DNA from: an uncultured virus (IMG/VR IMGVR_UViG_3300025961_000410)
Taxonomy: Duplodnaviria; Heunggongvirae; Uroviricota; Caudoviricetes
DNA: 64,000 bases
Direction: 5' to 3' (one strand)
Virus record (IMG/VR): IMGVR_UViG_3300025961_000410
Within the stretch, counting starts at the first letter, position 1. Every line of letters starts with the position of its first letter. Below, piece by piece: positions 1-64,000 of the stretch. The notes beneath the pieces are model-generated. The model searched no databases, was not told the origin of the DNA, and was given only the letters and a program-made list of their open reading frames with translations. The position numbers were made by a program, and so were the translations under genes.

Positions 1-341
1 AGCCAGCCCTCTTGAGTATTATCAGGGAATCTCCAAATTTCGAGAACCTGGAATGGGTTGTTGTGATCTCCTAGCATTGCTACATCTGGTGTACCAAATG
101 CTGACTCCATACGCTTAGTGTATAGATCAAATCGGGAGACGGAGATGGTTAACCCACCAACATTTCCAGGTACGTTCTCAATGGGTTCACCGCTGGTAGC
201 GACCGATATTTCATATACCGGTGTAATCGCCCGATTCATAGCTGGAGACCAGCCTTGAATAACGCCAACTGTTATACCGTTTGCTCTGATGGTCAAAGCA
301 TGAGAGCTTCTAACCAGTGTATTTGGAGGATTAGTAGGCAC
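1..341 (-). CDS. Tail tube protein, N-terminal part (runs off the window start; not in the ORF track)
   Basis: Manual translation from GTG at 341 gives MPTNPPNTLVRSSHALTIRANGITVGVIQGWSPAMNRAITPVYEISVATSGEPIENVPGNVGGLTISVSRFDLYTKRMESAFG..., with no stop to base 1. It has a tube-like 'VGxIQxW...R....VYE...E.VPG' pattern and lies downstream of the sheath gene. Confidence 0.7.
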   Translation of the reverse strand, partial: MPTNPPNTLVRSSHALTIRANGITVGVIQGWSPAMNRAITPVYEISVATSGEPIENVPGNVGGLTISVSRFDLYTKRMESAFGTPDVAMLGDHNNPFQVLEIWRFPDNTQEGW

Positions 342-394
342 TAGCTTATTCTTTCGGTTCTCGGGCTAGCTTTTGACTAGCTTGCAATTCCCAT

Positions 395-769
395 TTAAGT
401 GATATTCCTAGCATTTGAGGCTAGACGACAAATCTTTGAGGCTATTACCTTGGAGTTGAAGATCTTATCAATTACTGCATCAGCAATGCCAGAATTCATC
501 TGCTCACTATTTGCTGCCCCAGTCAATAAGACTCTTCGCATTAATGGCCATTTCTCTTTTGCAACTTTCAAAAGATGCAAACCAGAAGGACCAGGCATAC
601 CCTCATCAGTAACTAAGATATCAAAACTTTCAGCATGAAGTCGCTGAAGTGCTACTATAGCGTTTGATGCAGTAACTACAGTCATATTACAGTGAATTTC
701 AAGAATTCTAGAAACTAGTCTTAATAGCCCTGGCTCATCATCAACCAGAAGACACCGAGGACCTGTCAT
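395..769 (-). CDS. Single-domain response regulator receiver (CheY-like)
   Basis: LLVDDE acidic pocket, phosphoacceptor region ILVTDEGMPGPSG, LLTG and conserved Lys (IDK). The ATG at 769 is preferred over the track start at 796. Confidence 0.85.
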   Translation of the reverse strand: MTGPRCLLVDDEPGLLRLVSRILEIHCNMTVVTASNAIVALQRLHAESFDILVTDEGMPGPSGLHLLKVAKEKWPLMRRVLLTGAANSEQMNSGIADAVIDKIFNSKVIASKICRLASNARNIT

Positions 770-1073
770 TTTTTTCTGTAAGTGCTGGAATGCCAAGATG
801 ATCTGTTATCGATTTGATGGCATCAAAAGCATTTCCTGTAACTTCTTGTAGACTTAGAATCTTCGAGTCTAAGTCTTTTCTTCTATCAACTGCTCGCATA
901 ATTGCATCCCAAGCAGATTTTAGAGATTCTTGCTGAATTCCTTGTTTATGCACCAGAACTTCTACTACCCCTACACAGTTTTCTAACTTCTGTCGAAGGG
1001 CTATCTGATCGTTGGCAACATCTCCAACCATTTTTAGTAGTTGGTCGATCTTAGCTTCTTGTTCTGGTGTCAT
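741..1073 (-). CDS. Hypothetical coiled-coil protein
   Basis: 110-aa helical ORF in the same orientation, with GAGGAG upstream. Confidence 0.6.
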   Translation of the reverse strand: MTPEQEAKIDQLLKMVGDVANDQIALRQKLENCVGVVEVLVHKQGIQQESLKSAWDAIMRAVDRRKDLDSKILSLQEVTGNAFDAIKSITDHLGIPALTEKNDRSSVSSG

Positions 1074-1106
1074 CTTTCTTAACTCCTCTAGTTCACGCTA
1101 AAAGAA

Positions 1107-3530
1107 TCAAGATGTTTGCTGTCCTGAATTTGCTGCACCAAAAAACGGATTGTCTACCGACCACTCACCAAAGAATCTCTTGGCTGGATAGCGTAGGTTG
1201 AAGTAATACCTGAAATTAAATCTGGTAGGATCAGTCGGGCTTTGGAAGACCTGCATATCAGTCTGGAGGTTGATATCTCGAGGGTTTCCATTCTGATCTT
1301 TGTAACGTGCAATGTCGCCAGTTTCGATCATTGATCGAAGCTCATTTGCAATCAGCCCCTTGATGTCGTTAATGTAATCGGCTAGATCTGAAGGCACAAT
1401 ACCGACCGCGTTGGTGTCTAGAGTTTTATCAATCCCTCTGACAACCTTATCCTTCTGAGCACCTGCACTAATTTCAGTAAACTCTCTAAGGTTTCCAGCA
1501 CCCTGTTCAGTGGTTACCGGATCAGTTAGCTTAAAGTTTCCACCATCAAGAGTTACAACGTTTACACCGTTAGCTGCTAGTGTTCTACGCTCACCCTTCT
1601 GATAAACCTGGAAATCATCGAGATCGAATCCAACAATCGTCTTGCGCAATAGAGAGGTCGCTACTGATAGAAAGCTACACATCACTGCTGCTGTTGCTAA
1701 GCTAAGATAAGTCGAATCCAACAACACTTTTTGCTCAGCTCCAGACTCTAGAGTAAATGTCTTGGAAACATTTGCTGGAGCAGAGATGATGGATCGACCT
1801 CTTCCAGGACTATCTGGTGGAACCTGAAGTGTGATCTGTGCTCTGTAGACGAAAGTGTTGGGCGTGTCGATGTCACCCACTGGAGTGTTTCGTGCCATGC
1901 CATACCAACCTCTACGATAATTCTTCTCGAGAATCGCGGATTGTGTAGTGACATGAGACAGCAAGTAAGATTGAACAGCTAGTCTAGTATCGAGAACCAC
2001 CAGCTCTGTAATGCTGCTGTTGTTGCTAGCCGAGTCAATGGCTGCCTTGGTCTCATTAATTGATGGAGAACCAGGCTGATTCTGATCATTCACCTGAATC
2101 AAGATGATCTGTGGGGTATTATTCTCAAATGCTACTCTCACTGCCATCGCCAACTTATTAACTGAGATATTATCAGCAGTTAGTGGCTCTGTATAAAGAT
2201 ATGCAGATGTCTCGTCAAAGAATCTATGATCTACAGGACTTGGGTTGTTGTAATCAGAAGTAGGCCGAACGTACTCATAAGTAATGAAATACAGAGAACC
2301 ATATGTTGGTTGGTCAGCTGAACCAATTGTTTGGTAAGGAAAGGAAGTGATACCAAACACTAAGTTTGCAGAGTTGTTTGGTGTATCAAAGAATTCAATG
2401 ATGCTATTCACACCTCTAGCTACAGGCTCGTCTTGAAATTGAGCTGGAGCAGTAGCTACAACTGAAGTACTAGGTGCAGTAAACACCGAACCATACAGAG
2501 GTCCATATGCTGAACTAGCAATTAAAGCGGTATTTAAAGCTGTTGCAATTGCTGCAGCTGAAGTCGTTGCTCCAGTTGGAATTGCAACTGTAAGAGCTGC
2601 TAAACCATTAACCGCAAACTTGATACTGTTAAGCACCGTCGTATTAAAGGTTCCAGCAGGACCAGTAACTGTTGCTTGAGTATTTAGTGACCAATCAACA
2701 TTGTTACCGTTTAAGGTGTAATCAACACTCTTAGCATAAGAAGTGACATTCGCAGTATTACCAATTTTGATGATGCTGGTAACTGGACTAAATGTCAATG
2801 GATCGACTTGGTTATCTGTCGATACGTAGGAAATCGTATAAGTAGCACCAGTAACATACTGAAGTGGATTCAGTTGAACGATTGTGTCTGCGATAAATGG
2901 TAGCGAACCACCAAAAATAACAACACCTACATCACCACCAGTGGCTGCTGGGGTCTGAATAATTCTAAAGTCAGATGTAGCACCAGTAACTGGTGAAGTT
3001 ATCTTGACTGCATTGCCACCTGCAACTGAAGCTACAGCGTTGTATGGTACCCCATACCTAGCATCAGCTGCTAGAGCTGCATTAATTAGGCCTACAATTA
3101 CCCCAGCAGTTTGAGTAGCTGACGCTGTGATTAATACTGAGAGGTAACCCTTGTGATCTAACTCAAAGGTAAGATATGAAGTTGCAGGAATGTTGTAGGG
3201 TCCAGCTACTCCTTGCTTTGAAGCTGGAAGATAATCATAACCACCCAGAGGGATTGAATCAGTACCATTCCTTAAAATCGTTGTATCTTGTTTACGACGA
3301 TTTCCATGACTCAACAATGTGTAATTGTAAGGAGATGGGGTACTGAAAGTTACAGATTCGTTAAGTACGATACCACGTTGAACAATCTCGTTAGTCGATC
3401 GCTTAGACCGAGGACCGATAGCAACTACAGCCAGTACATTTGGCACCTGACCTGTAGCTAATGCTTGAGGTTGAATAACCTCTTGCTGGTACACGCCTGG
3501 GTCTGTATATACTGAAAGATCGATAGTCAT
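1107..3530 (-). CDS. Contractile tail sheath protein
   Basis: N-terminal YTDPGVYQQE (sheath 'PGVY' motif), sheath-like C-terminus (LAANGVNVV...FTEIS...RYYFNLRYPAK), 807 aa, upstream of the tube gene. Confidence 0.85.
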   Translation of the reverse strand: MTIDLSVYTDPGVYQQEVIQPQALATGQVPNVLAVVAIGPRSKRSTNEIVQRGIVLNESVTFSTPSPYNYTLLSHGNRRKQDTTILRNGTDSIPLGGYDYLPASKQGVAGPYNIPATSYLTFELDHKGYLSVLITASATQTAGVIVGLINAALAADARYGVPYNAVASVAGGNAVKITSPVTGATSDFRIIQTPAATGGDVGVVIFGGSLPFIADTIVQLNPLQYVTGATYTISYVSTDNQVDPLTFSPVTSIIKIGNTANVTSYAKSVDYTLNGNNVDWSLNTQATVTGPAGTFNTTVLNSIKFAVNGLAALTVAIPTGATTSAAAIATALNTALIASSAYGPLYGSVFTAPSTSVVATAPAQFQDEPVARGVNSIIEFFDTPNNSANLVFGITSFPYQTIGSADQPTYGSLYFITYEYVRPTSDYNNPSPVDHRFFDETSAYLYTEPLTADNISVNKLAMAVRVAFENNTPQIILIQVNDQNQPGSPSINETKAAIDSASNNSSITELVVLDTRLAVQSYLLSHVTTQSAILEKNYRRGWYGMARNTPVGDIDTPNTFVYRAQITLQVPPDSPGRGRSIISAPANVSKTFTLESGAEQKVLLDSTYLSLATAAVMCSFLSVATSLLRKTIVGFDLDDFQVYQKGERRTLAANGVNVVTLDGGNFKLTDPVTTEQGAGNLREFTEISAGAQKDKVVRGIDKTLDTNAVGIVPSDLADYINDIKGLIANELRSMIETGDIARYKDQNGNPRDINLQTDMQVFQSPTDPTRFNFRYYFNLRYPAKRFFGEWSVDNPFFGAANSGQQTS

Positions 3531-3678
3531 GTTTGTGTAACTCAGTCTTTATACTAAAGAACCTTGTCCAACCTTCTTTACAACTTCAAGAAAGACTTGC
3601 TTGAATTGCATTCATGAGGCAGGACCTACCCTACAACTCGATTATAGTGATCGTCGTAAGGATTCGATTAATCTTTCG

Positions 3679-4860
3679 CTAACCAGAAGTCTCACCAAAG
3701 CCAACATGATCACCTTCTGGCATTCCACCAGAATCGTTGACTGATTGAATCAAAGTGGCCTCGTTCAGTCGCCTTGGCAGGTTAACTACGTACCGATCGA
3801 TGTAATCAACGATTGTGACGGGTACTGATAACCGATTTATATAAATCAGATCTTTCTGCTCACCAGAACTAGCTTGACGAGGTATCTCTGCTTCACCCGT
3901 TAGTGCGTGCTGATCTTTTAGAATTACCTGATAGTTTTCTTTTCTGCCAGAATCATCTTGGATAAATTCATCATCAAAGATGGATCTACCATAAAAGGTA
4001 AAGTCCCTCTTATCCATCTCCAGGCTGAAAAAATTCAGAAGTAAGTCTGTCAACTCTCGACGACTATTCTCTGATTCACAACCTATATCTAAACCTACTG
4101 TTAGATTAGCTGCTAACTGGTAACGATTGGCTGGTGGTCTATTAGCACTGTTATCTACCACCTCTATAGTCAGCCCTAACTGGTCGATAGCATTCTGAGT
4201 AGAATATGGAGGAGGTAAAACTTCTATCTGGTTAGGGTAGAGTTTAGCAAGCGGACCAAAGGCTAAAAACCGTATTACCCCAACTGGATCAGAAAAATTA
4301 GTAACCTGAGCTGTAACATGCAAAGCCTGAACAGCAGTAAGAGCAACTACTTCTTCTACGGTCGTAGCAGCTAGATTTGTTATTAGTTTCGATGGAAAAA
4401 GAATGGTTGATATTGCAAAGTTGATGCCATCAGGCTTCGTTCTAAAAGCAATCTTATCACCCTCTACAAAATGAAAGGGCCCTTTGTTGGTTCCCTTTAC
4501 TCTAGCAGGTTGCTGAGTTGCACCAACCATCTGACTGTTAAAGCCCAGCTTTAAATTCGAACCAGTCGAAGTCGTGATGGCGATAAGCGGTAATCGCTCT
4601 AAAATATCAGGGTGCTGAAGGATAATCCTAGTCATGGTTTCGATAGGATTGTTACCACCTTCAGAACCTAGACTATACTTTTCTATTGTAGGTATCTCAA
4701 TATGCTTAGAACCTGATCCTACAAACTTGAAGAATTGACATAATTCACGTTGTATGCAATCCTTCACAGTCTCAGTTAACTGACTAAATCTAGCGGGATC
4801 TTGTGGATCAAGCGGAGTGGTGGCTATGTTTTTATGACTAGCAAGATCTTCAGTGATCAT
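3679..4860 (-). CDS. Probable tail completion/terminator-type structural protein
   Basis: Position between neck genes and sheath. 'ERLPLIAIT' and 'ESENSRRELTDLL' patterns resemble tail-terminator proteins. Confidence 0.5.
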   Translation of the reverse strand: MITEDLASHKNIATTPLDPQDPARFSQLTETVKDCIQRELCQFFKFVGSGSKHIEIPTIEKYSLGSEGGNNPIETMTRIILQHPDILERLPLIAITTSTGSNLKLGFNSQMVGATQQPARVKGTNKGPFHFVEGDKIAFRTKPDGINFAISTILFPSKLITNLAATTVEEVVALTAVQALHVTAQVTNFSDPVGVIRFLAFGPLAKLYPNQIEVLPPPYSTQNAIDQLGLTIEVVDNSANRPPANRYQLAANLTVGLDIGCESENSRRELTDLLLNFFSLEMDKRDFTFYGRSIFDDEFIQDDSGRKENYQVILKDQHALTGEAEIPRQASSGEQKDLIYINRLSVPVTIVDYIDRYVVNLPRRLNEATLIQSVNDSGGMPEGDHVGFGETSG

Positions 4861-5375
4861 AACGTTGTCAAATCTATTTGAAGGTTGGGCAGTTGAGTCT
4901 TAACTGTTTCAATAAGTTCAGACAACGACTTCTCTAAGAAGTGCGAACCTATTGTTCCAGGATGCTTCCACTTTCCAGCTGCAAATGAGGCTGGGGTGGG
5001 AGTTCTGAAAAAGAAACCAGCAGCTCCTGGAATTGGGACAGGAGTTCGACCCCAATAAGCATACTTACCAAAAGCATGCCTTTGGGTATGTTTCCCATTC
5101 AAGAGGTAAGTCATAACGTGAGGCCTAACCCCATCATTTAACCAATATGTGTAAGGCATCAAATTGGTTATCTTGAGGATGTTACCATCAACAGTAACCT
5201 TCCAGCTTTTTGCAGCCATACCTGACTGAGACTTAAATGGTTGGTTAGTGAAGATCCAAGAAGTGATAGTTGGTGGGATGATCTGTTCCAACCATAAAAC
5301 CGCCTTCTTCAATGTCTGAGAATCGTAAGCAGGTTTTCCCTCTTTTCTCTTGATTGTGATTTTGATCTTAGACAC
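4857..5375 (-). CDS. Probable neck/tail completion protein (HK97 gp10-like)
   Basis: 'PYTYWLNDGVRPH' and 'WKHPG...HFLEKS' motifs, basic composition, synteny. Confidence 0.55.
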   Translation of the reverse strand: MSKIKITIKRKEGKPAYDSQTLKKAVLWLEQIIPPTITSWIFTNQPFKSQSGMAAKSWKVTVDGNILKITNLMPYTYWLNDGVRPHVMTYLLNGKHTQRHAFGKYAYWGRTPVPIPGAAGFFFRTPTPASFAAGKWKHPGTIGSHFLEKSLSELIETVKTQLPNLQIDLTTL

Positions 5376-5418
5376 TGTTTTAACGGAGTTTAGTAAGGTT
5401 CTAACCCTTACTCGATGA

Positions 5419-6576
5419 TTAAAACACTAGCGAAGTAAATTCCAGTTCTTGCTGTAGTCTGCTGGAAAAGAACTGCCTGGTTAAAAAGTCTAGTGAGTCG
5501 GAATAATTCACTTTCGTTATCGACCATCTTTGTCCGATTCTTACGCTATCCAGAAACTCGATAAAAGCAGGCTCTTTAATTAATGAAAAAAGATTGATTG
5601 GGTCATCAATCGAACTCTGCTTCTGAATGTTGCAGTCAAATAAAGACAGTGGAGCTGTCCAAAACGACATCGAACCATCCTGGATAATCCCTCGAAGATC
5701 TTGGATATCAGTTTTGGTCATTACATTCTTCAAGATCAAAATCCATGGCCCTACTCTTCCATTTTCAGCTATCGTAGGATAACGAACTCTAAGCATCTCC
5801 CAAGCCGGTGATGGAGTCGATGTTGACGTTCTGCTAAGATTGATTCTAAACCTAATACTGCCAGAAGCTGGAGCTATTGACTGAAGGTTTGCTATGTCAT
5901 ACCAATTTGCGCCTTGATTAACACTAAAGAAAACTGTCACAGCATTATTAGCAGCATCTCGAAGAACAAAATCATTTCGATAATCCCAGTCCCCATTGGT
6001 TACTGATTTTGTAAAAAACAGATCAGTAGATTCAAGAGTGCCTACAGTAGCTCCACTCTTAAGTTCATAGCGGTAGGGTTTGAGTACTGTATTCTGAGTT
6101 AAATTCGTAACTGTCCAACCATGGCTGATAGAAGACATCCATAGCGTTTGATAACCAAACTTCAAGTAGCCGGGAATGAAGTCTGTGCCATGACAGCTAT
6201 TGCACCGTCTATCTGCATGCTGACCCGACTCTTTAACACAAGAGCATTTCAAGGTTCCTGCTGTAGCAATATCCCCACCAGTTTGATTCTTGGGTGCTGT
6301 AAGCTTCAGGTATTCATGAACAGGTAACCATAAGGCAACTCTAACTCCTGTTGCAAGCAACTCATCATTTAAAGCTGCTGCTATCTTAAGCTGAGTAGAC
6401 TCTTGCCCAATTCTACATCTCAGGTTGTTACCCCAATAGCCTGGAACACAAATATTTCGATGCTTTGGTGGTTGAACTGGAGTGGGTACAACTTCAGTCC
6501 CTACAGACCCCAACCCAAATGTTTGACCTAGTGGGGTGTAGTTTACACCAGTTCTAGCTATAAACCCACTTCTCAT
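5419..6576 (-). CDS. Probable head-closure/neck protein with Cys cluster
   Basis: CSC...CNSCHGTDFIPGY motif and position among neck genes. Confidence 0.5.
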   Translation of the reverse strand: MRSGFIARTGVNYTPLGQTFGLGSVGTEVVPTPVQPPKHRNICVPGYWGNNLRCRIGQESTQLKIAAALNDELLATGVRVALWLPVHEYLKLTAPKNQTGGDIATAGTLKCSCVKESGQHADRRCNSCHGTDFIPGYLKFGYQTLWMSSISHGWTVTNLTQNTVLKPYRYELKSGATVGTLESTDLFFTKSVTNGDWDYRNDFVLRDAANNAVTVFFSVNQGANWYDIANLQSIAPASGSIRFRINLSRTSTSTPSPAWEMLRVRYPTIAENGRVGPWILILKNVMTKTDIQDLRGIIQDGSMSFWTAPLSLFDCNIQKQSSIDDPINLFSLIKEPAFIEFLDSVRIGQRWSITKVNYSDSLDFLTRQFFSSRLQQELEFTSLVF

Positions 6577-7106
6577 ACTCCAGGACCTCTTCGAGAAGGT
6601 TGGCCAACAGTAGAAACTACAAGCCCTCCACTTTCATCTCTCAGCTCCCAACGCATAAGAGGTGTAACTCCGTCGTCGTCATACAAGATCAGCTGACCGG
6701 GATCTCCACCGAACTCCTCCATTCGGTTAGTCATACCCTTACGCAGCAAAGCAACATCTAAGCTACTATCCCCACCAGAGATGTAGACTAGATCACTAGC
6801 CTCACCCTTAACATTAGAAGCCCCATTTAGGTTGTACTCGGCAGACAAGAACATACCTGATACGATTCCTGGGGTAGATGAATGAATCACCAACTGTTGA
6901 TAATTCCCTCTTTCGATCTCAGACATAGGTTGATACTTAACTCCCCAACCAGATACTTTGAATGTCCCATCCGACCAATCAAGGTAGGTATTGGTTAAGG
7001 TATTTCTAAGAGCTACAGTAGGGCTCTGTCCAACTAATCCACCAATCCCTTCTTGAGAGATCGTTAGAATTAATGGAAAAGTCACTCCAATAGGTGCTAT
7101 TATCAT
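6573..7106 (-). CDS. Putative virion structural protein (beta-rich; similar to 22947-23594)
   Basis: 'GLVGQSPTVALR...YLDWSDGTF...MSEIERGNYQ' parallels 'GATGATPRILIK...YWTGSVW...MVEED...PGTYY' in 22947-23594. Confidence 0.45.
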   Translation of the reverse strand: MIIAPIGVTFPLILTISQEGIGGLVGQSPTVALRNTLTNTYLDWSDGTFKVSGWGVKYQPMSEIERGNYQQLVIHSSTPGIVSGMFLSAEYNLNGASNVKGEASDLVYISGGDSSLDVALLRKGMTNRMEEFGGDPGQLILYDDDGVTPLMRWELRDESGGLVVSTVGQPSRRGPGV

Positions 7107-7143
7107 GAGTCTAGTGCATCGATTGTATAATGCACTAGACTCA
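7106..7143 (-). promoter_or_regulatory. Perfect 14-bp inverted repeat abutting a start codon
   Basis: tgagtctagtgcat (7106-7119) / atgcactagactca (7130-7143), 10-nt loop, no U-tract. Confidence 0.6.
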
Positions 7144-7156
7144 GATCAACAAGCAA

Positions 7157-8686
7157 CTACTGAGTTTTACGGAGAATGAACTGAGGTAACTCTGACTGAC
7201 CCATAGAATGCTCATATCTAACTGAAGCATGTCCAGGGTTAAATGGGATGTTTAAAGCAGATCGAACTTCTGTTTCAACTTGATTTCGAAGTTTTACAAT
7301 CTGCTGGCCTGACAAGTGATCTGTAAATACATATGAGTGATAACCCCCATCAGGATCACCCTTATAGTACTCAGCAACCTTAGTAAAGTCTACATCATAA
7401 GAATGTAACTGGTCGCCAGATTTCTTACAGGTATAGGTCCAGACATCCTCCAACGACGGATGAGGAACTGCTTCATCATAGTAAGGTGTACCTGGATAGG
7501 TTGTAATTACTGTGCAGTCAAAATCAGCGGGTTTTACCTTTAACAACCAATCCCTAAGAGCTAGGATGGATTCTTCAGATTCACCAGGATGGCCAACCGA
7601 CATCAACCCCTTAACCTTCAGACCAACCCTATCTGCAATTTCTAAGACTTTGGTGTTATCTTCTAGGGTAGCTTTCTTGTTGATATTTTCAAGAATTCGA
7701 GGAGACGCTGCCTCAAACCCGCATAACAACCACCTAAACCCAGCTCTGAACATAGCTCGAGCTTGCTCTTTGTTAAACAGCTCTGATTTGATAAATCCCC
7801 GAAGACGAAATTCCACTCCCAAGCGTTCTTGGAGATCTCCAATGGCATTCATCAGACTCACCATAGATTTGTTAACGTTTAGCTCGTCATCGTAGAACAT
7901 ATAGCCAGTAAAACCATACGTTTTATAGAGCATTTCAACTTCGTTAACAATCGATTCGGTGGATCGAGTCCGTATCATTCGAAGCATTTTCGAATTTCGA
8001 CCACCACAAAATCCACATGCAAACGGACAACCCAACTGTGCTATTAGGCTGGTGCTAGGAAATCCTTCAATGCTGTATTTATAGCTGGTTACGTCGACTA
8101 AGTGTCGAGCAGGAAATGGTGACTCGCCATAATCAGCGTTGGACATAAACAACCCACTTTTTGGATCATCTGCATCAATTAGCTGTGGCGCATCTTCTCT
8201 TATTGCTGCAAAGATAGATATCTCACCATCTCCTGACACCATAGTGTCAAAGAGCTGAACAAGTCGATCATAGGCTTTATGAGCTCTACCGACCCTGCCC
8301 AGCTTCACTTCTAACTTTACTGCAGAATGGACTAAAGTGATGTGTGGACCACCAGCAATGACTCGAAGATCAGGTCTGACCTTTCTAATTTGATCTACTA
8401 TTAGACTGGCCGCTGGAAGTTGAGGGGTTGTAATAGTAAGTGCTGCAACTTTAGCTTTTGTAGATGCTACTTGAAGTGCTACAACTGTTAAATAGTTCTC
8501 AATTCCAGATAAATCAAGAAGTTCTACTGAGTGCCCTGCTTTTTCTAGAACTGCAGCTACTTTCAAAATCCCCAAACTCATAAACACCCGTTCATCCAGC
8601 AAAAAAGCTGATGGTGGGGTGATTAAAAGAACAGTCTCTTTTGGTTGGGGTTTAAACCGGGTTAAGCTATCAACAGATACAGTCAA
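7157..8686 (-). CDS. B12-binding domain radical SAM protein (class B methyltransferase-like)
   Basis: N-terminal cobalamin-binding pattern (SLGILKVAAVLE...GGPH), CxxxCxxC motif GCPFACGFC, FYDDE, GFEAAS, PGTPYY. Confidence 0.9.
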   Translation of the reverse strand: MTVSVDSLTRFKPQPKETVLLITPPSAFLLDERVFMSLGILKVAAVLEKAGHSVELLDLSGIENYLTVVALQVASTKAKVAALTITTPQLPAASLIVDQIRKVRPDLRVIAGGPHITLVHSAVKLEVKLGRVGRAHKAYDRLVQLFDTMVSGDGEISIFAAIREDAPQLIDADDPKSGLFMSNADYGESPFPARHLVDVTSYKYSIEGFPSTSLIAQLGCPFACGFCGGRNSKMLRMIRTRSTESIVNEVEMLYKTYGFTGYMFYDDELNVNKSMVSLMNAIGDLQERLGVEFRLRGFIKSELFNKEQARAMFRAGFRWLLCGFEAASPRILENINKKATLEDNTKVLEIADRVGLKVKGLMSVGHPGESEESILALRDWLLKVKPADFDCTVITTYPGTPYYDEAVPHPSLEDVWTYTCKKSGDQLHSYDVDFTKVAEYYKGDPDGGYHSYVFTDHLSGQQIVKLRNQVETEVRSALNIPFNPGHASVRYEHSMGQSELPQFILRKTQ

Positions 8687-9780
8687 ATTACCTCAAGGAA
8701 GAACGAATCCCATTCTCCAGCAATGATCTTTCGATCAAAATTCTTAGCAAAATTGGTAACCTGTTCTCGACTAGCATTTAAATTTGTCTGCAACAACCAA
8801 AGTAGGTTGTGGACCCAATTTCCAAGATAACTTGGTGAATTCACAGGATGAAGTAATGCACCACTTTCTCCGTAAATTGAACCCAATGCATCCACTCCAG
8901 TAATCATCGGAACACAACCGTTAGCGCAGGCATCCATGGTTGAAACTGAAAACCCTTCAGTCCAGTTTACAGGATCGCAGGGGTAAAGCATTATGGTAGA
9001 TTTTGCAAGCTCTTCCTGCATCTGCTTATTCGATACATTGCCATGAAGAAATAAACCATTCTCCCCATTCACCCCTAAACGGCTAAAGCATTCAGCAATG
9101 TATCTAGCACGGTTTCCAAATGCGTCCGAAATTGGGTTTCCTGAATTCCACTGGTTAATGTTGACATCAAACCAGTTTTTGAATTCATAAAAAACATGCA
9201 ACTCTAAATCTTTTTTCTTTTGTCGTGCAAGTCCAAAAATCTGTAATGCCTGATGAAGTCCACGATCTGGAGAAGAGCAGTAAATCAAGCGATTTGAAGA
9301 TCTCTCCAAACCCGTCGGTAACAAATCGAGGTTGATTGAATTACTGATAGCTCGAACTTTTGACTCACTTACACAACCCCACTCTAGCATTCGATTAGCA
9401 TGAGCTTTCGATGGGCTAATGTAGTAGTCTACGAAGTCATCGAATCCAGGTTTGCAGTAGTTGAAATCGTTTAGTTGCTGAGCTACAATACGCTTTCCTT
9501 TGAAGTTTCTCAAGATGTCAGGTTCATTCCAGCTGACATATGCTTGATACTCACCTACTGCAGTACTCAACGGGTAAATTGTAGCATCACCAAATTTTGC
9601 AGGCTTTGGTGTATCACAAAACACATCAATCTGATGCCCACGCTCTGAAAGACCTCTAACTAGGTTAAAAAAAGAACTTTCAGATCCAGTCAAACCTTTG
9701 CTCGTATATAGGTTGGGAAAATCTGCAAACCCACCACGATTGCTAGATGACCACTTCCCGTAAAACATCGCTAATCTCAT
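8683..9780 (-). CDS. Glycosyltransferase, GT-B fold (GT4-like)
   Basis: GLTGSE N-terminal motif, YCSSPDRGL, EGFSVSTMDACANG (EX7E-like). Confidence 0.85.
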   Translation of the reverse strand: MRLAMFYGKWSSSNRGGFADFPNLYTSKGLTGSESSFFNLVRGLSERGHQIDVFCDTPKPAKFGDATIYPLSTAVGEYQAYVSWNEPDILRNFKGKRIVAQQLNDFNYCKPGFDDFVDYYISPSKAHANRMLEWGCVSESKVRAISNSINLDLLPTGLERSSNRLIYCSSPDRGLHQALQIFGLARQKKKDLELHVFYEFKNWFDVNINQWNSGNPISDAFGNRARYIAECFSRLGVNGENGLFLHGNVSNKQMQEELAKSTIMLYPCDPVNWTEGFSVSTMDACANGCVPMITGVDALGSIYGESGALLHPVNSPSYLGNWVHNLLWLLQTNLNASREQVTNFAKNFDRKIIAGEWDSFFLEVI

Positions 9781-9838
9781 TTGAGATTCCTCATGATAAT
9801 AGTATCAACTCGACAACTAAAACTTAGGTTACGTCAGG

Positions 9839-12274
9839 TTAAACAGCTGGTAGTAGTGGAACCATGTTAAATTCTTGCTTGAAGATCTGTTCCCATTGAT
9901 CCACTACTGATTCCCAAGTAAATTTTGATGCAAATTGAACTGCAGTCTCTGAACACTGCTCTCTAATACCTTCGTGAGATAGCAGAGTTACTACATGTTC
10001 GATAAACTGCTTTTGGTAGCCAGGTCGAGTACAATCTCCTTCGATCAAGAATCCACTACCCACAGTATCCAACAACCCTGCAATAGCTGTAGTAACAGGC
10101 ACTGCCCCAGCAGCTTGGGCTTCAAGAGCGGTAATACAGAAGGACTCATGGAACCAGGTGCTGTAGGCCCAGACCTTAGCCGATTTGAAAGCTTGGGCTA
10201 TGACTTCTTGGCTTTGCTTACCATGAAAGAAAACCCCCGGCTGTTTCAACCCTTTTTCAACTGCGTCAATTCTAGCAAGTTCTTGTGGAGGGTTGCCCTT
10301 CATCTCGGTAAACTTCTTCCACCAGTCAAATCCGTAATAAACGTGTAGTTCCGTTCCAGGAACTTGCTCTTGAATAGAAGGAAACATTTGCAAAAGTGCT
10401 TCTAACCCACGATCAAGTGAGCTTGAATACACCAATTTGTTAGTTCGCTTAATAGCAGGACCTGAAAATCTTGAGTGGTCAATACCATTTGCTGTCTTAA
10501 TCACAATTGAAGGATTTAAGCAGGGATAAGTTTCTAGGATAAACTTCTTGTGCCACTCAGATAGCACCAATACCGCATCAAACTTTAGCAACCATTGTTG
10601 CATTTGTTGAGTGTATGTTCCACAATGTACGTCGTGAATCCAGAGTAGTTTCAAACCTGCCTTGAATGATTGCTGCACTACCCATGGCTGACGAGAACTG
10701 ATGAACACATCACACTCAACATCCTTGAACTTTGAGTGATGTAAATACTCAACACCATCAAATACACCACCAACTTCTGCAAAAACACGAACCTTATGTC
10801 CTCTAGCAGCTAGAAGCTTAGAGGTGTATATCGCAGCAGTTTCTGAACCACCCAAGCCAGATTTTAGACTGTCTGGTGACCATTTTTCAACTCCGTCACC
10901 AATCCAAAAAACGATGTCCAATGGACCATCAAATTTTCGTTCTTTGTGGGTTGGTAAAGCAATTGATGTAGTAGATTGAGCTATCTTAGGTTGTTCTAAA
11001 GCTTCTGAAATTCCCAACAGATCTGTGATTACTTTTAACTGATCTAACTTCAAGGGATGCAAATCAGATGGCATTTCTTGAAGAGTCTTATGGAGAATTT
11101 GAGAGTTAACCTTCAGATCATATACAGTTTTTGCAGCTCTGTATACCGCAGCATTTAGTAAAAATTGAGGGTCTGTTGGAACTGCTTTCAACGCTTCTTC
11201 GCAACAGTTCAAAGCTTCGACAACCTGATTAATTCGATTGTAAGCAAAATTGAGGTATCTGAAAACCTCAACATTCCGGTCCATAGGATTAATGAAAAGC
11301 AAACTATCGGTAACTGGCTTAGATGTAGCAACCTTCCCAAAATGAACAGCCAATTCCCAGTCACGAGTAGATTGGCTTTTCATTGCTTTGCAATAGAAGG
11401 CTCTTAGTAAAGCATAATAAGGCTCGAACCAGTTTTCCCTAACAGTAGTTGCTTGCAAACCCCATGCAATAGCTTCATCAAATTCTTCTCGAATGAGATG
11501 GGTTGCAGAGATTTGGCACATCGCGTTACACTTTTCATCATCCCAGCCAGAGAGTCTACAATACCGCTTCAGGATTGATAAGCTCTCTTCATGGTACCCT
11601 CTTCCACCATACTCCACCCCTAGGTAGTACAGCTGTCGAGGATCTGACTCTCCATGCTTTTCATACCACTTCTTCAAAATCCTCAGATTTCTCTCGGGAT
11701 CAGAAGAGGTTTTTCCTTGCCGTCGGTGCTTGATAATTGTCTTATCAAATCGATATAAGATCCCTACATTCTGATCAGGCTTTGGTACGAGTAATTCATG
11801 GATTGGGTTTACCCAATGAAATGAATCTTTATTCTTGATTAACCGCTCTCTACGTAAGAGACAGGTCACGTTTCCACTAGCATCGTAATCATATTCATAG
11901 TTCATGAATATCTGAATGCCATGGCCTTTGTATTGAGGGATTTGATCAGCCTCAAAAGCCATCTCTCGTAGATATTCTGCACCTACGACTTCATCATCCC
12001 CATCTACCCAAAACACCCAGGGGTGGGTGGTAAGACTTAAAGCTCGATTTCTAGCTTTAGCAAAGTCTTCGATACGATCAAGATCATCATTGCAAAATCG
12101 ATAAACTTCAAACTTATCCGCAAACTGTCTAGCAATTTCTGGGGTTTTATCGTTTGAACCTGTATCAACGATTACTAACTCGTCAACATGAGGTCGTAAT
12201 GATTTTAAGCACTGCTCAAGACGGAGTTCTTCGTTTCGAACGATTAAACATGCTGAAATTAGACTTCTTTGCAT
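9839..12274 (-). CDS. Bifunctional glycosyltransferase: GT2 (GT-A) + TPR + GT4
   Basis: ISACLIVRNEE...VDTGSND...DFAKARN...WVDGDD (GT2 with DxD), helical TPR-like middle, then GLGGSETA...YSSSLDRGL...ESFCITALEAQAAG (GT4). Confidence 0.9.
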   Translation of the reverse strand: MQRSLISACLIVRNEELRLEQCLKSLRPHVDELVIVDTGSNDKTPEIARQFADKFEVYRFCNDDLDRIEDFAKARNRALSLTTHPWVFWVDGDDEVVGAEYLREMAFEADQIPQYKGHGIQIFMNYEYDYDASGNVTCLLRRERLIKNKDSFHWVNPIHELLVPKPDQNVGILYRFDKTIIKHRRQGKTSSDPERNLRILKKWYEKHGESDPRQLYYLGVEYGGRGYHEESLSILKRYCRLSGWDDEKCNAMCQISATHLIREEFDEAIAWGLQATTVRENWFEPYYALLRAFYCKAMKSQSTRDWELAVHFGKVATSKPVTDSLLFINPMDRNVEVFRYLNFAYNRINQVVEALNCCEEALKAVPTDPQFLLNAAVYRAAKTVYDLKVNSQILHKTLQEMPSDLHPLKLDQLKVITDLLGISEALEQPKIAQSTTSIALPTHKERKFDGPLDIVFWIGDGVEKWSPDSLKSGLGGSETAAIYTSKLLAARGHKVRVFAEVGGVFDGVEYLHHSKFKDVECDVFISSRQPWVVQQSFKAGLKLLWIHDVHCGTYTQQMQQWLLKFDAVLVLSEWHKKFILETYPCLNPSIVIKTANGIDHSRFSGPAIKRTNKLVYSSSLDRGLEALLQMFPSIQEQVPGTELHVYYGFDWWKKFTEMKGNPPQELARIDAVEKGLKQPGVFFHGKQSQEVIAQAFKSAKVWAYSTWFHESFCITALEAQAAGAVPVTTAIAGLLDTVGSGFLIEGDCTRPGYQKQFIEHVVTLLSHEGIREQCSETAVQFASKFTWESVVDQWEQIFKQEFNMVPLLPAV

Positions 12275-12293
12275 CGTTTCCCTACTTGTCGTA

Positions 12294-12302
12294 ATTATAC
12301 CA
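12294..12302 (-). promoter_or_regulatory. Extended -10 promoter candidate (TGGTATAAT) upstream of the glycosyltransferase/radical SAM genes
   Basis: TGn-TATAAT about 20 nt before the ATG at 12274. Confidence 0.5.
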
Positions 12303-12304
12303 AG

Positions 12305-12964
12305 CTAGAAATTAGTGCAAAGAAAGGGAGCTGAAGTAAATGGTTGGTAATTCTGAGAGTTTTGGCCATCTGTGAATGTTGCATTCTTAAAGCCATACTT
12401 ACTCCCAACTGCCCCACCATCACAATAGAAACCAATCCCTACCAACCCTGATGGGCAAACAGTATCAGTTCCTGAACAAAGAAGTGATCCATTTAGGTAC
12501 AAAAACAGGTTATTTCCAATAGCTTTTGCCATCAAAACATCACCGTCATTAATTGTACCCAAACCACCAGCTGTAGCAATATAGGTAAAATCACCGAGTG
12601 ATGTGCCTAATGGTCCTGGCCACCTAATAATCTGGGCATAGCTTCCATCAAAAGCTAAGTTGAATTCATATCCTCTAGAAAAGTGAGCTTGATCTGTCCA
12701 TCTAAGAAGTAATTCTACCTCTGCGTGTGCTGAAGTAATAGCACCACCAGTTCTTGATACTACACCAGTAGCAGTTTGAGTGTCCCCGTAGGTGGACTGG
12801 AGTAAGGCATAAGAGTCATTAAAACCATCTGAACCAGTCTGTGTTCCAAAAGCAACTCCGCCAGAAGTGTTAACCAAGGTCCAATCAAGACCTACATGTC
12901 CCCACACCCCGCCTTCGGAAATTGGCGACTGATTTAAGGGAAAATTAGTTTGATATTGCATCAA
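12305..12964 (-). CDS. Beta-sandwich (lectin/ConA-like) protein with C-terminal APFLCTNF tag
   Basis: G/S/T- and aromatic-rich beta pattern (VELLLRW...GYEF...GIGFY); shared C-terminal tag. Confidence 0.55.
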   Translation of the reverse strand: MMQYQTNFPLNQSPISEGGVWGHVGLDWTLVNTSGGVAFGTQTGSDGFNDSYALLQSTYGDTQTATGVVSRTGGAITSAHAEVELLLRWTDQAHFSRGYEFNLAFDGSYAQIIRWPGPLGTSLGDFTYIATAGGLGTINDGDVLMAKAIGNNLFLYLNGSLLCSGTDTVCPSGLVGIGFYCDGGAVGSKYGFKNATFTDGQNSQNYQPFTSAPFLCTNF

Positions 12965-14382
12965 AAATTAGCACAAAGAAAGGGGGCAGTCACCAAACCA
13001 GTCGAAGCTGGAAAAGTATCAGCCACTAAAGTACCAACTAAATACCAGTCATTAGTACCTGTTCCGTTATCTCCAGGTGTGGTAAAAGACTGTGATGAAG
13101 CAGTTTTGGGGTAAGTACCAATCACCGATCCCATAATTCCAGTAGTGGGGTTCCACCATCGAAATACAGTAGAACCTGCCATACTCTGTAAATCGACACT
13201 AAAGGTAGTTGTACCTGTACCAGTTGGTGGAATGTAAGAGAAAAGTTGTGATCCATCGCTTGTCATACAAGCCGAAATAAAAGAAGTACCACTCCCCTGA
13301 CCCGAAACAATGAGGGTTCTACCACAGTTCGCAGTACCATAGCTACCAGCACCTGAGATTGGACTACTTGAACTGGTACCACTGGGCCTTAACAACCACC
13401 ACTTTATCGAATCATAGAATGCGTTGCAATAACTTTGATCAATAGTGGCAGATGCAGTTAGAGAGGTAAGAATTCCTGGCCTTCCATCCCACCTCAAATC
13501 CTCACCAAAATTCGTCCCACCCAAAGCCCCACTGGACAAGGCCCAGTGAATCATAGATCTAATATCAGATCTAGAATTCTTAGGGTCATAAAAAGCATTT
13601 GTGTAGTTAGGCTCAGTTTGATAACTTGGCCCACATGTACCAGCCACTGAAAGTAGGTAAGAAGAATAAGCTTCTACATAAGTACACCCATTTTGACTCG
13701 CACCTTGCCCATAAAATGAGCTAATTTGCATGTCTGATGTTGAAGGGTTTACTCCGAGAGTTACACCAGACTGGCTAGTTATAATCGAGTTTGGTCCGTC
13801 TAGCTCGCATCCTGCTAATCGATTACGACTAACACTCTGAATCCCTGCTATGATATTTTGCCACCTTGTTAATGATGTGCCACTTGCTGTTCGATCACCC
13901 ATATGCATCCAAATAATATTTGGTTGAGTGAATGTAGAAGCAAGATAGGCACCCCAGTTAAAACAGGTGGAGTTGCTAGCAGCAATTAAATCAGCATCCC
14001 AACCATCAGATCCAGCCCCTGCATAGGTGTGAAAAAACATAACACCTAAGTCACGGGAGTTGGCTCTGTCAATATAATCGCTTAGTTTAGAAAAATAAGC
14101 AGAGTTTGGGGTTGAGAAAGTAGCACCAGTAAATGGCTGATCACCGTCAAAATTAGCGGGTTCGTTTACATCACCCCAGCTAGTAGAGTTCTTAACAATA
14201 CCCATCAAGGTGGTGGCGTTAAAGCCTAACGCCTTGATTCCATCAAGATATGAATTTTGAGTGGAGGTATCGAAATTGCATTGGGTAATCCACCCTGCAT
14301 CAGACTTGATTCGGTAAGGAGAGCCACTTGCTGTTTGTAAGTATCTACCAGAATTGTTAACACTCAATGGAAAAGTTGTCAT
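12961..14382 (-). CDS. DUF4038 (apiosidase-like glycoside hydrolase) + C-terminal 'collagen-binding'-type domain, ending APFLCANF
   Basis: FPLSV...GRYLQTASGSPY...DAGW, GFNA, PNSAYFSKL, PNIIWMHMGD, EPNY, RWWNPTTG...FTTPG...NDWYLV. Confidence 0.75.
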   Translation of the reverse strand: MTTFPLSVNNSGRYLQTASGSPYRIKSDAGWITQCNFDTSTQNSYLDGIKALGFNATTLMGIVKNSTSWGDVNEPANFDGDQPFTGATFSTPNSAYFSKLSDYIDRANSRDLGVMFFHTYAGAGSDGWDADLIAASNSTCFNWGAYLASTFTQPNIIWMHMGDRTASGTSLTRWQNIIAGIQSVSRNRLAGCELDGPNSIITSQSGVTLGVNPSTSDMQISSFYGQGASQNGCTYVEAYSSYLLSVAGTCGPSYQTEPNYTNAFYDPKNSRSDIRSMIHWALSSGALGGTNFGEDLRWDGRPGILTSLTASATIDQSYCNAFYDSIKWWLLRPSGTSSSSPISGAGSYGTANCGRTLIVSGQGSGTSFISACMTSDGSQLFSYIPPTGTGTTTFSVDLQSMAGSTVFRWWNPTTGIMGSVIGTYPKTASSQSFTTPGDNGTGTNDWYLVGTLVADTFPASTGLVTAPFLCANF

Positions 14383-14439
14383 AAGTTAATTAGCCAACTT
14401 CTGGTACCTAGTCTGTCCTGATTACACATTTGATGTACA

Positions 14440-15831
14440 TCAAAAGTTATTACAAAGAAAAGGTGCCATGGTGAAAGTTGGGGAAACGGTACTTGTAACT
14501 GAGTCCAATATCAACAGCCAATCACTATCCCCACCTGAATTTCCGCCAGGTGTGCTGAATGAATGTGTCCCACTATTTGGCAACGAATTTGAAATTAACG
14601 TAAAACCTGTAGAAACACTAGAAGCTGTAGGATCAAACCACCTCGCTCTCATCTTAGTTGAGAATGTCGACATATTTACTACCAAAGATGAACCTACACC
14701 ATTGGGGAAGTAGGCAGTCGCTAGAGTAGGTGTTGAAGCTCCACAGATGTAGCTATCGTTTAAATACGTCCCTCTACCAGAAGTGAATACTGAACTGCTT
14801 TGATCGGGTACTAGTGTATGCTGAGGTATACTTGACCAAAACTGATAAGCAAGAACTGCTTGACTTTGCCCTGGAGAACCACTTACCCAATCGGAAAATT
14901 GATACCACAATGAACCATAACAGTAAGAAAGGCTGCAAGCTCCAGAACACATAGCCTGCCAAAGTTTTCGCCTAATCGTTAATGGGTCACCTTGTGGCTG
15001 CCCAATCCCAGGACCTGACTCATAACTCTGATCAATAGGTCCTGTAGGTAAAGTTGGTGAAGCATTGTAACCAGTTAGAATTCTTGAATAAGGTGGGCTA
15101 CCGCTAGAAGGGTTATATGAATATAATGATCTAAAACTCATCACAGAAGCATCATTAGCAAAATCAGTGGATAGCATCCCTCCTGGAATGGGATCAATTG
15201 ATCCACCACCAATTTGATAATCACCAGCATAGTGACCAGCTACTGGAAGTGTATTACCTGTAAGAAGTGCATTCTTTAGCGAGTTTTGCAGTGAAAGATT
15301 AACGCTAGATCCCACCCCTGTTCCAGGAACCTGATCCCCACCTAGCAACCACCCGACATGATCTCTTGATCCATATCTTGATTGAAGATAGGTTCCAAAA
15401 GATGCCATTTTGGTAGTGTTATTTTGTGTGTTAATGGTATCTCCCCACCCCTGGTTAGTAAAAGCGTAATAACCTAAATAGTCAGGCACCAACCACACAA
15501 AAAAACCTTTGGTCCTTAGGTAATCCAACATATCATCCACGTGTGAAAAATATGTTGAATTAGGAGTAGAAAAATCCCCCGGAGTAGTAAAAGGTGGTAC
15601 TCCTTGCCAATCAGGAGGAGATCCAGGAAAACTAGTATCAAAAGATATGACACTAATCTTCATGGTATTAAAACCTTGATTTGCCCTCCTATCAACAAAA
15701 TCTTTAGCGTTTGCTGTAGATAGAGATTGAAATAAACCCCACCCAGTGCATTCGTTAAATAAGAACGGTGCACCAGCAGCTGTTTGAAAATATCGACTAG
15801 AGCTGCTAACACTTAAAGGGAAAATAGACAT
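14440..15831 (-). CDS. DUF4038 (apiosidase-like) paralog ending APFLCNNF
   Basis: FPLSV...RYFQTAAGAPFLF...RRANQGFN...PNSTYFSHVD...WLLGGD...RWFDPT...FSTPG...SDWLLIL; collinear with 12961-14382. Confidence 0.8.
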   Translation of the reverse strand: MSIFPLSVSSSSRYFQTAAGAPFLFNECTGWGLFQSLSTANAKDFVDRRANQGFNTMKISVISFDTSFPGSPPDWQGVPPFTTPGDFSTPNSTYFSHVDDMLDYLRTKGFFVWLVPDYLGYYAFTNQGWGDTINTQNNTTKMASFGTYLQSRYGSRDHVGWLLGGDQVPGTGVGSSVNLSLQNSLKNALLTGNTLPVAGHYAGDYQIGGGSIDPIPGGMLSTDFANDASVMSFRSLYSYNPSSGSPPYSRILTGYNASPTLPTGPIDQSYESGPGIGQPQGDPLTIRRKLWQAMCSGACSLSYCYGSLWYQFSDWVSGSPGQSQAVLAYQFWSSIPQHTLVPDQSSSVFTSGRGTYLNDSYICGASTPTLATAYFPNGVGSSLVVNMSTFSTKMRARWFDPTASSVSTGFTLISNSLPNSGTHSFSTPGGNSGGDSDWLLILDSVTSTVSPTFTMAPFLCNNF

Positions 15832-16562
15832 TAAGCAGCCAAAATGCTTCTAGAGCCCAATGCATTCCTGCTTGACATTTGAGTCGTTCGAGATATCAAT
15901 CCAGCTCCAAGTTCTTTGAATGAGTATATACCAGTAAGAGCTCCTGATGTAACCCCACCACTAGCTGAAAAAGAACTTTGGTAAGTTGTTGCTGAAGATA
16001 CTATCCGATAAGCAGTTCCACCGGTAACTGAATCTGAACCATGGCCTTCAGCATCTAACGGTGTAAAGCTGTTACCCCAGTTAAGAACCTCACCATCTGC
16101 ACTAGTATAGGTTAAGGTTTGGGATATTAACAGCTCGTTGGGTTGGGATAACGTTCCCGTTACTGAAGAGGTGTATGGGTCAGTTGTTGAACTATTAGCT
16201 GCTGGATTTTGATCTAAAATACCAGATAACGCTCCTCCAGTAATCTCTACCACCCACAACCCAACTGCAGAGTTTGGTGATAAATTTGCAGTAAATGTAT
16301 GACCAGCACCACCAGAGCCATTTACACAGAGAAAGATTGCTAGCTGTAGCTGGTTATCTGGAGCAAATGAAGCGTTTGTCCCAACCTGGGGAAAACTGTT
16401 CGACTTATTATCAGCTATCGTAATTGTATTCGCAGAACTGTAAACCCCCACCCCAATAAAAAAGGTACTTCCAGTAGCTTGGGTTGTTATAGCTCCCGAA
16501 GTTACAGATGATGCACCAAATAATGCCCCTGCATGAGTATGTGCGCCTACATTAATTGACAT
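15831..16562 (-). CDS. Putative virion surface/fibre-associated beta protein
   Basis: S/T/G/A-rich beta pattern within the structural cluster. Confidence 0.45.
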   Translation of the reverse strand: MSINVGAHTHAGALFGASSVTSGAITTQATGSTFFIGVGVYSSANTITIADNKSNSFPQVGTNASFAPDNQLQLAIFLCVNGSGGAGHTFTANLSPNSAVGLWVVEITGGALSGILDQNPAANSSTTDPYTSSVTGTLSQPNELLISQTLTYTSADGEVLNWGNSFTPLDAEGHGSDSVTGGTAYRIVSSATTYQSSFSASGGVTSGALTGIYSFKELGAGLISRTTQMSSRNALGSRSILAA

Positions 16563-16573
16563 CTAATCACTGA

Positions 16574-16972
16574 TTAATATGAATTAGAAAAGAGATAAAT
16601 ATGCCCAAACCAAGTTATGGTTGTAGCTGAAACCCCAGTCGCTTGAAGAACAATAGCTGGACTGCTAGCCACAAGAGATGCGATAGCTGTAGCTAAGGTT
16701 CCAGTAGCACCTGTAATAACGTTTAAGGTGCCTAATGCAGATAAAACACCTGACGAGAATTTAAATGGTCTGGCCACTTCAATAGTGGCTGCGTTTCCCG
16801 AACCATCTACGCCAATTAGGATTCCCTTTACATAAATGATCGCATTGTTTGGAACACCACCAAGCTGCAGCCAACTATTAAAGGTTGCTACATTTACTGT
16901 AGTAACACCTGTAGTAGAAGGTTGAGAGGTGTTTGGATCGGTTTCTGAACGAACGTTATACAGATATTTCAT
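16574..16972 (-). CDS. Hypothetical structural protein
   Basis: 132-aa T/G/A-rich ORF tightly coupled to the collagen gene. Confidence 0.45.
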   Translation of the reverse strand: MKYLYNVRSETDPNTSQPSTTGVTTVNVATFNSWLQLGGVPNNAIIYVKGILIGVDGSGNAATIEVARPFKFSSGVLSALGTLNVITGATGTLATAIASLVASSPAIVLQATGVSATTITWFGHIYLFSNSY

Positions 16973-16973
16973 G

Positions 16974-19900
16974 TTAACCTAGGATTGTTATCCCACCATT
17001 ACCATTCATCATATACAGGTTTGAATAAGATGTAGCCGCATATGCCCAGATCAAAATACCACCAGTTGGTTTAACAGTTCCTAGTGGGGCTGTAGCAGCA
17101 TTTCCAATAAAGCCAACACCATGCCCTGTTCCAGATGGGACATGAATCTCAGATAATCCAGTCCTAACCCCCATAGCGAAATAATCTCGACCACTTAAAA
17201 GGGCTGCCTCAAAAAGGATATCTCCTGTTCCAAGTTGGTAGCTAGTCCCGTTAAATGTACCTACATAAGGTCCAGTAGCACCAGCTGGTCCAGTTGGCCC
17301 TGTAGCCCCTTGAGCTCCAGCTGGACCTGTAGAACCAGTTACTCCTTGAACCCCAGTAGCTCCTTGAGGACCACCAGATGGGCCAGTAGCACCAGTTGCA
17401 CCTATTGCAGCCTCAAGAGAGATTAAACTGAGATTACCTGATACGAAAACTTGCCTGCTTGATGTTCCCTGCTTCGATACCTCAATCCAAGCAGTATGTC
17501 CACCTACGTTTGTAGAACTAATCACATGCTGAGCAGTTATAGGAGCATTGATTCCAGTTACACCTTGTAAAGACAGTGTAAACGGAATGCCTGGGATATT
17601 ATCAATAACTACTCTTGCTTGAACTGGAGCACCTAGACCAGTCGAAAGGCCAGTAGACGAGAATTGGCCAATAAATAACCCAATGAGGTTACCTACTGCT
17701 TTATTCGTTACATTTGCGAAGCTAGTTGCTACTGCTGTAAAAGTTCCAGAGCTAACTGTAGGGATCGAAATACCAGTGAAAGACGCAGTCCCTATAGGGA
17801 GGTTTATGCTAGCAGGTAATGCTCCAGTAGCACCCGCTGGTCCTGTTGGACCTGTTGCTCCCTGAGGTCCTGTAGCACCAGCTCCTGGACCCGTAACTCC
17901 CTGAGGTCCTGTAGCACCCTGAGGTCCTGTAGCACCAGTTACACCAGCAGGGCCTGTTGGGCCAGCAGCTCCAGTAGCACCTTGAATACCAGCTCCAGTA
18001 GCACCTGCAGGTCCCGTTGCTCCCGTTGCTCCAGCTGGACCTGTTGGACCAACCCCTGGTAGTGGCCCAGATGCACCAAAGTTTGGAGCTAACGAGCCAT
18101 AAACAACTGAGCCATCGCCTATTAGAGCTACAAAATCATTCGCACCAGAGGCAGAACTAAAGGATGGGACATAGTTATGCTGCCAAACTACCCCCGTGGC
18201 GCTTGATGGCCAGAACAGGTTAATATTATCAGAGAGATGTGTAATCTGTAGCTGATAATTTCCCACGCCAGTAGGTGGAATTATTCGAAAAGTCGTGTCA
18301 GTTGATACCCAAGCCCTAAGTTTCTGACCTTTTGTTAAATCTACAGTTTGAGTTCCAATAGCTGTGGGTACAGGAACAGGTCCAATCCCTATCGTAGCAC
18401 CGTTGAATTGTACTGATCTGACATTTGTTAAATTGCCAACATCATCAAGAATTATCTGACTATCTTTGAGGGAGGGGGCAGTACCCCAACGGGCTAATGA
18501 GTTGAATGTAGCTCCTGCTGTAGGTGCTATTGCAGCTCCAGATGCTGACCCGCCACCACCCGCTGGACCAGTTACACCCTGAACCCCCGTAGCACCTTGA
18601 GGTCCAGCGGGTCCTGTTGCTCCAGTTACACCCTGATTTCCTTGAGGACCAGTAGCACCGGTTACGCCTTGTGGTCCAGTTGGGCCAGTTACACCCTGAT
18701 TTCCTTGAGGTCCAGTAGCACCAGTTACGCCTTGTGGTCCCGTAGCACCCGTTACACCCCTAGCCCCTGTCGGTCCTGTTGCGCCTTGAACGCCTGTTGC
18801 TCCTTGAGGTCCAGTAGCACCAGTTACGCCTTGAGCTCCTTGAGGTCCAGTAGCACCAGCTCCAGGCAATGGTCCAGATGCACCAAAGTTTGGAGCTAAC
18901 GAGCCATAAACAACTGAGCCATCGCCTATCAAGGCTACGAAGTCATTTGATCCAGATGCTGAATTAAAAGATGGGATGTAGTTGTGCTGCCAAACTACTC
19001 CGGTAGCACTCGAAGGCCAAAAGAGGTTAATGTTGTCCGAAAGATGGGTAATCTGTAATTGATAATTTCCCACTCCAGTAGGTGGGATTATTCGAAAAGT
19101 CGTATCAGTTGATACCCAGGCTCTAAGCTTTTGGCCTTTTGTTAAATCTACAGTTTGAGTTCCAATAGAAGTTGGAACTGGAACAGGCCCAACACCAGAG
19201 GTAGCCCCATTGAACTGTATAGACCTGACATTCGTGAAATTTCCAACATCATCAAGAATGACCTGACTATCCTTAATGTAAGGAGCAGTACCCCAGTGTG
19301 CTACAGAGTTAAATAGAGCACCCGAGGTTGGAAATAGGGCTGCACCAGAAGCAGATCCTCCGCCACCAGCTGGTCCTGTTGCGCCTTGAACTCCTGTTGC
19401 ACCTTGAGGCCCAGTTGCTCCAGTTGCCCCTGTAGATCCAGCTGGTCCAGTTGCCCCTGTTACACCCTGGTTTCCTTGAGGTCCAGTAGCACCCTGAACT
19501 CCCGTTACACCCTGGTTTCCTTGAGGTCCAGTAGCACCAGTTACACCTTGATTTCCTTGAAGTCCAGTAGCACCGGTTACGCCTTGATTTCCTTGAGCGC
19601 CTTGAGGTCCAGTCGCACCGGTTACGCCTTGATTTCCTTGAGCGCCTTGAGGTCCAGTAGCACCGGTTACGCCTTGAGGTCCAGTAGCCCCGGTTACGCC
19701 TTGAGGTCCAGTTACTCCAGCTACTCCCGAACCACCAGTACCAAAATTAACCCCAGGCCACGCCCAATAAGTTTGGGATGGGATATTACCATCATTTTCA
19801 AATTGGATAAGATCTTTTGAACCTGACGGAACACTTAGAGTTGGTGTTACGCTATCTTTCCAAAGAATGTTAGAAGGCCAAACAGCATTAACACCAGAAG

Positions 19901-21224
19901 CTGCGTGTATAATTTTTAGCCGAAGACTGTCTGCAGGCCCTGTAGATGGGCCAGTCATTAAGAATACTGTATTTGTCGCTACAAAAGCAACCTGACGTGC
20001 ACCTAAAGTCCAGTCCACCAACTGTGTAACACCAGTTGGTATATTCACCTCAGGTAGGAATTGTATTCCCTTAACACCGAAAACATTTGCATCATCTCCG
20101 AGATATACTAAGCTACCTTGCAGTGAAACCCCAGATGAACCAGTCCACCTCGCTATTGCTTTATTAGGTGCTGTAGCTGGTCCTACTACGTTACCAGCAC
20201 CACTACCAGCGGGTCCTTGGATGCCTTGTGGACCAGTAGTTCCTGTAACACCCTGAGGTCCTGTGGCTCCTGCAGGACCAGTTGCACCCGTAACTCCAGC
20301 AGGGCCCGTTGGGCCAGTTGCCCCTGTTACCCCTGGAGATCCAGAACCAGCTGGTCCAGTTGCACCCGTAACTCCAGGATTGCCTTGAGTACCAGTAGCT
20401 CCCTGTGGTCCAGTTACACCTTGAATGCCTTGTGGACCAGTGGCTCCAGCAGGTCCAGTTGGGCCTGTAGCCCCAGTTACGCCCTGAATACCTTGAGCGC
20501 CTTGAGGTCCTGTAGCCCCTGTAACACCTTGAACCCCTGTAACACCCTGAGGTCCTGTAGCTCCAACTGGTCCCGTTGGTCCAGGGTTGCCAGTAGGGCC
20601 TTGAGGTCCTGTAGCTCCAGCTCCAGTCCCACCCCCGCCAGCTGGACCTGTCACTCCTTGAGGACCTTGAGGACCTGTTGCTCCAGTAACGCCTTGAGCT
20701 CCTTGAGGACCTGTAGCTCCCTGTGGTCCAGTTACACCAACACCTGTTCCCCCACCAGCTGGTCCTGTAACACCTTGAATGCCTTGAGGTCCTGTAGCTC
20801 CAACTGGTCCTGTAGCTCCAGTTACACCTTGAACCCCCGTAGAGCCTTGAGGTCCAGTAGCCCCTGTAACTCCCTGTGGTCCAGCTGGTCCTGTAGCTCC
20901 AGTAACACCTTGAGATCCTGTTGGTCCTTGGGTTCCAACGCTACCTTGAACTCCAGTTGCTCCTTGAGGACCAGTAGCACCGGTTACGCCTTGAGCGCCT
21001 TGAGGTCCAGTAGCACCATTCTGCCCTGATGGGCCCGTAGCACCCGTTACACCTGGTGTACCAGTCTGTCCTGCTGTGCCCGTTGGTCCAGGTAATCCTG
21101 TTGCTCCTCTTGGACCCGTTGATCCAGTAGCTCCAGCAGGACCTGTAGCTCCCTTAGTCCCTGTAGCTGAAGGCTCATTTACTAAATCGAGCTTTCCTGT
21201 TAGCGCATTAAATACGAATTTCAT
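16974..21224 (-). CDS. Collagen-like fibre protein (Gly-[11 protein letters not shown] rich) with interspersed globular domains
   Basis: Several long G-X-Y runs separated by non-collagen domains; 1416 aa. Confidence 0.9.
18055..19370 (-). repeat. Internal duplication of a ~170-aa globular domain in the collagen gene
   Basis: Two near-identical copies (approx. 18862-19370 and 18055-18565), both containing [63 protein letters not shown]. Confidence 0.9.
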
Positions 21225-21455
21225 TTAAGATCTCGTAACAGTACTAAGAACACCAGGTGATGCATATGTCAAAACTAAAGTAGCTACAACAGTACCTGCA
21301 GGCCCACCAACTCGATACTCCACTCCAGTAACATCATCACCTGTATATGATAACGAAACTGAGTCGTATGCCACATTAATTAAGTTTGCTATCTCTTTTA
21401 CATTGACATTGTCAGTGGAAAAAGATAGAACTCTGCCAATTAGTATTGCTGCCAT
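21225..21455 (-). CDS. Small structural protein
   Basis: 'YDSVSLSYTGDDVTGVEYR.GG..GTVVATLVLTY' beta pattern; abuts the collagen gene start. Confidence 0.55.
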   Translation of the reverse strand: MAAILIGRVLSFSTDNVNVKEIANLINVAYDSVSLSYTGDDVTGVEYRVGGPAGTVVATLVLTYASPGVLSTVTRS

Positions 21456-21458
21456 TTG

Positions 21459-22673
21459 TTAACCTGCAAAGAAGACATTTCTAAAAAGAGCGCCGTTAGG
21501 AGCGGCAGCCATCAAAGTATTAAGTCGATAACTAGGTCCTTGCTGAGTTAGCACTGTACCAGAGTTAACGAAATGGAGCTTAAATTGTGGGATAGTCTTA
21601 TCCAACCTCTGACTTAACCAATTTAGATGCTGCGCTAGAGCTGTTTGATGGTTAATAACAAAAGAGGTGCCCTGATCAGAATAACTCGGAACATCGGTAT
21701 CAATTGCATACAGAGTTTGGGACATTACTCCCCACAACAATGCAGATTCTACTAAGATGTTTCCAAATTCTCGGTAGGGAAAAGTCTCAAAAGAGAATTG
21801 AGGGTATGGTTGATACGCATTAATGCTTTGTAATCCACCAATTAGATACTGAAGCAGCATCGTATCAGTATACCCTAAGAAACATCCTTTGCTGGAATCA
21901 ACCAACTTGTTGGTCTTATCAATTAACAACCTCAGCTGAGGTATCATCTGATAAACAACTGAAGGGATTATATGAACAGATTGAACAGCTTCAGCTACTT
22001 CATAGCTTGAGTCTGGAGCTGAAGCTTTCCAGATAAAAAGCAAGGTTCCAGAACAAGTGCTCTCACCACTTCGATGATAACCATAAATTGGCCCTTGCGC
22101 TGTTAAACCTAACTGGGTTAAAACACCAGCAGAGGTACCAAAATCGTTTACCCAGATCTGGCCCTGATCACCCAGCTGCTTTGATTTCAGCTGAAGCTGG
22201 CCATTGTTATTAAACGCTACAACCTGACCAAAAAGCGGTCCGTAAACAGAATTAATTCTGGTAACAACCTGATCTAAAGTTTGATCTCCTGATTGAAAAA
22301 CGATTCTTTGAACTAGGTCATCAACTCTGATCTGTAAAGTCTCACCACCAACAAAATTCGTAGGATATACACCACCGCTAGCATTTATGTAAGCCTGCGC
22401 TGAGTAATCCCCCCATTCAATGTAGTAGCTTCCAACCTGATTTGGGGTTTTTATGATTCTGTGGAAAAACGGAGGAATTAAGGCCTGAAAGAAATCTTCA
22501 TGAAAGATTTTGCAGTCTCCCCAGAGAACGTCTAACGAGAGAGACGAGGCATCTACTGCATCCCCATTACAATCTAGCACAGTAATAAAGATTCGATTGG
22601 TGGAGCATCTCCTAACCACTCCAGGAGTTGCCACTGCAGATGGCATCGAACTTGTAGAATCACAACTGCTCAT
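21459..22673 (-). CDS. Probable head-tail adaptor/connector
   Basis: C-terminal helical 'LRLLIDK...YTDTMLLQYL...SINAY...YSDQGTSF' adaptor-like pattern; synteny. Confidence 0.5.
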   Translation of the reverse strand: MSSCDSTSSMPSAVATPGVVRRCSTNRIFITVLDCNGDAVDASSLSLDVLWGDCKIFHEDFFQALIPPFFHRIIKTPNQVGSYYIEWGDYSAQAYINASGGVYPTNFVGGETLQIRVDDLVQRIVFQSGDQTLDQVVTRINSVYGPLFGQVVAFNNNGQLQLKSKQLGDQGQIWVNDFGTSAGVLTQLGLTAQGPIYGYHRSGESTCSGTLLFIWKASAPDSSYEVAEAVQSVHIIPSVVYQMIPQLRLLIDKTNKLVDSSKGCFLGYTDTMLLQYLIGGLQSINAYQPYPQFSFETFPYREFGNILVESALLWGVMSQTLYAIDTDVPSYSDQGTSFVINHQTALAQHLNWLSQRLDKTIPQFKLHFVNSGTVLTQQGPSYRLNTLMAAAPNGALFRNVFFAG

Positions 22674-22946
22674 ACTGTACTCGTTGATCTGGAATCATCT
22701 GGGCAGCCTGTATCAGACGAACAGTAACAATTCTCACCAGCTGCTATTGTCATGCAGGCTAAATCTCTTGTGTCGATAGAACCCGAGCAAAAACCTGCTC
22801 CAATGTTTCCAATTCTCCACCAAGCACCTGGATTGAATCTCAAAACAGTAAACCCGCCAAATGAGGCTGATCTGGACCTTGAAATGATCATTTCGTAGTT
22901 TCTAAACCAGTCATTAGAAGGTTTTTAGTCTGTTCAGCTATACTAG

Positions 22947-23594
22947 CTAAACCCTACAAAATCCAATGTTATAGCTCTCTGTCACAATCCCTTTAGTTGC
23001 CTGCAATGTCATCACCAAAGGAACATTTCTTGGTAAAACATTGGCATTTGCAGAGAAAGAGAAAATCCCGTCTAAGGTATCTGCAGTATCAATGCCTAAA
23101 TCAAAGATTAGCTGACTTGAAGCATCTTTGATTTGAGCAGCTACAGAATTATAATCATTCACTCTCTGTCCACCAGACTCTATCCAGATAGCTGCTTTAA
23201 ATGTCACGCCATCGTCTGCTAGCACATGTCCTGGTCGGAGATCTGGAGTTAACGAAGTTGATTGGGTAGTGTAAACAGCATACTCTTCATCAATACCAAC
23301 TTGAACAGTTGTACTTGAATATCGTACAAGATATTCTTCGGGACTGCCACCTGCAACTGCTTGATCAAAATCAAAGTAGTAGGTTCCAGGTAGGTTGGTT
23401 GAATCTTCCTCAACCATAGTTAGTAACTGAACAAAAGAGCTCCATACTGATCCTGTCCAATATTTTGAATCAGATCGCCTTTTAATCAAGATTCTAGGAG
23501 TAGCCCCAGTAGCACCTGCACCAGCTCCATTCACCAACAGGAAATGAAATCTGGTATTTCTACCAACAGGGTAAAAGGTTGTTGCTGAACTCAT
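22947..23594 (-). CDS. Putative Ig-like virion protein
   Basis: Beta-rich; similar to 6573-7106. Confidence 0.45.
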   Translation of the reverse strand: MSSATTFYPVGRNTRFHFLLVNGAGAGATGATPRILIKRRSDSKYWTGSVWSSFVQLLTMVEEDSTNLPGTYYFDFDQAVAGGSPEEYLVRYSSTTVQVGIDEEYAVYTTQSTSLTPDLRPGHVLADDGVTFKAAIWIESGGQRVNDYNSVAAQIKDASSQLIFDLGIDTADTLDGIFSFSANANVLPRNVPLVMTLQATKGIVTESYNIGFCRV

Positions 23595-24688
23595 GGCTTA
23601 ACCAATACTGATATGATGTATGCAGGGTTGCTGCTGGGAGGCTTTGTGTGAATTGTCAAAGAAGTATCAGTATTCGAAACCCAAGTTAAGTCTGTTCCAG
23701 GTAAGTTACAGCTTAGTTGGACATTTTGTATAACAGTCCCAGCTGGCAATCTAGGTAGAGCTAATACAACATCTCTTTCACCAGCTAGGGCAGACTCATT
23801 TCTTTCGATGCTGATCTCACTAAGCTTGAATGTACCATTTCCACTTAATCCAGGTAAACCATAGCTCAGTGGCTGGTCATACTCAATTACTGCCAAGGAA
23901 CCTGACCCTGTATTTAAACTAGTCAGAACTTTTGTACACTTACAACGAACAATAGCAGAACCATCAGCAGTCACAGTATCACTAACAACCCCTTGAAGAA
24001 TAAGCTCTGATCCAGGATCTGTAGCATTATAACTAATGTCAGTCCATAACCCACCCTCTATATGATGTCCAGTATTGCTTCCATTTGTTGCAGTAATTGG
24101 ATCATATGAGATTACTATCGCTTCAGCAAACGTATAGTGACTACTTGATATCCTCACAGATGAACAGTTTACAAAAGTTGGTAGAGTTCCACGAGGAAGG
24201 GTATGAACTTCTAGGCCTACTAAGGTGTGCACACCTGAAACAGCACAATTCAAAAATGAGAGTTGTAAATCTCCCCCATTTTTTCCTGTGATATCTGCAA
24301 CTAGCTGGACATTCTGAAAGGCCAAGTTTGTTGGGCTAACTTCTTGCCAAGTCAGGCTAGAATCTGACCCATTTCTCAGAAGTGTATTTTCACCTACAAT
24401 TAATGTGTTGGTTGGTGGTATTCCGACAGTTTCTGACCAATTCCCTGCTGGAAGTCTAACAGTGGTAAAAGGATTGGCAGTTGCAAAAGTGAAAGCTTTA
24501 ACTAAGGTCTTCCAGGGATTTCCTTGAGAACCATCCCCTTTAACATCATCACCTTGATCATCAACCCAAATTTCATTGGCAGGCTTAACTAAACCGACAA
24601 CCCCTAATTGGTTGATAACACCAACCCCAAGCTGTGCCACACCGGGTTGGGTAATACTAGCTGTTGGAAACCCTCTAACCTGTCCCAT
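23591..24688 (-). CDS. Putative beta-helix/spike-like virion protein
   Basis: IWVDDQGDD..GDGSQGNPWKTLVKA...LPAGNWSE, the N-terminal motif typical of right-handed beta-helix proteins. Confidence 0.55.
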   Translation of the reverse strand: MGQVRGFPTASITQPGVAQLGVGVINQLGVVGLVKPANEIWVDDQGDDVKGDGSQGNPWKTLVKAFTFATANPFTTVRLPAGNWSETVGIPPTNTLIVGENTLLRNGSDSSLTWQEVSPTNLAFQNVQLVADITGKNGGDLQLSFLNCAVSGVHTLVGLEVHTLPRGTLPTFVNCSSVRISSSHYTFAEAIVISYDPITATNGSNTGHHIEGGLWTDISYNATDPGSELILQGVVSDTVTADGSAIVRCKCTKVLTSLNTGSGSLAVIEYDQPLSYGLPGLSGNGTFKLSEISIERNESALAGERDVVLALPRLPAGTVIQNVQLSCNLPGTDLTWVSNTDTSLTIHTKPPSSNPAYIISVLVKP

Positions 24689-25389
24689 TATTCAGCTTGA
24701 ACCTTAGCAATAGGCAATTTGATAGGTATCTCAATTGATTTACCTACGGTAGGTGAACTAGAGGTAGCAGGCTTTGGCCTAATTACCAGTTTTGCTTGGT
24801 TCTGTCTGTCAGAGACTATACTGATATCCTGCTTCTCCGCTTTGATTTCCTGTACATCTTCAGCAGTCTTTTTAGTACTAGTGGCAGTTTGATTTGCAGA
24901 TTTCACTAACTGAGAAATTGCTACAAGCTCATTCGATGACTTTGCTTCTAAATCAGCCATCTTGTTAAACATTTGAGTTAATGTTCGAAGCATGAGCAGC
25001 TGGGCTAAAAAAGTTACAGACATCAATAGTACAGCTACCCAAACTAACTTTAGCTGCCGATGTGCATGGGTTGATAAACCTGTAAGTCTACCCAACACCG
25101 TTAGCATCACGTCGACAATATCCTCTACCGAAGACGAAAGGACATTACTAGCTTCTTGCAGTTCAAGGACACTTTGACGATCACCTTCGGTCATAGGTGG
25201 ATCTTCGACAATATCAATCTTCATCTGTGGTGGGTCAGATTTGATTTTAGGGGGATTCGATCTACGGAATTCAATCTTTCCAGCCACCAGCTCTTCTTCT
25301 TTGCCTTGCAAAGCTTCGTCTAATTTTAGACGATACTCACCTGAAATTCCAGAAGGTTTAGGAGGTGGATGAAAGCCGTTTTCGGACAT
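24688..25389 (-). CDS. Membrane-anchored coiled-coil protein (lysis region)
   Basis: One hydrophobic segment (LVWVAVLLMSVTFLAQLLML) followed by coiled coil. Confidence 0.45.
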   Translation of the reverse strand: MSENGFHPPPKPSGISGEYRLKLDEALQGKEEELVAGKIEFRRSNPPKIKSDPPQMKIDIVEDPPMTEGDRQSVLELQEASNVLSSSVEDIVDVMLTVLGRLTGLSTHAHRQLKLVWVAVLLMSVTFLAQLLMLRTLTQMFNKMADLEAKSSNELVAISQLVKSANQTATSTKKTAEDVQEIKAEKQDISIVSDRQNQAKLVIRPKPATSSSPTVGKSIEIPIKLPIAKVQAE

Positions 25390-25564
25390 GAGTTCCTCTA
25401 GCTGCTAATTCGTTAGCTCTAATCTTTATATTGTTTCTTGCGTGAATTAGCTTCGAAGCTTCTTCTAGCTCGTCTGATTTTTTAAGAACTGTTTCTAAGT
25501 TTTGACGAAAAGCTGCTTCTTGATCTTTTGGGTATTTACCAAAAAGTCTTTTCCACCATTTCAT
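25358..25564 (-). CDS. Hypothetical protein
   Basis: 68 aa, ATGA-coupled to the upstream gene. Confidence 0.45.
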   Translation of the reverse strand: MKWWKRLFGKYPKDQEAAFRQNLETVLKKSDELEEASKLIHARNNIKIRANELAARGTHVRKRLSSTS

Positions 25565-25938
25565 GATCCGGTCCCCTTACGACGGATCTCGATTTCAAGA
25601 TCTTTTTGACGCTCAGCTAAGCTATCCACTGCTACTCGAAGTGCATCGTCTGTTCTGATTGACTCTGTAAACAGCTTACTAACCTGGTCGTTGACCTTCA
25701 ATAAGGCCGCGCCCATTTCTTTTTGGTCAGACAGCCTATCATCTTTTGCTTTTAACCACCCTTTAATCGCAAAAAATAGTGCCACCATCAAGATAAACGC
25801 CAGTGTACCGAGAACCCCCTTATCTAGGAGATTCTCGGCAGCACTGGGTAATTTATCTACAGGCACTTCAGACTGTGGGAGGCTGAGTTGGAGCAACAGA
25901 ATCGTCTTTCTTGGGGTCGGGATCTGGCACCCCAACAA
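25561..25938 (-). CDS. Single-TM holin-like protein (true start probably downstream of 25938)
   Basis: GVLGTLAFILMVALFFAIKGW transmembrane segment followed by coiled coil. Confidence 0.45.
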   Translation of the reverse strand: MLGCQIPTPRKTILLLQLSLPQSEVPVDKLPSAAENLLDKGVLGTLAFILMVALFFAIKGWLKAKDDRLSDQKEMGAALLKVNDQVSKLFTESIRTDDALRVAVDSLAERQKDLEIEIRRKGTGS

Positions 25939-26344
25939 CTACTTCTGCTTTTTCATCATTTGCTTTGGAAGTGTCAACAACAATCTTAGAAGCATCAGAT
26001 GGATTGAGTGGCAGAAAATGCTGTCCAATCAATTCCCAGAATGCAACAGCTGTAGTACCAGCAGTCAGACCATGAAGGATAGCCAACCCCCAACTTTGAC
26101 CTGCAAACACATTAGCAGCACCTGCTGCTAATACACCACCAATGACTGCAACCCACCCTCTCAACTTAACTGGAATCCGGTCATCAATAACTGGAATATG
26201 GGTTGAAGCCCATACCACCAACATGATGAATCCACCTACAGCTAAGCTGTAATTACCATTCTTGATCTGATCAAGAATCCAATCAATTAGAGCTGAACCA
26301 CCGTCAGGTGGGGTGATAAGACTGAGAAGTAACAATGTTAGCAT
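25868..26344 (-). CDS. Holin-like multi-pass membrane protein
   Basis: About three hydrophobic helices and a charged C-terminus; close to the candidate endolysin. Confidence 0.55.
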   Translation of the reverse strand: MLTLLLLSLITPPDGGSALIDWILDQIKNGNYSLAVGGFIMLVVWASTHIPVIDDRIPVKLRGWVAVIGGVLAAGAANVFAGQSWGLAILHGLTAGTTAVAFWELIGQHFLPLNPSDASKIVVDTSKANDEKAEVVVGVPDPDPKKDDSVAPTQPPTV

Positions 26345-26345
26345 T

Positions 26346-26789
26346 TTATAACCTGTTGACCTTAGCAGACCATTCAGCTACAAGCTGAACAGCACCTGCT
26401 GATGTGTTTGTGACTCTAGCAAAGACACTCATCGGAGTAATCTGAAGCTTAGGATCAGTTTCAGTATAAGTAGAACTGGTAGCACCTGCTACCAGATGCT
26501 TGAAAGACTTGAATGTATTTGCAGTAGCTGGAAGAATAAGATTAGGTTCTCCAGCTTGTGGAAAAAGAGGTAGGACGATCTTATTTCCAGCAAAGGCAGT
26601 AGCAGATCCAACAGAGTCACCACCAATGAACAACTGAACAGAACCAGTTGGTAATGAAATGTGACCTGGAGCATAAACGACAAGTGAAACATATTGTAAT
26701 GCTTCATCTGTTTGTAGAGGTACGTCAATAACTGCGTTACCTCCGGTTGCTGCTAACTCTATGAAAAAACCTTGCCGAAAAGTATACAT
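26346..26789 (-). CDS. Hypothetical (possibly structural) protein
   Basis: 147-aa beta-rich ORF with GTAGGA upstream. Confidence 0.5.
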   Translation of the reverse strand: MYTFRQGFFIELAATGGNAVIDVPLQTDEALQYVSLVVYAPGHISLPTGSVQLFIGGDSVGSATAFAGNKIVLPLFPQAGEPNLILPATANTFKSFKHLVAGATSSTYTETDPKLQITPMSVFARVTNTSAGAVQLVAEWSAKVNRL

Positions 26790-26805
26790 CGTCCTACCTA
26801 TCTAA

Positions 26806-27705
26806 TTACGCTTCAGTTGAGTCTTCAGCACCGTCCGAAGTGTCTTCATTCATCTTAGCTAAGCGAGCCTTAGCCCAGTTCTTGACAGACTTCCAATACC
26901 CATGAGATCGCAGGTATTCATAGTCATCAATCTTAAGCTCACTCTCGACTGTTTCCAGTTCAGAGAGCATCTCATTAGCCTTCATCTTCTCACTGTCTTT
27001 GATATCGCTATGGACTTGAGTGCAAAGATGGAGAACTCTCGAGTTAATAACCTCGTCTGAAGAAACTGAATCGAAAGCTCTAACTTCCTTCTTAGGGTCG
27101 CTCAAGCTTCGACCATCACTAAGAACTTCATGAATGGGCTGAGGCTTATCGTCAGTTGTATAAGCGGTCTTGTGAACTAACCCAAGACGCTCTTGCTCTG
27201 CTTTATCAATGGCCTCTTCAGCAGATTTAACACCCCAAGCTCCAGCCTTTCGTTCATAGTACTCTACAAATTCTTCCTCAGAAAGAATTTGTAAGACAGG
27301 AGGACGACGATTCAACATCTTTCGAAAAGCAGGGGATCCCTTGACTGCATTAAAAGGGATATGCTGCGTAATATTGACTGGGTTTCTAGTTGCCTTAAGC
27401 AAGAACCCTTCGCTATGCCCAGGAGAAGTCTCAAACTCTAGCGACACTTGGCTAGTTGAGATGTTCTGAACATAAATATCACCCTCTTTTTCGAAGAACT
27501 TCGTCCAATTCGTAATAGGCATTGTCGGTAACTTTCTCTGCTCTGGTGCCACCATGCGCTTTAATTGTATGGTCGGTGGGTCACCATTTTTCCATGCAGC
27601 TTTACCTTCTTTTACTAACAACCTAGCCCTAGCAGGGTGGCAGTTGTTTAAGAAGGCTTCACTAGCATCTAAAACAGTGACAGTATTGCTCGGATCAGAG
27701 GACAC
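26806..27705 (-). CDS. RRXRR/PLMP-like N-terminal domain fused to an unknown domain
   Basis: VTVLDASEAFLNNCHPARARLLVKEGKAAW...TIQLK matches the RRXRR pattern; no RuvC or HNH motifs follow. Confidence 0.65.
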   Translation of the reverse strand: MSSDPSNTVTVLDASEAFLNNCHPARARLLVKEGKAAWKNGDPPTIQLKRMVAPEQRKLPTMPITNWTKFFEKEGDIYVQNISTSQVSLEFETSPGHSEGFLLKATRNPVNITQHIPFNAVKGSPAFRKMLNRRPPVLQILSEEEFVEYYERKAGAWGVKSAEEAIDKAEQERLGLVHKTAYTTDDKPQPIHEVLSDGRSLSDPKKEVRAFDSVSSDEVINSRVLHLCTQVHSDIKDSEKMKANEMLSELETVESELKIDDYEYLRSHGYWKSVKNWAKARLAKMNEDTSDGAEDSTEA

Positions 27706-27919
27706 CAGTTTGAACCATGTTTAGGTTCGGGTTCGATCCCACCTCCTACTCAAGACCATTCTTGAGTAGGGTTAAGAAAGCAAGCTAATATGCTCATGAG
27801 TTTATGATGTAATCTGACGAAGCAAACATGACAATAGCCATCTTGACTTTACCTTAGGCGGAAAACCTTTGGTTAGCTAAGATGGCTAATCAGGTTCAAA
27901 ACTGTGCTACGTCAGGTTA

Positions 27920-28510
27920 TCAATCGTCTGGATATGCCTCATTGATATCAGACCCTGCTGGGACAACCTCAATTCCAAGAAGGTCTGGATCAATGTATGC
28001 AACTAGTGGTCTGTTGTTGTTTAACCAGATGTTGCTGGGTCCTGACATTCCTAATGCATTACCAACTCTTCCACCTCCACCATGAATTGCATTACCGTGC
28101 TCATCAGGTTTTGACAACAACCACTCCACGTGATCATTGTTGGTTCCTTCAGTGTTGTAATGAAGTAAGCTGCCTACTGGTGGGATGACCCCTTTTGAAT
28201 TTCGAACATCCCTCAATGCGCCCAGATCATAACCAATCTTCAAGCACCAAGAGATTGCAGCTCCACTTACATAATGCTTGTCTAGCAAGGCATGCTGAAC
28301 ACCTGCCAAAGCCATAATGCCCAAGGCACTTGTTCCACAGTTGGTAGCAATGGTTACTACAACCTCAGGGTTATCAACTTCTCGAGAAACAAGTTTTCCC
28401 AGCTCTGATCTACGGTTGGTTAGAGAGCAACCAACAAAATGTTTGAAAAGTCTGACGATCTTCTCTCCAGGCTGTTCACCTGGAAGAGAATTGATTGTTG
28501 CTTTTGGCAC
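27920..28510 (-). CDS. CHAP/NlpC-P60-like Cys-His amidase, candidate endolysin
   Basis: TNCGTSALG (Cys), PPVGSLLHY...DHVEWLL (His), GGG; near holin-like genes. Confidence 0.5.
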   Translation of the reverse strand: MPKATINSLPGEQPGEKIVRLFKHFVGCSLTNRRSELGKLVSREVDNPEVVVTIATNCGTSALGIMALAGVQHALLDKHYVSGAAISWCLKIGYDLGALRDVRNSKGVIPPVGSLLHYNTEGTNNDHVEWLLSKPDEHGNAIHGGGGRVGNALGMSGPSNIWLNNNRPLVAYIDPDLLGIEVVPAGSDINEAYPDD

Positions 28511-29894
28511 TTCATCACCTCTTGCTTAAATAAAAAGACGCAACCATGAGAACTGCTAAAAATACACCCAAAGCGATAAAGTCGACTAGGTTATCTCTTA
28601 TGGTAGATTCAACTGGCTCAGTATTGACAGGTTTTTGTTCAAGAGATTTAGTTCGAGGTGGTTCTGGACTACGGTACCCTTTACCTCGATTGTAGTAATT
28701 CATATCTGATTTTACCTACCTACTCAATTTTCGTTCTGTTTTTGAAGTCAACTCTGATGATGTTGTGTGCATCAAACGCTGCTAAAAATAAATTGAAGGC
28801 TTGGTCACGCTCTTCTGTTGTAAGCTTCCGAAATGACTCAATCAATCTCTGGAGATTTTTGAATTGATTTTCTTGTTCTGAGATATGGTTTAAAGCAATC
28901 TGGTATTCCTTTGAATATTGCTTCAAAGCCATTTTGAGAATTCGTTCTCTGGTTTCAACCTGTTCAATAGGGCTCCAAACCCCCATGAACATGCCTTCGA
29001 CTTTGAAGTCTAGACCATCCTCTGTCACACGAAACCCGACATGGTTCTGCAGAGTTTCAAATATGATTTTCATTTTTCTTTCCGGGAATCAACCCAGACC
29101 ACTTACATTCAGAGCATCCATAACCACCACAAAATTCGTGATCATGCGTTGGCATCATCTGAAGCGGAATGGTCTTAAACTTCTCTTTCAGCTGATTAGC
29201 AACCTGGATTCGTAAGGTGGAAATGTCTTGGGTAAACTTTCCACCAGAAATCGTGATAATACCTGACCGAAACCCCGAACTTGTCAGATAATTATGCACT
29301 ACTTGACAGCTGGGTTCGTCGTAAAATCTACGGTTGAGGTAACCACAAATTTGATTAATGCACCATTGTGGATCTTTGATCCACCTACCAACAAGACTGG
29401 CTCGAACTTCTTGCCATTCAGAATCAGATCTGCAGAGGTCTACGATCCTACGTTGTTTTCTTGGTTTACTCTGGATTTTTTCAGAAATCATCTTCAACCA
29501 ACTTGGTAACTACAAGAGCTTCTTTTGCTAATTCTGCAGCGTCTTTAGGTTCAAGAATCCCTTCAGCGATAGCCTTCAGAGTATCCTGCATTAGCAATGG
29601 AATTGCCCACTGTCGATCCAACCTACCCATAGATTTGATCATTCGAATTCTGCTACGAATTGTTGCAACGTTTATCATTCAAATTCCTAACTGCTTCTTC
29701 AGAGCTAGGTGGAGGATTTTTGCGATTTCCTTACCGTTTTCTACCTTCTTAAAAGGTTTTGGACTATGGTCGAATCTCATTCGAGATTCAAGCCAGTCTT
29801 CAGAAGCTCTGCGCTCAACCTCAAGATTTCCAGAACGGTTAACAACTCGGTAAGACTTACCATTGATCGGATCTGACTCAAATACTACTCTGTC

Positions 29895-29931
29895 CATACA
29901 AACATCATAATAATGAATTTCAAGAAATCAA
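29895..29931 (-). promoter_or_regulatory. Leaderless sigma70-type promoter, copy 1
   Basis: TTGATT-N16-TATGAT-GTTTGT-ATG; the ATG starts ORF 29679-29897. Confidence 0.8.
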
Positions 29932-30774
29932 TGCTGATTCCAAGGTGCATTCAAAAAACTTCTTGTCAGGTCGAACTCTCTCAAAATGTCCAGATCGAAG
30001 AGCTCCTGAGCTATGCACTTCCAACCCTTTGCATTCGACTACCGACCCAATCAGAGCTTGATAATCAACTCCTTTTGGAATGTTTTTGATAGTCGCTACT
30101 TCAACCAACTTACCATTGATCATCAGGCTAACTTTGAGATTAGGAGCTCCACTAGAGCTCGAACCAATCCCCGTTACAACATAATCTACGAACCTATGTT
30201 CTTTGCATCTAACCCACCCATCTGACTTACCATCAGATCCGGAAGGCCTATACTTCTGACCAAGTCGCTTCAGCAATAGCCCTTCCCTGCCTGCAGATTT
30301 CACTTCTTTGAAAAACTGACTAAAACCAGTCAACTCTTGTCGAACTAGCTGTAGTTGCTTAACGTCTTTCAAACCAGCTTTAAAAGCTATTTCGAGTAGC
30401 TCTCTTCTTTGTTCGTAGAAGAGATCTTTTATATCTTGACCTAGAAGCTGAACTACATCAAAAATCCACAGACGTTTAAAGCCCTGTTTTTGACTTTGTC
30501 GTACTGCCCATTCAGTGATTGCTTCTAGCTCACAGATTAGAACTGTGTTTGATAGATTGGTTTGAAGACCTTTTAGACCAGCGATACTAGAACCACTGAA
30601 AACAGCTCCAGCTCTGCTTGTAATCTTGCTAATCTTGCCGTTTAAATCAGTGGTAACTTCAGCCCAAACTCCATCATGTTTCTCTTCAGCTGCATACTTG
30701 TTGGTAGCTTCAATTTGATCCAACCCAGTTGGTTGAATCTGAGTCTTAGGGCCAAGATATGTTTTGTGTGCCAT
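29920..30774 (-). CDS. ATP-dependent DNA ligase (minimal)
   Basis: Motif I EEKHDG, CELE, WIFD, EGLLLK, WVRCK, and motif VI RSGHFERVRPDK. Confidence 0.9.
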   Translation of the reverse strand: MAHKTYLGPKTQIQPTGLDQIEATNKYAAEEKHDGVWAEVTTDLNGKISKITSRAGAVFSGSSIAGLKGLQTNLSNTVLICELEAITEWAVRQSQKQGFKRLWIFDVVQLLGQDIKDLFYEQRRELLEIAFKAGLKDVKQLQLVRQELTGFSQFFKEVKSAGREGLLLKRLGQKYRPSGSDGKSDGWVRCKEHRFVDYVVTGIGSSSSGAPNLKVSLMINGKLVEVATIKNIPKGVDYQALIGSVVECKGLEVHSSGALRSGHFERVRPDKKFFECTLESALIS

Positions 30775-30981
30775 TTTCTAGACCCAGAGCTTCCAAACCT
30801 AGTTGAAGGAATGATGAATGTGTTCCAAGATTTTGCCAAGTGTTGTCGAATTCTAGTTTTGCTAGAGCCTTGACTTTACCCTCTCGGTAAACCACCAACA
30901 CCTTGTTATTCCAGAGATCAACGAAATAATCTTTACCGAAGTTTTTGAACTTGGCCTGTAAGATGATTGTATGGTTAGCTT

Positions 30982-31032
30982 TCACTTTAGTCTTTCGAAA
31001 TGCTCTAGAAGGTTTCTGTCTTTCATCTTCAT
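30982..31032 (-). CDS. 16-aa leaderless peptide MKMKDRNLLEHFERLK
   Basis: Begins at the ATG of promoter copy 2. Its TGA overlaps a GTG (30985) in frame with ORF 30746-30985. Confidence 0.45.
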   Translation of the reverse strand: MKMKDRNLLEHFERLK

Positions 31033-31066
31033 ACAAACATCATAATAATGATTTGCTACAAATCAA
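31030..31066 (-). promoter_or_regulatory. Leaderless promoter, copy 2
   Basis: TTGATT-N16-TATGAT-GTTTGT-ATG. Confidence 0.8.
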
Positions 31067-31241
31067 GACTCAATCTGAATCTTTTTTCACTTCAATCTTT
31101 CCAGTTGTAGCGTAGACACGACAGGGTTTGTGATTATCTAACCACTTGGTAACCAGATTTCTAATCTCTTGTTGTGATCGTATACCCTCTTCATCTTCTG
31201 GCATATCAGCTGATAGTGTAGACCCACAAACGCATTTCAAG

Positions 31242-31649
31242 TCAATAGCACTCATCACTACCTATTCGATTGTAGAAGCAAAACGGTCTAGAGTTTGATA
31301 CCATAAAAGGATGTAAGTGTAGATACCTGAGATGATTTTCGAATGGTGTGTTTATCGACCTATTAACCGAAGCTAGTATTTCTTGCAAAGTGATTACAAT
31401 ACTAGGATGACCTTTTGGACAGATATGACGACCTACTCGAACATCCATTCCAGATCGACTTCTAATAGGTGCTTTTGTAGTCTTCCAAACAAAACTCTCC
31501 ACCAACTCAACTGTTAGTTCTGGTTTTATAAGAAGCTCATTATGGGCATCAATTTCAGATTGAAGAGGTTCTCTGAAAATACCCTCAATCTGATTTGAAG
31601 CTTTCACAAACTGGAATAGATTATCTTCAAACTCTTTTTTGCTAGTCAT
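31242..31649 (-). pseudogene. Fic/DOC family protein with broken active-site motif
   Basis: SNQIEG, R...VRVG and HLRYLHLHPF are present, but HPF is followed by MVSNSR instead of xDGNGR. Confidence 0.55.
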
Positions 31650-32321
31650 TGGTTCTTATCCAAAGTACGCTGCTAGTAACCATTTTGGTTCTGCTGGTTT
31701 CTCTAACTTGATCTTGAAATGTTCAAGAAACTCTTGAATCCCTTCTGACCATTGGGTTTCATCCCATTCCATTAAAGCTCTAGAAATAGGTTCAGCTTTA
31801 TCCCAGTAAACCTTCTGAACTGATTCTTTAATCACTAACATGTGGGACGGGTATTCACCAGCACCATAATAAACTACCTCAACATTGAATGGGTTTTCTG
31901 GTTGTGGATAAGAATCTAACAAAAAACCTGGTGATCCTGGAGTTTCATCGTAACGTTCCCAAGGGAGTTCAGTACCAAAGTCAATACCAAAACCAATAAT
32001 AGCTACCGCTGATTGTCCCATATCGTCCTTCTTTCTATAGCGATTCCCATATCATCTTAGCTTGTTTCGAATTATTTACTTTCGCATCAATCTTGTAGTT
32101 CCCACTAACTGAAAGCTTACCAAAAACTAATGAATTTTGTTCTGTGGCAGGCTTAAGCAAGAAAAGTCGAAAGTCTCCTTTGACTGATAGCATCGCTACT
32201 GCCCCATCCCACTCATTCACTTCTCCATCACCAGATGGGAAGATTACTTCGCCTTTGTTGATCAATTTCAACCTAAAGGCTAGTTTGTTTTTTTGAATGT
32301 AGCCTGTTGAGTATTTCAACA

Positions 32322-32636
32322 TCAATCTTCTACTAGAGTGAACCGCTTTTTTGTACCAGTTGAAGTTATTATGTCATCTTCCCAAGCATCTACCCCACTA
32401 GCAGGATGCAACTCCCTGACATTCATCTCTCCAGTTCCAAGTGAAATGTATAGTACCATTTTTGCTCTTGTATCGTGATGTGTAACTAGAGCTATCGCAC
32501 TGTAAATACCACCTTTGTAGTGTTGGTATTTACCGGGTTTGAAATCTACAATGGCTTTGCAAACAGGCCTACATTTGAACTTGCCATCTTTTATTGACAT
32601 GTCCATGTTTTCTTTTCCACAAATTGAACAGATCAT
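32322..32636 (-). CDS. DUF1653 family protein
   Basis: PGKYQHYKGGIY...A..H..T...MVLY...NVR pattern. Confidence 0.75.
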   Translation of the reverse strand: MICSICGKENMDMSIKDGKFKCRPVCKAIVDFKPGKYQHYKGGIYSAIALVTHHDTRAKMVLYISLGTGEMNVRELHPASGVDAWEDDIITSTGTKKRFTLVED

Positions 32637-33735
32637 TCAACCTCCATAACTTAAACCACTCACCCTCTTAACCTATCTGCAATATCTTTAGCATATAGAG
32701 CTAAGAACCCATTTGAAAACTGTGTAAAGCCTGGTTTGCTGTTATTAACAATCTCTTCAACCTGGCCTGGAGTAAGGTAGTCTCTCATTAGTTCATACAG
32801 AAAACTAACCAATGGATCGTTTGAATCTACACTACCAGATCGTTCACGAAGTGTGCTAGGTCGGTTTGGAGGGTGAGATTCGATGTGGTTTGGGTGATCG
32901 CAATGTGAGTGACAGAGGTAACACCACGAACTAGCAGGGCATGTTTTTGAATGTGGTAAGCTATGATTTTTAGCTTTTGGGCAGTTACAAAGCATCGTTG
33001 ACAACTTTCAGTTCATCAAACCAGAAACTGATGTTACGACTTTACCAGTGGCCATCTCTCTGCCTTCTTTGAAGCCTTCAAAATGACCTTCTAGAAAAGC
33101 ATTTCTAAGAGCTTCTTGTTGATCTGCTTCTTTAGCTCTCAGCTCTTCCCTAATTGTATCACGCTGCTTTATAACCTGTTTCAAGATACAAAACATAGCG
33201 TACGCTGGTAAAAGACTGATGAGAAAGGCTCCAATCAAGACTAGCAGAATGTAGACCATCAGAACCCTAGAAGCTCACGCTCTCTAAGAGTGAGTTTTGC
33301 TAAGGCCTCTTGCCGTTCTGCCTCTAGGGTTCTGATGGTTACAGGAGCTGGTAGTGATACTTTCTTAAGGATAACAGTCCAGTCAAAGCGTTCCAACGAT
33401 TCAGGATTAAACAGCACACCCTCTTTGGTTGGCGCATACACTTCAGCTTGGGTTGGACTAACTTCAGCATCACTTCCAAACACACCCTTGCCTTTTGCAA
33501 AAGTTTTTGCTAATTCTGATGATCGAAAAGTACCTATCAGAATTGTTGATCCTCTACCTTCATTTAAGTCTGAGTTGCTGTAAACATGGTAGACAGTCGT
33601 CTCGTAGATTGCAACCAATTCTTTAAATTTCATTTCGGTACCTTCTTAAACCAACCCCAACTTTGATCTCTAAAACAGTGCTTACAGTGTGATCCGTTGT
33701 GATACCACCTAGCTCTCATGGGTAATCTCTCCTAG

Positions 33736-33819
33736 CGGAAGGGGTGGGATTCGAACCCACGGTACGTTAGTACGACGGATTTCAAATCCGTTGCTATAGA
33801 CCAGCTCTGCCACCCTTCC
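33736..33819 (-). tRNA. tRNA-Ser (anticodon TGA)
   Basis: GGAAGGG/CCCTTCC acceptor stem, anticodon arm ACGGA-TTTGAAA-TCCGT, long variable arm, GTGGG-TTCGAAT-CCCAC T arm, G discriminator; CCA not encoded. Confidence 0.92.
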
Positions 33820-33821
33820 AG

Positions 33822-33893
33822 AGCGAATGATGGGGTTCGAACCCACAACAACCAGTTTGGAAAACTGGGACTCTACCGTTGAGCTACATTCGC
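33822..33893 (-). tRNA. tRNA-Gly (anticodon TCC)
   Basis: GCGAATG/CATTCGC acceptor stem, anticodon arm CCAGT-TTTCCAA-ACTGG, GTGGG-TTCGAAC-CCCAT T arm, U discriminator; CCA not encoded. Confidence 0.92.
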
Positions 33894-34434
33894 AGTTTAT
33901 TAGTAGGGGTTAGTCCCTACTTCAGATCGTTCTAAAAACTCTGATTCTACTTTTAAGGTGATGACGAATTCGAAGATTGCTTCGAATTGCTTTTAGACCA
34001 TTACGAAAATAGTATACCGTACCTGTGTATGATTCAAACACCGACCATTTTCTCGATCGTTTACGTTGTTGACGTCGGTTTCTGCTCATTTGATTCTTCC
34101 CTAATCTGCTTGGTATAAGCTGCAACGATCTCTTCTGCCGAACCTTTAGGTAGATTTTGATCTCTGGTTGAGGACGGTCTAAAAGAATTCACTAACGCAG
34201 CTAGAAACTCTTTTTCAGTCATTTCAACCTACCCAAATTTCTTTCCCAGGTCCAGAAGATTCTTAGTGAGTTTGCAGCTGTACTAACCAATTTCCACGAT
34301 TCGCCTTCTGGAGGGTTTGGGTCGATATCTCCACCGATATGGGTCAAGTCATCGATCATTTCGTAGGTTGTAGTAACCTCAACCCCCGTTTGAAACGTTC
34401 CGTTGAGATCTTCGTATGATGTTGTGATAACCGC

Positions 34435-34471
34435 CATACAAACATCATAATAATGATCTTGAGCTAATCAA
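34435..34471 (-). promoter_or_regulatory. Leaderless promoter, copy 3
   Basis: TTGATT-N16-TATGAT-GTTTGT-ATG; the ATG starts ORF 34219-34437; lies upstream of the tRNAs. Confidence 0.8.
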
Positions 34472-36073
34472 GTACCAAATTCAAGATTTCTTTGCTTTGC
34501 ATGTATGCTTGTGACCAGTTTCAGAACCCGTCATAGCTTTCTCCATGCAAGAACCACATTCAGTATCAACTCCAACGTTCTTGAGAATAGTTAGAACATC
34601 ATCGTTATGTTTTGCAATGACTTTATCTCTCCAAGCAAGTTGTGCTGCAATATCAGACTTGTAGTGAAGCTCATCTGTAGTCATTGCTGATACATGAGCT
34701 GAGTAGTGAGGTTCTAGATCAACTAGTCGATGTTTGGGGTACAGTTTCGAGTGTTTCAAATTCACATCCTAATGGTGGAGCAGATCATGACAAAACCTTT
34801 TCAGATTCTAGCTTTAGACCAGATGCTTCAAACAGCTCACTTAGCCGTTCTCTGCTCAAATCTGAAACTGAGACCCAACCCTCCTTTCTCTTTGGATCTT
34901 CATTCTCCCAAGCAGCTAAGCATTCGTTAGAACACCACATCATCCGCGCAATGGGAGTAGAGTTTCCAGTAGGCTCTGCACCCTTTTTACCACAGTACTC
35001 ACAGTGAGTTGCGCGTTTCATCGAATTTCGTAAAACCTTGTTACATCGACTTTGTATAACCAGCAGTAAATATCTACCAGCTTGCAGATTCGATCAGCAT
35101 GTTCATCACCAACAACCCAAGAAATGCTTCGCCAAAACTGAGAACAACTATCCTTAGTTACACGTTTGGTTGATTTCATCGTAAATCTTTCAGAGGCTGT
35201 TAAAACCTGTCGATAGTTAGGTTTGTATCTAGTTCTAAGACTAAGTATTAAGAGTGATTTTCAAACTGTTTATAGTCAGGTTATCAGTGTGTCAATTTCT
35301 CTTCAAGTTCAGCAATTACATCATTCAGCTCCCACAAACGCTGTATGTGAGATTGTAGCGTCTTAAGCGATGAACTGAGCTTTTCATCATCAGTCAGATC
35401 TCTAAAATGAAGAGAATGATCACCCGCTGCAATCTCCTCAGGAGTGTTTTCTCGACCTCTCTGAGTCTTATGAAGTCGGTAACCACCTGAAACTACAACA
35501 GCGTTCCAGTAGGTTACTTGAGCTTGTGTAAGTTGGAACTGCCGTTTAGCATATTCCAGCTGTAGCGTTATGGCTGAACTCATTTTTAATAACCCCTTTC
35601 TAGCGATTTAACAGATTCAGACCAATCCCAACCTTGGCTAAACCTAGCAAGAATCTTCTCTTCTAGTGGGTTAGTGTCAACTGTACTAGCCCCTGCTCGA
35701 AACATAATCCTTTCAATACAGAGTTTTCTTGCTTTGTCACCATCGTAAATCGCAGTGATGTAAGGATTCACCCATTCCTGAACATCTTCATACTTAGTTC
35801 CTGGAGCATGACCTTGACACGAACTCACTGTCGTAATCTTGTACTTCTCATTCAAAAGCTGAAGAGTTTTCCTAAAGTTTGGATCAGGATCAATGTTCTC
35901 AGAGTCCAAAGGTTCGTGATAACCAGGCAATGGAAGCTGTACAAATTTCTCTCGAAGAAGCTTGCTAATACCTGTTAGCATATTTCGATCGTCAGCCCAC
36001 CTAGCGTTTTTAGCGATCTCTTCTAGATTGGCAATCGCCTGTTCGTAGCCTGATTTGTAACCACTAGAAAACA

Positions 36074-36286
36074 TTACGAAGTCTTCAGCTTTGGGCATTT
36101 GCCGGTTCCTTTGCATTCGGTGCAATTGTCTGAATTGATTTCAAACTTAGTTCCCTCACATCTAGAGCAAGGTTTAAAAGGAAGTTTGCTAGTTCCGTGA
36201 CAGACGTGGCAAATTCTAAACCCATCTATGCCCAGTACGTGACCTTCACCATCACAATAGAGGCATTTGAAAAATTCAACCTCCAC
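36074..36286 (-). CDS. DnaJ-type CxxCxGxG zinc-finger protein
   Basis: CLYCDGEG, CHVCHGTS, CSRCEGT, CTECKGTG; GTG at 36286 follows GGAGG. Confidence 0.65.
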   Translation of the reverse strand: MEVEFFKCLYCDGEGHVLGIDGFRICHVCHGTSKLPFKPCSRCEGTKFEINSDNCTECKGTGKCPKLKTS

Positions 36287-37205
36287 GATTAACCTCCAGC
36301 TAGTTTCTTCTCTTGACAGAATTTCAAAGCTGTTTTGAATTGTTCGATAGTGCATCCACGTTCTGCAGACCAACTACTAAACCGGTTAATTAGGGATTGG
36401 TTTGAAGCATATGCAACACCCGAATGCTTACTAACCAAAGTCTGAGTGGGTTCGTAGCAAGTTACCGAACCCTTGCTTACATGAAACTCGATAAGTGGGA
36501 TACCACCCTCTTCGCAAGATTCTTTTGAGCTGAGTTGAGATTTCAGTTCAAGGAATGGAAATGCTTCAGCAATGACTTTCCAGTCATTGAAAACATCTTC
36601 ACAAGCGGGCCACTTTCCAATGTTAAAATCGTAGCAACCTACATTGCCATTCCAATCAATCCAACCATGGGGACCTAACATATAGCATGAAGCAATTTGG
36701 CTGGTGTTCAAGTACGAAAGATGTAGGCTATTGACCGAGTCAAATAGTGGTTGTCGGTCTTCCCATGAGATGTAACCAAACGAATCATCTTTGGGAGTCT
36801 TTAAGCCTGCTGCTTCACATAACTGCTTATGCCAAAGTTTGTCGTTTGTTGAGAAGTAGAGTCCGTCGGTTCTGATGATAATCTCAGCTGCTTGCTCAAC
36901 TGTAACGGGTTCTCCAACTACTACTAGTTGTGGCCACTTTGGCAGGTTTACGTTGTTCATATCAAATTCAGTATCAGGTTGGCCGTTCATTTGTATTTGG
37001 TGTCCAATTCGTACTCGATTTCGATAATCCAGTGTTGAAGCTCAGACCTCAGAGCTCTTAGATACTCTTCTGTAGCAGCTACATGAGCCCCAGTCTTAGC
37101 TTTGTTGATTTGACGCCTAGCATCATCTTTGGTTCGATGTGTTTCATCCTCCAGTTCCCATTCTCTGGATAGATCGGGTTGGGTTTCTTTTAGAGCTGAA
37201 TCATC

Positions 37206-37242
37206 CATACAAACATCATAATAATGATCTGCAACAAATCAA
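37206..37242 (-). promoter_or_regulatory. Leaderless promoter, copy 4
   Basis: TTGATT-N16-TATGAT-GTTTGT-ATG; the ATG starts ORF 36987-37208. Confidence 0.8.
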
Positions 37243-40200
37243 GTGATTTTACCAACAATGTTTGTAGCTGCACCAAAACTCTCCACGCCAGGTACATACA
37301 GACTTGTCAAAATTGCATACGTAGTCAAGTCGAAGCTTTTCATCAACCTCACAGATAATGACTGGTACGTCATGAGTTGATGTAGACCATTCATAAGCAA
37401 AACCATACTGACAAGTTGAGACTATTACGAATGGGTTTGCAAAAACTTTTAGCCAGGCTAGTGACCAAAGAAGGTAATTCATTAGGTTTTAGACTCTAAT
37501 CGATCTAAGATCTCTTTTGCTTCTTTGAAGGCGACTGAATGGTAACGACTTTTCAGCTGGATGACATCCGATGCATAAACGGGTGTGACCCATCTAAATG
37601 GACCCCATTGAATCACAACCATTGGTATATCGTTCGCCCCTAAGTACTCACGAATCGGTATACCAAATGTCCCACCTTTAGATACAACAAATCCAGTGAA
37701 CCTACGTCTAGTCGTTGTAGGTTGCCATTTTTCCTTAAAGCGGGAAATCATATCAACATCATGAGAGAAGACCATTTCCCATGCCTGATGATCATCTGAT
37801 TCTTCTGCAGTGTCTGCAATTTGCTCTCTCATCTCAATTGTATCTTGTTGATTGAGTCGATTAAGAGCACGTTCAGCCAACTGAATGGTTTCTGACTTCA
37901 TATCAAGACCTGATAAGAAGCAGTATTGATAGGTCCCTCACTACCTGAATGTCAAAGGTTACAGTACGATCTGAGTCTTCAAAAACAATTGAAAGTTCTT
38001 CAGTATCAACTAAGAACTTGACTGGAGGTGGGTTGGAAGAGTTGTCTGAATCACTGGTTGGAATTGCTAGAAGTGTTACTGGTTTCATCGATCCTCATCC
38101 CTTTTTGAGTTCTTTTAGTTCAGCTCTAAGCCACGTTGCAACTAGCGAAAACTTTTCTGCTGTCTCTGGGTGTTCAGGGCTACGGTTAGCTAACGAATCG
38201 GCTTTTAGCTCAATCATCTCCAGTATTGAATTAGCTACGGTAGCTCGATCTTCTTCGATGGCTTTAATAGCCGGAAGTATTGACCATTCGAATTCTGGTC
38301 CACCCAGTCTTCTAGCAAATGATTCTGCACTCTCAACTGCTGACAGTGCTGTGGGTAAAGAAGCAAGAGTTTCGATCGCTCTGTCTATATGCATGATTGG
38401 TACCATGCCCCACCTCTCACTATTTGCACTCTTCAGTATCTCTCTGGCTTCCTCTCTAGTCATTTCTTGAAGGTAATTACCTGCTAGTTTTTGTTCCATA
38501 TCTGTCTTCACTTTCTTCTTGGATTCGTCTAAAGTCCAGAGATAGCGTTTAGCATCTTCAAGCTTTTCAAATTGATGCGATGCTAGTGCTCTTCTAGAGC
38601 AGTCTGCTATTGCTTCAAGTGTGTCAAAGTCTGCTAAGGCTTGCTCAAGTCGAGAAAGCTCTTCTCCAGTTCCAAGATTCATAACCCCATGTTTACTTGT
38701 TGCAACAATCTTTAACAGATTGTACAGATCTTGACTCAGCGTAGGTTCAGCCATTGACTTCTTTCAGCGGGTTTAGAATTTTCAAAACTATGTTTCTAGC
38801 ACTTTTTGACAGGGCTTCTAGTCTAGCATCACCAGTATCAGGTTCGAGAAGTTCTAAGATTCGCTTCAATGCTAGCGGCGAGCATTTCTCTAAGAATGCT
38901 TCAAAATCTTCTATGCTAAGTCCAAGCATTACAACTGCTAGCTCAGCTCTTACGTTATCACTCTTGTCAATTCCCAAAAGAAAAAGATGGGAACCAATAC
39001 GTCGATCCACTTCTTTTTCTGCTTCAGTAAGCTCTTCCCAGGGTGTTAACCAAGACTCTTTAGGGTGGGGTTGTTCTTTTGCCCAAGCTATCCATACAGC
39101 TCGAACTTCTTTCCCTAAAAGTTCTGTAGTAGGTTTAGTCATTTGCAATCACACTTGTCGCAAAGCGGACAGACTTCTAATTCATGTGCATCACAAGGAA
39201 AGCCAACTGGACAGGTTTTGGCTCGCCGATAAGCACAGTGTGGAGAGTGGTTATTAATTGCATCACAATCGCATTCAACCATTTGACATTCGCAGAATTT
39301 TCGTCTGGATTTGATTTGGTTGATAGACGTATGAGACTTTACTAGATGTGGAGAAGAGGTTGCTGTATGATACGCATCAAAACGTACTTCAGTCAGTTCA
39401 AGTACCTCTATGTTATCCTTCATTTGGTTTCAATTCTTTGATAAATGCTTCAGTAGCTGTTTGTAGTAGTGGGCACCATTGGGGTGTATTCCAGTTTGAA
39501 TCACCTACATAAACCATTTTGGTTAGAGGGTGCGAGCAATACACCTGAAATCCACTATCACCTTGCACTGCATACTTTTCAGACTTTGAGTATTTGCATC
39601 CATTACATGAAATTTTTAAAAGAAATTTTGGTCCCTCACGAGCATCACTCATTCGGTTTTACCTTTGCAAAATTTGAAGAACATCACGTAAGTAGGTAAG
39701 TATATGCTTAGGTTCAGTACCAGCGTCTACCTCTTTATCGATGATAGCTACCACATCACAAGCTGTTTGGTTTTTTGATCTTTTCTCTGCTTGACGATAC
39801 TCTTCTAGCTGTCGTTTGATAACTACGACTCCGTCAATGAAGTCTGTTACATAGGCATCGTTGACGTTGTATTGATCATATAGGTACTGTCTCAGTTCTT
39901 GTGGAGTCATCTTATGTCCTTAACCCCCCGTCGCAATCCTTAAATCCCTCATCATAACCAGCATTATAAGCAGCCTTGTTGCCCATCCGAATGGTATTTC
40001 GAAAATTAACCCTAACAGCTTCAGCAAGAAGAGTCTTTACTGGTTTTCCTTCAGCTAGCGCTACGAGGTCGTCTGCTAGTAGGTTACGAGATTTTTCAAC
40101 TCCTTCTGATAGACTCAACCGTTCTCGTAAACGAACAATAGTCAGCTTAGCACATTCAAGAATCAATGGTGGTTGTGCACCAAAGATATGTGCCCCACAG

Positions 40201-41077
40201 AGTGATCCGTGTGCATCCAACCAATCGAAGCTTCCAGTAGTCTTTTCTCTGCCACAGTCAGGGCATAATTCTCGAGTGTCAATCATTTCTGCCTCCTAGG
40301 TGTATTTTGCTATAGTCATTTCCAAAGCTTGTTGAAAAGCTACATCAAATTCGTGTCCATCATTACATTGCATTTCCCTGGCTAAAGTCTTAGCTTCAAG
40401 CAAGGCTTTGTGCGCTGCAATCCTAATGATTTGTGGCTGTTGAGAAGCAGCAGCTTTGAATCCAGCTTCGAATCCAAGAGCTATAGCATCACCGTGTTCT
40501 GTAATCGGTACCACAGATGGAAACCGTACACGAAAAGCAATTTCCCATGGTTCCTTAGTTCTAGTCATGATCTGGAAATGGTCTCCAATGCCCAAACTGT
40601 TTTAGTCGGATCTTAGCATACCATAGCCAAGATTTCTGCTGAAACGTCAGCCTCAGTGTCAGGTTGAAAGAGTCGCTCATAGTCTCGCCTCGTGAAGCTC
40701 TAGAACTCTCTTCACCACGATATAAGTCGAATTTGTAGTTTCTGGCCAGACAGATTTGCAGTTTTTAACCAGAATTTCTGGTTCATGATCTGTACTGCCA
40801 CAGTACTTTTGGGTACCGTCTTCTCTTAAAAGATAGACAGAGTAGGTTACGTCGATCTTGGTAGTTTTGAACTGTAGCTTCTTTGCCTTGACTTTCTTCT
40901 TTGTCTCCACCATCACCCACCTAACCTAACCTTAATTTCGGTCATAATCAACTTTCAGTAGTGGCAAGTTTCTTGACTTAAACAGGTTGGAAATACTTCA
41001 AGCTATTAGTGCTAAGGGAGCTGTTTAGAACTGTTTCTAGCAGGGTTTATCGAGGAGTTTGTAGTGTTTAGATCAGG

Positions 41078-41584
41078 TTAGTTCTTGGGTAGGTCGCATC
41101 CACCATAATTAGCACATACACGATCTCTGGCATCATCGTCGATGATCGGCTTTCCTGGACCAGATGCCATCATTAGTCCAGTCGCTACATGTTCTAGTCC
41201 AAAAGCATGTCCAAGCTCATGCATAACAGTTGTACGAAAATTTTCAGAGTAGTTACCGTGGCATTTAGCTAGAACCTCTGTATCCACGACTATGTATGGA
41301 TTACCATCGTTATAATCCCATTCACCCAGATTACCGACTGCATAACCGTTGGAGATTGGTAGCCCTTGACCACCAATGCTAGGTCGAAGTGCAATCCGTC
41401 CGTTGGTAGCTAGGTTCCAAGCATCAATAGCTAAGATAACCTGCTGCTGCTCGTCAACTGTTAGATTATCACTGATTGAGATCTGCTGATCTGAGGCGAT
41501 TTTCTCGTCTGGAGCAGCGCAGCCTACTAATGTTAGTAGTGCTAATGCAATGATGGCACTGATTGGAGTTTTTAATACCTTCAT
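41078..41584 (-). CDS. Lipoprotein zinc metallopeptidase (matrixin/M10-like)
   Basis: Signal peptide with lipobox LVGC, HELGHAFGLEH (HExxHxxGxxH), Met-turn GLM. Confidence 0.85.
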   Translation of the reverse strand: MKVLKTPISAIIALALLTLVGCAAPDEKIASDQQISISDNLTVDEQQQVILAIDAWNLATNGRIALRPSIGGQGLPISNGYAVGNLGEWDYNDGNPYIVVDTEVLAKCHGNYSENFRTTVMHELGHAFGLEHVATGLMMASGPGKPIIDDDARDRVCANYGGCDLPKN

Positions 41585-41618
41585 ACAAACATCATAATAA
41601 TGATTGGCATTGTTTCAA
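41582..41618 (-). promoter_or_regulatory. Leaderless promoter, copy 5
   Basis: TTGAAA-N16-TATGAT-GTTTGT-ATG; the ATG starts the metallopeptidase gene. Confidence 0.8.
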
Positions 41619-42298
41619 GTATCGTTTTCAAACTTTTTCAGCTCGTCTTTGCCTGATTCGGTAATTATGTAACTTCCGTTGGTTCGTTCGATAGCAAATC
41701 CTTGACTAACCAAATCCTTCATAATGCTATCATATAACCACCCCATAGGTGAAAAACCCGCTTCACCTGTATTGTTTAAAGCTAGTAGATGGTCATACAG
41801 TCCAGTTGGTAGACGCTTTTCTTGCTTTTCAACTAGTTTGCCACCTTGCTCAACGGTAGATGATCTACCACGATCACCAGGCATGGTTGACCATTGCAAT
41901 CTAGAATCCCTTTCGAGAATGCACTTCTCAATTACGAGGAGGTTCTTTCGCATTTGTAGGGATTGCATAAGATGGTTCAAAACTTGGCGGTGACCAACTG
42001 GTCTAAGATTAAGATCATCAGTACCAGCGGATTCTCTAGGAAACCATTGGCGTTCAAAAACTATCTCTTCTGCCAGTAAGCTTGCAAGATAGTCAAGCTC
42101 CTCTAGTTCTACACGATTTCGATCCAGTAACCTTTGACGTAGCTTTCTACGGTATTCCCAGGAACGTGCAGCTGCGTCGTCAGGGGTTGTAGCGTCGCTT
42201 ATAAATTTTTCAACATCCCAATCCTGATATCTCGAATCAATCATTTAGACAGCTCCACAGTGTGATGCTTTCATAATACCTGAAGTGGGTTGAGAGTT

Positions 42299-43180
42299 TT
42301 ACTCATCAGGATCTGCTGCTTCAGCTCTTTCAAGAAGTTTTACTCTTCCCTCTTTTGTCAAACTGATAAGCAAATCTCGTAACTGTGTTGGAACCATTTT
42401 GAAATTCTCTTGCCCTAAGAACAAATAGACTAAACCTAGCTGTTTACATTTCTCTTCTGCTAAGAATACCTTGATCCTATCCTCATCCTTAAACCAGCCC
42501 TTGATCTCTTCGACCCTCTTAGAACCATCTATCAGAATGACTTCAAGATCTGGTAGATGGTATCTAACCTTTTCAGTTACAGTGTCTAGAAAACGAACTC
42601 TAAACTCGTGTTTCTTGGTCCACGATTTTACCATTGGATCGGCATCCAACTGTATGAATCTTTGAAGTTCATAGCTACTAGCAAACCATTCTGAATTACC
42701 TGTTTTGCTTGAGCTATAGGATCCCTTTAGAATCGATTTTGGACCTGCTTTTCCACTTAAAGCTGAATTTATGCCACCCACCTGACCTATCGATAAACCT
42801 GTCTTTTCGTCAATTTGTTCTGCTACTCGTTTTTTGTTACTGTCTGAATTAGCCCAAGCTAAATGGTTTGCCCTCTTTTCAGGATCCATCATTGGGTTAT
42901 CCTTCTTCATAAGAGCGGAATGTTCTGGCCTTGCAACTCCATAGTAGTGATTTTTCTCACCAGTCTTGGCTTCAGCCTGTTTTAGCCTAGTCTCTGCAGA
43001 GACTATCTTTCCTTTGTGTGTAGCACCAACCTTAGCTGCAGTAGCTTCAGAGATCAGCTTAGCATTAGGAAACTTTTCTTTATATTGCTCTGCAGTTAGG
43101 TTGTGTTTGTTTTTGAGATGGGTTGTAGTTACCCGTTTCATCGAAGCTTTACAAATCTCGCATTGAATAAACTCTTCCAT
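42299..43180 (-). CDS. Free-standing endonuclease: Zn finger + NUMOD3-like + TnsA-like PD-(D/E)xK domain
   Basis: CEIC...HLKNKH...YKEKFP; HKGKIVSAETRLKQAEAKTGEKNHYYG; SSYE...LDADP...YHLPDLEV...EEIKG. Confidence 0.75.
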   Translation of the reverse strand: MEEFIQCEICKASMKRVTTTHLKNKHNLTAEQYKEKFPNAKLISEATAAKVGATHKGKIVSAETRLKQAEAKTGEKNHYYGVARPEHSALMKKDNPMMDPEKRANHLAWANSDSNKKRVAEQIDEKTGLSIGQVGGINSALSGKAGPKSILKGSYSSSKTGNSEWFASSYELQRFIQLDADPMVKSWTKKHEFRVRFLDTVTEKVRYHLPDLEVILIDGSKRVEEIKGWFKDEDRIKVFLAEEKCKQLGLVYLFLGQENFKMVPTQLRDLLISLTKEGRVKLLERAEAADPDE

Positions 43181-43185
43181 ACAGA

Positions 43186-43194
43186 ATTATACCA
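43186..43194 (-). promoter_or_regulatory. Extended -10 leaderless promoter for the endonuclease gene
   Basis: TGGTATAAT-TCTGT-ATG. Confidence 0.6.
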
Positions 43195-43245
43195 GCCATC
43201 TAAAAAATACTAGAGAATACATGTTAAAAGGTTCCGCTAGAAGAC

Positions 43246-43284
43246 AAAAAGAAAGGCCCTGGAGGAAATCTTCAGGGCCTTTCT
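43246..43284 (-). terminator. Rho-independent terminator after the major capsid gene
   Basis: Minus strand AGAAAGGCCCTG...CAGGGCCTTTCT followed by TTTT. Confidence 0.85.
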
Positions 43285-43309
43285 ACGTCTTAATAGCTGT
43301 TTTTAGCTA

Positions 43310-44539
43310 TTACTTGCTGCCTTTGGAAACAGCACGAGCGTTGGGGATGCCAAAGCCCAGGATCTCTCCGAAGGCCCACCCTTTAACAAGTCTACGCTCA
43401 CTGTACATATTAAAAGGCTCCGAAAAAAGTTCCACGCGAATGCCCATCTCTCCAAGGTACTCTGAACCCGTTACAGCATAGACAGAACCAGCTGGAACGA
43501 CTTCCTCAATACCTGTGCCCGCAGTCGTGATGATCTGCGAGTTCAAGATGTTTCCAATGTACCCAGCGAGAATCAACTCACGCTCAGTAACTGGATCAAC
43601 AGCGGTGGACATGTTCTTGACGATGTCAGAAAGCTCCTGACGAGCGATCAAGAACTTCTCAACGATCAAGCGGTGACGCTCAACCTGGAACCGGATGTCT
43701 TCAAACGCTGCAATACCCAACGATCCGAACATCGTAGTAGTATTGATGGTCGTAGCAGCACGATCCAACAGAGCCAAACCACGCTTGTCTTCCTCGAGCT
43801 CAATTTCCTGACGAGCAGTGTCTTGAGCACGATCGAGGACATCGTAATTCATCTGATAGATGTCTTCGATGTCAACGGTCGGGAAGGACGTGATCTTGAA
43901 CTCCGACGGCTGAATGTACTTGCCGTAGAGTCTAGACTCGATCGACTGACCGTCCTGACCAACAACCCAAGCAGTAGCACGAACGTCCTTCGCAATGCGG
44001 AAGAGTTCGCCCTGAGCCAATGGACGAGTACGGTAGATCTTACGAGCCCAACCTTCGTAGTCGATGATGTCCTTGATCGGAAGCAAGAGCTCCTGACCAA
44101 CAATAGCAAAGCCTTCACCAGTCGGATCCTTCATGGCGGCAGCAAGGATTTCCATCCGAGCTTGCTTCGTCATCTGATCTTCGTGGCTGGCAGACTTACG
44201 GAAGTCTTGGAAGCCAGCAGACTTCGTAGCGTTCTGGAGCAGATGGGCGATCTGAGTCAGAGCATCACGATTGCTGTCGGCGTTGATCTGTCCGCTCTTG
44301 TCGAACATGCGGTTCTTAGGATCGCTAAGAGCTGCACGAACGGTGCTGCTGTTTCCAGCAAAGCGGCCAGGGTTGTAGTTACCGTTTTGATCAGTAACTT
44401 GCTCAGCAGCCTTGGTACGTGGGACAGCATTACCACTGTTCGTTGTAACTCGGCGAGCTTGAGTTGGAGCTGAAGCTTGACGCTGAAAGGATGGGGTCTT
44501 ACCAGCTTGAACAGCGTAAGGATTACGAGGATGTGCCAT
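43310..44539 (-). CDS. Major capsid protein (HK97 fold)
   Basis: 409 aa. PIKDIIDYEGWARKI...PSEFKITSFPTVDIEDI...DVLDRAQDTARQEIELEED...GWAFGEILGFGIPNARAV. Follows protease, scaffold and decoration genes, has a strong codon bias and is followed by a terminator. Confidence 0.85.
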   Translation of the reverse strand: MAHPRNPYAVQAGKTPSFQRQASAPTQARRVTTNSGNAVPRTKAAEQVTDQNGNYNPGRFAGNSSTVRAALSDPKNRMFDKSGQINADSNRDALTQIAHLLQNATKSAGFQDFRKSASHEDQMTKQARMEILAAAMKDPTGEGFAIVGQELLLPIKDIIDYEGWARKIYRTRPLAQGELFRIAKDVRATAWVVGQDGQSIESRLYGKYIQPSEFKITSFPTVDIEDIYQMNYDVLDRAQDTARQEIELEEDKRGLALLDRAATTINTTTMFGSLGIAAFEDIRFQVERHRLIVEKFLIARQELSDIVKNMSTAVDPVTERELILAGYIGNILNSQIITTAGTGIEEVVPAGSVYAVTGSEYLGEMGIRVELFSEPFNMYSERRLVKGWAFGEILGFGIPNARAVSKGSK

Positions 44540-44566
44540 ATTCTTTGTCTTTCCTTTATCCCGGTA

Positions 44567-45370
44567 TTAGACTGGGAGGCTGTACGAAGCAACCCCGAGA
44601 TAGGGATCAGACGCGGTTGGAAGCTGCATAACGCGACCGACAGCAACACGACCACCGCCGGTTGTAGTCGTAAGAATGCCTGCCTTAGTACCACCGTCAA
44701 CAGTGACAGCATTACCAATAGCATAGGTGATGGACGGATCGTACACAGTCGTGAAGATCAGCGACCAGCCCTGAACGATTGCGATACGACCTTGCTGAAT
44801 CGTAACATCGTCCAAGAAGTTCCAGAAATTACGACCCTGGAAATCCAGGTCCGCTTCTGGCACCGTGTAAGCATACGTCACATACACCGTCGAACCAGTC
44901 GGAATAGTCGAAACAGTCGAACGCTGGATCGTACCATTCGTATAGTTGATGGCGTAATCGTTCGTAGACGAAGTACCTTCCGTGTAGACAGTACCAGTCT
45001 GTCCAGCAGCAGAAGAGACACGAACACCACCAGTAGCACCTGGGAAGATCAGGGCGTGGCGGAGATTAACTGCAACAACACCCGTCAAGACGACAGGTTC
45101 ATCAGCGACTGCAGCAGTCAGAGCGCTGAGTTTATTCCACTTGGCAATACCAAATGGAACATTGAGTGGAGCCCCACCCGTTCCGTTGCAGACATCCAGA
45201 TTACCAGCAGCGTTAAGAGCCAGGAATTGACCTGACCGAAACTGTGCTGTTGGAGCAGCTACATAGATACCCGGGTCATTGGAAATGATTGACCGACGGA
45301 GATCGAGGCCGCTTTGGTTTGGATCGCCACGAAACGAATCGAGGCGAGGATCATACGGATTTAATGCCAT
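44567..45370 (-). CDS. Probable capsid decoration/stabilising protein
   Basis: Immediately upstream of the capsid gene with the same codon bias; beta-rich; GAGGT RBS. Confidence 0.65.
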   Translation of the reverse strand: MALNPYDPRLDSFRGDPNQSGLDLRRSIISNDPGIYVAAPTAQFRSGQFLALNAAGNLDVCNGTGGAPLNVPFGIAKWNKLSALTAAVADEPVVLTGVVAVNLRHALIFPGATGGVRVSSAAGQTGTVYTEGTSSTNDYAINYTNGTIQRSTVSTIPTGSTVYVTYAYTVPEADLDFQGRNFWNFLDDVTIQQGRIAIVQGWSLIFTTVYDPSITYAIGNAVTVDGGTKAGILTTTTGGGRVAVGRVMQLPTASDPYLGVASYSLPV

Positions 45371-45450
45371 GTGCTTTGTACCTCACCTAGAACCATTTGA
45401 TTGTTTTCGCACCATGCTATACAATCAAAAACTAAGGCTAGCAATTATTA

Positions 45451-47475
45451 CTAACGGCTGCCATAGAAACTGTGTAATGCGAGGCCCTTCGTTGAGCTGA
45501 GGGCTGCTCTAACATTACTGCGCTTATTTTCACCTTCCATGATGGTAGGAGCTGAAGCGCTATTCAAAAGAGGATTTCCTCTAAGAGCTGCTTGACGACG
45601 TCTTGCAGCAGTAGTATCCATTGAAGGACCTTCATCATCAGATCGCTCTAATGACTGACCTTCCATGACATGGTCTTCATCGCCATCCATCTGAGCTGAC
45701 ATCTCCATGTCATCAGCTTCTGGACCATCAGCATCAGCAGTAACTGGAGCTGGATTCAAGTTCGTCAGATCAGCTTCAATCTGGTCGAGAGATTCGTCAG
45801 ACATCTTCATGAAGGAGGCTGAACGCTTAATAAGATCATCGACGAATCCATTGATCGTTTCTGGAGAAAGTCCAGCCTCAACCAAGATGGTAGCAACTCG
45901 TGGCTCAATCCCCATATACTCTTCATGGCGACTTAAGCTACGTTCAGCTAAGAGGCTGTCAGCCATAGCAATCTTCAAACGATTTGGTTCGAGATTCAGG
46001 GCTTGTCGAGTAGCTGCCACTCTAACACATCGAGTAAATCTAGCTACAAATGTTCGGACCCGATCCTTAACTTCCTTATCAGCTCTGGCTCGGTACAGCT
46101 TAGCATACTTTGCGTCCATGTCGGGATCAGCTTCAGCAGTAGCTGGCATCGATGGATTTGGAGCAATTGCCTGTGGAGCGACTGGGCTTGCAGCTGAAGT
46201 TGGGATACCCGCCATCTCAGGAGCAGTTCCAGGAATACTTTGAGGAGCCATCTGTGACTTCTTGGACCCTGTGATCATTTTCTCATCAAAGTTGGACACT
46301 GCATCCTCCAGCGCTGTGTCCTTAGACAAGCTGAATGGTTTTCGTTTATCTCTCATCGTGGTGTCAGCATCATCAACCACTGACAATGCATTACCACCTG
46401 GTCGATCGTTGTTTTCATCAGCCATGTTGGTCTCACGACCATCGAGGCTGTTTGAATTTGTATCAAGGCCTGGAGCTTTGATTACGTCCGCTTGGCGGTT
46501 AGCTTTAACTCCCTTTCCAGAGAGTCCAGGACCATTACGAGTCAACTGATCTGGCTGCATATTTGTTGTTGAACCATCACCAGTAGCTGTTTCAATATCC
46601 ATATCGTCAAAATCTGGACCATCAGCGAAGTTGTCATCACCTCTAGCATTTGTGCTCTGATCTTTACCCATCTGTGAGGTGTTTGGAACTGGCTGCATGT
46701 TCGTTGTCCCGTAATCAACAACACCATCAGCAGTTCGAAGACGACCCTTCCAGGCAGAAGCTGTACGCGAAAGTCCAGATGAGCCAATCGACTTCAAGAT
46801 CTGAATAGCAGCAGCTCTCATAGCACTCTTGCTAGCTTTTGTCTTAGCATTGAGTGGGATCAGGATAATTCCCTGATTATTACGAGGATTGTAAACTTCG
46901 AGATTGTTCTGGGCAGTGTTGCGTATCTTTAAATCTCCATACGCTCCAATGTACTTCATGTCGCTCTGAATGCCCATCTCATCAGAGCTGAGATTTGGAT
47001 TCTGCTGCTCTTGTTCATCGATAAACTGAGAGATGTCACCTGGCTGAGCTTGGACTGGAGATCCCATACTAGCGGCAGGGTCATTAACATTTGGCATCAC
47101 AGGGCTAGCAGCCGCTGGAGCCATTGGAAGAGTAGCATTTGGGTCAAATTGCTGCTCTGGATCTACAGGAGGAATGGCGTTTGGATCAACAGGCATAGCA
47201 CCTGGAACCACAGGAGGAACTGCAGGCCCTGCACTAGGCATTGGCATGGAGTCCTGTTGAACCTGAGCTGGAGGAACCATTGGTTGCTGCATTGGAACTT
47301 CTGGTTGCAGCTGTTGTGCCTTCTTCATTTCTGTAGCGCCTTTTCCTTTTGAACTAGCAATCAAAGCTGCAGTTTCGTTCGTCATAGCTTGACGTTCGAA
47401 CTCACTCATAGCAGTTTTCTCAACAGAACTAAGACTATTTTCAGCCTTAGCAACGACGTCTTTAAGCTTAGACAT
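45451..47475 (-). CDS. Probable scaffolding/core protein
   Basis: Between protease and capsid genes; low-complexity P/Q/M/D-rich segments plus helical regions. Confidence 0.55.
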   Translation of the reverse strand: MSKLKDVVAKAENSLSSVEKTAMSEFERQAMTNETAALIASSKGKGATEMKKAQQLQPEVPMQQPMVPPAQVQQDSMPMPSAGPAVPPVVPGAMPVDPNAIPPVDPEQQFDPNATLPMAPAAASPVMPNVNDPAASMGSPVQAQPGDISQFIDEQEQQNPNLSSDEMGIQSDMKYIGAYGDLKIRNTAQNNLEVYNPRNNQGIILIPLNAKTKASKSAMRAAAIQILKSIGSSGLSRTASAWKGRLRTADGVVDYGTTNMQPVPNTSQMGKDQSTNARGDDNFADGPDFDDMDIETATGDGSTTNMQPDQLTRNGPGLSGKGVKANRQADVIKAPGLDTNSNSLDGRETNMADENNDRPGGNALSVVDDADTTMRDKRKPFSLSKDTALEDAVSNFDEKMITGSKKSQMAPQSIPGTAPEMAGIPTSAASPVAPQAIAPNPSMPATAEADPDMDAKYAKLYRARADKEVKDRVRTFVARFTRCVRVAATRQALNLEPNRLKIAMADSLLAERSLSRHEEYMGIEPRVATILVEAGLSPETINGFVDDLIKRSASFMKMSDESLDQIEADLTNLNPAPVTADADGPEADDMEMSAQMDGDEDHVMEGQSLERSDDEGPSMDTTAARRRQAALRGNPLLNSASAPTIMEGENKRSNVRAALSSTKGLALHSFYGSR

Positions 47476-48370
47476 TTTGATTCTCTAGGTAGTCTGCAAC
47501 TAGGTCTGCAACCACATCAGGTAGAGTCTCAGCATTGATCTTAGCAAACGCTAAGACCTTTAGATACTCTTCACGACTAACTGATGCTTGGAGACTAAAA
47601 ACATCCCCATTTGATAATGCTCTTGGATCTGCGGGCTGATCCACAGCACTTAGTTCAGCATAGACAACACCCATGCACCATTCAAATGCTTGGCGCTTTG
47701 TCCCGTCAACATCGTACCACTTGTTCTTGTTTCCATATTTAAGATGGTCACAGAACTGGCTACGATTTGAAGCTATGTGATTGCAGATTGAGCAAGCAGT
47801 TCGATCACACTCACAACCCATACTAAAAGCATTGATAACTCCACTCTTAATTCCCTCAGCTAAGTGAGGGTCTTTTGAGGCATCAATTGCTAGTAAGGTT
47901 TCTACAAACTCATCGTTTGGAAGAGAGGCCCCAGTCGCCGCCTCATACCTAGCTCTCCAATCAGCAGGCATGGGGTTGTGGTCGTTATAATGAACGTCCA
48001 CAATGACACCACGAGCCATCTTTGGATTATCAGTTCGATGGTTAACATGATGTGGTTTTGCTAAATACGTTTGATAAACTCTTCGTCCAATCTTATGATC
48101 GAACCGAAGAGTTTCAGCTTTCGAAAAGGCGTCGGCATTTTCATTTGGAACACCGACAGAGTTAGCACGTACTGGAACGAAGATAAAGTCCTTCGGATTT
48201 GTACTAATCTGATACGGTTCGCTAACATCTGCTAGAACAGCTTCTATATCAATAGAGCCTGGTTGCTGCAGGAAATAGCTTGCCGTGCGAGTTTCAGATG
48301 CCTTAAGTGCAGTCCGATTTCCGGACCATGAACCTAGGACAGATACGCTGGCAGTTTTATAGAAAGACAA
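47468..48370 (-). CDS. Prohead maturation protease
   Basis: PNENADAF, HHVNH, ARGVIVD, FSMGC followed by a CSIC...CDH cluster, ELSAVDQPADPRA; position upstream of scaffold and capsid genes. Confidence 0.8.
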   Translation of the reverse strand: MSFYKTASVSVLGSWSGNRTALKASETRTASYFLQQPGSIDIEAVLADVSEPYQISTNPKDFIFVPVRANSVGVPNENADAFSKAETLRFDHKIGRRVYQTYLAKPHHVNHRTDNPKMARGVIVDVHYNDHNPMPADWRARYEAATGASLPNDEFVETLLAIDASKDPHLAEGIKSGVINAFSMGCECDRTACSICNHIASNRSQFCDHLKYGNKNKWYDVDGTKRQAFEWCMGVVYAELSAVDQPADPRALSNGDVFSLQASVSREEYLKVLAFAKINAETLPDVVADLVADYLENQNV

Positions 48371-48372
48371 TT

Positions 48373-48411
48373 TTTGAGGAAGCTAATCATAAGTAGACTA
48401 GCTTCCTCAAA
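48373..48411 (-). promoter_or_regulatory. 13-bp perfect inverted repeat ending 2 nt before the protease start codon
   Basis: tttgaggaagcta / tagcttcctcaaa; the stem extends further by G-U pairing on the minus-strand RNA. Confidence 0.6.
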
Positions 48412-48576
48412 GACTAACAGTAATCGATTCGAATCACTTAAGATTCGGTTTATCTTTTTGCTTAGGCTCTGCTGCAACCTCTACCTTGGGTTGAGGTTTT
48501 TCATCACCTTTTGGTGGATCCTTTAATTCGAATGGATCCCCAACAACTGGGCTTCGACCCTGCTTTTTAAACGACA

Positions 48577-48780
48577 TCAAAACCTCACATGAGCTAGGTG
48601 GGAAGCTAAGAAAGTTTCCCACACAAAATAGCACATGATGACGATCAAGACAAACATCAGCAACCCTTTTAGCCATGCTACTGGAGCAGGGAGTGTGATG
48701 TAAGTCCAGAAAGCCCAAATTACTGTTCCTAGCAGACAAATTGCTAGAATAATGTAAACCAAATTTAGAACTGCGTTCAT
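48577..48780 (-). CDS. Small two-TM membrane protein
   Basis: Two hydrophobic helices in 67 aa. Confidence 0.6.
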   Translation of the reverse strand: MNAVLNLVYIILAICLLGTVIWAFWTYITLPAPVAWLKGLLMFVLIVIMCYFVWETFLASHLAHVRF

Positions 48781-49004
48781 GATTTACTCCAAATGAACTG
48801 CTGTGATAGGTGGATGCTCAAACTCGTAAGACTCAACCTTATGCTTACCTCCAGGGCATGGTAGTTGATCTTTATCCAGTGAAAGTGCTATACATACACC
48901 TTCTTGTGAAAAAACTTCAGCGTAGTTCATAGCATCAGTCAGATGAGGTTGAGGTTGAATCCTTTGACGTCCATCTGGACATACAATTTTCCACCTCTCA
49001 CTCT

Positions 49005-49346
49005 TCACGGTTTGACCCCAGCATATCGACAAGCTTTAGCGGACTCACAGGAGTCTGCATGCTTGACGCAGTCAGGATTCAAGCTAAGGACTTCGGAATC
49101 CTCTGCGTTCTTACAAACTTCAACACAAGTAGTACCTTTGGGAGTGGGCAATGCTTCCTTGCATTTGTACTTAGCAAAAACAGCGCATGCTTTCTCACAG
49201 TCAGTAACGGGTTCAGTACCACCATCAACTATAGGTGGTGGTATCACTACCGTAGTTGTAGTAGTTGGAACAGGGTCAGGTGACGGTTTAGGTGACGGTG
49301 TACATTGAGAAGCCAAAACCAGCGTTAACAGCATTGCTTTGATCAT
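49005..49346 (-). CDS. Secreted/lipoprotein-like Cys-rich protein
   Basis: MIKAMLLTLVLASQC signal, P/T linker, CxxAC...C...C.EVC...C...C...C; ATGA-coupled to the peptidase gene. Confidence 0.6.
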   Translation of the reverse strand: MIKAMLLTLVLASQCTPSPKPSPDPVPTTTTTVVIPPPIVDGGTEPVTDCEKACAVFAKYKCKEALPTPKGTTCVEVCKNAEDSEVLSLNPDCVKHADSCESAKACRYAGVKP

Positions 49347-50056
49347 AGATGCACCGCCCAAAGATCTGTAAAGGTTTGAGCAAACTCGTAAGAAACTCTC
49401 AAGAATCCATCTTCGCCATAATCTTTGCCCCAACTGTTCACTATCTTGAAATAAGTTGGTGTGTAACCTACAAAGGACAACGCATGTCCACCAATGTAAG
49501 GCTCTTCTGGGTCCGGGTTATAGATTCCACTAGTATATTCTTCAATCGATTGACCTACACTAGTTCCACCTCCAACTGGTTTTCCAGATGAAATTGACTG
49601 CTTAATCTGATCAAGGGTGGTAACTCTGTAATAGCCTGCTGGTCCATTATAGTCGATTCCCGCTTGGTACCTCTCCCATTCTGGTTGGATATCAACATCA
49701 TCCCCACCATACGAGAGTTCTGGTGGTCTGCCAAACCTTATCACCCCCTGAGCACAACTTCTCAGCTGAGTCCCTTGATCAGAGATTGGCCCACCATCGT
49801 ATTTTCTAGAATTGTAATACAAAAACCGCCTATCAGCTAAAGGTGGGTTTTTAACTCCAGCAACCTGATCTGCAATCCGAAGTAACTGAGCCCAGGTGTT
49901 TGCTACACAGTCATTGTTAGTCTGATTGAGAACTTCAACCACCTTGTCAGACAGATCAAACTCTTTGGGGGTAGGTGCTGCTGCCATAAGCATAGCAAAA
50001 TGCTTATCACGTGGATCTGGCTTATCTGGGATATAACCGTATTTAGCTATTGTCAT
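49343..50056 (-). CDS. Papain-family (C1A) cysteine peptidase
   Basis: YGYIPD.PDPRD propeptide-like start, NQTNNDCVAN (Gln/Cys), GGHAL (His), NSWG..YGEDGF (Asn). Confidence 0.85.
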   Translation of the reverse strand: MTIAKYGYIPDKPDPRDKHFAMLMAAAPTPKEFDLSDKVVEVLNQTNNDCVANTWAQLLRIADQVAGVKNPPLADRRFLYYNSRKYDGGPISDQGTQLRSCAQGVIRFGRPPELSYGGDDVDIQPEWERYQAGIDYNGPAGYYRVTTLDQIKQSISSGKPVGGGTSVGQSIEEYTSGIYNPDPEEPYIGGHALSFVGYTPTYFKIVNSWGKDYGEDGFLRVSYEFAQTFTDLWAVHL

Positions 50057-50700
50057 CTAGATGCTCTTTCTCTAATTTGTCGGCAACATCATCAATCCGG
50101 TTAGAATCGTTTGATTCAACCGATGAAACTACGTAAGGAAAATGGACAAACTTATCAGTTAGATATGATAGGTAGTCTTTATCTGACTGGACAATTTTTC
50201 GTCTAAACGAGCTTTTTCCTTCCTGATCAGTAACCACTACAGGCTTCCCATAAACTAGGGAAAACGCTTGGTAGAGATCAGAAGTAGGGTTACCCTTAAA
50301 CACCACCCGACCCTCTTTTGGGTTATGAATTACGACTGCAACCTTCTTATTGTTTTTCGAGATAATTGCGTAATTCATCGTTTTAGCTCCGGTCTAGTTA
50401 CAGGAGTAGGGCGTTCATCAAAGTCAAGATCCCTAGATCTTACTCTCTGCATTCTAACGGAATCTAGCTGGTCAATGATCGATTGGACTGGTGCTGATTT
50501 TCCGGCTCTCAAATTGTGCACACGGTTAATGACCATTTGCTGTAAAACTTGTTCAGCTTTTGCAAAGCAGTCGTCACAAAGGTCATAATTCTTTCCCGCG
50601 CTGCCACGACTATTCTTAGGATAGAAAATGACCGTATGTAGTTTCTCTGTCGAGGTTGCTGGGCAGCCATCACATTCATAAATCTGTCCTAAATGACTTG

Positions 50701-51462
50701 TCATATTGAAGTTGTATGATAAGGCATTATCACTCGAACTTTTGAGATTAGAAGCTTCTTGAAAAACTCCTGACTTCTTTGACCTTTTCTCAGCTCTTCG
50801 GCAGCTTGGTGAGTGATAGACCTAGCCATGCTATAACCTTGGTTATCTACACTGCTATATTTGCTAAGAGAGCTTACTTTACCTTGGCTATCGTCAAGAT
50901 TAGCAAGAGCAAATTCCCAATTAGCAAGGTTTTCATACCAGTCTAGAAGGTAATCTTTCCTATCCGATTCGTAGCTTAGATAGTACGAATGCTCCCATAG
51001 ATCACAGCAGAGAAGTGGGGTTTGCTCATCAAGTGGGTTATCAGCATCTTTTGTAGTAACCCACTTGACATCTCCAGAATCAGTCTTAATTAGCCACACC
51101 CAACCAGAGCCAAAAAACTCATCAGTAAGGTCTTCAAAAGCTTTCTTGAAGTGTTCAAGACTACCATAAGAGTCTATAGCAAGTTGGGATAAGGTTTGAG
51201 GAATATCACAACCGTCGGGAACCATACTATCCCAAAAGAATTGGTGGTTCCAGACTTGCAATGCATTAGCTTGAAGTTCGTTTCCAGCTAACCTCATCAG
51301 AATGTCTAGGTCGACGTCCTCTAGAGCTGTACCTTCAACAGCTTTATTAACCTTCTCTACATACTTCTTGTAATGAGAATGATAATGAACATACAGCTGA
51401 TGGTAGCTAATGTATGGTTCTAGAGCATCAAAAGCATAAGGTAAAGGTTCTGTAGTGATCAT
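50701..51462 (-). CDS. sod: Fe/Mn superoxide dismutase with C-terminal extension
   Basis: LPYAFDALEPYIS, HYHSHYKKYV, WNHQFFW, FGSGWVWL, DLWEHSYY; ATG at 51462 preferred. Confidence 0.9.
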   Translation of the reverse strand: MITTEPLPYAFDALEPYISYHQLYVHYHSHYKKYVEKVNKAVEGTALEDVDLDILMRLAGNELQANALQVWNHQFFWDSMVPDGCDIPQTLSQLAIDSYGSLEHFKKAFEDLTDEFFGSGWVWLIKTDSGDVKWVTTKDADNPLDEQTPLLCCDLWEHSYYLSYESDRKDYLLDWYENLANWEFALANLDDSQGKVSSLSKYSSVDNQGYSMARSITHQAAEELRKGQRSQEFFKKLLISKVRVIMPYHTTSI

Positions 51463-51555
51463 GTTGACCTCACACATCTGCAGCTATAGCGATTGCAACG
51501 TATACAAAGAACCCACATAGGAATTACCAAATCCATCATTCGCTCCTATACCAAT

Positions 51556-54500
51556 TCATCGCTTAAACTCTTTACCAGCAAAGAACTCACTCGAAATCAA
51601 TTTGTAAACTTCTGGGTCTAGTCTTTCCAGACTCCATGGTTTTGTCATGAATGCTATCAAACTTTCTCTAAAGAAGCTTTCAGCATCTTTTCCAGCAGTT
51701 GTGTTTATGTAGGAATTCTTTTCAGCTTCAGATTGAATTGACTCACCATCTAGAGTCCAGATTGGAGCTGATGCTCTATAGGTTAGAATGGTTTCAACAT
51801 CTTCCTCTGAAACACCAACAGACTCTAGAATACTGGTTAGAGCCTTATCAGAGCATTCTCTCAGCTTCTTAGTTAGACCTATACACTCGTCATTACCTTG
51901 ATAGTACGTCTGTACTAAATTCTGAGTAGAGTCTTGTAATAAGTCAACCGTTGCTTTTTCTAGGTTGGGGGCTTTAACCTGTTCGGGTGAACGCTTAAAA
52001 AGCTTTTCCCATTCTTTGTGGATTCCGGGCTCTTTATCCCAAATAGACGTCGACCATGCTTTACTAAAAACATCACCAATAGGTTCAAACTCAGATGCGT
52101 AACTAGAGATATGAAGAGTATCGGTATCAGGATCATGCCAGCTTGAAACAGTTCCTTCATAATTCTTTTCTGGTTTGGCTTTTAGTTGATAGTCATCGTT
52201 TTTGTAAACATCTTGCGAGAAAATTGCTTTTGGTGGAGCATGCTTAGCATAGGGTGATTGATCAATCTTGGTAGTGGTTTTAACCAACTCATCCCTACTT
52301 TCAACTGGAACTTTTTCAAACGTTGTTATGGGTGTATTAACAGAATCGATGATGACATCTGAGAGGTCGAGTTTTGAGTCATCAAATTCTGGTCCACCCC
52401 GTACGAACTGGTCTGGATGTGTTTCATCGTACTTCTTTGAGAACTCATCAAAGGTAAGATATGCGATAACAGGATTAAGCCCACACTTGCAAGCGGGATG
52501 GGAGTAATGACTTAAAGGATACCGACCACCCTCGGACAGCATCTTCTCAATTTCAAACTCTTGTCCATCTAAGGCTCTGCAAGTTACACAGGTTCGAGGA
52601 TCATCTTTATGAGCTAGCCACTTAACCTTTAGTATGCCTTGCTCTAGATAACCATTCAACTGTGCCACTGTAAAACCATTTACAGCTTCAGTACGCATTA
52701 TCAACTGAAGACGATGTTGCTGGCTATCGTATAGATCTTTTAAGGATTCTTTCAGCTTTGCTCTAGAGGCCTCATCCTTATAATCGGTTTCTTCCTTACG
52801 TTTCTTAGCCTCTTCTTTAACAATCTCGTTGGCAAGATCTATTGGATTAACGTTCTCAGCTCCAGGCTCAGTCAGTTTCTTAAGGATCTGATCACGCAAA
52901 TCTTTGTTCGAAATACTCTTAACCTTAGCTAAGGCAGTATCCTTAATCTCTGCCAGCATCCTGACATCTTCATGGGTATCAATGGTTACTGCTTCCTTCA
53001 AGAAGGCTTGCTTACCATTCTTTGATCGAAGCTTATTTAGCTTCTTCTCATGAAAGTTGGTTAAGCTGTAAGCCTTGGACTTACCTTCGCTATAAAGACC
53101 TGTAAAAGCATTGGTAACCTGTTCATGGTCTACGTTTTGAAGCTGTTTTCTAACAGAGTCCTCAACTAAAATTCGTATTGAGTCAGGTTCAACTCTCTGT
53201 CCACTGTCAAGACGCTTCTCGATCTCCGTCCAAGCCTTGTTGAAAGCTTTATCCCAGCCATCGACGATCTCATTTTCAAGCTGTTTGACATATCGCTTTG
53301 CTTTTTGAGGCAACTTTGATCTGTGTAAAGCAGCTTGCCAGCCTTCTCTACTAGCATAGTTTGCTGCAGGGTCAAAGTCTGGGGTTTTAATAGCAATTCT
53401 ACGAACTGTTTTATTTCCACCGATATCTCCAAACCCCATTACCAGCTGTACAGTCGTTGGGACACCACCACTTCGTCGTCTTTTAACCTCAAAATCAGCC
53501 GCCTCACCAACTAAAAAGTTGTCAGTCTTTATGAGAGGTTTAGGTGGGCCTACTCCTTTTCCGGCCACGACAAAAGGGCGGGGCGTCTCCAGTGCCTTAG
53601 CAGTTAGAGCATGAAATTCTGCATCCGATAACATACCTGCATCATCAGGTAAAGAATCAAGAGCTGCCAAGAATGATGCTGATGGTGGAAGAACCTTCTC
53701 CTTAACCAAGATCTCCTTCAGATCATTGATATCGTTATCTGGATAACCCTGTGAGGTTAAGAACTCATCAATACAATTCCATGCAGTCTCAGGATCACCA
53801 TCTTGGAGAAGAACGTAGGGGTTATCAACCTGATTAACCGAATCTTGTTCTGGTATCAATCCTGACCAGAACGCCGAACCAGTCTCACCTGTGTCAAGTA
53901 ACTCCACCAACGCCTGAACGTTATCAATATCCCAGTTGTGATACCTACCCTCTTCGTCCCAGATCGAAGGAGCCTGTTCAATTTGAGTTTCGTCGTCAGC
54001 AGACTTGCTTTCAGGCTCAGCTTCACTTGGCTCTGAACTTGGTTGCTGTTGAGGGTTTCTAGGGTTTGGAGGAGGTTGACCACCTGGCGCCGGTGAAGCT
54101 TTATCCTCTGCAGGTGGATCCTTTTTAATAGTCTCGTCTGTTTTGTCGACGACTTTTTTAATCTCATCAGGTTCCCCCTTCTCTTGTGAAACCCCAAACT
54201 CCTCACGGACCTGTTTCTCGAATTTATCCTCTTCGATGCCTTTCTTCAGCTCATCCTCAAAGGACAAACCTACAGCAGCCATCTTCTTACCCTTCGAGAT
54301 CCTGATTCCCATCCCTTCCAGCTGTTCATAAGCTGCTACAAGGTCTTTATCGACCATGGGATTGAGTTTGTTTGCCCAATCAATCTTGGGGATGATTAAG
54401 CGTTTCTTAAGCTCAATACCAGATCGCTTGATACGGACTCTATGGTTAAGCTCAGATTGATCTCGTTGGACGAAATCGTTGATCTCAGCAACCGGAGTAA

Positions 54501-55845
54501 AGAACTTTGGACGAATCCAAACATTTTCGAAGTAATTTCGCATTGCCAGCAGTCGACGAAGAAAGATTTGGAGACCTGCTGTAGCGCTAGCAAAAGTAAC
54601 TTCGCCAGTTAAGAAGCTTCTAGACAGCCCCATAGCGACTAGTTTGATACGCTCGATTACATCCCACTCTCTGTTGATCGTCATAACCCGGTCGGTAGTA
54701 CCAAAGGCTTCTAACGATAACCCGTAATGAAAGGTAATCCAAGCATGCGGGTCTAGCTCTGCTTGAGCTACTAACTCCGCAAATCGCCTCTCATGCTCTG
54801 GACCTGGAATCCAGTTGGTCTGCGGGTTACCTAGCTTTGCAATCTTGAGAGGACCTGCATGGCGTCTAGCAGTAGCAATTGATGCGTTGAAGATCGCATC
54901 TTCATACATGAGAATACGCCACATACGCGCAATAATGCTGGTCCCTCTAGTATCATAAGGGTGCATTTTACGAGCGATGAAGGTAGCGTTCACTTCAGTA
55001 TTCAGCGGGATGTTCTGCCGAGCATACAGCTTTGCTATAAGCTCTGGTGGCATCTTTTCACGAATCGCTTGAAGCTTGGGATCAGTGGAAGTTAGAATTG
55101 CCCTTAGACGATCGTCTGGAATGAACTCTACTACGGGGTCCATCTTAATGAATGGAGCATCTACAACTTCTAGCTGATCAGGATTGTGCAACGCAATGTA
55201 GGTCCACATTCCTTGCTTATCGTCAAAGAAGTTATGTGGACACACCTCACCAATACCTAGAAATTCTCTCACCATCGCTGGGAGAATTCCCATGATGTTG
55301 GTCTCTTCCCACATATTTTCGTAAAGCTGTCGAATTTCTCCTGTCACGCCTTGGCCTGTAAGCTTACAATCAGACCAGGGCATTTCAGAATACATTTCTA
55401 GGCCAGTTCCAATCACTGGATCAAGCTTGATGAAAAGTCTCCAATAACGATTGGCTAATATCCTGTGTACGGGATATTGCTGTCGATCCGGAGACTCGAA
55501 TTCCGGTTGATATGGGCGCATTTGGGTGGTTAAATTTCTTGGGCCACCCTGCTGGAACCCACCACCTTGCATCAACCCAGCACCACTCATAGCAGAACGT
55601 CTAGCATCCCAATTTGCCCCTTTGGGAAGCTCACCACTAAATAAATCTCGACGTTGATCAATAGGGTTTGATGATGCAATACGAGGCATCATCTTGCTCA
55701 TTCGATCATTCAAATCGGCCATCTGATTTGGAGTCATCCCATGGATTAACTCTTGCTTCGACGACGAATAAGGATTCGAGCTGGCTTGACGACGAGAATC
55801 ACCATACGATGACCCAGGAATAATCAGATCGCCTTTAAGACTCAT
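51556..55845 (-). CDS. Portal protein fused to MuF (SPP1 gp7-like) domain and a C-terminal zincin-like remnant
   Basis: N-terminal ~550 aa portal-like (DPVIGTGLEMYSEMP, RGTSIIARMWRILMYEDAI). MuF motif IMRTE...KWLAHKDDPRTCVTCRALDG...HPACKC. C-terminal 'ESFFRESL...LERLDPEVY'. Confidence 0.75.
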   Translation of the reverse strand: MSLKGDLIIPGSSYGDSRRQASSNPYSSSKQELIHGMTPNQMADLNDRMSKMMPRIASSNPIDQRRDLFSGELPKGANWDARRSAMSGAGLMQGGGFQQGGPRNLTTQMRPYQPEFESPDRQQYPVHRILANRYWRLFIKLDPVIGTGLEMYSEMPWSDCKLTGQGVTGEIRQLYENMWEETNIMGILPAMVREFLGIGEVCPHNFFDDKQGMWTYIALHNPDQLEVVDAPFIKMDPVVEFIPDDRLRAILTSTDPKLQAIREKMPPELIAKLYARQNIPLNTEVNATFIARKMHPYDTRGTSIIARMWRILMYEDAIFNASIATARRHAGPLKIAKLGNPQTNWIPGPEHERRFAELVAQAELDPHAWITFHYGLSLEAFGTTDRVMTINREWDVIERIKLVAMGLSRSFLTGEVTFASATAGLQIFLRRLLAMRNYFENVWIRPKFFTPVAEINDFVQRDQSELNHRVRIKRSGIELKKRLIIPKIDWANKLNPMVDKDLVAAYEQLEGMGIRISKGKKMAAVGLSFEDELKKGIEEDKFEKQVREEFGVSQEKGEPDEIKKVVDKTDETIKKDPPAEDKASPAPGGQPPPNPRNPQQQPSSEPSEAEPESKSADDETQIEQAPSIWDEEGRYHNWDIDNVQALVELLDTGETGSAFWSGLIPEQDSVNQVDNPYVLLQDGDPETAWNCIDEFLTSQGYPDNDINDLKEILVKEKVLPPSASFLAALDSLPDDAGMLSDAEFHALTAKALETPRPFVVAGKGVGPPKPLIKTDNFLVGEAADFEVKRRRSGGVPTTVQLVMGFGDIGGNKTVRRIAIKTPDFDPAANYASREGWQAALHRSKLPQKAKRYVKQLENEIVDGWDKAFNKAWTEIEKRLDSGQRVEPDSIRILVEDSVRKQLQNVDHEQVTNAFTGLYSEGKSKAYSLTNFHEKKLNKLRSKNGKQAFLKEAVTIDTHEDVRMLAEIKDTALAKVKSISNKDLRDQILKKLTEPGAENVNPIDLANEIVKEEAKKRKEETDYKDEASRAKLKESLKDLYDSQQHRLQLIMRTEAVNGFTVAQLNGYLEQGILKVKWLAHKDDPRTCVTCRALDGQEFEIEKMLSEGGRYPLSHYSHPACKCGLNPVIAYLTFDEFSKKYDETHPDQFVRGGPEFDDSKLDLSDVIIDSVNTPITTFEKVPVESRDELVKTTTKIDQSPYAKHAPPKAIFSQDVYKNDDYQLKAKPEKNYEGTVSSWHDPDTDTLHISSYASEFEPIGDVFSKAWSTSIWDKEPGIHKEWEKLFKRSPEQVKAPNLEKATVDLLQDSTQNLVQTYYQGNDECIGLTKKLRECSDKALTSILESVGVSEEDVETILTYRASAPIWTLDGESIQSEAEKNSYINTTAGKDAESFFRESLIAFMTKPWSLERLDPEVYKLISSEFFAGKEFKR

Positions 55846-58800
55846 TGCATTGCTTTCGCTGAACTATCGATGAAAAATATTGGAACGCAAGTCTGATTGG
55901 TTCGCCAGTAAACCTCTTCATCATTTGCCATGACATACTCACCATAACCATTAGGGAGTAGTTTGTTAGGTTGAATTAAGCTTGAAACCTGCTTTTGATT
56001 TAGATCAATAGCTATCTTAGTTGACTTTGAATGATTTACTCTTGATAGCTTTTCTTTAGGTTTAGATTCAAACCCGATCACTACAAACTCTTTCTCTTGC
56101 TCGTTATAGCTACCAAAGGGTTTAGCTCCAAGAGGATCTTGACTAGCGCCTTGCCCTTGAAATTTTGTCAACAGGTTCTGGGGAATTCTAAGATTGTGAT
56201 CTATGAAGACTTGGTGAACTGGCATGTCTTCTTTTTCAAAAACGATACCTCCCCCTTTAGCAAAGTCTTTTCCTTTACTGTACAGAGAGGTCCAACTAGA
56301 TGCCGGATTCATTTCGATTTTACAACTGCCATAAGCCTTCTCAGCTGCTTCCATCTTTTTGACTATTGGATCGTGACCTGTATCATAGATCCCTCGATAT
56401 AGATGAAGGTTACTCACCCCAGCTTTTTTATAGACTGATTGGGTTAAAGCATATGAGGTTAAGACCAAATCTGCTCGGCTTGGGCCTTTAACCCAATACT
56501 TCTTCCCCTCTGGAGTTTGTACCATCGAGACATCTGATTCCTCTACTCCATAATACGCTGCCACATCAGTTGAATTTTTCCAACTTATACCCATAGGTGG
56601 GTTGACTACAGGAAATACTGATGGAGCGTTGGGATCTTTTTTGTTGAAAAGCACCTCATATTCGCAAACAATATAAGCTGATGGATCAAGCCCCATATCC
56701 CTAACTGCATACACCCCTCTCTCAGCCAACAATGTATAACTAGCTGAACCTGGAACTGCATATTGGTAATCGTCTGATGCAAAAGAATCAAAAGGTTCTA
56801 AGCTTGGTTGTTTAGGTGATTTGGGTGCTCTACTTATCCCCAACTGATCTAAGGTTTCATGTAACACTGTTGCACCTTTAGATACCGACGAATCTTTCCA
56901 ATCCATGGTGATTGAAAACAACCCAACTGAGTTCATAAGCCCCATATGCGAAGCAGCTTTGGCAGCGATTTCAGAAATGGGAGTTGCTGCCGGTAAGGAT
57001 GCTAAGCAATCACCAAAGTACTGATGAAGTTGGTCAAACCTTCTAGCATGCTCCTCAGACATCCACTGAATTGGGTGGTCAGCTGCATACTTCTTACGAA
57101 CTTCTTCTGCTCCAGATGCTGGTGGCTGAACCTTAAAAATTGGCTTAGGAGCTGAAACTTGGCCTGGTAAAGATGGCAATACGCTCATCCCCACCTTATG
57201 GCTAGCTAAGACAAATCCAGTCGGTGTTTTTACTACAACACCAGCTTTTAACGCTTTTTCAATAAAAGACTTTGGACTAGTTTTGAAACCAATATTCTTC
57301 AATCCCTGCTCAAGAGTTTCCATCCCCGTATCAGCAGCAAGTGATTGTAAGATAAAGAAGCCCAGGTTTGGCTGTTGCTTTGGAGCAGGTACTGAAATAC
57401 CTAAAATCTTAGCTGCTGCTTCTGCAGTTAATGGTTTAACTGCATGGCCTGCTAAGACATACTTCCCGTTTCCTGCTTCTGTTACAACCCCTTTAGCTAC
57501 AGCATTTGAGATAAAGCTACTAGGCTTCTGAGCATAGCCAAGTTTCTTCACTAACTCATGCAATTCACCGATAGTCTTCGGCTCTAAAAGGTTTTGCAGC
57601 ACAGCATAACCTAGAGTATTAGAGCTAACACCCATTGTTTTAGCAGCATCTAATGGGTTTATAGCTTTTGGTGTATTAGCTATCGAAACCTTACTAGCAG
57701 TCGAAATCGAACTAGTTGGGTCTGATGTTGGACTGTTACTCTCAGCGGGTGTTGGGACTACAGGAGCAACTGAAACCTGAGGCTGCTTAATTACTAAAGG
57801 AGGTGGGGGTCCACCAAATGGTACAAATGAAGATTGAGTTGTCTTTACTGTTTGCCAATTATCTGGTAATTCCGTCGTAGGGCTTAACGAAAGCTTTCCG
57901 TTGTTTTCTACCACCTGTCCAGTAGCTAGCAAACCATCCAATTCTGATTGGACTGTGGGTTGAAGGCCACTAAGTGTAGCTTTAGCAGGGTTCGCCTTAA
58001 TAAACGATAGCAGTTGTTGGACAACAGGCGAGACGGTTTTTAAATCTATTGACTGGGGAGTTGGCCATTTAAAACCACTAGGAAAACGTACGGTTTGACC
58101 TGTAGGTGTTTTTACTAGCTGCAATATGCCTTCTGCTAAGAGTTTATCGACGGTATTTTGTATCTCTGGTTGAAAGGTATGTTTACCATAATACGCTGTA
58201 CCAGAATTTATCAGAATAGATTTCAGTGCTTTTCTAGCGTTCTCTGGTAACGAGTTTAGCTGTTCAAGACCTTTGACCATAAGCTGCCCAGTAAATGGGC
58301 ATACTGTTTTTGGTCGATGCTTAATATGACAGTGGGGACACTCAATGCCAACTGGTGAAAGATCGATGTTCTGTACTGCTGGCCAGTTAACAACAAGGTT
58401 AGATCCTTCAAGAGTTGCTAACTGCTTTTTAACTAGAAAAGCAATTCCAGTTTGATATGGAGAGTCTGTAATGTCTAAAGTCTGACCTGGGGTTATGCTT
58501 GCAGTTGTCAGTAAGTGGTTTAACTCTATACCTGTAGTGTGAGTACCGGCTAAGGACTTTAGCGACCAAGAGTTGATGGGCTGCTTTAGGTCTGGTGAAA
58601 GCTCAACTGTCCCATCTGGATTCTTGGTGCTGGGTTGAGGAAGACCATCAGGCTTATCAGCGATATTTGTATTTAGTTTAGCTTGAGGCTTGACAGCAAA
58701 GAGATGATTTTGAAAATCTTTAAATACCAACCCTTTGTCTAGCAGTGGTTGTAGATCACTAAGGTTAGTGATATCGCTATCTGTAAGAACTCCAAGCCCT

Positions 58801-59852
58801 TTAGCTATTTCGTTGTATAGATTAGCCTGCAAAATAGTCGTAGAACTGTTAACCACCTCTGGAGAAGGCTTCGATCCTGTAAGAGATTCCCAAAACTTAG
58901 ATAAAGCATCTGGACTAGCTAAGAGGGAAGGATCAACAACATCCACTCCTTCTGGGACTGGTGGAACTTCTCGAAAAGTTCCTTTAAAGGGTGCTATCTT
59001 ACCCCCATCCACCAACTCTTGAAGGTATGGGCCATAGTTACCTTCTAAATCAGCAACACTAAAAACAGTACCACCTTTCACACTGGAAAGAAGGTTTTTA
59101 GCAATATTGCTTAGTTCCTGATCTACCTTACTCTTTATAAATCCCCCAGTTATGTACCTATCATTTTGACCTGGAACTTTAGCAGGAATTTTTGCAACAA
59201 TGCCAAACTTCATAGCATCAGCTAGAAGCTTCTCTGCTAAAGCTACATCAGGTTTTGATGAGCTTGGAGGTTTTGGCATTGTCTCTAGCAACTCAGAGAT
59301 GGACATTCCTGTCTCTCCTGATGTTGCTAGATGCTTCAACATTGTGAAGCCTTTGCCAGCTGGGTTCCAACCTAACTTCTGAAGATCTGCTGGAGTAGGT
59401 TCTTTAAATACGGGGGTTTCATAACCAGGTTTTGCTTGGTTAACTGTCTCTACGTTTTCTGAGGTATCTTTGCTGTTAGGTGGGATCAGAGTGGGTTGAG
59501 AGTTAGTACCCTTTTGCTTCTGAAACCATGGACATTTAGTAGTCTTATGATGATTGACCCCACAGTGGTTGCAGTAGTTTGGCCCTTTGCCAACAGCCTT
59601 TTTAGTGGCTGTTTTAACGTCTAGCATACTAAAATCATCCATTGGTATAGCAAGATCAGTACCTTCGTTTGGAGCTGAAGGTAGATCATAATTCTGGTCA
59701 GGTACTACATCAATAGGTCCGACTGCTAGTTTATCCTGAAACCATTCACCTTTTACCATTTCCGTGTAATATGGCTCAGTGACATATACAGGTTCTGTTG
59801 GTACGGTTTCCCAACCTTTAGTCAAATCACCCAACAGCAAGTTGTCAGTCAT
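55842..59852 (-). CDS. Large multidomain protein: Zn-knuckles, winged-helix-like repeats, C-terminal ADP-ribosyltransferase-like domain
   Basis: LYRG...SSWTS...EKEFVV (R-S-E ART pattern); repeated 'LGxxxLQxL...L.....GF/Y...P.SFI..A...GVV.....YVLA.H'; two CxxC-H-C motifs. Confidence 0.6.
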   Translation of the reverse strand: MTDNLLLGDLTKGWETVPTEPVYVTEPYYTEMVKGEWFQDKLAVGPIDVVPDQNYDLPSAPNEGTDLAIPMDDFSMLDVKTATKKAVGKGPNYCNHCGVNHHKTTKCPWFQKQKGTNSQPTLIPPNSKDTSENVETVNQAKPGYETPVFKEPTPADLQKLGWNPAGKGFTMLKHLATSGETGMSISELLETMPKPPSSSKPDVALAEKLLADAMKFGIVAKIPAKVPGQNDRYITGGFIKSKVDQELSNIAKNLLSSVKGGTVFSVADLEGNYGPYLQELVDGGKIAPFKGTFREVPPVPEGVDVVDPSLLASPDALSKFWESLTGSKPSPEVVNSSTTILQANLYNEIAKGLGVLTDSDITNLSDLQPLLDKGLVFKDFQNHLFAVKPQAKLNTNIADKPDGLPQPSTKNPDGTVELSPDLKQPINSWSLKSLAGTHTTGIELNHLLTTASITPGQTLDITDSPYQTGIAFLVKKQLATLEGSNLVVNWPAVQNIDLSPVGIECPHCHIKHRPKTVCPFTGQLMVKGLEQLNSLPENARKALKSILINSGTAYYGKHTFQPEIQNTVDKLLAEGILQLVKTPTGQTVRFPSGFKWPTPQSIDLKTVSPVVQQLLSFIKANPAKATLSGLQPTVQSELDGLLATGQVVENNGKLSLSPTTELPDNWQTVKTTQSSFVPFGGPPPPLVIKQPQVSVAPVVPTPAESNSPTSDPTSSISTASKVSIANTPKAINPLDAAKTMGVSSNTLGYAVLQNLLEPKTIGELHELVKKLGYAQKPSSFISNAVAKGVVTEAGNGKYVLAGHAVKPLTAEAAAKILGISVPAPKQQPNLGFFILQSLAADTGMETLEQGLKNIGFKTSPKSFIEKALKAGVVVKTPTGFVLASHKVGMSVLPSLPGQVSAPKPIFKVQPPASGAEEVRKKYAADHPIQWMSEEHARRFDQLHQYFGDCLASLPAATPISEIAAKAASHMGLMNSVGLFSITMDWKDSSVSKGATVLHETLDQLGISRAPKSPKQPSLEPFDSFASDDYQYAVPGSASYTLLAERGVYAVRDMGLDPSAYIVCEYEVLFNKKDPNAPSVFPVVNPPMGISWKNSTDVAAYYGVEESDVSMVQTPEGKKYWVKGPSRADLVLTSYALTQSVYKKAGVSNLHLYRGIYDTGHDPIVKKMEAAEKAYGSCKIEMNPASSWTSLYSKGKDFAKGGGIVFEKEDMPVHQVFIDHNLRIPQNLLTKFQGQGASQDPLGAKPFGSYNEQEKEFVVIGFESKPKEKLSRVNHSKSTKIAIDLNQKQVSSLIQPNKLLPNGYGEYVMANDEEVYWRTNQTCVPIFFIDSSAKAMQ

Positions 59853-62403
59853 GAGAAAAGCCTAGGTCAATTTCTGCATGCATTACAACATTATCTTCAA
59901 CTGGGTGTGGAGAATCTTCAGTTGCTAACGGACCATGATCTGGTTGGGCATATTCATTTGCTACTACTGAAATAATACCTACTGAAGCTACAGTCATATC
60001 CTCAAAACTACCATGGCGTTTTGGATTTCCACCTAGATAATCCCATGCCTGATTCCAAACTTGCTGAACTGGACTCTTAGACTTCTCTAGCGCTATTTCA
60101 GCTGGGGTCTTAACCTCTTTCGTATCAATATTCTGCAAGTTCTTTGGGATTGTATCAACCCTTGTTCGAACTTGCTGGGGAATTCTAGCTGGTTTGGTTC
60201 CTGTTTGATCCTCAGGCTTTGTCTTAGGTTCCTGAGTAGGTGAGGGTTCAGGTTGTACAATCTCATTTGGAGTAGGTTCTGGAATCTCCACTACGGGTTC
60301 TTGTTTTGGTTTAGCCTTATCTGACAAAGGAAGAGGAACTGGACCCTGCTTCTTTTTCTTAGGTTCTGGCTTAGCCAACAAAGCTTCTTGAACGTCTCCA
60401 AGCGTATTTATGCCTGGTGGTAGGACCATTCCTTTTAAGACTTTGTCAGCTGGAAAATCTGGATTAGCTTGAGCAAAACCATGCATGTCTGATCCAGGGG
60501 TGGTAAACCCCTTTAGCTTGGATACCATAGCAGGGTCATGCTTTGCTTGATCCCTAAGTGATTGACCAGAACTCGCTTTTGAAACTTCTTCAGTTTTAGT
60601 CGAATGGGTATCTAACCATTCTTGGTTTGTAGCATCTGCTTCCAACTCGATCTTATATGGGTCACTAGTCTGAGGGAAATATTTATTGATGAAAGAATCT
60701 ACCCCAAGCACTTCCATCCCACCAAAGAACCCCTCTCCATTCTTCGGGTAGTGAGTTCGGTACATGGCTTCGGCCATTTCTGGACTTTCAAACCCCAACA
60801 TAACTTTTTTCTCATCTGGGCTTCCATCTCTGTTAAGCTGATTGACCACATAAGCCACAGGATTGTTAGAACCCCCCAGATATACGTCAATGGGTTCTTC
60901 ATCATCCCCAACTGTACCTGGAATAAAACCATAATCACAATGCATCAACCTTTCCCATGGAACTCCACCTGTACCTACTCCCTGTCGTGTCTCACCTTTT
61001 CTCCATTCAACATGAACTGGAATCTGACCAAACTGTTTTACCTGCTTGACTGCATCAGCTCGTTTTAGCCAACGAAGTGACATAGCTTTCTTGGTGATGA
61101 CTACTTGACCACATTTGATGCAGAGTTTTAGTCTACCAATCCCTGAACAGTTTGTACATGCAAGTCTCGGTGTGATAGCGTGTAGGCCAGTGCAACAAGC
61201 ACAGCTAGTATAAGCCCAGGTATGAGCAACTTTGCAACCCAATTTGTCCAAGTCCTCGAACTGGTTGATGTCATGATACGATTCAGTCCATCTACCCGGT
61301 TCGCTCCTGAAAGGTTCTGAAGGGCCTTGGATAAGGCTATCTCCTCTTTTCCATCCCCAGGTGGTGGGAGCAGTTGAGGTATCCGGTCCAAGTGGACTCC
61401 TAACTTCTGCGACTGTTAAGTCGACCAGATTATTTCCAGAGGGTGAAGCATTTAAAGACAGGTCAAAAACTTGTGGGAACTCATCAATGATCGTCTGCAT
61501 CCCAAAGTGTTGGGGTTGTGGTAAATCATCTACGTGAAACCAACCACAATCAGAATGTTCGGCATTCAAAATTGGAGTCCAGCGTCTCTTATCACCAGCT
61601 GAAACATTCATCAAGTAAGTTGTATAGATAAAATTGCCATCCTGAAAAACTGCTTGACCTGCTGGTTCAACGTGATCAGGTAGCCCACCTATCTCTTCAT
61701 TGCATTCTCTGACAGCAGCCATTCCAGGACTAGAATCTGAGGGATCTACTCCACCACCTGGAACATTCCACTGACCAGGCTCTGACACATCTTCGTCAGC
61801 TCTTTTAGCCAACCAGACAGTCTCATCATCTGGGCAGTAGAGTAAAATTCCAGCTCCTGCGTTCGATTCATAAGAAACCTTATGCTTTCCCCATGGGCTT
61901 GGATCAGGTAAATCAGTTTTTAAATACAACCCAAACTTACCCTCAACTCTTCTTGGCTTGAAGTAATCTAACTCAGTAGTTCCATCTGGGTCATTGTTTT
62001 CTTCTGCTAAGCCGTCTTGACCTATGCTATCAAATATGTTGATAGGTCCAACAACAGAATCACCCTGTCCACCAACCTCAGGTTCTTCCCTGTCGATGAT
62101 GTTAACTGCTGCGTTAGTTACCCTCAAATCATTCTTAACCATCTCCATGTTGAGGTTGTACTGATCAGCAGGGTCAATTCGATCCATCACGTCTCGAACA
62201 GATTCTTGAGAGATTAATCCGTTTTGAGATTCATTATCCAACTGATCTAAAGCATCTTCAACAGACAAGTTACCACCAGAAGAACAAATGGTACATAATC
62301 CATCATCTAAATCACCTGGATCAGCTACGTGTACTCCACATACAGCTTTCCATGGAAGTTCACTAAACTCAGAACCAGCTACTAAAGGAAAGTGTAGCAT
62401 CAA
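59845..62403 (-). CDS. Multidomain protein: Nudix hydrolase + inorganic pyrophosphatase-like domain
   Basis: Nudix box WNVPGGGVDPSD...AAVRECNEEIG; PPase motif DYGFIPGTVGDDEEPIDVYLG...DEKKVMLGF. Confidence 0.8.
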   Translation of the reverse strand: MMLHFPLVAGSEFSELPWKAVCGVHVADPGDLDDGLCTICSSGGNLSVEDALDQLDNESQNGLISQESVRDVMDRIDPADQYNLNMEMVKNDLRVTNAAVNIIDREEPEVGGQGDSVVGPINIFDSIGQDGLAEENNDPDGTTELDYFKPRRVEGKFGLYLKTDLPDPSPWGKHKVSYESNAGAGILLYCPDDETVWLAKRADEDVSEPGQWNVPGGGVDPSDSSPGMAAVRECNEEIGGLPDHVEPAGQAVFQDGNFIYTTYLMNVSAGDKRRWTPILNAEHSDCGWFHVDDLPQPQHFGMQTIIDEFPQVFDLSLNASPSGNNLVDLTVAEVRSPLGPDTSTAPTTWGWKRGDSLIQGPSEPFRSEPGRWTESYHDINQFEDLDKLGCKVAHTWAYTSCACCTGLHAITPRLACTNCSGIGRLKLCIKCGQVVITKKAMSLRWLKRADAVKQVKQFGQIPVHVEWRKGETRQGVGTGGVPWERLMHCDYGFIPGTVGDDEEPIDVYLGGSNNPVAYVVNQLNRDGSPDEKKVMLGFESPEMAEAMYRTHYPKNGEGFFGGMEVLGVDSFINKYFPQTSDPYKIELEADATNQEWLDTHSTKTEEVSKASSGQSLRDQAKHDPAMVSKLKGFTTPGSDMHGFAQANPDFPADKVLKGMVLPPGINTLGDVQEALLAKPEPKKKKQGPVPLPLSDKAKPKQEPVVEIPEPTPNEIVQPEPSPTQEPKTKPEDQTGTKPARIPQQVRTRVDTIPKNLQNIDTKEVKTPAEIALEKSKSPVQQVWNQAWDYLGGNPKRHGSFEDMTVASVGIISVVANEYAQPDHGPLATEDSPHPVEDNVVMHAEIDLGFSHD

Positions 62404-63380
62404 TTTCCAAACTCGAAGGGACTTTCCCCTCGCTTCGACTTCAGCTTGTTAAAAAATTGCTCGAAGTCTTTTCTAACGTTATGCTTTCGATCCATCATCG
62501 CTTTAAGCTTTGCATTCTTAGCTGAATCTGACTTATGTTGATCTTTTGCCCAGCTATCAACGTACTTTTTGGCGATAGATTCCCACTGATCATCAGGAAC
62601 TTCTTCTATCTTCTTAATAACGGGCAGAGCGTCTTTGAGATCAAGATCGATCAGCCCGCTTGCATAGGCGTTATAAAGCTTGTTGTAGTAAGGGATATGC
62701 TCATTCTTATGATAAGAAGTGCTCAACTCATCCTGACCAACAAACTTTCCCATTTGCTCTTTATCAAGACCAATAATCCCACCATCCTTAGTCTTACCAA
62801 AATTCGCACCATGGGCGTCGTGATTAGATATCACCCAATCAACGACATGCTCTTGCAAAAGATCTTTCTTTTCTTTTGCTGTCAAGTCTTTTGGATTGGT
62901 GGTTGAGAGGTCACCTGTGATGTTCGTCAAGAAAGGTTGAATTGAACCAACCTCACCTCTGGCATTTGTACTAACCTTAACAGGGATGTACGTTCCAGGT
63001 GGTCGAATCAATGCTGTTAACTTGGACGCCGATTCTTGAGCTTCAGCCATAAAAGGTTCAGCAGGTGAAGGTTTGAAAAGGTATTTATTACCTTTGCTAT
63101 CACCTAAAAATGATTTGGGTTTTACCCCTCCTAGCCCTTTTGCACTTCCTAGGTACTTGAGAGACTTGGCATCAGGTATCTCATCATTTCCTACTTCTAT
63201 ACCTGACGTAGCCTTAGGTTCAGTCTGAGGCTTGGAACTAGGATTAGAAGTTGCTTGACCTTTACTAATGTAAGGACAATTAGTTGTCGGTCTATGATTT
63301 TGCTTATGAACCTCACACCAATACGGGCCATGCTTTTGCTGAGCAACTAGCTCAAAACCTAGATCAACAGCTGTAGACAT
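62400..63380 (-). CDS. PI3/PI4-kinase/HipA-like kinase with N-terminal Zn-knuckle
   Basis: GLGG..K...KYLFKP, AQESAS, GSIQ, DWVISNHDAHGANF (DxHxxN), GLDK (Mg-binding Asp). Confidence 0.7.
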   Translation of the reverse strand: MSTAVDLGFELVAQQKHGPYWCEVHKQNHRPTTNCPYISKGQATSNPSSKPQTEPKATSGIEVGNDEIPDAKSLKYLGSAKGLGGVKPKSFLGDSKGNKYLFKPSPAEPFMAEAQESASKLTALIRPPGTYIPVKVSTNARGEVGSIQPFLTNITGDLSTTNPKDLTAKEKKDLLQEHVVDWVISNHDAHGANFGKTKDGGIIGLDKEQMGKFVGQDELSTSYHKNEHIPYYNKLYNAYASGLIDLDLKDALPVIKKIEEVPDDQWESIAKKYVDSWAKDQHKSDSAKNAKLKAMMDRKHNVRKDFEQFFNKLKSKRGESPFEFGN

Positions 63381-64000
63381 TATGGCCCATAACAGTCTTT
63401 TTCAACACGCATTCTGACGCTATACTTGGCAGTCCCCGCGCTAATTATACCATCAATTGACCATGTTACCAAGGCCAAAGACGGACCACATTCGATGATT
63501 ACCTCATCCCCATTTCCACCCAACGCGGTTAAGGCTGGTCCAGCAACAACTACTTTAGTTTGTGCTACTCCAGAATCATCTGTCCATGTAACCTTCAACG
63601 TAGGTGAGCCTGAAGCAGCTGCATCTGCAGTTGTAATCGCTAAATAACCTCTCACCCGATACATTCCAGACTTTTTGATTTGGAAAAAGTTGGTCGAGGA
63701 GATATTAGCGTTTTGATTCTTTAGATAAAACCCAGCATCAGTTTCATTGTAATTATTAGCACTATTATAGTTTGCGCCATACCACCCGCACAAACCATTT
63801 AGCATAACTACTGGATTATCGCTAAAATCGAAAAACAGGTTATTTATTACAAGATTCACTACACTAGGAATCTTCCAAGCTGCTGACAACACTCCTGGTG
63901 ATATATTTCCCTGCAAAGCTTTTGCATTAGACATAACCACCAATCCAAAATCAGACAATGATGTGGTTGCACCCCAATGGAAACCATCGAAGTCTGTATT
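63380..64000 (-). CDS. C-terminal part of a beta-rich protein (5' end outside the window)
   Basis: The frame stays open from 64000 (NTDFDGFHWGATTSL...) through the track's TTG at 63958. Confidence 0.6.
   Translation of the reverse strand, partial: NTDFDGFHWGATTSLSDFGLVVMSNAKALQGNISPGVLSAAWKIPSVVNLVINNLFFDFSDNPVVMLNGLCGWYGANYNSANNYNETDAGFYLKNQNANISSTNFFQIKKSGMYRVRGYLAITTADAAASGSPTLKVTWTDDSGVAQTKVVVAGPALTALGGNGDEVIIECGPSLALVTWSIDGIISAGTAKYSVRMRVEKDCYGP

Follow-up and report, generated by a model that had tools for sequence, protein, structure and literature searches.

A C-terminal octapeptide as a candidate docking peptide for two glycosidases and a lectin on the collagen-like tail fibre of an uncultured phage

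The tagged genes, the fibre and their neighbours

The window, i.e., the whole 64-kb stretch of uncultured phage DNA analysed here, carries three adjacent minus-strand genes (ORF1, ORF2 and ORF3) whose products all end in APFLC-x-NF-stop. ORF1 (12305..12961; 218 aa if translation starts at the ATG at 12961, as in the protein collection's entry, or 219 aa at 12305-12964 when read from a TTG) consists of a ConA-like/CBM66-like lectin domain at residues 1-198, a linker of ~12 residues and the tail APFLCTNF. A Pfam scan of this protein gave no family, and the top Foldseek match of its AlphaFold2 model (mean pLDDT 92.5) was CBM66 4b1m_C, at an E-value of 1.9e-08. ORF2 (12961..14382; 473 aa) encodes a DUF4038/apiosidase-like glycoside hydrolase with a 'Collagen_bind_2' beta domain, which a linker joins to the tail APFLCANF (PF13204 at 2.1e-27, PF12904 at 5.4e-06), and ORF3 (14440..15831; 463 aa) another enzyme of the DUF4038/apiosidase-like type, likewise extended by a linker and its tail, APFLCNNF (PF13204 at 7.1e-39, PF12904 at 3.6e-07). 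ORF1 is unrelated to ORF2 and ORF3, in keeping with a preliminary description of this DNA which had assigned the first protein a different fold from the two DUF4038 paralogs. Some bacterial homologs of ORF1 bear the T9SS CTD PF18962 in place of the tag.

The octapeptide common to the three proteins, reported in the same description, was recovered at the coordinates first given, each tag comprising eight minus-strand codons and a stop: 12305..12331 in ORF1 (...TSAPFLCTNF), 12961..12987 in ORF2 (...VTAPFLCANF), where the stop overlaps the ORF1 start (TGATG), and 14440..14466 in ORF3 (...TMAPFLCNNF). In a DNA alignment of the three tags all differences among the seven conserved codons are synonymous (GCT/GCC/GCA, CCC/CCT, TGC/TGT, AAT/AAC, TTC/TTT), the stop codons are TAG/TGA/TGA, and similarity between the genes ends at the tag on both flanks. 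Because the differences are synonymous and the similarity stops at the tag edges, selection acts on the peptide, and the tag is not a DNA repeat. ORF2 and ORF3 agree at 7/8 tag positions, compared with 27% identity over their full length (133/497 columns). A six-frame scan of the whole 64 kb found no further ORF with APFLC-x-NF or a looser tail; the sole other C-x-N-F-stop is in a 10-residue frame at 37438-37452.

All three tags lie outside the folded domains, and the 208 retrieved homologs of ORF1 and ORF3 contain no tag. Six aligned DUF4038 relatives stop at a ...DW-L-L-L-[DE] strand, beyond which ORF2 and ORF3 run for a further 17-21 residues. For ORF1, the two C-terminal ten-residue blocks of the AlphaFold2 model have pLDDT values of 51 and 54, against the mean of 92.5, i.e., its tail is disordered in the monomer model. 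The tag thus follows a linker after the folded domains, as had been supposed.

Further along the same strand is the gene for a collagen-like tail fibre (16974..21224; 1416 aa), which matches PF01391 at 6.1e-77 as well as PHROG tail-fibre families and contains no cysteine. Its collagen repeats are broken by three copies of a domain named FD here, and by a different C-terminal region. The FD copies, which we regard as candidate sockets for the tags, are FD1 (19737..20198, minus strand; globular insert at residues 343-496, profile match at 373-480), FD2 (18858..19349, minus strand; insert at 626-789, match at 650-777) and FD3 (18051..18542, minus strand; insert at 895-1058), the last being 89% identical to FD2. 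They were found with a profile made from eight other phages and no window sequence, with hmmsearch i-Evalues of 7.1e-11, 3.7e-10 and 1.5e-10 for FD1, FD2 and FD3, respectively, and 1.7e-08, 8.9e-08 and 3.4e-08 when all 237 six-frame window segments were searched. Neither the window nor this phage's 152.6-kb contig gave any FD match outside the fibre.

Two minus-strand genes lie between the fibre and the tagged genes. The 132-aa protein encoded directly after the fibre gene (16574..16972) has no cysteine and is not conserved in other tag loci. The 243-aa protein (15831..16562) lacks the tail and gave no family with Pfam, PHROG or NCBIfam; it shows weak kinship to tail-bearing proteins of two other phages (blastp against one of them, L208_453, ~1e-3). 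On the other side, ORF1 adjoins the gene for a GT2-TPR-GT4 protein glycosyltransferase (9839-12274), and a B12-radical SAM enzyme is also encoded near the tagged genes.

A family of C-terminal tails and its linkage to FD

Judged by sequence, APFLC-x-NF is a Cys-for-Gly variant of a C-terminal tail with the consensus hydrophobic-F-[FL]-G-x-N-F-COOH. Tails of this pattern end 26 collected proteins, which fall into at least 16 BLAST-unlinked groups and come from uncultured phage contigs, ranging from ~20 kb up to jumbo genomes of 427 kb. These proteins have no N-terminal similarity in common, and the tail is the only element that they share. Their Pfam domains include right-handed beta-helix, F5/8 type C (discoidin), Laminin_G_3 with DUF2341, and DUF4038, and no Pfam family was found for 11 of the 15 non-window members scanned. 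In an alignment of 11 tails every row has the A, P, F, N and F, and many relatives have Gly/Ala/Pro/acidic linkers before the tail. The family seems to be widespread and previously undescribed. The preliminary description had looked to further unrelated domains, and to homologs in related phages, for more copies of the tag: the window has no others, but unrelated domains in other phages do carry the Gly form, and the cargo homologs lack the tag, yet it is widespread on other cargo.

The same comparison bears on the cysteine, which had been offered as a site of disulfide linkage or of modification by the GT2-TPR or radical SAM enzymes. It occupies exactly position -4 in ORF1, ORF2 and ORF3, and with a B12-radical SAM gene nearby one could suppose that the residue is the purpose of the tag, through CaaX-like lipidation, linkage as a disulfide or thioether, or a role in export or sorting. 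We consider this very improbable. Nearly every other family member has Gly at this position, and the distant L211 has Ala; neither the fibre nor the 132-aa protein contains any cysteine; and the radical SAM gene accompanies the glycosyltransferase module in phages which have no tag. A CaaX prenylation box was rejected since the Cys is followed by T/A/N and then N, which are not aliphatic, and is not conserved. Sorting signals such as LPXTG, PEP-CTERM, GlyGly-CTERM and the T9SS CTD need an N-terminal signal peptide together with a motif, hydrophobic helix and basic tail or a CTD of ~80-100 aa. These were likewise rejected: the tail forms the terminal eight residues, no hydrophobic segment or anything else lies beyond the motif, and by eye the N-termini are unlike signal peptides.

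Alternatively, the tail could serve the GT2-TPR-GT4 enzyme as a recognition or acceptor site, by virtue of its Cys or of a Ser/Thr-rich linker, and the three proteins would be O- or S-glycosylated in the manner of SunS/ThuS or GmaR substrates. ORF1 adjoins the enzyme gene, as does the tagged gene of a complete 427-kb relative, and the GT2 domain is closest to protein/peptide glycosyltransferases (GmaR 1.7e-20, ThuS 7.3e-08, SunS 1.4e-07; TIGR04195 1.5e-10). TPR domains can also bind protein substrates, as in the account of FlmG available to us (PMC7591256). Nevertheless, the enzyme was found within the 4-6 kb flanks of just 1/20 tag-bearing loci, at least 74 of 79 other enzyme loci lack the tail, and the 427-kb relative, which has the enzyme, has Gly at the Cys position. 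Furthermore, the glycosyltransferase module tracks collagen-like genes, and these Thr-rich genes are a likelier source of substrate. We therefore view glycosylation of the tag as improbable, and the earlier suggestion to this effect is not supported. A glycocin-like substrate of a SunS/ThuS-type S-glycosyltransferase was rejected on the same grounds and on the score of the enzyme against TIGR04195 (40.5 bits; cut-off 350).

What does accompany the tail is FD. A DNA pattern for APF[LF]-G-x-NF-stop matched 17 viral loci, nine of them long ORFs (182-454 aa), and in eight of these nine an FD-bearing fibre gene lies immediately upstream or is separated by a single gene; in the ninth (L321) the locus is truncated by the end of the contig. 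From the FD side, a strict tail was present within 3 kb downstream in 13/28 testable distinct FD loci, compared with 0/447 other ORFs in the same loci and 1/3345 ORFs in 79 unrelated loci, that one being a true tag. Six further FD loci have looser tail variants by eye. When 596 Gb of cellular genomes were searched with the same DNA pattern there were 48 stop-terminated matches, with FD in 0/84 loci, and chance matches of the Cys pattern had FD in 0/106 loci. The usual layout in phages with the system is a fibre which ends in one FD, with the next gene or the one after encoding one cargo protein that ends in the consensus tail.

The linkage could, however, come from synteny of fibre-module genes rather than from contact, and no covariation between FD residues and tail variants was seen. 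One possibility is that the tail docks its cargo to another part of the virion (the baseplate, a fibre segment or an adaptor) and FD co-occurs through the common fibre module. This is consistent with the 15/28 FD loci that have no strict tail and with nine annotated phage records (eight of them cultured phages) which have FD-like domains and no tail downstream. Against it, FD is the sole neighbour common to the tag loci, which share no other conserved protein (the genes lying between fibre and cargo have no relation to one another), and the copy numbers agree, with three FD and three tags in the studied phage and one of each in the 427-kb relative.

FD fold and the predicted complex

Modelling suggests that FD is a beta-sandwich of ~110-130 aa with an XD1 / T4 gp9-gp10-like fold, a likeness to XD1 which should be taken as a lead only. 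The AlphaFold2 model of FD2 is moderate (pLDDT 69.8), with a beta-sandwich core at 61-152. Its six top VIA-align matches, five of them phage fibre, spike or baseplate proteins, have Z scores of 6.4-7.1, a level (Z ~7) that by the tool's own account is common in models with no true match. Residues 78-180 of CBA120 TSP4, i.e., XD1, were matched at Z 6.6 with an rmsd of 3.1-3.4 A over 95 residues; CpaA (6o38) is also within the top six, and StcE (4dny) follows at Z 4.8. These three are among the homologs listed for XD1 in the part of the TSP4 paper available to us (PMC8825819). T4 gp9 and gp10 were absent from the VIA-align matches, the model does not match TSP4 XD2 or XD3, and Foldseek returned nothing at E<=1e-3. 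FD probably belongs to Pfam PF26209 (Phage_phiTE_241_C): precomputed matches to this family exist on 11/38 FD relatives and on 41% of members of an Atlas neighbour cluster, and a direct Pfam scan of FD gave no match.

A complex of three FD2 copies and the last 40 aa of ORF3 was folded alongside three controls. It scored 0.42 (runs 0.42, 0.50 and 0.34) against 0.02 for the best control, for which the verdict was 'weak support', a mark attained by 116/157 solved complexes and 2/215 mismatched pairs, but at scores of 0.60 or below by just 18/157 solved complexes and by both passing mismatches; our run also departs from that calibration in its author-made alignments and 3+1 stoichiometry. Contact agreement between runs was at least 53%, with a low pLDDT for the partner (43-45, against a floor of at least 42), and the output listed no individual contacts. 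Binding of the ORF3 tail to the FD2 trimer thus has weak support from prediction, in the direction of the preliminary description, which had named the globular domains of the collagen fibre among the possible partners.

The low score would also suit docking to another virion part, as would the description of XD1-type domains as spacers in the TSP4 paper, where their role is said, in the portion available, to be not fully understood and XD1 modules are said not to engage trimeric partners across the threefold axis (PMC8825819). Replacing FD with an unrelated protein, however, brought the complex score to 0.00. Taking this together with the copy numbers and the shared neighbour, we judge docking elsewhere on the virion to be unlikely.

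It is similarly unlikely, and if anything a shade more so, that the tagged proteins are fibre assembly helpers of the Tfa, T4 gp38 or Pam3 gp25 kind, with the tail holding the fibre tip only transiently while it folds, and the proteins themselves not being stable virion parts. The arrangement of a tagged gene directly after a fibre gene matches the classical fibre-chaperone order, and a non-conserved beta-sandwich domain of Pam3 gp25 binds the fibre, according to the part of that study available (PMC9608196). On the other hand, the cargo comprises typical receptor-binding or depolymerase modules (glycosidases, lectins, discoidin, beta-helix), and it would be strange for one fibre to need three different helpers. 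Membership of these chaperone families was rejected, as Pfam and PHROG scans of tagged proteins found no known chaperone family and the gene order alone is alike. Even a helper role would still imply that the tail docks to the fibre.

Proposed docking and comparison with known systems

The reading that we favour, and consider somewhat likelier to be right than wrong, is that the tag is a plug-and-socket docking peptide which loads two glycosidases and a lectin onto the FD domains of the collagen fibre. The octapeptide would be the plug, a free C-terminus on a flexible linker, by which modules for receptor binding or glycan degradation are attached to the tail-fibre FD as the socket. In this jumbo phage the fibre would be a rope of collagen type, each chain strung with three FD beads, for which two DUF4038-type glycosidases and one CBM66-like lectin would bear a lineage-specific Cys-for-Gly plug. 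Decorated in this way, it may bind and cut host surface polysaccharide. A portable docking peptide for carbohydrate modules, for example to the collagen fibre, was also the suggestion of the preliminary description, and it gains computational support from the unrelated cargo and the FD linkage; we infer physical binding of the tail to FD, its stoichiometry and the presence of the cargo proteins in the virion.

More tentatively, with the balance leaning slightly against it, the case could be general: a minimal C-terminal plug and an XD1-like socket would serve to hang unrelated lectins and enzymes on fibres, and here the socket would be threaded three times into a collagen rope, making the trimeric fibre a cable with two glycosidases and a lectin. 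The change from Gly to Cys could then put three thiols round the threefold axis, as a metal site or as a plug-locking inter-tail disulfide.

Receptor-binding modules determine the host range of tailed phages, and their mode of attachment governs how easily they are exchanged, in nature or through engineering. The attachment systems that we found described use folded N-terminal anchors or N-terminal peptides of ~35 residues. If the docking reading is true, this adaptor, made of just 6-8 C-terminal residues, would be smaller than any other known to us. Bacterial lectins and glycosidases could then become virion parts by gaining just a linker and a tail, a route suggested because the ORF1 and DUF4038 families mostly lack the tail elsewhere. 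It would furthermore provide an annotation rule for receptor-binding proteins in uncultured phages (an FD-bearing fibre gene, then a gene ending in the tail), a function for the XD1-type domain, and a new fibre architecture in which a collagen rope bears docking beads.

PDZ domains and TPR clamps are modules which recognise C-terminal peptides. The tail resembles their ligands in having its motif at the extreme C-terminus, with a terminal aromatic residue, a free carboxylate and a flexible linker, but no PDZ domain was found and the adjacent TPR domain does not co-occur with the tag. Among fibre-tip proteins, T4/T2 gp38 and Mu/P2 Tfa are encoded directly after the fibre gene and bind the distal fibre. 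Pam3 gp24-gp25 is similar, in that its fibre gene is followed immediately by one for a distal-fibre binder (PMC9608196). All of these proteins use folded domains of conserved families rather than a portable C-terminal hexapeptide on unrelated cargo. In the Ackermannviridae phage CBA120, T4 gp9/gp10-like beta domains of a proximal protein, TSP4, organise several tailspikes, and their fold likeness to FD is middling. There, the partners bind by their own N-terminal XD domains to XD2/XD3, XD1 is a spacer, and no C-terminal peptide is involved in the available portion of the description (PMC8825819).

The anchor-branched dual receptor-binding systems of the KP32/K11 Klebsiella podophages, as set out in the part of the source available (PMC13579863), share with the proposed system a docking domain on the primary fibre or spike, a separately encoded second protein with a short conserved plug peptide, and exchangeable glycan-degrading or glycan-binding cargo domains. 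Exchangeable cargo is likewise found here (DUF4038, CBM66-like, beta-helix, F5/8 type C, Laminin_G_3), whereas the conserved N-terminal docking element of the secondary protein is not seen in the 26 tagged proteins. The KP32/K11 peptide is N-terminal and ~35 aa long, whereas the peptide here comprises the final 6-8 residues and has a free carboxylate; the KP32/K11 socket is a T4gp10-like branching domain, in contrast to the XD1-like FD as candidate socket here; and, unlike in KP32/K11, up to three such candidate sockets would be set as beads inside a collagen-like rope.

A peptide ending three neighbouring proteins

Three neighbouring minus-strand ORFs, ORF1 (12305-12961), ORF2 (12961-14382) and ORF3 (14440-15831), end in APFLCTNF, APFLCANF and APFLCNNF, which confirms the three adjacent proteins with a common C-terminal tag picked out in the preliminary description. 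Since the seven conserved tag codons vary only synonymously among the three genes, their stop codons are not identical and DNA similarity stops at the tag on both flanks, it is the peptide that is conserved and not a DNA repeat. Six-frame scans of the whole window found no further copy of the tag or of a looser tail, and pattern scans of a 152,626-base IMG/VR contig from the same phage found no tags besides these three. The window looks like a large tailed-phage genome: nearly all its genes are on the minus strand, and the phage-typical ones include those for a Mu F-like protein, a DNA ligase and collagen-like fibre families. Its proteins are also recorded from a contig 200,475 bases long. Also encoded on the minus strand are a receiver domain of response-regulator type (395-796), a papain-family protease (49343-50056), an Fe/Mn superoxide dismutase (50701-51477) and a NUDIX-pyrophosphatase fusion (59845-62403).

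ORF2 and ORF3 both encode DUF4038/apiosidase-like glycoside hydrolases that carry a C-terminal beta domain (Pfam: Collagen_bind_2). They share 27% identity, and tail-less metagenomic proteins are nearer to ORF3 (41-44%) than ORF2 is. Aligned DUF4038 relatives stop with the final strand of their domain, and ORF2 and ORF3 extend 17-21 residues further. ORF1 belongs to no family in Pfam, PHROG or NCBIfam; the tag was found in none of its 88 homologs, the majority of which are approximately 19 residues shorter at the C-terminus. An AlphaFold2 model of ORF1, built with these homologs as alignment, is a confident beta-sandwich (mean pLDDT 92.5) with the final ~18 residues disordered (block means 51 and 54), and Foldseek places the fold among ConA-like lectins/glucanases (top match CBM66, E 1.9e-08). 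Because the ORF1 tail is disordered and ORF2 and ORF3 run past the last strand of their relatives, the models and alignments make the tag an appendage on a linker. This agrees with the earlier suggestion that it lies beyond the folded domains, and argues against an integral strand of the fold. The expectation that related phages would carry the tag held in part, as it occurs on other cargo proteins in other contigs and is absent from the retrieved homologs of the window's own cargo domains.

Some bacterial ORF1 homologs (P0016, P0021, P0023, P0026, P0033) have the T9SS C-terminal domain PF18962 in place of the tail, such that the ORF1-type module carries one address label in the phage, the tail, and another in bacteria, PF18962. 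The two genes between fibre and cargo in the window encode proteins of 132 and 243 amino acids, the latter (15831-16562, minus strand) weakly related (~1e-3) to the tail-bearing proteins L208_453 and L219_234. It has an internal tag-like IFLCVN (16320-16334), which is probably an ordinary beta-strand of its family.

A wider tail family and its linkage to a fibre domain

The exact tag, searched as the degenerate DNA pattern APF[LF]C-x-NF-stop, matched 7 loci in viral contigs, at least 115 in metagenome contigs and 71 in genome contigs. Among the matches listed, nearly all those ending in a stop outside the 152.6-kb contig were short stop-to-stop frames, and the few frames of 94-291 residues, the longest of 291 amino acids in an archaeal MAG (L143), were unlike the tagged proteins. 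In INPHARED the 4-kb region, ORF1 and two tagged proteins from other contigs were all without a match.

The family became visible in its glycine form. In a complete 427-kb phage relative (L208), the gene immediately upstream of the GT2-TPR-GT4 glycosyltransferase fusion, the enzyme that adjoins ORF1 in the window, ends NAPFFGTNF, and two more loci of this enzyme end VIFSAANF and SIFFGFSF; by their sequence these belong to the window's tail type, Gly or Ala replacing its Cys. The DNA pattern APF[LF]-G-x-NF-stop matched 17 viral loci, nine of which are long ORFs (182-454 aa) ending (N)APF[FL]GxNF. In 596 Gb of cellular genomes the same pattern gave 48 stop-terminated matches, mostly short frames, and the seven frames of at least 100 aa bore no resemblance to tagged proteins. 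A search for the tag on further unrelated domains, as the preliminary description had proposed, was productive: the 26 tagged proteins collected fall into at least 16 groups without a BLAST link and have no N-terminal motif in common. Right-handed beta-helix, F5/8 type C, Laminin_G_3 with DUF2341, and DUF4038 domains are represented, most tagged proteins are without a Pfam family, and a Gly/Ala/Pro/acidic linker often precedes the tail. The tail alignment is invariant at A, P, F, N and the terminal F, with hydrophobic-F-[FL]-G-x-N-F-COOH as the consensus of the wider set. Since the family has Gly (or Ala) at that position, the window's Cys reads as a lineage-specific replacement of a small residue and not as the conserved heart of the motif. 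Locus L211 (3956-9642) has the layout of the window, in the order collagen-like fibre with the fibre domain described below, DUF4038 enzyme, LamG-like protein and GT2-TPR-GT4; here only the LamG-like protein has the tail (VIFSAANF) and the DUF4038 enzyme is untagged.

In all eight long-ORF viral matches with enough upstream sequence, a gene whose product terminates in a conserved fibre domain (FD, ~110-130 aa) lies directly upstream or one gene away; the ninth was left out as a contig end cuts its upstream side. FD closes with ...D-[IV]-[IV]-S-F-Y-Y-D-G-T-N-Y-Y-G-V-A-S-L-D-F-[SGA] and matches the PHROG tail-fibre families 9017, 7760, 22179, 27998 and 3904. A profile of eight such domains, the window sequence excluded, found three copies in the window's 1416-aa collagen-like fibre (16974-21224, minus strand), FD1 (fibre residues 373-480), FD2 (650-777) and FD3 (920-1046), with collagen runs on either side of every globular bead, and no other among 237 six-frame segments of the window. 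The 152.6-kb contig begins inside the fibre gene and holds just the two FD copies there. Copy number runs in parallel, with three FDs and three tags in this phage and one of each in the 427-kb phage. FD was found at 0/84 of the cellular-genome pattern loci, and the genes between fibre and cargo show no conservation across tag loci.

The association was also seen starting from FD, which retrieved 32 viral loci. A strict tail ([FYWM][FYLM][GC]x[ND][FW]-COOH) occurs no more than 3 kb downstream of the FD gene in 13 of the 28 distinct loci with downstream room, and looser variants were recognised by eye in six more. The smallest natural pair, at locus L329, consists of a fibre of 165 aa and a tagged protein of 210 aa. 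The strict tail was found on none of the 447 other ORFs of the same FD loci and on one of the 3345 ORFs of 79 enzyme loci, this lone match being the true L208 tag. FD-like domains also occur in 32 INPHARED records, and those of the nine annotated phage records inspected are more distant. Since none of these nine has the tail, they yield no cultured example of it; it was also absent from one more uncultured record. Three cultured phages, MEP301, cyanophage SS120-1 and CRP-603, encode directly after an FD-like fibre gene a large protein (L452 3780-6146, L453 3799-6144, L451 3794-6502) that ends in another shared tail, ...Y-I-Y-[ML]-A-[FI]-A-E-[NT]-P-F-K..., and this may represent a further group of docking tails at the C-terminus.

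FD and the tail variants showed no covariation, and the pairing of a Cys in FD with Gly in the tail, suspected as compensation, failed across 34 FD-tail pairs. FD C-termini of the form ...[LP]-[ND]-F-[SGA] (e.g., fibre residues 777-785; L329 4898-5395) resemble the G-x-N-F end of the tail, and in single-FD phages both ends are free C-termini. Direct contact was modelled by folding three copies of FD2 with the C-terminal 40 residues of ORF3. This complex gave weak support, with a median score over three runs of 0.42 (0.42, 0.50 and 0.34; best of three controls 0.02), 53% or more of the contacts shared among runs, partner pLDDT of at least 42 and FD chains at 88-90, using our own alignments and stoichiometry, unlike the tool's calibration; the output named no individual contacts. 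In that calibration 116/157 solved complexes and 2/215 mismatched pairs score at or above the mark, and those passing at 0.60 or under comprise 18 of the 157 and both mismatched passers. As genomic linkage had already made an FD-tail contact likely, we count the predicted complex as modest added support.

The tag cysteine and the adjoining enzymes

Directly downstream of ORF1 lie an 811-aa GT2-TPR-GT4 fusion (9839-12274), a GT4 and a B12-binding radical SAM protein, a minus-strand module (7157-12274) with related loci L207-L285. A TPR domain can bind a protein substrate, as described for FlmG (PMC7591256), and for this reason the tag was considered as a handle for the enzyme. The GT2 part is nearest to protein/peptide glycosyltransferases (GmaR 1.7e-20, ThuS 7.3e-08, SunS 1.4e-07), and its match to the SunS NCBIfam model falls far under the cut-off. 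The enzyme family is large, with 27,327 representatives at E<=0.001 and 557 confirmed stretches in viral contigs. Among the best 80 of these 557 loci, the enzyme, GT4 and radical SAM protein (55-75% identical in seven loci) travel together, typically near collagen-like genes and often near sugar-nucleotide genes, and neighbouring genes share a tail in the window's own phage only.

Recognition of the tag by the glycosyltransferase was accordingly demoted on searches of the PDB and NCBIfam, the same best 80 of 557 loci and tblastn, and with it the earlier idea that the adjacent GT2-TPR or radical SAM enzyme modifies the Cys. As the other enzyme loci lie near collagen-like genes without tail-sharing neighbours, gene context points to the Thr-rich collagen fibre as the likelier client of the module, which probably glycosylates and perhaps methylates it. 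Disulfide linkage of the tag Cys was also raised previously. A disulfide to the collagen fibre is ruled out because the fibre contains no cysteine; a thiol cluster among the three tails would be pure speculation.

Fold of the fibre domain and comparison with known docking systems

No model in the Pfam copy searched matches FD. PF26209 (Phage_phiTE_241_C), on which the phiTE structure paper is silent, is suggested by precomputed annotations of FD relatives and by an Atlas neighbour cluster, with T4_gp9_10_N as a minor candidate; we treat neither as more than a lead. FD2 was modelled by AlphaFold2 with moderate confidence (pLDDT 69.8 overall; core 61-152 at 80-90), and Foldseek found nothing in the PDB at E<=1e-3. 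A full VIA-align pass separated six top chains (Z 6.4-7.1) by a gap from the rest. Five are phage fibre, spike or baseplate proteins, including CBA120 TSP4 residues 78-180, and the six also include CpaA (6o38); StcE (4dny) comes next (Z 4.8). The TSP4 paper names T4 gp9, T4 gp10, CpaA and StcE as homologs of the XD1 domain (PMC8825819). Three of the FD matches fall in this homolog set, and T4 gp9 and gp10 are not among them. FD is therefore read, from its model, as XD1-like, though a Z of ~7 is common by chance. XD1 is regarded in that paper as a spacer unable to bind trimeric partners on axis (PMC8825819).

Searches with the tail string returned only unrelated hydrogel/peptide papers, and those on docking peptides of fibres returned N-terminal systems only; the main texts searched, outside subscription journals, give no account of the tail. 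The kind of system is already known, in which a secondary receptor-binding protein has a conserved peptide plugged into a docking domain of the primary fibre (PMC13579863, PMC8825819). In KP32/K11, as described, the plug is an N-terminal peptide of ~35 aa and the socket a T4gp10-like domain (PMC13579863), and CBA120 provides a further example of a secondary receptor-binding protein docked on a primary fibre (PMC8825819). The system of the window differs from both. Its proposed plug would be the last 6-8 residues, of opposite polarity and another size, and its candidate socket the XD1-like FD; the cargo across the tail family is a broad set of unrelated proteins, and the candidate docking domains of this phage are arranged as beads on a collagen rope.
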